Source of the DNA: a virus
DNA: 18,502 bases
Direction: 5' to 3' (one strand)
Virus genome (UHGV): UHGV-1351447
Made by a program: the position numbers and the translations under genes. Below are positions 1-18,502 of the stretch, in pieces. The notes beneath the pieces were generated by a model. That model searched no databases and was not told where the DNA came from. It was given only the letters and a program-made list of their open reading frames with translations. Within the stretch, counting starts at the first letter, position 1; the number at the start of each line of letters is the position of its first letter.

Positions 1-55
1 AATTAATGAACATCGTTCATCAATGCGCGGTCAGTTTGACAATGAGGAAGGCGGC
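1..55. repeat. Left inverted terminal repeat (55 bp). It begins with the palindrome ATGAAC-ATC-GTTCAT (two 6-bp arms around a 3-bp spacer).
   Basis: Bases 1-55 are the exact reverse complement of 18448-18502. The match breaks at position 56 against 18447. Terminal repeats of this kind are the hallmark of linear, protein-primed genomes. Confidence 0.85.
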
Positions 56-64
56 TGTTATATT
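36..64 (+). promoter_or_regulatory. Sigma-70-type promoter TTGACA-17-TATATT, predicted start site near 71, reading rightward into the first early ORF.
   Basis: TTGACA lies at 36-41, followed by a 17-nt spacer and TATATT at 59-64. The -35 box is inside the terminal repeat, the -10 box just outside it. Confidence 0.55.
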
Positions 65-99
65 GTAAGTGTCAGTTAAACAAGTCAAAGGAGTCTACC

Positions 100-258
100 A
101 TGTTCTACGTAATCAAATATTACTGGCATAACAGTAAAAACGAAGTATACGAACTTAAACATATGCACTGCGAAACGATCAAAGCAGCATGCGAGTATCT
201 TCAATTCATGGAAAAACATCCCTCTTACGTTTTCGTCTCCATGAAGAAAGTAGGCTGA
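100..258 (+). CDS. Small early hypothetical protein, 52 aa (MFYVIKYYWHNSKNEVYELKHMHCETIKAACEYLQFMEKHPSYVFVSMKKVG). Not in the ORF track, which omits ORFs under 60 aa.
   Basis: A strong ribosome-binding site AAAGGAG lies at 87-93, 6 nt before the ATG at 100. The gene is AT-rich and is the first gene after the left-end promoter. Its TGA at 256-258 sits 2 nt before the next ATG. Confidence 0.45.
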   Translation: MFYVIKYYWHNSKNEVYELKHMHCETIKAACEYLQFMEKHPSYVFVSMKKVG

Positions 259-260
259 TT

Positions 261-491
261 ATGATACATCAGGTAGAATGCTGGGACTATAAAGAAGATT
301 TCACAGCAGAAAAGCCACCAACCACTCTAGAGTATATCACAGACTTCGACATGACAGATGAATATGTCTATGACACTTATGCAACATTCGATATAATCGT
401 AGTACGTGCCACTGTCATGAAAGAACATGGTCGAGTGGCGATACAATCACGTTATTATGTTATCGACAACACATGGATGGATTGGCGATGA
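261..491 (+). CDS. Acidic early hypothetical protein, 76 aa from the ATG at 261. The track ORF 189..491 is the same frame with an N-terminal extension. Net charge is about -8, so an anti-defence or DNA-mimic role is possible but speculative.
   Basis: Same frame as track ORF 189..491. The ATG at 261 is 2 nt after the stop of the 100..258 ORF, which suggests translational coupling. I counted 15 Asp/Glu against about 7 basic residues. Position at the genome end is early. Confidence 0.45.
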   Translation: MIHQVECWDYKEDFTAEKPPTTLEYITDFDMTDEYVYDTYATFDIIVVRATVMKEHGRVAIQSRYYVIDNTWMDWR

Positions 492-562
492 ACCCTGAAA
501 CCTTGTTTGCCATAATAGCATACGCAATTGCTATGGTTTACGTGATCAAAAGGTATAAATAA
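488..562 (+). CDS. Tiny hydrophobic peptide, 24 aa (MNPETLFAIIAYAIAMVYVIKRYK). Very tentative.
   Basis: Its ATG overlaps the TGA of the upstream ORF (ATGA). The peptide is a single hydrophobic stretch. There is no clear ribosome-binding site. Confidence 0.2.
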   Translation: MNPETLFAIIAYAIAMVYVIKRYK

Positions 563-587
563 AAAATTTGATTTGTGAAGATTCTGT

Positions 588-618
588 GAAAAGACCGGAT
601 TCCGGTCTTTTCGCTTTT
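588..618 (+). terminator. Rho-independent terminator or attenuator: hairpin AAAAGACCGGA / TCCGGTCTTTT followed by CGCTTTTC.
   Basis: Perfect inverted repeat 588-598 / 600-610 with a GC-rich core, then a T-run. It sits between the small early ORFs and the p6-like gene. Confidence 0.5.
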
Positions 619-626
619 CACGGGCG

Positions 627-632
627 TATAAT
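627..632 (+). promoter_or_regulatory. Candidate -10 box TATAAT for the p6-like and p5-like operon. The -35 box is weak.
   Basis: Consensus TATAAT at 627-632, about 45 nt upstream of the ATG at 676. No good -35 at 17 nt spacing (GGTCTT). It partly overlaps the terminator's T-tract. Confidence 0.3.
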
Positions 633-675
633 GGATATCGTCAAAGCAAGCCGACCGATCAAAGGAGATTACATT

Positions 676-939
676 ATGGCTGCTATCACCCGCACTTTCA
701 AGAGTTTCGAGCTGACCGCCTACGAGCTTGACGATTCCACGCCCCCGAGCGTGGCGGTCGTCGCCCAGTACGTCGTGCTGGACACCAACATGAACGTGCG
801 CAAAGCGCGTACCGCCTTCCGCGATGCCGGCGTGGCGCTGCCCAAGGGCTGCACAATCAAGTGGGTCGAAGGCGAGGAGAAGACCTATTCCATGCCCGTG
901 GAAACGTTCCTTGAAAACGCTACCGTCATCGACGCTTAA
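676..939 (+). CDS. Histone-like double-stranded DNA-binding protein, phi29 p6-like, 87 aa. The true start is the ATG at 676, not 568.
   Basis: Ribosome-binding site AAAGGAG at 661-667 with the ATG at 676. The 568 start of the track ORF would read through the terminator hairpin. The C-terminal motif KTYSMPVETFLENATVID resembles phi29 p6 as I recall it (HVYKMPVADFLKHAVRVE). The gene sits first in the 6-5-4-3-2 order. Confidence 0.45.
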   Translation: MAAITRTFKSFELTAYELDDSTPPSVAVVAQYVVLDTNMNVRKARTAFRDAGVALPKGCTIKWVEGEEKTYSMPVETFLENATVIDA

Positions 940-964
940 ACTAATAGACTAGAAGGAGAAAACC

Positions 965-1426
965 ATGCCTGAGAACAAAGACATCGCCATCGCCGAGGAA
1001 ATGCCCGTCAACGACCTCGCACCTGCCCGCACGTACGCCATCGCCGAGCTTGCCAAGCCCGAGGACAACACGTTCTGCTCGGTGAACCCGGAGCTTGGAG
1101 CGGATGCCAAGAAGCTGATCTACAACGCGTCCAACAATCCGACGCACAAGATCGACGACTTCATCAACAAGCAGATCGCGCTGAAAGACCTGTTCGTGGA
1201 GATCATCGAAATCGCAGACGAGGACGGCACCGTGGAGCAAGCCCCGCGCATCGTCCTCATCGACGACAAGGGCGAGAGCTACCAGTGCGTGTCGAACGGG
1301 GTGTGGGGCTCGCTCAAGAAGATGTTCGCCGTCTACGGAGCGCCAACCTACGAGGAGCCTATCAACGTGGTCGTCAAGCAGGTGAAGGTTAAGCGCGGTA
1401 CGATGCTCACCCTCGAAGTCGCTTAA
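965..1426 (+). CDS. Single-stranded DNA-binding protein, phi29 p5-like, 153 aa.
   Basis: Ribosome-binding site AAGGAG. It lies second in the early operon. The C-terminal pattern (DDKGESYQCVSNGV ... VKQVKVKRGTMLTLEV) resembles my recollection of phi29 p5 (ADGSLYSAISKTV ... KVKVVQGTSSKGNVFFSLQL). Confidence 0.45.
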   Translation: MPENKDIAIAEEMPVNDLAPARTYAIAELAKPEDNTFCSVNPELGADAKKLIYNASNNPTHKIDDFINKQIALKDLFVEIIEIADEDGTVEQAPRIVLIDDKGESYQCVSNGVWGSLKKMFAVYGAPTYEEPINVVVKQVKVKRGTMLTLEVA

Positions 1427-1439
1427 AGTTCGTAATCAC

Positions 1440-1467
1440 AGGCCGCACCCAGCGTGCGGCCTTTTTC
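1440..1467 (+). terminator. Rho-independent terminator: AGGCCGCAC-CCAGC-GTGCGGCCT followed by TTTTC.
   Basis: A 9-bp GC-rich stem with a 5-nt loop and a run of Ts, directly after the p5-like stop codon. Confidence 0.7.
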
Positions 1468-1478
1468 AGGAGGAAGCC

Positions 1479-1787
1479 GTGTTGTCGCTTGCAGACAAGG
1501 ATTTGATGGAGCAGTTCGTAGCGGACTCGTCGAACAGGGTGCTGAAGAAAGAGCTATGGGCGCATGCCGTCGTCCCGCAAGGCGTGGCCGTTTTCAAGCG
1601 CCATCATAACGGGCGCATCGAATATATGTTCACCAAGGACGACAAGTTCGATATGAAGCGGGACGACATAAACGACCTGCGCGAGCTTGTGCGCCGCTAC
1701 GTCATAGACGATTATATCGGACTCGTCTTCGTCATGCATTCGCAAGCGCTGAAAACGGTTTCCAAGCATATCAAATATCGTTATTGA
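1479..1787 (+). CDS. Early hypothetical protein, 102 aa, GTG start.
   Basis: Ribosome-binding site AGGAGGAAG at 1468-1476 precedes the GTG at 1479. Typical coding composition. No family recognised. Confidence 0.5.
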   Translation: MLSLADKDLMEQFVADSSNRVLKKELWAHAVVPQGVAVFKRHHNGRIEYMFTKDDKFDMKRDDINDLRELVRRYVIDDYIGLVFVMHSQALKTVSKHIKYRY

Positions 1788-1800
1788 AAGGAGGTGCGCC

Positions 1801-2205
1801 ATGCCTTCGAAAAACGGCGTTTTCTACGAGTTGAAGGAATCGCCTTACTCTTTCATGTACGGAGACTGTACGTTCTTCTTCTCGTCTAGGAAGCATCTTT
1901 CCAGTTTCATGGACAAGATCTGCGTCAGAACGCAATGGCTGGACGACAGCATGGAAAAGCGTTTCCACTTCTACGTCAATATGCAGCTGGTCGCCGCGTT
2001 CCAACTGTACTTCACGGTGGAGACCAGGGGGTGCTACGTCAGATTGGAAAACGGTGAGGAGCTGACATGCAGAGAGAACCTAAGATTAAATGGACTGAAA
2101 GCCAGCGTTCGCGCCTCAACTCCGCAGTCCGAAAGTACAACAACGCCATTCGACGGGCTATGCGGGCGAATCCCGCCAACGCCCAGTTCATGCCCGAGCC
2201 GGTAA
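1801..2205 (+). CDS. Transcriptional regulator, phi29 p4-like (late-gene activator and early repressor). Its 3-prime end overlaps the terminal-protein start in another frame.
   Basis: Ribosome-binding site AAAGGAGG. The N-terminus MPSKNGVFYELKESPYSFMYGDCTFFFSS aligns with phi29 p4 MPKTQRGIYHNLKESEYVASNTDVTFFFSS. The ETRGCYVRLENGEELT segment matches EKRGFHAWLKGDNATW. It lies directly upstream of the terminal protein, as in phi29. Confidence 0.75.
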   Translation: MPSKNGVFYELKESPYSFMYGDCTFFFSSRKHLSSFMDKICVRTQWLDDSMEKRFHFYVNMQLVAAFQLYFTVETRGCYVRLENGEELTCRENLRLNGLKASVRASTPQSESTTTPFDGLCGRIPPTPSSCPSR

Positions 2206-3250
2206 GCTACAAGGAAGTCAAAGCCGAGATCAAGAGCGCGCGCGTGCTTAACAACACGGTCGCGCGCTTGCTGCGCGCTACGCGCAAAGGAGCCTTGGAC
2301 TTGACGAACGTCGGAGAGGGAGGCATTGCCACGCGCTACGAAGTGCGGGAGTTCCAGATCGCGAAATCCGTCAACGAGCGGCGCAAGTCGCTGCGGCGCA
2401 AGAAGCTGGGGATCGACTACGGCCAGACCCTGGGACGCATGGGAACGTTGCAGCAGAACAACCTCCTTCCCGACAAGCGCACCGCGCGAGACTTCTCTCC
2501 CATCGCCCTCAAGCGCTTCATCAAGCGTTACGAGGAGCTGAGCGCCGCCTTACTCTTTCATGTACGGAGACTGTACGTTCTTCTTCTCGTCTAGGAAGCA
2601 TCTTTCCAGTTTCATGGACAAGATCTGCGTCAGAACGCAATGGCTGGACGACAGCATGGAAAAGCGTTTCCACTTCTACGTCAATATGCAGCTGGTCGCC
2701 GCGTTCCAACTGTACTTCACGGTGGAGACCAGGGGGTGCTACGTCAGATTGGAAAACGGTGAGGAGCTGACATGCAGAGAGAACCTAAGATTAAATGGAC
2801 TGAAAGCCAGCGTTCGCGCCTCAACTCCGCAGTCCGAAAGTACAACAACGCCATTCGACGGGCTATGCGGGCGAATCCCGCCAACGCCCAGTTCATGCCC
2901 GAGCCGGTAAGCTACAAGGAAGTCAAAGCCGAGATCAAGAGCGCGCGCGTGCTTAACAACACGGTCGCGCGCTTGCTGCGCGCTACGCGCAAAGGAGCCT
3001 TGGACTTGACGAACGTCGGAGAGGGAGGCATTGCCACGCGCTACGAAGTGCGGGAGTTCCAGATCGCGAAATCCGTCAACGAGCGGCGCAAGTCGCTGCG
3101 GCGCAAGAAGCTGGGGATCGACTACGGCCAGACCCTGGGACGCATGGGAACGTTGCAGCAGAACAACCTCCTTCCCGACAAGCGCACCGCGCGAGACTTC
3201 TCTCCCATCGCCCTCAAGCGCTTCATCAAGCGTTACGAGGAGCTGAGCGC
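1841..3250. repeat. Perfect tandem duplication with a 705-bp period: copy 1 is 1841-2545, copy 2 is 2546-3250.
   Basis: Position x matches position x+705 at every base I checked. Track ORFs 2067..2594 and 2772..3512 are identical for their first ~160 aa; 2560..2910 equals 1801..2205 minus its first 18 aa; 2326..2541 equals 3031..3246. The boundaries are defined by t1840 against c2545 and g2547 against a3252. Confidence 0.85.
2067..2594 (+). CDS. Truncated terminal-protein paralogue made by the 705-bp duplication: terminal-protein residues 1-160 fused to a novel 15-aa tail (ALLFHVRRLYVLLLV).
   Basis: Same ribosome-binding site (GAGGAG) and the same first 160 aa as the full terminal protein at 2772. 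The reading frame crosses the duplication junction at 2545/2546 and stops at 2594. Confidence 0.5.
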   Translation: MQREPKIKWTESQRSRLNSAVRKYNNAIRRAMRANPANAQFMPEPVSYKEVKAEIKSARVLNNTVARLLRATRKGALDLTNVGEGGIATRYEVREFQIAKSVNERRKSLRRKKLGIDYGQTLGRMGTLQQNNLLPDKRTARDFSPIALKRFIKRYEELSAALLFHVRRLYVLLLV

Positions 3251-3512
3251 CACGAGTTCCTACGAAAGGCTGAACAGGTACTACAAGAACTATATCAAAG
3301 GCCTCGACACGGTGTTCGGCGGCTACTCCGAGTTCGATGCGGCTATATCGCAGATCGCGAGGAAGATCGAATCCATGATGAAGTCCAACGCGGGCAAGCT
3401 CATGGAGTTCTTCGAGTCCGGAGACGAGCTTCTGAACATCGAGTACATCTACGCGCCGGAAGACCGCGCCGACAAGATGGGCTACATCCTCGACAGATGG
3501 GCTGAGCTATGA
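2772..3512 (+). CDS. Terminal protein, the replication primer (phi29 gp3-like), 246 aa.
   Basis: Ribosome-binding site GAGGAG 7 nt before the ATG. A basic N-terminal domain. It sits immediately upstream of the protein-primed DNA polymerase with a 1-nt gap (TGA-t-ATG), as gene 3 sits next to gene 2 in phi29. Size fits (phi29 terminal protein is 266 aa). Confidence 0.7.
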   Translation: MQREPKIKWTESQRSRLNSAVRKYNNAIRRAMRANPANAQFMPEPVSYKEVKAEIKSARVLNNTVARLLRATRKGALDLTNVGEGGIATRYEVREFQIAKSVNERRKSLRRKKLGIDYGQTLGRMGTLQQNNLLPDKRTARDFSPIALKRFIKRYEELSATSSYERLNRYYKNYIKGLDTVFGGYSEFDAAISQIARKIESMMKSNAGKLMEFFESGDELLNIEYIYAPEDRADKMGYILDRWAEL

Positions 3513-3513
3513 T

Positions 3514-5202
3514 ATGCAGTACTTCACGGCCGATTTCGAAACGACGGCAGACGACCTGACCCAAACGCGAGTTTGGGCGTGGGCTGCTTGCACCTTGAAA
3601 ACCTACGATATAACGACCGGAACTTCCATCGAAGGGTTCATGGAATGGTGCGAGCGCGCCCCTGACGCTCGCGTTTACTTCCACAACCTGAAATTCGACG
3701 GGAAGTTCATCATATCGCATCTGCTTGACGCGGGATGGGAATGGATTCCCAGCCACGGAGAGCAAGCGCCCTACCGGTTCACGACGCTGATCAGCGACAT
3801 GAACCAGTTCTACGCCATCAAGCTCTATTTCGGCAGAGGGCATTACATCGAATTCTGCGATTCGTTGAAGATCATCAGCTTGCCGGTCGCGAAGATTCCG
3901 CGCGCGTTCGGCTTCGAGGAAGAGGATGCGAAGCTCGAGATAGACTATGCGGAGCATCGCGACATCGATCATGTTCTGACGCAAGAGGAGATCGATTACA
4001 TTTCGGCCGACGTGAGGATCGTCGCGCGAGCCTTGGGCGAGCTGATCGACCAGGGAGCGACCAAGATCACGGCCGGGTCGAACGCCATCGCCGAGTACAA
4101 GAAGACGATAGGCGGAGAGAAGGGATTCAGACGGACGTTTCCAGTGTGCGACTACGACGCGGAGATCCGGCCATGCTACAAGGGCGGCTTCACGTACGTG
4201 AACCCCGATTTCAAAGGGCGCGACATCGGGGAGGGAATCGTCCTGGACGTTAACAGCCTGTACCCTTCCGTCATGGTCGGAGTCGGAGGCGAGATCCTGC
4301 CGTACGGTGATCCGATGCTCTTCGAAGGAGAGTACGTCCCGGATCCTCGATATCCGCTCTACATACAGACCGTGACCGTCGACTTCAAGCTCAAACCCGG
4401 CTTCATCCCTTGCTTGCAGCTCAAAGGCAACTTGAGTTTCATGCCGACCGAATACGTGATCGATTCCAAAGGCGAGCAGACGCTGGTATTGACAAGCGTC
4501 GACTTGGCGCTTCTGCGCGACCACTACGACATCTATTCCATCCGCTACGGAAAAGGCTGGAAGTTCAAGGCATCGAACAAGCTCTTCTACGATTTCATCA
4601 TGGCGGCCAACGAGGAGAAGGTGCATGCGGCCGAGGAGGGCAACGCCGGCAAGCGCTACATGGCGAAGCTCAAGATGAACTCCTCTTACGGCAAGATGGC
4701 GACGCATCCGGTCAAACGGAGCCGCCGGCCGGCCATGTGCGAGGACGGCATAGTGCGCTACCCTCTGCTCGACCCGGAAGCCACCGACGGCATGTACCTG
4801 CCGGCCGGGGCTTTCATCACGGCCTGGGCGAGGAACAAGACGATACGGAGCGCGCAGAAGGTGAAGGATCGCTTCCTCTACGCCGACACCGATTCGCTCC
4901 ATTTGGCAGGAACCGAGATCCCGGAAGAGCTTGACGTGGACGATTACCGTCTGGGAGCGTGGAAGCTCGAAAGCACGTTTCAGCGCGCAAGGTTCCTGCG
5001 TCCGAAGACCTACATCGAGGACGAGGGCGGCAAGCTCACCGTGCATTGCGCGGGGCTTCCCGAATCGTGCCACCCTCACGTCACATGGGATAATTTCCAT
5101 GTCGGCGCGAAATTTCCGGGAAAACTCTATTCCAAGACCGTAAAAGGCGGTATTATACTATACGAAGGTGATTTTGTCATCAGAAAGGAGACAGGCTTAT
5201 GA
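3514..5202 (+). CDS. Family-B DNA polymerase of the protein-primed type (phi29 gp2-like), 562 aa.
   Basis: Exonuclease motif Exo I DFETT at the N-terminus (MQYFTADFETT against phi29 MKHMPRKMYSCDFETT). Polymerase motif YADTDS (the YxDTDS signature). The Kx3NSxYG motif appears as KLKMNSSYGK. Size and position match phi29 DNA polymerase (575 aa). Confidence 0.92.
   Translation: MQYFTADFETTADDLTQTRVWAWAACTLKTYDITTGTSIEGFMEWCERAPDARVYFHNLKFDGKFIISHLLDAGWEWIPSHGEQAPYRFTTLISDMNQFYAIKLYFGRGHYIEFCDSLKIISLPVAKIPRAFGFEEEDAKLEIDYAEHRDIDHVLTQEEIDYISADVRIVARALGELIDQGATKITAGSNAIAEYKKTIGGEKGFRRTFPVCDYDAEIRPCYKGGFTYVNPDFKGRDIGEGIVLDVNSLYPSVMVGVGGEILPYGDPMLFEGEYVPDPRYPLYIQTVTVDFKLKPGFIPCLQLKGNLSFMPTEYVIDSKGEQTLVLTSVDLALLRDHYDIYSIRYGKGWKFKASNKLFYDFIMAANEEKVHAAEEGNAGKRYMAKLKMNSSYGKMATHPVKRSRRPAMCEDGIVRYPLLDPEATDGMYLPAGAFITAWARNKTIRSAQKVKDRFLYADTDSLHLAGTEIPEELDVDDYRLGAWKLESTFQRARFLRPKTYIEDEGGKLTVHCAGLPESCHPHVTWDNFHVGAKFPGKLYSKTVKGGIILYEGDFVIRKETGL
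5133..5163 (+). promoter_or_regulatory. Candidate late promoter inside the 3-prime end of the polymerase gene: TTCCAA-16-TATTAT, or TATACT. The -35 is weak, so it may depend on an activator.
   Basis: A local AT-rich island sits just upstream of the scaffold start at 5199. There is no intergenic space between the polymerase and scaffold genes. phi29 late promoter A3 likewise lacks a good -35 and needs p4. Confidence 0.25.
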
Positions 5203-5555
5203 GCAGGTACCAACCGAGCTTGCGCGAGCTGGCCATGGAGCCGGACGAGGACAAGCGGCTCGAGATGGCCGCGCGAATCGACGAGGACGCGGCCGAGCTG
5301 GACGACCGATGGGACGAGCGCGAAGGCTGGCGAAACGAGCGCGAGGAGTGGGACGCGGAGCGCGACCGCCTGAACGCCGAGCGCGACGAGGCCATCGCCG
5401 AACGCGACCGCTACCGCGAGGAGCGCGACGAGTCGCGCCGCAAGTACGCCGACCGGTTCTTCGCCGTCGAAGGCCAGACGCTGCTTCATGTGAACGAGGC
5501 CGGCGAGGAAGTTCGGCGCGAGCCGATCCGCAGCGCCGACGAGATCTGGGATTAA
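5199..5555 (+). CDS. Head scaffolding protein (phi29 gp7-like), 118 aa.
   Basis: Ribosome-binding site AAAGGAG. The ATG overlaps the polymerase stop codon. The protein is highly charged and looks like a coiled coil rich in E, R and D (RWDEREGWRNEREEWDAERDRLNAERDEAIAERDRYREERDE). It lies just upstream of the capsid gene. Confidence 0.65.
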   Translation: MSRYQPSLRELAMEPDEDKRLEMAARIDEDAAELDDRWDEREGWRNEREEWDAERDRLNAERDEAIAERDRYREERDESRRKYADRFFAVEGQTLLHVNEAGEEVRREPIRSADEIWD

Positions 5556-5564
5556 GGAGATATT

Positions 5565-7046
5565 ATGGCAGTGAAGCAACCTAATATGAAAGCCGCCGAC
5601 TCGCCGATCGTCATGAAGGCGGGAGATACGGCAGCGCGCGAGACGGCTGCGCAGAAGGCGGTCGAAGCGACCATCAACGAGACTCCGGAGGTAGCGTCCG
5701 CGCTCGCAGCTCGCGGCATCCCGGCAACCTACGACTCGAACAATCGCGCTTACGTGGAGCTTGCCGGCACGACCGACGAGATCCATGCCATCGGGGAGTA
5801 TCTGACTAGCTACCAGCCCGCGCGAAACGCTTTCCTCAACGCGCTGGTGAACCGCATCGGCCTCACCATCGTGACATCGAAGCTGTACCGCAACCCCTGG
5901 GCGGTGTTCAAGCGCGGGTACCTAGAGTTCGGAGACACGATCGAGGAAATCTTCGTCAACCTCGCCGACGTTCACGGCTTCTACCCCGAGGGCGCGGAAG
6001 ACACGTTCGCCAAGCGCGAGCTTCCCGACGTGCGCACCGCGTTCCACCGCATGAACTTCCAGAAGTTCTACAAGACGACCGTCTCCTCCCAGCAGCTGCG
6101 CCAGGCGTTCCTGTCCTGGACGGGCGTTAGCGACCTGATCGCGCGCATCATCGAGTCTCTCTACACCAGCGCCGACACGGACGAGTACTACGTCATGCGC
6201 TACTTCCTGGCCAAGTGCCTCCTCAACGGCTACATCGGCTCGGTGGAGATTCCCGCGATCAGCAAGGACAACGCGATCGACATCGCCACGCAGTTCCAGT
6301 ACATGTCCGACCTGTTCCAGTACCAGTCCACGAAGTACAACATGGCCGGCGTGACCACCCACACCGATTTCGAAGACCAGTACTTCATCGTCACGGCCAA
6401 GTTCAAGGCCACGATGAACATGAACGTGCTGGCCACCGCATTCAACTTGGAGTACCGCGAGTTCCAGGCGCGCATGATCACGGTCGACACGTTCACCGAC
6501 TTCGACTGGGTTCGCATGGACGCGCTGTTCACCGACCCGGCCACCGGCCAGCTCGACCCCAACTACCACCGCTTCACGGAAGATGAGATCGCGCTGCTCG
6601 AGACCGTGCCGGCGGTGCTGGTGTCGCGCGATTGGTGGATGGTGCTGGACAACTACGTGGAGTCCGCGCAGTGGTTCAACGGCGAAGGGCTGTACTGGAA
6701 CCATTGGCACCATGTGTGGAAGACCATCAGCTGCTCGCCGTTCGGGCAGGCGGCCGCCTTCACCCCGACCGCCCCGACCATCACGAGCGTGACGGTCACG
6801 CCGGCGACCGCCACCCTTTCCAAGGGCGCGGATCTGCAGCTGAGCGCGGCCGTGGTCGGAACCGGCATCGTGAACCAGGGCGTGCAGTGGACGGTGACCG
6901 GAGGCGCTGCATCCGGTACGACCGTCACCAACGGCGGGTACCTGCACGTGGCGGCCAACGAGACGGCGACGACGCTCACCGTCACGGCAACCTCCATCCA
7001 GGACGGAACGAAGACGGGCGAATCCACCATCACCGTCACCGCATAG
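5565..7046 (+). CDS. Major capsid protein (phi29 gp8-like) with a C-terminal Ig-like domain (Big_2), 493 aa.
   Basis: Ribosome-binding site AAGGAG. Several segments align to phi29 gp8: RIGLTIV against RIGLVVI, and DWWMVLDNYVESAQWFNGEGLYWNHWHHVWKTIS against [34 protein letters not shown]. The last ~95 aa are T, V, A, G-rich beta strands typical of Big_2. Confidence 0.9.
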   Translation: MAVKQPNMKAADSPIVMKAGDTAARETAAQKAVEATINETPEVASALAARGIPATYDSNNRAYVELAGTTDEIHAIGEYLTSYQPARNAFLNALVNRIGLTIVTSKLYRNPWAVFKRGYLEFGDTIEEIFVNLADVHGFYPEGAEDTFAKRELPDVRTAFHRMNFQKFYKTTVSSQQLRQAFLSWTGVSDLIARIIESLYTSADTDEYYVMRYFLAKCLLNGYIGSVEIPAISKDNAIDIATQFQYMSDLFQYQSTKYNMAGVTTHTDFEDQYFIVTAKFKATMNMNVLATAFNLEYREFQARMITVDTFTDFDWVRMDALFTDPATGQLDPNYHRFTEDEIALLETVPAVLVSRDWWMVLDNYVESAQWFNGEGLYWNHWHHVWKTISCSPFGQAAAFTPTAPTITSVTVTPATATLSKGADLQLSAAVVGTGIVNQGVQWTVTGGAASGTTVTNGGYLHVAANETATTLTVTATSIQDGTKTGESTITVTA

Positions 7047-7059
7047 CCTATGTTCCATC

Positions 7060-7090
7060 GAGGGCGGGATTCGTTTCCCGCCCTCCTTTC
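7060..7090 (+). terminator. Hairpin GAGGGCGGGA-TTCGTT-TCCCGCCCTC followed by CTTTCC. A possible partial terminator or attenuator after the capsid gene.
   Basis: A perfect 10-bp GC-rich stem 14 nt after the capsid stop. The U-tract is weak. Capsid genes are commonly followed by leaky terminators. Confidence 0.4.
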
Positions 7091-7105
7091 CGAAGGAGGT
7101 GAGAA

Positions 7106-8731
7106 ATGTACCAGCCCAGCACGGAGATCCGCATAGGCACGGTTCCATGGAACCCGAACTACAAGCACGTTCGATGGTATCCGAACCTGAACGCCCAGAT
7201 TTCGGGCGTAGCTTCGTTCATGGACGCTCAGCGGACGATATCCACGTACACGTACCAGCGCCTTGAATCGGCTATAGACGTGGACGGCAACCCCGAGCAA
7301 TACTACAATTACAACTACGTCATGTTCCAGAACGAGAACTTCGGGACTAAGTGGTTCTACGCGTTCATCACGCGCGCAGAATACAAGACGGCTAACACCA
7401 CGCGCTTGCACTTGGAACTGGATTACGTGCAGACCTACATGTTCGACTACGACTTGAAGCCGTGCTTCGTGGAGCGCGAGCATGTGAACGACGACTCGAT
7501 AGGCGCTCACGTCAAGGACGAGGGAATAGATCCCGGCGAGCTTAAATGCACGTACTCCGTGATCGACAACGACGACATGGATTGCTACATGGTCGTTGCC
7601 AGCGCCGTGGAGCCGCTGAAGGACGGAACGTACGTCAACAACGGCGGGGACAAGTACATGGGCGTTACCAGCGGGACGAGCTTGTCGGTGTTTTTGACCG
7701 TGGACGACTTCAAGGGCTTCATGAAGGCGTTGTCCGACAACGGCCAGCAGGACGCGGTGAGCCAGGTCTACATGGTGCCGCGCGCCGCCATCCCGACTAT
7801 CGTCAAGAAGTCCGACGGGTGGGGATACTGGGTGGACTCGAACGCGGACACGCCCCAGGTAACGAAGGACTACGCGCTCGGCTTCACCAGCCTCGACGGC
7901 TACGTCCCCAAGAACAACAAGATGTTCTGCTATCCGTTCCAGTACGCTGAAGTGACCAACTTCACCGGAGCCGACCAGCAGTTCCGGCTCGAATTCTGCG
8001 GAACGCCCGGAACGCTGAGCTTGCAGAAGACCGGCGGGTGCGATGCGAACTCGCGTCTGGCCTACATCCCGCTGAACTACAACGGGGTGAACCGCTTCGT
8101 CGAAGGAGCCGTCTACTTGGAGAAGTACCCCACTTGCAACTGGGTGTACCAGGCGTTCGCCAACATGCTCGGCGCGTCCCAGGCGGACACGTCGTTCGGA
8201 TTGTCGTTCAACTCGATGAGCCAGCTGCCCTACGTGAACTCCTTCATCGACTCCACGCAGAACATCATCGGAGGGGCTCTGCAAGGCCTGTCTTCGGGAA
8301 ACGTCGCCGGGGCTGCCGCGAGCATGATCAACTCCACGATCAACGGAGCGCAAGACCTTACGAACACCTTCGCGAACTTCTCGAAAGCATCGAAGACCCC
8401 GAACACGCAGCGCGGAGGCACTAACTCGACTACCGCGCTCGTGAACTTCGGAACCTACACGATAGGCGTTCGCAAGTACACGTGCCGAGCCGAGATAGCC
8501 CGCCAGATCGACGACTTTTTGAGTGTGTACGGCTACAACGTGTCGGTCGTGAAAACACCTAACGTCACGGGGCGCGCTTCATGGAACTACGTGAAGACCG
8601 TCGCCGCGAACATGAGCGGATCGGTTCCGGCCGGATACCTGGCGATGTTCAACAGGCTGCTCGACTCCGGAGTCACGTTCTGGCACACGGACGACGTGGG
8701 CAACTACAGTTTGGGCAATGCTATAATATAA
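7106..8731 (+). CDS. Tail knob or distal tail tube protein (phi29 gp9-like), 541 aa.
   Basis: Ribosome-binding site GAAGGAGGTGAG. The segment YNYVMFQNENFGTKWFYAFITRAEYKTANTTRLHLELDYVQTYMF aligns with phi29 tail protein [43 protein letters not shown]. It lies between the capsid and portal genes, as gp9 does. Confidence 0.75.
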   Translation: MYQPSTEIRIGTVPWNPNYKHVRWYPNLNAQISGVASFMDAQRTISTYTYQRLESAIDVDGNPEQYYNYNYVMFQNENFGTKWFYAFITRAEYKTANTTRLHLELDYVQTYMFDYDLKPCFVEREHVNDDSIGAHVKDEGIDPGELKCTYSVIDNDDMDCYMVVASAVEPLKDGTYVNNGGDKYMGVTSGTSLSVFLTVDDFKGFMKALSDNGQQDAVSQVYMVPRAAIPTIVKKSDGWGYWVDSNADTPQVTKDYALGFTSLDGYVPKNNKMFCYPFQYAEVTNFTGADQQFRLEFCGTPGTLSLQKTGGCDANSRLAYIPLNYNGVNRFVEGAVYLEKYPTCNWVYQAFANMLGASQADTSFGLSFNSMSQLPYVNSFIDSTQNIIGGALQGLSSGNVAGAAASMINSTINGAQDLTNTFANFSKASKTPNTQRGGTNSTTALVNFGTYTIGVRKYTCRAEIARQIDDFLSVYGYNVSVVKTPNVTGRASWNYVKTVAANMSGSVPAGYLAMFNRLLDSGVTFWHTDDVGNYSLGNAII

Positions 8732-8745
8732 GAAAGGAGGTATGC

Positions 8746-9738
8746 ATGAACCCTATCCAATCCACTACCACCCCTTACGGCCTTCCCTGGGGCAACATGC
8801 CCAAGAACGCGCACAAATCCGCTCGAGAGCTGGACAACGTCGCCATGAACTCGCAAACGATGTTCCTCTGGCAGATGCGCCTGTACGAGCTGGCGATGAG
8901 CGTTTTCGAGTGGGAGAACCTGCCGGAGGGCATCAACGAGCGCCAGATCGAGTGGTGGCTGCTTCGCGACGGATTCTGCGTGTTCCTGCACGACGAGGAT
9001 ATCGCGCTCGACCCGATCCAGCGCAGCCCGGAAGGCTACGCCATCATGCAGTGCATGTTGGAGGGAAACTTCGACATCTACTCGCAGCCGGTGAACCGCA
9101 TAGCCTACTCGGTGATGGGGGTCAACATCCCGCTCACCATCGAGAACTCCGTCATAATCTGGAATTCGAACTTGCGCGTGCCTACCTGGTTCGCGCTCAA
9201 CATGTACGCCAAGAAGCTGTGGGCGATAGACCGGGCGATCGATGTGAACGTGTACCAGCAGAAGACCCCGCGCGTGGTGAAATGCTCGCAGAAGCAGCGC
9301 CTGAGCTTCGAGAACATGATGGCGCAGGTGGACGAGTACAAACCCCTCATCATGACGGACAAGGACTTCGACCTCGAATCCATCGACATCCTCGACAACT
9401 CGTCGCCGTACGTGGCAGAGCAGCTCTACGAGCTGAAGGACAAGTACTGGAAGGAAGCGCTGGGATTCCTCGGAATCGCCAGCTCCGAGTCCAAGTCGGA
9501 GCGCGTCATCGTGGACGAGATGCTGGCCAGCCTCGGCGGCACGGAGGCGCAGCGGCTGTGCCGCCTCGAATCCCGGCAGTTCGCGTGCAAGCAGATAAAC
9601 GAGATCTTCGGTCTTGACGTTGACGTTCATTTCCGCGTGTCGGAGAAACGCCAAGAAGAGCAGTGGGCTGTCGCCGACGGCGAATTCAATGAAAGCGAGT
9701 ACGCCGAGGAGAACGGGATCGAGGTGAACGGAGAATGA
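8746..9738 (+). CDS. Portal, the upper collar connector (phi29 gp10-like), 331 aa. The true start is the ATG at 8746, not 8581.
   Basis: Ribosome-binding site AAAGGAGG at 8733-8740. VFEWENLPEGIN matches phi29 gp10 LFEWENLPPTIN. NVYQQKTPRVVK matches NQNAQKTPVLIR. KQINEIFGLDVDVHFR matches KINELYGLNVKVKFR. The acidic C-terminus also matches. Confidence 0.88.
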   Translation: MNPIQSTTTPYGLPWGNMPKNAHKSARELDNVAMNSQTMFLWQMRLYELAMSVFEWENLPEGINERQIEWWLLRDGFCVFLHDEDIALDPIQRSPEGYAIMQCMLEGNFDIYSQPVNRIAYSVMGVNIPLTIENSVIIWNSNLRVPTWFALNMYAKKLWAIDRAIDVNVYQQKTPRVVKCSQKQRLSFENMMAQVDEYKPLIMTDKDFDLESIDILDNSSPYVAEQLYELKDKYWKEALGFLGIASSESKSERVIVDEMLASLGGTEAQRLCRLESRQFACKQINEIFGLDVDVHFRVSEKRQEEQWAVADGEFNESEYAEENGIEVNGE

Positions 9739-10409
9739 GCAAGTACAGCTTGCAGCTTCGCTGGCTGGTCGAACAGACGCTTGCAAACGGCGGCTGGGAC
9801 TTGCACGAGGACAACTGGAACAACGCCTACGACAAGCTGGGCTTGGCCGACTACCCGATCTTCGACGAAGCGTACCGCGAGACGCTGAACAACAAGATAA
9901 TACGCCATTACTGGATGTACGAGATCGGTTCCGAAACCGCCGGCCTTTTCCGCTGGAACCTGCGCGACGCTATGTTCATGGTCATGCCGTACTACAATCA
10001 GATGTATCTGTCGGAGATCACGGCGAAGGGGATCCAGCCGCTCATCGACCACACGCGGACGATCACGGAAGACGCGACCGGCACCGCCTCCAACAACGCG
10101 AACACGAGCGCGACATCTACCAGCAACGCGCAGGACATTTTCAGCGACACTCCGATGTCGGCGCTCAACTTCGACAACATCAAGGCGGGCAACTACGCGT
10201 CCACGGCGGACTTCACCGATGCTTCCACGACGGATTCCGGAAAGTCGGATTCGAGCGGCATGTACGACAACAAGCTGTCGCGCACGGAAACCGGGCACGA
10301 CAAAGCGGAATCCGAACTGCTCTTGATTTGGCGAGACACGTTCGTTAATATAGACCGTGACATAGTGGAAGACAAAGCGCTGCGCGAATGCTTCATGACG
10401 ATATGGTAA
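9735..10409 (+). CDS. Lower collar protein (gp11-like), 224 aa. The call rests on position only.
   Basis: Its ATG overlaps the portal stop (ATGA), and GGAGA serves as a ribosome-binding site. It is directly downstream of the connector, as in phi29. A Ser, Thr, Asn-rich loop (TGTASNNANTSATSTSNAQ) is consistent with a tube-forming loop. No sequence I could match from memory. Confidence 0.45.
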   Translation: MSKYSLQLRWLVEQTLANGGWDLHEDNWNNAYDKLGLADYPIFDEAYRETLNNKIIRHYWMYEIGSETAGLFRWNLRDAMFMVMPYYNQMYLSEITAKGIQPLIDHTRTITEDATGTASNNANTSATSTSNAQDIFSDTPMSALNFDNIKAGNYASTADFTDASTTDSGKSDSSGMYDNKLSRTETGHDKAESELLLIWRDTFVNIDRDIVEDKALRECFMTIW

Positions 10410-10419
10410 GGAGGAGCGC

Positions 10420-10878
10420 ATGAACCAGCCGACACCGGATGTAGCGCCGTTTCGCTACTACGTGCAAATGGTTCTGCCGGCCGTCTACGGCGACGAGCTG
10501 AGCTATTACGAGGTGCTTGCCAAGGTGACCGAGAAGCTGAACGAGGTCATCGAGAATTTGAACAAGCAGGGTCAGAACGTGAACGACCTGATGGCGTTCT
10601 ACAACCAGCTGAAAGCGCAGGTGGACGCGCTTGAAAACGAGGTCGATGCTATCAAGAACGGCGAGTACGTGCATCTGTACCTCGATTCCATCATAAACTG
10701 GATCGATGCGAACCTGCAGTGCCTGGTGGCCAGGATCGTCAAGTTCGTGTGCTTCGGGCTTGGCGACGACGGCCATTTCAAGGCGTACATCCCCGCTACC
10801 TGGCAGTTCTTGCAGTTCGACACGGGAATGAACCCGGACGACTCGACCACGTACGGGCATCTCATCATCAAATGGTAA
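10420..10878 (+). CDS. Structural hypothetical protein, 152 aa, with a coiled coil. Possibly an appendage adaptor or neck component.
   Basis: Ribosome-binding site AAGGAGG. It sits in the late structural block between collar and tailspike. The heptad-like segment is KLNEVIENLNKQGQNVNDLMAFYNQLKAQVDALENEVDAIKN. Confidence 0.5.
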   Translation: MNQPTPDVAPFRYYVQMVLPAVYGDELSYYEVLAKVTEKLNEVIENLNKQGQNVNDLMAFYNQLKAQVDALENEVDAIKNGEYVHLYLDSIINWIDANLQCLVARIVKFVCFGLGDDGHFKAYIPATWQFLQFDTGMNPDDSTTYGHLIIKW

Positions 10879-10889
10879 AGGAGAGAATC

Positions 10890-12518
10890 ATGGCAGAATC
10901 CACGAAGAACATGACGGTGGGCGCGGGAAGCGCGAGCGCGAGCGTCACCGCCACCGTCACCGACCAGATGCCGGGCGTTCCCTGCCCGACGACTCCGGGT
11001 TTCACCTATACCGGAATGCGCTACGTTCCGGTGTTCGCAGACCCGCCGGAATGGTCTAGCGCGAACAGCTACGAGCCGTTGGAGATCGTCATCCACGAGG
11101 GGAATTCCTACACGTCCAAGACTTTCGTCCCCGTCGGCATCGACATCGCGAATTCACAGTACTGGGTGCTTACGGGCAACTACGATGCGCAAGTAGAACA
11201 GTATCGACAGGAAGTAGCAAAGCTTTCTAGAGACGTGGGAGAGCTGGAGAAGTCGGTTTCTTATCTGGATAATTTCAATGTGCCAGAGCAATTCGGAGCC
11301 GTTGGAAATGGAATCGCAGACGACACGGTGGCCATTAGAAGCTGGCTGCAAAGCGGCGAATCGCTGGCTTTGAAGCCCGGTAAAACCTATTTGACTGATT
11401 CTATCACCGTGTCGTCTGCGGTTAAAGTGATCTTGGGATTCAATGCCACTCTGAAATTCAATCCTAATCAAGCTAATGCCTGTGTCGTGATAGATTCCGC
11501 TAGGTGCGATATCCAGGGAATCACGATAGATTGCAACGGAAACGGAATAGGAGTCACTTCGCAAGCAACGCGCTGCACCATATCGAAATCACAAATATTG
11601 AATTTCACGCGGATAGGCCTGCAAACCCTAACCGGGACGACTTCTGGGTATGAGGCAGTGTTCGATACTCTTTATATCGTGGCTGCGGACAAAGCAGATT
11701 ACGGCGTGTATGTTAAACGTGCCGATTGCATCTTCAATAATGTAGTGACTCAAGATTGCATGACTGCTTTTAGATTTGATCAGGGTTCCGCGCTTATAAG
11801 CAATTTGCATTCATGGAATCGTGCGGTACATGCTACCGAAGAATCGGTGATGTTCTCGATTTTCACGCCCGATGTTATCCTGGCGAATAACGTGTATTGC
11901 GATACGATCAAATATCTGATTAACGTTCCGACAACTGTAACCCCCACCGCGACTATAACAGTTAAAAACGCTCTCATGCTGGCACCGAAAGGGTTCGTTC
12001 AGTTCATCTGCAAAACCTATTCGGGGGCGACCAACACATACGGCGTGCACGTTCAATACAATAATTTTCCGGGCAGGAACCCGAAAACCTTTAACGTGAG
12101 CGCGTTTCAAGGTATCGCGGAAAGCATGATCAGGGTGGCAGATGGATCAGAAGTTCTTGCCCCGACTTATACTTCAATGAGGAACACGATAGGATGGGGC
12201 TTCAAACCAGGACTCGTGAATACGCCGAATACCGGAATGAGCGTGTACCGCCAACTGTTGAACATAGGCTATATCGGATACTTCGATCTTACCTCTACGA
12301 CTGAAATCACGCCTTCAGACGGATATGTTGCAATCGGAAACATGCCTCCGGTTTCTTCTACTGAAACAGGTCTTCGAACTGTTGGATTCTGCAAAGTGGG
12401 GGATGAAATGAGGGTTATAGCGTTTGATTATTCAGATAAAACGGTTAAAGTCGAAGCAAGCGCCAATATTCCGGCGAAAACGCGGATAGCCGGCAACGTG
12501 TTCTTTTCCATGTACTAG
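10890..12518 (+). CDS. Tailspike, or pre-neck appendage (gp12-like): a conserved N-terminal anchor, then a coiled coil, then a pectate-lyase-superfamily right-handed beta-helix depolymerase. 543 aa.
   Basis: Ribosome-binding site AAAGGAGAG with the ATG at 10890. The track ORF 10719 is an N-terminal extension of this frame. FGAVGNGIADDTVAIRSWLQSG matches the pectate-lyase-3 (GH28-like) beta-helix N-cap motif (YGAKGDGVTDDTAAIQAAI). Repetitive beta-strand segments follow. Confidence 0.75.
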   Translation: MAESTKNMTVGAGSASASVTATVTDQMPGVPCPTTPGFTYTGMRYVPVFADPPEWSSANSYEPLEIVIHEGNSYTSKTFVPVGIDIANSQYWVLTGNYDAQVEQYRQEVAKLSRDVGELEKSVSYLDNFNVPEQFGAVGNGIADDTVAIRSWLQSGESLALKPGKTYLTDSITVSSAVKVILGFNATLKFNPNQANACVVIDSARCDIQGITIDCNGNGIGVTSQATRCTISKSQILNFTRIGLQTLTGTTSGYEAVFDTLYIVAADKADYGVYVKRADCIFNNVVTQDCMTAFRFDQGSALISNLHSWNRAVHATEESVMFSIFTPDVILANNVYCDTIKYLINVPTTVTPTATITVKNALMLAPKGFVQFICKTYSGATNTYGVHVQYNNFPGRNPKTFNVSAFQGIAESMIRVADGSEVLAPTYTSMRNTIGWGFKPGLVNTPNTGMSVYRQLLNIGYIGYFDLTSTTEITPSDGYVAIGNMPPVSSTETGLRTVGFCKVGDEMRVIAFDYSDKTVKVEASANIPAKTRIAGNVFFSMY

Positions 12519-12529
12519 GAAGCAATAAG

Positions 12530-12895
12530 ATGGCTGCCGAACCGACAGGCGGGGGAAACCCCAACTTCTTCAAGACCTTCAAGGGGGCGTATGTCCACGC
12601 CCCCTCCCCTGAAGCGATGTTCACCAGCGAGCGGGTCATGCTGTCCTGCGTGAACGACGTGCAGTTCCAAGGCGACTGCATGATCATGAACTACACGCCG
12701 GGCGCGACGCTCACGACGCTGCCTCCGGAATGCCGGCCGTCGACCGAGGTTCGCGTTCCCGTGGTCGTGGATACGCGCCTTGACGTGCTGGCGGTGCAGA
12801 CGAACGGGGTCGTTTCCCTGAACGCCTCCACCGACGGCATGGTGTATCTGGCGGGACTGTCCTTCAATATAAGCATGAACTGGTATTCTAATTAG
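12530..12895 (+). CDS. Hypothetical protein, 121 aa, downstream of the tailspike. Possibly a tailspike-associated factor or a beta-sandwich protein.
   Basis: An AGGAAG-like ribosome-binding site 5 nt before the ATG. High-GC coding composition. No motif recognised. Confidence 0.45.
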   Translation: MAAEPTGGGNPNFFKTFKGAYVHAPSPEAMFTSERVMLSCVNDVQFQGDCMIMNYTPGATLTTLPPECRPSTEVRVPVVVDTRLDVLAVQTNGVVSLNASTDGMVYLAGLSFNISMNWYSN

Positions 12896-12907
12896 GCGGA
12901 ATCAAAG

Positions 12908-13086
12908 ATGGATGTTAACGATATTGTCACTCTTATTGGTAGTCTGGGCTTCCCTATTGTGGCTTGCGTGGGCATGTTTTACCTGTACAATCGTACTCTT
13001 AAGGACTTTACTAGCACACTTAGCGACATTGCGAGCGAGATTAGGGAGCTACGGGAAGAACTTAAAGAGCTGATCAAGAATGCTTA
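12908..13086 (+). CDS. Putative holin, 59 aa: one transmembrane helix and a charged, coiled C-terminus. Not in the ORF track.
   Basis: Sequence MDVNDIVTLIGSLGFPIVACVGMFYLYNRTLKDFTSTLSDIASEIRELREELKELIKNA. The hydrophobic core is IVTLIGSLGFPIVACVGMFYLY. It is AT-rich. It overlaps the GH25 lysozyme gene by 7 nt. Confidence 0.55.
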
Positions 13087-13754
13087 GGGGAATCGACATA
13101 TCCAACTGGCAAGCAGGGTTGGATGCGGATGCGGTGTTTCCCAACGTGGACTTCGTGATCTGCAAGGCTACCGAGGGCGTGGGTTTCGTGGACGGGTACT
13201 GCGACAGCTGGGTGCAGTGGTGCCGCGCTCACGGAAAGCCGTGGGGGTTCTACCACTTCGCGAATGGCAATGCGCCCGCTAAGGAAGCCGCGTACTTCAT
13301 CAACAACACCAGCAACTATTTCGGCGAGGGCGTGCCGGTGCTTGACTGGGAGGGCGACCAATCGGTTGACTGGGTGAACGAGTTCGTGAAGATCGTCCAC
13401 GATCAGACGGGAATCTGGCCTTGGATCTACGCCAACCCATGGCGCTTCAACCAGGGCGGCGTGGAGCAGAACTGCATGCGCTGGATCGCGAGCTATCCGG
13501 ACGTGCTTCGCCCAGGCCTCGACTTCGACCCTGGCGAGCCTCCGGAGACGGACGGGCTTGTGGGATGCTGGCAGTACGCGTCCGACGGACAGGTGCCCGG
13601 ATATGCCGGGAACCTGGATGTGAATCACTTCTTCGGGAGCGTCGGCGCATGGTCGGCGTACACGGGTGTTCCGTCTTCGGGACAACCTTCTGAACCGACT
13701 GGTCAGTCGGTTTTGGAGAACGATAGATTCCGCGTGACAATTGACGAGAAGTGA
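13080..13754 (+). CDS. Endolysin, a GH25 muramidase (lysozyme), 224 aa.
   Basis: The N-terminus GIDISNWQ is the GH25 (Cpl-1 or Cellosyl-type) signature, followed by the family's DFVICKATEG and WGFYHF blocks. It sits immediately after the holin. Confidence 0.85.
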   Translation: MLRGIDISNWQAGLDADAVFPNVDFVICKATEGVGFVDGYCDSWVQWCRAHGKPWGFYHFANGNAPAKEAAYFINNTSNYFGEGVPVLDWEGDQSVDWVNEFVKIVHDQTGIWPWIYANPWRFNQGGVEQNCMRWIASYPDVLRPGLDFDPGEPPETDGLVGCWQYASDGQVPGYAGNLDVNHFFGSVGAWSAYTGVPSSGQPSEPTGQSVLENDRFRVTIDEK

Positions 13755-13762
13755 TGTATGAT
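13734..13762 (+). promoter_or_regulatory. Candidate promoter gTGACA-17-TATGAT overlapping the lysozyme stop codon, predicted start site near 13769.
   Basis: GTGACA at 13734-13739, a 17-nt spacer, then TATGAT at 13757-13762. Each box matches consensus at 5 of 6 positions. Confidence 0.35.
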
Positions 13763-13765
13763 GGT

Positions 13766-13936
13766 TATGCGCCGGAAAGCAAGCTATCTTCTGCGTCTGT
13801 GGGGCACCCGGTGAAACGGGCACGGGCGCATACGGAGAACAGCCCCCTCTGTGATAGTCTTTTCGGTTAGCGCCCTTTGACTTAGCCCCTGTCGCTTGGA
13901 CATCCATGATGGCAGGGGCTTCTTCGATAAAGGGCG
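13766..13936 (+). ncRNA. Candidate structured RNA in the intergenic region upstream of the packaging-ATPase operon. It could be a pRNA-like molecule or a structured leader.
   Basis: A 208-bp gap in an otherwise tightly packed genome. Domain 1: an 8-bp stem TATGCGCC (13766-13773) pairs with GGCGCATA (13825-13832) and encloses the hairpin CCCG-GTGAAA-CGGG (13807-13820). Domain 2: an 8-bp stem CGCCCTTT (13871-13878) pairs with AAAGGGCG (13929-13936) and encloses a nested 8-bp stem AGCCCCTG (13884-13891) pairing with CAGGGGCT (13913-13920), which contains small inner hairpins. Confidence 0.3.
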
Positions 13937-13962
13937 GGCATTCCAAGTCAAAGGAGGAACCC

Positions 13963-14154
13963 ATGAAATTAAGAGAGATTTGCAATCTAATAGGCGATGA
14001 TGAAGTTATAATCTGCTGTGATGGGTTCGATATCAGGATCATTGCAAATGATGTCAATGATAATCAGTTTACGTCTCCATTTTCAACTGAAGACGTGGTG
14101 AATCTAAAGGCTGTATACAATGACAGCGTTTGCGCTATAGTGGTGTATATTTGA
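13963..14154 (+). CDS. Small hypothetical protein, 64 aa, AT-rich, translationally coupled to the packaging ATPase.
   Basis: Ribosome-binding site AAGGAGG at 13951-13957 with the ATG at 13963. Its TGA overlaps the ATPase ATG (TGATG at 14152-14156). Sequence MKLREICNLIGDDEVIICCDGFDIRIIANDVNDNQFTSPFSTEDVVNLKAVYNDSVCAIVVYI. The track ORF 13906..14154 is an N-terminal extension. Confidence 0.5.
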   Translation: MKLREICNLIGDDEVIICCDGFDIRIIANDVNDNQFTSPFSTEDVVNLKAVYNDSVCAIVVYI

Positions 14155-15164
14155 TGGCTAAATACTGGGACATATCCAAGACGCTATCGTACAACTGCCT
14201 GTTCAATTTCATCTACGGAATCCGAGGTGCTGGAAAGACGTACACGGGGTTGCAGCACTACGTCAAGCGCTACCTGCGCACGGGACGGCGCTTCATGTAC
14301 CTTCGTCGCACGGAGGAGGAGCTGAAAAACCTGACCACCCGCAAGGACGGTAGGCTGTTCAACCACGTGCAAAAGGAGTTCCCGGGGCATGCGCTCTGGG
14401 CTGAATCCAACATCCTGCATATCGACAAGGAGATATGCGGGTACGCGCAAGCGCTGTCAACGGCGCGCAAGCTCAAGTCCGACGCGCTGGACAACGTGGA
14501 CACTATCCTGTTCGACGAGTTCGTCATCGACAAGGGGTTCCAAACGTACCTTCCCGACGAGGTGACGGCGTTCTTGGAGCTTTACGAAACCATCGCCCGT
14601 CCTGGCTCTCGTGACTACGACGTTACCTGCATGTTCTGGGGAAACGCAGTGACATCGGCGAACCCCTACATGGACTACTTCAAGCTGGAGCTTCCCTACA
14701 AAACCGACGTGTGGAGGCGCGGCGAGTTCCTGACGCAGATGGTAGCGCCGCCCGAGCTGATCGAGGCGAAGAAGGGCACGCGCTTCTACCAGGCGATAGC
14801 GGGCAGCGATTACGCGGCGTACGCGGCCGAGAACAAGTGGTTGCGGGACAACCCGAAGTTCATCGCGAGAAAAGGCAAGAATGCCGAATACCAGTTCACG
14901 CTCCTTTACTACGACGATGCTATCGGAATATGGCGCGACAACCGAAACGGTTGCTATTACGTGTCGGAAGACGTTGACCGCCAGTGCCGCCACGTGTTCG
15001 CCGCCACGACGGAAGACCATGAGCCGAACACCCTGCTCCTCAAAGGCTTCAAATCCTCGCCCCATTTGGCTAACCTGAAAAAGGCGTACGACATGGGGTG
15101 CGTTCGGTACGAGTCGATGAAGCTCAACAACTGGTTCAGGGATATAGTTAGGATGGGATTGTAA
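14154..15164 (+). CDS. DNA-packaging (encapsidation) ATPase (phi29 gp16-like), copy 1, 336 aa from the ATG at 14154.
   Basis: Walker A motif GIRGAGKTY (phi29 GARGIGKSY). TLSYNCLFNFIYG matches MLSYDRILNFVIG. Walker B ILFDEFV matches IVFDEFI. GNAVTSANPY matches SNAVSVVNPY. The track start at 14130 is an upstream TTG. Confidence 0.88.
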   Translation: MAKYWDISKTLSYNCLFNFIYGIRGAGKTYTGLQHYVKRYLRTGRRFMYLRRTEEELKNLTTRKDGRLFNHVQKEFPGHALWAESNILHIDKEICGYAQALSTARKLKSDALDNVDTILFDEFVIDKGFQTYLPDEVTAFLELYETIARPGSRDYDVTCMFWGNAVTSANPYMDYFKLELPYKTDVWRRGEFLTQMVAPPELIEAKKGTRFYQAIAGSDYAAYAAENKWLRDNPKFIARKGKNAEYQFTLLYYDDAIGIWRDNRNGCYYVSEDVDRQCRHVFAATTEDHEPNTLLLKGFKSSPHLANLKKAYDMGCVRYESMKLNNWFRDIVRMGL

Positions 15165-15385
15165 TGAATATGGAAAAATGTACCCAAAAACTGAATGACA
15201 TGGGGTATGAAGGATTGGCAGAAGCGCTGTACTATCTTTATGAAAAATCAAGCGAATTGGATAAGCGAACGATTCTTGGAATCACCAAACTTGCTGTGAA
15301 GAATATCGACAAGTACGAAGAAGAACATAGAATCCTTTATGGATTTTTGGATGCGCATATAACAGGAGTGATCACCCGTGGCTGA
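15164..15385 (+). CDS. Hypothetical protein, 73 aa, AT-rich island, copy 1.
   Basis: Its ATG overlaps the ATPase stop (TAATG). Lys and Glu-rich helical sequence MNMEKCTQKLNDMGYEGLAEALYYLYEKSSELDKRTILGITKLAVKNIDKYEEEHRILYGFLDAHITGVITRG. GC is far below that of its neighbours. Confidence 0.5.
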   Translation: MNMEKCTQKLNDMGYEGLAEALYYLYEKSSELDKRTILGITKLAVKNIDKYEEEHRILYGFLDAHITGVITRG

Positions 15386-15977
15386 ACCGGTAATCATTAA
15401 CGCGACCAAGCAAGGCGGCGTGGAGAACGCATATATCGGCACCATCGGAAACGACGGCTACATCTACTTCAACGACGTGGACTTCTACCGCTTCAAGAAC
15501 GAGGGCACGTGGGAGAACAACGTATACGTGCTGAACCGTACTCGCCATTCTTGGACGAAGACGACGATGTTCACGAAGATCAGCGCGCAGAATCTGAACT
15601 CAGGCTCCGGCAGCGTGGCACCCGGAGGATCGGGCGTGGAGGGCGCGTGCCTGTGGGCAGTGGGAATCGCCGACGACAACAGCCACGGATACGACCAGCC
15701 GACGCGGGACGGCGGCGTGGACTTCGACTGCTCAAGTCTTGTGTCCTGGGCGTTCCGCGAGAACGGATGGGACGTTCCGTTCCCCTCTCCTTCTACCTAC
15801 AACATGTCCAGCGTGTTCACGGGGCTTGGGTTCAAACGCTACAATGGGAACCCGGCAGCGTCCGATTTGGTGCGAGGGGACATCGAATCTGCTGTGATGG
15901 GTTCGATATCAGGATCATTGCAAATGATGTCAATGATAATCAGTTTACGTCTCCATTTTCAACTGAAGACGTGGTGA
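15378..15977 (+). pseudogene. Truncated copy of the NlpC/P60 hydrolase gene: residues 1-168 fused at the duplication junction to a 31-aa out-of-frame tail.
   Basis: Identical to the 17254 ORF through DLVRGDI. It then diverges exactly at 15885/15886 into ESAVMGSISGSLQMMSMIISLRLHFQLKTW. The His-containing C-terminal half of the catalytic domain is missing. Confidence 0.6.
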
Positions 15978-16029
15978 ATCTAAAGGCTGTATACAATGAC
16001 AGCGTTTGCGCTATAGTGGTGTATATTTG

Positions 16030-17040
16030 ATGGCTAAATACTGGGACATATCCAAGACGCTATCGTACAACTGCCTGTTCAATTTCATCTACGGAATCCG
16101 AGGTGCTGGAAAGACGTACACGGGGTTGCAGCACTACGTCAAGCGCTACCTGCGCACGGGACGGCGCTTCATGTACCTTCGTCGCACGGAGGAGGAGCTG
16201 AAAAACCTGACCACCCGCAAGGACGGTAGGCTGTTCAACCACGTGCAAAAGGAGTTCCCGGGGCATGCGCTCTGGGCTGAATCCAACATCCTGCATATCG
16301 ACAAGGAGATATGCGGGTACGCGCAAGCGCTGTCAACGGCGCGCAAGCTCAAGTCCGACGCGCTGGACAACGTGGACACTATCCTGTTCGACGAGTTCGT
16401 CATCGACAAGGGGTTCCAAACGTACCTTCCCGACGAGGTGACGGCGTTCTTGGAGCTTTACGAAACCATCGCCCGTCCTGGCTCTCGTGACTACGACGTT
16501 ACCTGCATGTTCTGGGGAAACGCAGTGACATCGGCGAACCCCTACATGGACTACTTCAAGCTGGAGCTTCCCTACAAAACCGACGTGTGGAGGCGCGGCG
16601 AGTTCCTGACGCAGATGGTAGCGCCGCCCGAGCTGATCGAGGCGAAGAAGGGCACGCGCTTCTACCAGGCGATAGCGGGCAGCGATTACGCGGCGTACGC
16701 GGCCGAGAACAAGTGGTTGCGGGACAACCCGAAGTTCATCGCGAGAAAAGGCAAGAATGCCGAATACCAGTTCACGCTCCTTTACTACGACGATGCTATC
16801 GGAATATGGCGCGACAACCGAAACGGTTGCTATTACGTGTCGGAAGACGTTGACCGCCAGTGCCGCCACGTGTTCGCCGCCACGACGGAAGACCATGAGC
16901 CGAACACCCTGCTCCTCAAAGGCTTCAAATCCTCGCCCCATTTGGCTAACCTGAAAAAGGCGTACGACATGGGGTGCGTTCGGTACGAGTCGATGAAGCT
17001 CAACAACTGGTTCAGGGATATAGTTAGGATGGGATTGTAA
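16030..17040 (+). CDS. DNA-packaging ATPase, copy 2. Identical to 14154..15164.
   Basis: Identical at every position. It is preceded only by the 3-prime fragment (48 codons) of the 64-aa coupling ORF, so its translation-initiation context differs from copy 1. Confidence 0.8.
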   Translation: MAKYWDISKTLSYNCLFNFIYGIRGAGKTYTGLQHYVKRYLRTGRRFMYLRRTEEELKNLTTRKDGRLFNHVQKEFPGHALWAESNILHIDKEICGYAQALSTARKLKSDALDNVDTILFDEFVIDKGFQTYLPDEVTAFLELYETIARPGSRDYDVTCMFWGNAVTSANPYMDYFKLELPYKTDVWRRGEFLTQMVAPPELIEAKKGTRFYQAIAGSDYAAYAAENKWLRDNPKFIARKGKNAEYQFTLLYYDDAIGIWRDNRNGCYYVSEDVDRQCRHVFAATTEDHEPNTLLLKGFKSSPHLANLKKAYDMGCVRYESMKLNNWFRDIVRMGL

Positions 17041-17261
17041 TGAATATGGAAAAATGTACCCAAAAACTGAATGACATGGGGTATGAAGGATTGGCAGAAG
17101 CGCTGTACTATCTTTATGAAAAATCAAGCGAATTGGATAAGCGAACGATTCTTGGAATCACCAAACTTGCTGTGAAGAATATCGACAAGTACGAAGAAGA
17201 ACATAGAATCCTTTATGGATTTTTGGATGCGCATATAACAGGAGTGATCACCCGTGGCTGA
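17040..17261 (+). CDS. Hypothetical protein, 73 aa, copy 2. Identical to 15164..15385.
   Basis: Identical duplicate within the 1876-bp repeat. Confidence 0.5.
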   Translation: MNMEKCTQKLNDMGYEGLAEALYYLYEKSSELDKRTILGITKLAVKNIDKYEEEHRILYGFLDAHITGVITRG

Positions 17262-17955
17262 ACCGGTAATCATTAACGCGACCAAGCAAGGCGGCGTGGA
17301 GAACGCATATATCGGCACCATCGGAAACGACGGCTACATCTACTTCAACGACGTGGACTTCTACCGCTTCAAGAACGAGGGCACGTGGGAGAACAACGTA
17401 TACGTGCTGAACCGTACTCGCCATTCTTGGACGAAGACGACGATGTTCACGAAGATCAGCGCGCAGAATCTGAACTCAGGCTCCGGCAGCGTGGCACCCG
17501 GAGGATCGGGCGTGGAGGGCGCGTGCCTGTGGGCAGTGGGAATCGCCGACGACAACAGCCACGGATACGACCAGCCGACGCGGGACGGCGGCGTGGACTT
17601 CGACTGCTCAAGTCTTGTGTCCTGGGCGTTCCGCGAGAACGGATGGGACGTTCCGTTCCCCTCTCCTTCTACCTACAACATGTCCAGCGTGTTCACGGGG
17701 CTTGGGTTCAAACGCTACAATGGGAACCCGGCAGCGTCCGATTTGGTGCGAGGGGACATCGTTCTGTTCGAGGGCGACATATCGGCGGGCACCGGGCACG
17801 TGGAGCTGTACCTCGGAGACGGCATCCTCGTGGGCGCTCATATCAACGAGTTCGGGGGCGTGGCGGGAGGGCAGCCGGGCGACCAGACCGGGAACGAAAT
17901 ATCGACCGGCGGGTATTATAGGAGCTGGAACTGTTGGCTCAGATGGGAGGGTTAG
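17254..17955 (+). CDS. NlpC/P60-family cell-wall endopeptidase, 233 aa, GTG start. Probably a virion- or tail-associated lysin, the functional analogue of phi29 gp13.
   Basis: Ribosome-binding site AGGAGTG precedes the GTG. FDCSSLVSWAF carries the catalytic Cys motif (NlpC/P60 DCSGLV). GHVELYLGDG carries the catalytic His motif. The N-terminal ~100 aa form a separate domain. The gene lies outside the holin-lysozyme cassette. Confidence 0.7.
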   Translation: MAEPVIINATKQGGVENAYIGTIGNDGYIYFNDVDFYRFKNEGTWENNVYVLNRTRHSWTKTTMFTKISAQNLNSGSGSVAPGGSGVEGACLWAVGIADDNSHGYDQPTRDGGVDFDCSSLVSWAFRENGWDVPFPSPSTYNMSSVFTGLGFKRYNGNPAASDLVRGDIVLFEGDISAGTGHVELYLGDGILVGAHINEFGGVAGGQPGDQTGNEISTGGYYRSWNCWLRWEG

Positions 17956-17956
17956 G

Positions 17957-18037
17957 ATGCTGTCGCATTATATTGCACTTGTAGTGGGCACTATGTTAGG
18001 TATCGCTATTATGTGTCTGGTGAGCAGTAATAAATGA
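17957..18037 (+). CDS. Tiny hydrophobic peptide, 26 aa (MLSHYIALVVGTMLGIAIMCLVSSNK). Tentative.
   Basis: Ribosome-binding site GGGAGGG at 17945-17951, and the ATG is 1 nt after the hydrolase stop. A single membrane-spanning stretch. Its TGA stop lies inside the internal copy of the terminal 20-mer. Confidence 0.25.
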   Translation: MLSHYIALVVGTMLGIAIMCLVSSNK

Positions 18038-18053
18038 ACGATGTTCATTAATT
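18034..18053. repeat. Internal third copy of the terminal 20-mer ATGAACGATGTTCATTAATT, in the same orientation as the right end.
   Basis: Identical to 18483-18502 and to the reverse complement of 1-20. It contains the ATGAAC-GAT-GTTCAT palindrome. It lies 449 bp inside the right terminus. Confidence 0.8.
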
Positions 18054-18086
18054 GCAATTATCGCAAAAATTATCACTTGCTTGTTG

Positions 18087-18092
18087 TATAAT
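18087..18092 (+). promoter_or_regulatory. Candidate -10 box TATAAT driving the right-end small membrane-protein ORF. The -35 is weak.
   Basis: Consensus hexamer 43 nt upstream of the ATG at 18135. The upstream region is AT-rich. No good -35 (CAAAAA at 17 nt spacing). Confidence 0.3.
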
Positions 18093-18134
18093 GCAATTGT
18101 AGGGATAAGTCGAAGGGTGAATGGAGGAATTGAC

Positions 18135-18311
18135 ATGTTTCTAGAGCTTCCGGAATTTGCGTGGTTCGTGATCGGCGTTATAGTTGTGGCAGTGCTGGTT
18201 ACCGTGGCGAATTGGTATATCATGTACTGCGTGTTCGACTGGGCAGTGCATCATGTAAAGCATGTTTGGTTGGAAGAGCCTACGGATGCGATTGACATTA
18301 AGGAAAGCTAA
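18135..18311 (+). CDS. Small membrane protein, 58 aa, with one N-terminal transmembrane helix. Holin-like, or a membrane-anchor analogue of phi29 p16.7. Function unknown.
   Basis: Ribosome-binding site GGAGG 7 nt before the ATG at 18135. The track ORF 18081..18311 is an N-terminal extension. Sequence MFLELPEFAWFVIGVIVVAVLVTVANWYIMYCVFDWAVHHVKHVWLEEPTDAIDIKES. Confidence 0.45.
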   Translation: MFLELPEFAWFVIGVIVVAVLVTVANWYIMYCVFDWAVHHVKHVWLEEPTDAIDIKES

Positions 18312-18447
18312 TATCCTAAGCCCATTAAAAGAGAAATTTCTGATGAAGAATATGAGAATTGGGAAAAATGGATGGATTACTTGGAGGATAGACGTAAGGA
18401 TGCATGAGGAGCAGATAGTTGCGTGCTTGTTTAAGGCGGTCATTTTG

Positions 18448-18502
18448 GCCGCCTTCCTCATTGTCAAACTGACCGCGCATTGATGAACGATGTTCATTAA
18501 TT
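18448..18502. repeat. Right inverted terminal repeat (55 bp).
   Basis: Exact reverse complement of 1-55. Confidence 0.85.

Follow-up and report, generated by a model that had tools for sequence, protein, structure and literature searches.

The perfect 705-bp tandem duplication in the window (the whole stretch of DNA analysed here, 18,502 nucleotides in length) is best explained as the assembly-level traversal of a loop, seeded by a minority of junction-bearing reads, and not as a feature of the dominant phage genome; the probability of this explanation is put at about 0.8. It is favoured because contigs of the same strain carry the segment in single copy, because the junctions are absent everywhere they were searched for, and because the ends of the window bear the signature of an assembly graph with k = 55. 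The sequence-only reading had proposed that the duplication belongs to the phage, which would express a modulatory protein fragment from it and replicate in a duplication-prone mode, with a systematic assembly problem as its fallback. The single-copy state of the same strain, the absence of the junctions from all 99 related loci and the k = 55 ends argue against the proposal, and the fallback is the part that is retained.

The window derives from a phi29-like podovirus which infects Eggerthella, and all of its genes lie on the plus strand, as do the repeat units and open reading frames described below. Among isolates it is closest to Eggerthella phage LE1-1 (MW679025), a member of the Guelinviridae with Eggerthella lenta DSM 2243 as host; 87% of the window aligns with this phage, at a nucleotide identity of 92.9%. 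The genome of LE1-1 (15,977 bp) is collinear with the window, contains each duplicated segment once and exhibits the same single-strand gene order, namely SSB, a small ORF, the p4-like regulator, terminal protein, polymerase, capsid, tail, connector, lysozyme, packaging ATPase and tail lysin. The two differ in the tail-enzyme module, the lysin comprising 390 aa in LE1-1 versus 233 aa in the window. Removal of both duplications reduces the window to 15,921 bp, and complete relatives with both terminal repeats measure 15,966-16,719 bp. Among the encoded proteins, the SSB matches Pfam family PF17427, and a phi29-type capsid protein, tail knob and connector are likewise present, together with a gp16-type packaging ATPase and an NlpC/P60 tail lysin. 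The intact p4-like late-transcription activator (1801-2205, 134 aa) matches PF05464 (Phi-29_GP4) at E 5.7e-13 and 49.5 bits, above the gathering cutoff of 27, as well as PHROG 10365, a late transcriptional activator, and the exact protein occurs in 2040 blocks of a public collection. The protein-primed family-B DNA polymerase is encoded at 3514-5202 (562 aa; PF03175, E 2.8e-52).

Direct self-comparison of the window bears out the sequence-only reading on the existence of the repeat: positions 1841-2545 and 2546-3250 are adjacent, arranged head-to-tail and identical over 705 bp with 0 mismatches. The unit, whose first copy extends from codon 15 to codon 134 of the p4-like gene and then over codons 1-160 of the putative terminal-protein gene, matches only one segment in LE1-1 (1587-2291). 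A perfect repeat of this length cannot have arisen by chance. At the junction, 2545/2546, the sequence GAGCTGAGCGC is followed directly by CGCCTTACTC, and the identity between each position and the one 705 nt further on holds over a run of 706 nt, whereby the microhomology of the junction is exactly 1 nt (a C). This agrees with the lower of the two values that had been given for it, 1 nt, and not with the upper one of up to 5 nt; the 4-nt motif CGCC does occur at both boundaries of the duplication, yet out of register with the observed junction, and was rejected as its source. The earlier count of two perfect tandem duplications in the 18.5-kb sequence is also correct. The second spans 1876 bp (14010-15885 and 15886-17761, 0 mismatches) and extends from within a small ORF, whose 3' part it includes, through the packaging ATPase and an ORF of 73 aa as far as codon 169 of the tail lysin; its junction, 15885/15886, has a microhomology of 0 nt and creates an ORF of 199 aa. 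Despite either duplication, every gene remains intact in one copy.

The shortness of these overlaps bears on how the joins could have come about. Since the overlap between the boundaries amounts to only 1 nt and 0 nt, and hence to no common k-mer, pure k-mer coincidence during assembly is ruled out as the cause of the joins, and some reads, whether from real molecules or from library chimeras, must have carried the junctions. The occurrence of two unrelated perfect duplications with such minimal overlaps in a single contig, in turn, fits one systematic process.

The most direct comparison is with the contigs that other sequencing runs yielded for the same strain. The exact polymerase protein of the window was found on single-copy Logan contigs of 15,871 bp from runs SRR12791892 and SRR9161501, and on shorter Logan contigs from SRR22410973, SRR9161558 and SRR22410976. 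In all five runs (L013-L017) the contigs are 100% identical to the window across both outer boundaries of the repeat, 1840/1841 and 3250/3251, and hold one copy of the unit; taken over their whole length, their identity to the window is 99.95-100%. A search with the exact tail-lysin protein led to five further loci (L058-L062), which pass through 14009/14010 and 17761/17762 with one copy of the second segment; one of them, L060, represents 5 samples and matches the window along 13.1 kb at 100% identity, again in single copy. Altogether, same-strain contigs with 99.9-100% identity to the window carry both segments in single copy in at least 7 other runs, and the strain differs from the window by 0-7 positions over approximately 15.8 kb. 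The single-copy form of the window is base-for-base the public 15,871-bp contig with 25 nt added at each end.

This pattern was extended by a census of 99 related loci, collected from Logan, ENA, IMG/VR and GenBank, in which a 50-mer across 2545/2546 was used for the junction of the 705-bp repeat. The normal adjacencies that flank this repeat were present in 43 of the 99 loci (1840/1841) and in 45 (3250/3251), whereas the junction itself occurred in none. For the second duplication, the corresponding adjacencies appeared in 8 (14009/14010) and 38 (17761/17762) of the 99, and junction 15885/15886 again in none; nor was a comparable self-repeat found in any of the related loci. The exact 31-mer across the first junction was not found in IMG/VR, the JGI metagenomes or the GTDB genomes, and an exact search for the second junction found no occurrence in IMG/VR or the JGI metagenomes. 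At the level of called genes, four start variants of the ORFs created by the duplications (the 175-aa fusion of terminal-protein and junction residues, its 144-aa start variant, the 116-aa piece of p4 and the 199-aa ORF of the second junction) are unrecorded among 153 billion gene positions.

The weight of these comparisons is limited by how the contigs were made and where they came from. Logan contigs drop weak connections, and therefore the single-copy examples among them show only that the junction is not dominant; moreover, the single-copy assemblies come from other samples and are thus compatible with a variant specific to the sample that gave rise to the window. The start of one Logan contig, L002 (SRR9161559), at 14 nt into the unit was considered as a possible mark of a junction branch, but such a branch would fall at 1841. 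A C/T polymorphism of the population at 1854 accounts for a k-mer break at 1855, where this contig starts, and it runs unbroken across 3250/3251. The SRR91615xx runs are presumably those of PRJNA545408; a literature search on these accessions and on phage LE1-1 gave no match.

The ends of the window point to the kind of assembly from which it came. Its first and last 55 nt (1-55 and 18448-18502) form a perfect inverted repeat, which represents only the innermost part of the terminal repeats: many relatives extend 100-173 nt beyond the window at both ends, and in contigs that contain both ends the terminal repeats measure 176-228 bp, with their inner edge exactly at 55/56 of the window. The limits of the window are thus contig ends and not the physical ends of the genome. 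Contigs of the same strain assembled by Logan with k = 31 span the window from 26 to 18477, that is, exactly 30 nt into the repeat. The values of 55 nt and 30 nt correspond to k and k-1 overlaps at the vertex where a collapsed terminal repeat branches, and constitute the signature of a contig from a de Bruijn graph with k = 55. The default final k of both SPAdes and metaSPAdes is 55, and in the handling of loops by SPAdes a path may walk the loop and thereby repeat an edge. If the repeated segment is a single graph edge, a path that walks this edge twice gives perfectly identical copies, and in view of the k = 55 signature the perfect identity of the copies is therefore uninformative as to a recent real duplication.

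The favoured sequence of events would be the following. The window would have come out of a de Bruijn-graph assembly of short reads, SPAdes or metaSPAdes being the most likely program and 55 the last k used, and the 705-bp segment would have formed one edge of the graph. A minority of reads joining 2545 back to 1841, either chimeras of the library or amplification or else rare rearranged molecules, would have introduced a back-edge, and the path of the assembler would have walked the resulting loop once, whereby the same edge was written twice. The same process would have operated at 14010-15885, and the loop walk would have left, as by-products, the shortened terminal-protein ORF and the piece of p4. 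The window resembles a loop misassembly of this type in that it ends exactly k nt into the terminal repeat, in that its copies are identical to the base and in that other assemblies of the strain contain a single copy; it differs in that the back-edge of its own graph is one which we infer, as we do the identity of the assembler, the existence of the junction reads and their origin.

Multiple displacement amplification is one conceivable source of such reads. Its chimeras create junctions foreign to the reference which, where a small genome is covered very deeply, reach an appreciable copy number, a likeness to the present case. They are, however, reportedly mostly inverted, with some short microhomology, as attributed to Lasken and Stockwell in 2007, whereas both junctions of the window are direct and blunt. 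A large published gut-virome study combined multiple displacement amplification with metaSPAdes 3.10 and a dereplication step which keeps the longest contig (bioRxiv 10.1101/657528). Such a combination would both generate and favour inflated contigs of this type, and its link to the window is offered as a lead only.

The consequences of the 705-bp repeat for the encoded proteins centre on the 246-aa ORF which lies directly upstream of the PF03175 polymerase in this linear genome with inverted terminal repeats. The complete copy of this gene occupies 2772-3512, in agreement with the start that had been assigned to it, and ends 1 nt before the polymerase gene. Its sequence gave no match in Pfam (including Phi-29_GP3), PHROG or PDB. 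In its AlphaFold model (mean pLDDT 87.8) the top fold match in the PDB, and the sole one with notable probability, is the phi29 terminal protein 2ex3_B, with a probability of 0.96 but an E value of 0.18 and TM scores of 0.36/0.43 over 173 columns. The position next to the polymerase, the conservation of the N terminus and this weak fold match make it probable that the ORF encodes the terminal protein. The gene assignments of the sequence-only reading, a p4-like regulator followed by a terminal protein, are thereby upheld, the former by its PF05464 match and the latter by the adjoining polymerase and the weak resemblance to 2ex3_B. Homologues of 240-246 aa keep residues 7-20 conserved, and this N-terminal conservation favours the start at 2067, with its GAGGAG site, over the 215-aa version found in public gene calls.

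In the terminal protein of phi29, the N-terminal domain binds DNA and the intermediate one binds the polymerase, and the C-terminal priming domain is built of four helices and carries the priming loop (PMC4974454; PMC4357725). The same sources confirm what had been said beforehand of the N-terminal domain. The window protein resembles phi29 gp3 (PDB 2EX3 chain B; Phi-29_GP3) in the location of its gene directly upstream of a protein-primed polymerase, in the very basic character of its N-terminal two-thirds (net +21) and in its modelled architecture, where a beta-hairpin and a long helix precede a bundle of helices at the C terminus, the last helix of which follows a loop. It differs from gp3 in the lack of detectable sequence similarity, in the weakness of the fold match and in its likely priming loop, which according to the model would contain Tyr227 and not Ser. 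This tyrosine, invariant in the alignment of homologues and located in loop 217-229 of the model, is a candidate for the priming residue through which the protein would be linked covalently to the 5' DNA ends.

As had been observed from the reading frames, the repeat causes the first start at 2067, with GAGGAG located 5 nt upstream of its ATG, to read through 160 residues of the terminal protein, cross the junction into 15 novel residues, ALLFHVRRLYVLLLV, and stop at 2594. The 15 C-terminal residues represent the p4 region read out of frame, and the 175-aa product has a computed mass of 20.3 kDa, in place of the approximately 19 kDa estimated earlier, with a pI of 11.2. The repeated 3' part of the p4-like gene forms an ORF of 116 aa (2560-2910) without a Shine-Dalgarno sequence. 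The description of this piece as lacking a ribosome-binding site was therefore accurate, and its description as lacking a start codon was not, as the internal ATG at 2560 is in frame and corresponds to Met19 of p4. Truncation of the terminal protein at residue 160 with a junction tail was seen in 0 of the 92 listed homologue clusters, judged by lengths and coverage and by reading the short or odd ones. According to the AlphaFold model, the truncation after residue 160 coincides with the end of helix 145-160 and precedes helices 163-245 as well as loop 217-229, and the fragment would consequently lose the priming part while keeping the DNA-binding part and, probably, as far as the model indicates, the polymerase-binding part.

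Among the alternatives, the one which survives best, although it is considered unlikely, is that minority genomes with a 705-bp or a 1876-bp duplication really existed in the source sample, as products of a template switch or of illegitimate recombination while the genome replicated by protein priming and strand displacement. The two duplications need not then have shared the same molecules, since the assembler could have merged both junctions into one consensus path, and the terminal-protein fragment would be made only in cells infected by the variant genomes. Junctions without common k-mers mean that junction-bearing DNA existed at some stage, the intact copy of each gene is in keeping with variants of this kind, and the polymerase of the phage belongs to the strand-displacing phi29 family (PF03175). 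Against this stand the absence of either junction from the 99 related loci and from the collections searched, the blunt nature of the junctions, which does not point to template switching driven by annealing, and the fact that nothing separates such genomes from chimeras formed in vitro. In addition, a fragment deprived of its priming domain would, by inference, more likely act as a competitor or poison of replication than as a helper or modulator. The more specific proposition, that template switching by the phage polymerase in vivo yields a duplicated subpopulation whose 705-bp variant, through its 20-kDa fragment, interferes with or tunes initiation in the manner of a defective-interfering element, is regarded as more doubtful still.

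That both duplications recently became fixed in the phage lineage present in the source sample appears highly improbable. It would imply a genome of approximately 18.8 kb once the missing ends of the terminal repeats are included, which would express a basic 20-kDa N-terminal fragment of the terminal protein and a second copy of the packaging ATPase. The sequence does encode the fragment, with a good ribosome-binding site before 2067, the perfect identity of the copies is compatible with a very recent event, and other phi29-like phages possess genomes of 18-19 kb (PMC11476376). An argument from capsid capacity against the additional 16% of DNA was kept weak because those phages do package 18-19 kb. 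Fixation would nevertheless need two independent and very recent events, both without divergence, in a strain which is otherwise identical and single-copy in at least 7 other runs, and the resulting genome would exceed every complete relative (15,966-16,719 bp) by 13-18%. The identity of the copies lends it little, given the k = 55 signature, and the junction ORFs are unrecorded among the called genes searched. Introduction of the repeats after assembly, by scaffolding or gap closing, merging of contigs, curation or an intentional change made to a single-copy contig, is the least credible of the explanations, for although junction overlaps of 0-1 nt are what random cut-and-paste would give and the remainder of the window equals the public 15,871-bp contig base for base with 25 nt per end, it has no positive evidence in its favour, and the k = 55 ends are those of an assembler contig which is untouched, at least at its termini.

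On the favoured explanation of a loop walked by the assembler, the practical value of the case lies in what it shows about graph assembly from short reads: the contig of a very abundant gut phage can acquire 16% of spurious length together with false "novel" ORFs, and what looks like a terminal repeat of 55 bp can be nothing more than the k of the assembler. Artefacts of this kind would be kept preferentially by dereplication rules that select the longest contig. The analysis also provides, as by-products, corrected genome ends, a corrected start for the terminal protein and a cautionary case for virome catalogues. If the duplication were nevertheless true, it would constitute a natural experiment on a terminal-protein fragment which binds DNA and polymerase yet is unable to prime, and it would be a hint of duplication-prone protein-primed replication.

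The phage represented by the window is extremely widespread. Within the public collection, 2040 blocks list the exact sequence of its p4-like protein, the predicted late-transcription activator, and 1320 list that of its packaging ATPase; every contig bearing the ATPase is shorter than 20 kb, and one block with the exact p4-like protein includes a contig of 20-50 kb. Chimeric open reading frames that include the terminal-protein gene occur in other public assemblies (P0004, P0045, P0091 and P0092, on ENA/Logan contigs of 0.7-1.9 kb). In some of them parts of this gene are joined to unrelated sequence, such as an AsnC-type domain or the N-terminus of a peptidase U32, at break points that differ from those of the window, while in another a frameshift joins the gene to p4. 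Short chimeric contigs carrying sequence of this very abundant phage are thus not rare.

The apparent 55-bp terminal repeat of the window (1-55 and 18448-18502) is only the inner portion of an inverted terminal repeat that measures 176-228 bp in relatives (contig ends compared: L018-L047, L054, L058 and L061); about 125-175 nt are absent from the window at either end. The missing outer portion contains a strong TTGACA-17-TATAAT promoter, oriented outward to the genome end. Two contigs of the window's own strain, L061 (4147-4195) and L058 (11250-11354), have 26 nt in common past the right end of the window but then diverge, and it is L061 (SRR9161559) that deviates from the terminal-repeat sequence found elsewhere; this divergence may represent a further chimeric join at the genome end.

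A 25-nt near-palindrome, AATTAATGAACATCGTTCAT(C/T)(A/T)AT, is present in three copies in the window (1-25, and on the minus strand at 18029-18053 and 18478-18502), with none expected by chance, and the motif is kept across relatives. It has the appearance of a candidate operator for a phage regulator. Promoter-like sequences adjoin it, among them a TTGACA-17-TATATT element with an extended -10 at 36-64.

Strains are 93-97% identical outside the variable tail genes (10719-12518, tail enzyme; 17254-17955, tail lysin). Among L003-L012 and L048-L057, the tail-enzyme or receptor-binding gene downstream of the 152-aa tail gene is exchanged from strain to strain; its products, 440-704 aa long, are of SGNH/GDSL hydrolase, pectate-lyase-like, End_N_terminal or unannotated type. 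The tail lysin takes two forms, of 233 and 390 aa.

In public gene calls the terminal protein is 215 aa long and starts at an ATG equivalent to window position 2160/2865. The sequence nevertheless supports the putative 246-aa form (2772-3512, with the equivalent start of the first copy at 2067), since residues 7-20 are conserved in homologues of 40-48% identity and a GAGGAG ribosome-binding site is present; the first 139 nt of this longer form lie within the end of the p4-like gene. Near the other end of the protein, Tyr227 (within residues 219-231, window 3427-3465) is invariant in 35 homologues and lies in the loop that leads into the final helix of the C-terminal bundle, where phi29 has its priming loop, which suggests that the candidate priming residue of this phage is a tyrosine rather than a serine.

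Follow-up and report, generated by a model that had tools for sequence, protein, structure and literature searches.

The 18,502-nucleotide stretch of DNA analyzed here, which we refer to as the window, is the genome of an Eggerthella podophage of the LE1-1-like type (Guelinviridae), which is common in the human gut and has phi29-type protein-primed replication. It contains two perfect tandem duplications, of 1876 bp and 705 bp, and we infer that these are probably an artifact of record construction, the most likely of the readings considered, rather than a feature of the phage. The comparative evidence, namely that many samples yield identical genomes with single copies and that no junction trace turned up elsewhere, favors an artifact over a real duplication.

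The main value of this result lies in quality control. Taken at face value, the record would inflate the genome by 2.6 kb and add three false genes, namely a second packaging ATPase, a truncated lysin, and a truncated terminal-protein-like gene, thereby misleading comparisons of gene content and genome size for an Eggerthella phage that is very common in the human gut.

Anatomy of the two tandem repeats

Self-comparison of the window reveals that positions 14010-15885 (copy 1) and 15886-17761 (copy 2), both on the plus strand, are the same 1876 bp arranged head-to-tail with 0 mismatches, as a previous sequence-only reading had proposed; a repeat this long cannot have arisen by chance. The copies meet at one novel junction, 15885/15886, located at the start of copy 2, where ...GGGGACATCG is directly followed by AATCTGCTGTG... 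(with longer flanks, GTGCGAGGGGACATCG followed by AATCTGCTGTGATGGG). The junction had been described as blunt and free of microhomology, and indeed the match extends 0 bases on either side, which corresponds to 0 bp of microhomology.

The 1876-bp unit starts at 14010, inside a 63-aa ORF (13963..14154, plus strand, 63 aa and a stop) for which gene calls in wild-type contigs likewise give 63 aa. This ORF ends in TGATG, so that its stop overlaps the ATG of the packaging ATPase at 14154. The first ATPase copy (14154..15164, plus strand) encodes a 336-aa gp16-like protein that matches PF05894 (Podovirus_Gp16, E=8e-63) and carries the Walker A motif GIRGAGKT and the Walker B motif ILFDEF, and the coding sequence of the second copy (16030..17040, plus strand) is identical. 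Similarly, a 73-aa AT-rich ORF with a GC content of ~0.40 and no match in Pfam is located at 15164..15385 and repeated at 17040..17261, both on the plus strand. The two intact ATPase genes and two 73-aa ORFs reported earlier are therefore present as claimed. The second ATPase was also said to lose its coupled upstream ORF, and this is the case: upstream of it, both the start of the small ORF and its Shine-Dalgarno site are missing.

The product of the 1876-bp junction is a 199-aa lysin fusion (15378..15977, plus strand), composed of lysin residues 1-169 and 30 out-of-frame residues translated from the 3' portion of the 63-aa ORF, and its stop lies 53 nt before the ATG of ATPase copy 2. The earlier account of this product as a truncated fusion without the His region was accurate, as it keeps the motif DCSSLVSW, which contains the catalytic Cys, and loses GHVELY. 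The intact tail lysin, a 233-aa NlpC/P60 and ELLD protein with a GTG start and matches to both NLPC_P60 and ELLD, is encoded at 17254..17955 on the plus strand, and the exact 233-aa protein is present in single-copy 15.9-kb contigs.

A further perfect tandem duplication, absent from the earlier note, is located in the same window and involves two plus-strand copies of a 705-bp unit, at 1841..2545 and 2546..3250. Its junction, 2545/2546 (ACGAGGAGCTGAGCGC followed by CGCCTTACTCTTTCAT), has 1 bp of microhomology. The unit begins within the gene for a phi29 p4-like late-gene activator, of which an intact 134-aa version is encoded at 1801..2205 (plus strand; PF05464, E=5.7e-13), and the duplication yields a 144-aa junction product (2160..2594, plus strand) that is a truncated copy of a 215-aa gene. 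The intact 215-aa gene (2865..3512, plus strand) lies directly upstream of the DNA polymerase, is also 215 aa long in wild-type contigs, has no Pfam match, and is presumed, by position only, to encode the terminal protein. Microhomology of 0 and 1 bp at the two junctions is the amount expected from random breakpoints, and we count it, along with the occurrence of two perfect tandem duplications in a single 18.5-kb record, in favor of an artifact.

Single-copy genomes of the same strain

Removal of both extra copies leaves 15,921 bp. Independent contigs of at least 10 samples are colinear with this sequence at 99.95-100% identity, and all of them continue without interruption across the single-copy boundaries. 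When the de-duplicated window is compared with Logan contigs from several unrelated samples, 0-7 mismatches are found over 11-14.5 kb. For instance, the SRR18842544 contig, which recurs as the same contig in 5 samples, has 0 mismatches over 11,224 bp, and the SRR9161501 contig has 1 mismatch over 14,472 bp. The contigs of SRR12791892 and SRR22410977 are colinear with the de-duplicated window, and fragments from SRR9161558, SRR9161559, SRR22410973, and SRR22410976 show 0-3 mismatches to it.

Four of these Logan contigs, SRR18842544_1720, SRR9161501_27726, and SRR12791892_1153 (each 15,871 bp) and SRR22410977_1227 (15,983 bp), represent the same strain, being 99.95-100% identical to the de-duplicated window, and share its gene order and its alleles of the 63-aa ORF, the ATPase, the 73-aa ORF, and the 233-aa lysin; unlike the window, they contain a single 1876-bp unit and a single 705-bp unit. 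They are also short of 25 nt at either end, as the assembly graph is interrupted within the inverted terminal repeat (ITR), and 15,871 bp is accordingly the length expected from a k=31 graph for a 15,921-bp genome with 55-bp ITRs. The 15,871-bp contigs are unbroken across all four wild-type boundaries. Since junction k-mers at appreciable coverage would break the de Bruijn graph at these positions, this continuity is counted for an artifact.

Perfect repeats collapse in short-read assemblies, so a duplicated minority variant elsewhere could go unseen. None of the contig breakpoints in the four fragmented assemblies named above falls at a unit boundary: the closest lies 14 nt away, in a contig (L023) that starts at window position 1855/2560, and the fragmented same-strain contigs pass through the other unit boundaries.

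Searches for the junctions agree with the single-copy contigs. The 32-mers of both junctions are absent from IMG/VR and the JGI metagenomes, and a 24-mer spanning the 1876-bp junction is absent from the GTDB genomes; together with the 58 related ATPase loci described below, these independent assemblies provide no support for the junction. Neither the 199-aa lysin fusion, nor the 144-aa truncated terminal-protein-like product, nor a 116-aa p4 fragment has an exact-sequence record among 153 billion gene positions, whereas that collection does include the intact forms of the lysin, ATPase, and polymerase. A 55-aa peptide across the 1876-bp junction retrieved no candidates from a large protein collection, a result of little weight, as the wild-type lysin was not recovered there either.

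Related phages display the same single-copy arrangement. In tblastn searches, one ATPase copy is found in 58 out of 58 related loci containing the gene, and two are found in the window only. Out of 63 fetched loci, one (L035) has an exact direct repeat of at least 60 bp, and this repeat involves the contig end there. Eggerthella phage LE1-1 (MW679025.1, Guelinviridae), whose host is Eggerthella lenta DSM 2243, shares the phi29-like gene order of the window and matches 87% of it at 92.9% identity. It differs in its length of 15,977 bp, with both segments single-copy; its lysin allele encodes 390 aa, an ORF of 82 aa replaces the 73-aa ORF, and its receptor-binding gene is another allele.

The relatives also bear on the idea that the duplication was selected for higher ATPase dosage, or that it represents an initial stage on the way to two packaging ATPases that diverge, which we consider highly improbable. 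The presence of two intact ATPase coding sequences is consistent with such selection. Against it, the gene is under extreme purifying selection, besides being single-copy in every related locus that contains it, and the two copies in the window exhibit zero divergence and no sign of sub-functionalization. Additionally, translational coupling is lost at the second copy, and the unit boundaries cut two other genes, unlike a selected gene duplication.

Genome ends and packaging size

The 55-bp ITRs at 1..55 and 18448..18502, which match each other perfectly, mark a complete, linear, protein-primed genome. In profile searches, the window matches PF05894 and PF05464 from the set expected of phi29-like podophages, and contigs encoding the identical polymerase also carry PF03175, PF25622, PF05352, and PF16838 with PF20934. 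The ITR-bearing linear genome is thus accompanied by a family B protein-primed polymerase, a gp16-type ATPase, a connector, a phi29-type major capsid protein, and a p4-like activator. An Rfam scan of the window returned nothing relevant to the repeat and no pRNA match at E<=1, although a divergent pRNA could escape the Rfam model.

At 18,502 bp, the record is 116% of the 15,921 bp of the same strain and is longer than every relative seen; close relatives reach at most ~17.0 kb, and a clade with 66% ATPase identity reaches at most 17.6 kb. The sequence-only reading argued that packaging of this type, not being headful, tolerates extra DNA. We find this logic to be reversed: a unit-length packager lacks terminal redundancy that it could forgo, and its capsid has to accommodate the entire molecule. 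As the literature offered no direct figure for a firm upper packaging limit of phi29-type capsids, the capsid argument draws on the size range of relatives. The T=4 capsids of other small podophages (P68 and Andhra) hold 18.2-18.5 kb, and 18.5 kb is therefore not clearly impossible physically.

These sizes bear on whether the duplications are real and very recent events in a viable, packaged phage, with the 18.5-kb form confined to a single sample or lab stock, a scenario that we regard as unlikely. Such a variant would carry two ATPase genes and a separately duplicated p4/terminal-protein segment, and it could have originated through illegitimate (non-homologous) recombination or through a template switch in the course of protein-primed replication. 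In the record, the repeat is unambiguous, and the 17.6 kb mentioned above for a more distant clade within this phage group means that the capsid may have some room. The ITR ends are clean and complete, which speaks for careful assembly and to that extent against an artifact, and each interrupted gene retains one intact copy, which would leave the genome genetically viable, as holds for any tandem duplication, whether genuine or spurious.

Phages lambda, T4, and T7 provide classical cases of tandem duplication, which are head-to-tail, span a few kb, arise through illegitimate recombination, and preserve one intact copy per gene. They are usually recovered by selecting for more DNA in deletion mutants, are unstable, and stay within the capsid limit (~105% in lambda), whereas in the window there is no deletion to compensate and the total amounts to 116% in a phage that is obliged to package the whole molecule. 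A real origin would further require that a single 16-kb genome underwent two fresh events independently of each other, each with zero divergence, and the persistence of 1.9-kb direct repeats, which are quickly lost through homologous recombination. The junctions are also missing from at least 10 samples with the same strain at the identity given above, as well as from every collection searched. Moreover, the proteins encoded across the junctions would probably do harm, given that a Cys-only lysin could still enter tails and that a truncated terminal-protein-like fragment would be made.

For the 18.5-kb molecule to be real and packaged, a phi29-type gut phage with unit-length packaging would have to tolerate a 16% expansion from two fresh non-homologous tandem duplications, and this seems doubtful to us. 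If it were true, the molecule would offer a snapshot of gene duplication, including that of the packaging ATPase, in a family whose genomes are otherwise tightly held at ~16 kb, and it would inform on spare capsid capacity and on the origin of gene duplications in protein-primed phages. We found no support here for an informative real duplication of this kind.

Proposed routes to the duplicated record

For an artifact of record construction, the simplest mechanism, and the one we favor overall, is that three overlapping pieces, corresponding to 1-2545, 2546-15885, and 15886-18502, were joined end to end with their overlaps untrimmed, and these overlaps would be the 705 bp and 1876 bp that appear twice. 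Equivalently, an assembler might have gone twice round two false loops made by chimeric reads. Either route would lead to head-to-tail copies with zero divergence and blunt junctions at arbitrary intragenic positions, and to two events in one small record whose genome is otherwise unchanged.

The window has much in common with false duplications in assemblies, of which Rhie et al. (10.1101/2020.05.22.110833) reportedly give an example in genome assemblies, due to unmerged overlaps or falsely retained copies. Adjacent identical copies with zero divergence, arbitrary blunt breakpoints, and more than one event per record are all observed, as are gene "gains" that other assemblies of this phage lack, and removal of the extra copies restores the independently assembled sequence. 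This class is known mostly from large eukaryotic long-read assemblies and is defined by read depth, whereas the present case concerns a 16-kb phage and sequence alone.

The junctions might instead be real in minority molecules, such as aberrant replication products, defective genomes, or chimeras from MDA or PCR library preparation, with the assembler threading each loop once into a consensus; no packaged molecule would then contain both duplications, and perhaps none would contain either. This would explain how an assembler could output read-supported junctions while the single-copy genome dominates elsewhere, and amplification by phi29 polymerase, a common step in virome preparation, generates chimeras. 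MDA chimeras are reportedly the subject of one preprint (10.64898/2026.06.11.730069). On the other side, both separate loops would have to survive graph cleaning, and chimeras formed in MDA are mostly inverted and not direct. We consider this origin rather improbable.

The sequence-only reading had offered either a very recent event or an assembly or concatemer artifact. In view of the single-copy genomes elsewhere and the missing junction trace, the assembly artifact is the part that we favor, and the concatemer does not stand. Concatemer or circular-closure artifacts were rejected, as both repeats lie in the interior of the genome, the 55-bp ITRs at its two ends are intact, and concatemers are not formed in protein-primed replication. 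An assembly-graph loop derived from strain mosaicism was likewise rejected, since it would either produce diverged copies or need bridging sequence, and here two identical copies abut at a blunt junction.

Gene content of the two tandem duplications

Comparison of the window with itself confirmed the perfect 1876-bp tandem duplication described in the sequence-only reading: 14010-15885 and 15886-17761 show 0 mismatches, and the junction (...GGGGACATCG|AATCTGCTGTG...) is blunt because the match extends 0 bases to either side. The gene anatomy proposed for this unit also held when ORFs, profile matches and coordinates were checked. A 63-aa ORF (13963-14154) ends in TGATG and overlaps the start of the first ATPase copy (14154-15164; 336 aa; PF05894 Podovirus_Gp16, E=8e-63). 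The second ATPase copy (16030-17040) is intact, and both are directly followed by a 73-aa ORF with a GC content of about 0.40 (e.g., 15164-15385). The intact 233-aa lysin (17254-17955) matches NLPC_P60 and ELLD. Its first copy is, as had been claimed, truncated without the His region, being a 199-aa out-of-frame fusion (15378-15977) that keeps the Cys motif and loses the GHVELY region. The stop of this fusion ORF lies 53 nt upstream of the second ATPase start; that copy therefore lacks translational coupling, in agreement with the proposed loss of its coupled upstream ORF.

Additionally, the window contains a second perfect tandem duplication that was overlooked in that reading (1841-2545 and 2546-3250; 705 bp, divisible by 3; junction microhomology of 1 bp). 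This unit starts within a gene for a phi29 p4-like activator (1801-2205; PF05464) and ends within a 215-aa gene adjoining the DNA polymerase on its upstream side, which, from its position, we presume to encode the terminal protein. Together, the two duplications add 2,581 bp.

Single-copy forms in independent contigs and relatives

With each unit reduced to a single copy, the sequence is 15,921 bp long, a form that is colinear with independently assembled contigs at 99.95-100% identity. For instance, the contig of sample SRR18842544 (L014), found identically in 5 samples, has 0 mismatches over 11,224 bp, and that of SRR9161501 (L025) has 1 over 14,472 bp; SRR22410977 (L012) differs at 3 positions over 11,249 bp, and SRR12791892 at 7 in both L024 (14,472 bp) and L013 (11,224 bp). 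Similarly, fragments from SRR9161558, SRR9161559 and SRR22410976 (L015, L016, L023, L027, L028) show 0 mismatches, and one from SRR22410973 (L026) shows 3 over 12,123 bp. The full contigs measure 15,871 bp, that is, 15,921 minus 25 nt per end, which we infer to be the expected k=31 de Bruijn graph output for a genome with 55-bp inverted terminal repeats. All of them contain the wild-type (single-copy) boundary strings and none contains the duplication junctions; junction k-mers at appreciable depth would branch the graph, breaking contigs at the unit boundaries.

Neither junction 32-mer was found in IMG/VR or in JGI metagenome contigs, nor was a 24-mer spanning the 1876-bp junction found in GTDB genomes. 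The junction proteins that were looked up (the 199-aa lysin fusion, a 144-aa truncated terminal-protein-like product and a 116-aa p4 fragment) are not on record, unlike the lysin, ATPase and polymerase in their intact forms. When the 63 fetched loci were screened for exact direct repeats of at least 60 bp, only L035 had one, and it involves the contig end. The nearest annotated genome, Eggerthella phage LE1-1 (MW679025.1, Guelinviridae, 15,977 bp; 92.9% identity over 87% of the window), has both segments in single copy, in contrast to two copies each in the window; no wild-type contig of the window's own strain carries the 705-bp duplication either. The phage is abundant in the gut; the assembly collection has the exact ATPase protein in 1,320 of its blocks, and the contigs listed, of 15.6-16.4 kb, each carry one ATPase gene. 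By tblastn, all 58 related loci having the gene carry one ATPase copy, and only the window carries two. Selection for ATPase dosage is a highly improbable origin of the duplication, fitting poorly with this strict single-copy state, with the lost coupling of the second copy and with the cut neighbouring genes.

Origin of the duplications and genome size

The sequence-only reading had entertained a very recent biological duplication, which is not supported, given the single-copy contigs of the same strain and junctions found nowhere else searched; the likeliest reading is that the feature is not real. We consider it probable that both duplications are artefacts of sequence construction, false duplications being a recognised class of assembly error. 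Overlapping pieces (1-2545, 2546-15885 and 15886-18502) may have been concatenated with their overlaps of 705 and 1876 bp left untrimmed, a single cause that would cover both. Such joining would yield head-to-tail copies with zero divergence and blunt junctions at arbitrary intragenic positions, leaving the rest of the genome untouched; an assembler traversing two false loops made by chimeric reads would produce the same picture. A pair of real, private and very recent duplications is unlikely, as it requires two independent events, a 16% oversize, escape from rapid loss by recombination and tolerance of junction products that are probably harmful. It is quite unlikely that the junctions are real and come from minority or chimeric molecules threaded into the consensus.

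The record, at 18,502 bp, is 116.2% as long as the genome of its own strain. In IMG/VR, close relatives do not exceed about 17.0 kb, and genomes of up to 17.6 kb occur in a clade whose ATPase is 66% identical. The earlier argument that non-headful packaging tolerates an extra 1.9 kb reverses the logic: protein-primed phages such as phi29 package one complete terminal-protein-capped molecule, so the capsid has to take in the full length, and no terminal redundancy is available to offset additional DNA. Other small podophages accommodate 18.2-18.5 kb in T=4 capsids, and size alone therefore does not refute a real duplication.

Genome ends and variable genes

The window, a complete linear genome, is bounded on both sides by a perfect 55-bp inverted terminal repeat. 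Its terminal 20 nt, ATGAACGATGTTCATTAATT (6-20 and 18483-18502), recur at 18034-18053, 449 bp from the right end, and this internal copy is kept in LE1-1 and many relatives. The element holds the palindrome ATGAAC-N3-GTTCAT (3 sites in the window versus 0.03 expected) and may be a candidate binding site that the origins of replication share with a regulatory region inside the genome. Directly 3' of the lysin, a 26-aa hydrophobic ORF (17958-18037; MLSHYIALVVGTMLGIAIMCLVSSNK) ends just before the internal copy and could encode a small membrane peptide. In an Rfam scan, the whole window matched neither the phage pRNA family nor another RNA family with an E-value under 0.5; if the phage uses a phi29-like packaging RNA, that RNA may be too divergent for the current Rfam model.

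Across L002-L062, the related loci, the ATPase protein (14154-15164) is 100% identical between contigs that diverge by about 6% in DNA sequence (55-76 nt and 0-2 amino acid differences), and the gene is under unusually strong purifying selection. The phage population is modular at 10719-12518, 15164-15385 and 17254-17955. The tail/receptor-binding gene (10719-12518), which follows a 152-aa gene, has several unrelated alleles in relatives, which are GDSL lipase, End_N_terminal-like, pectate-lyase-like or domainless; the 73-aa AT-rich ORF takes the place of an 82-aa ORF, and the lysin has 233 aa in the window versus 390 aa in most relatives.
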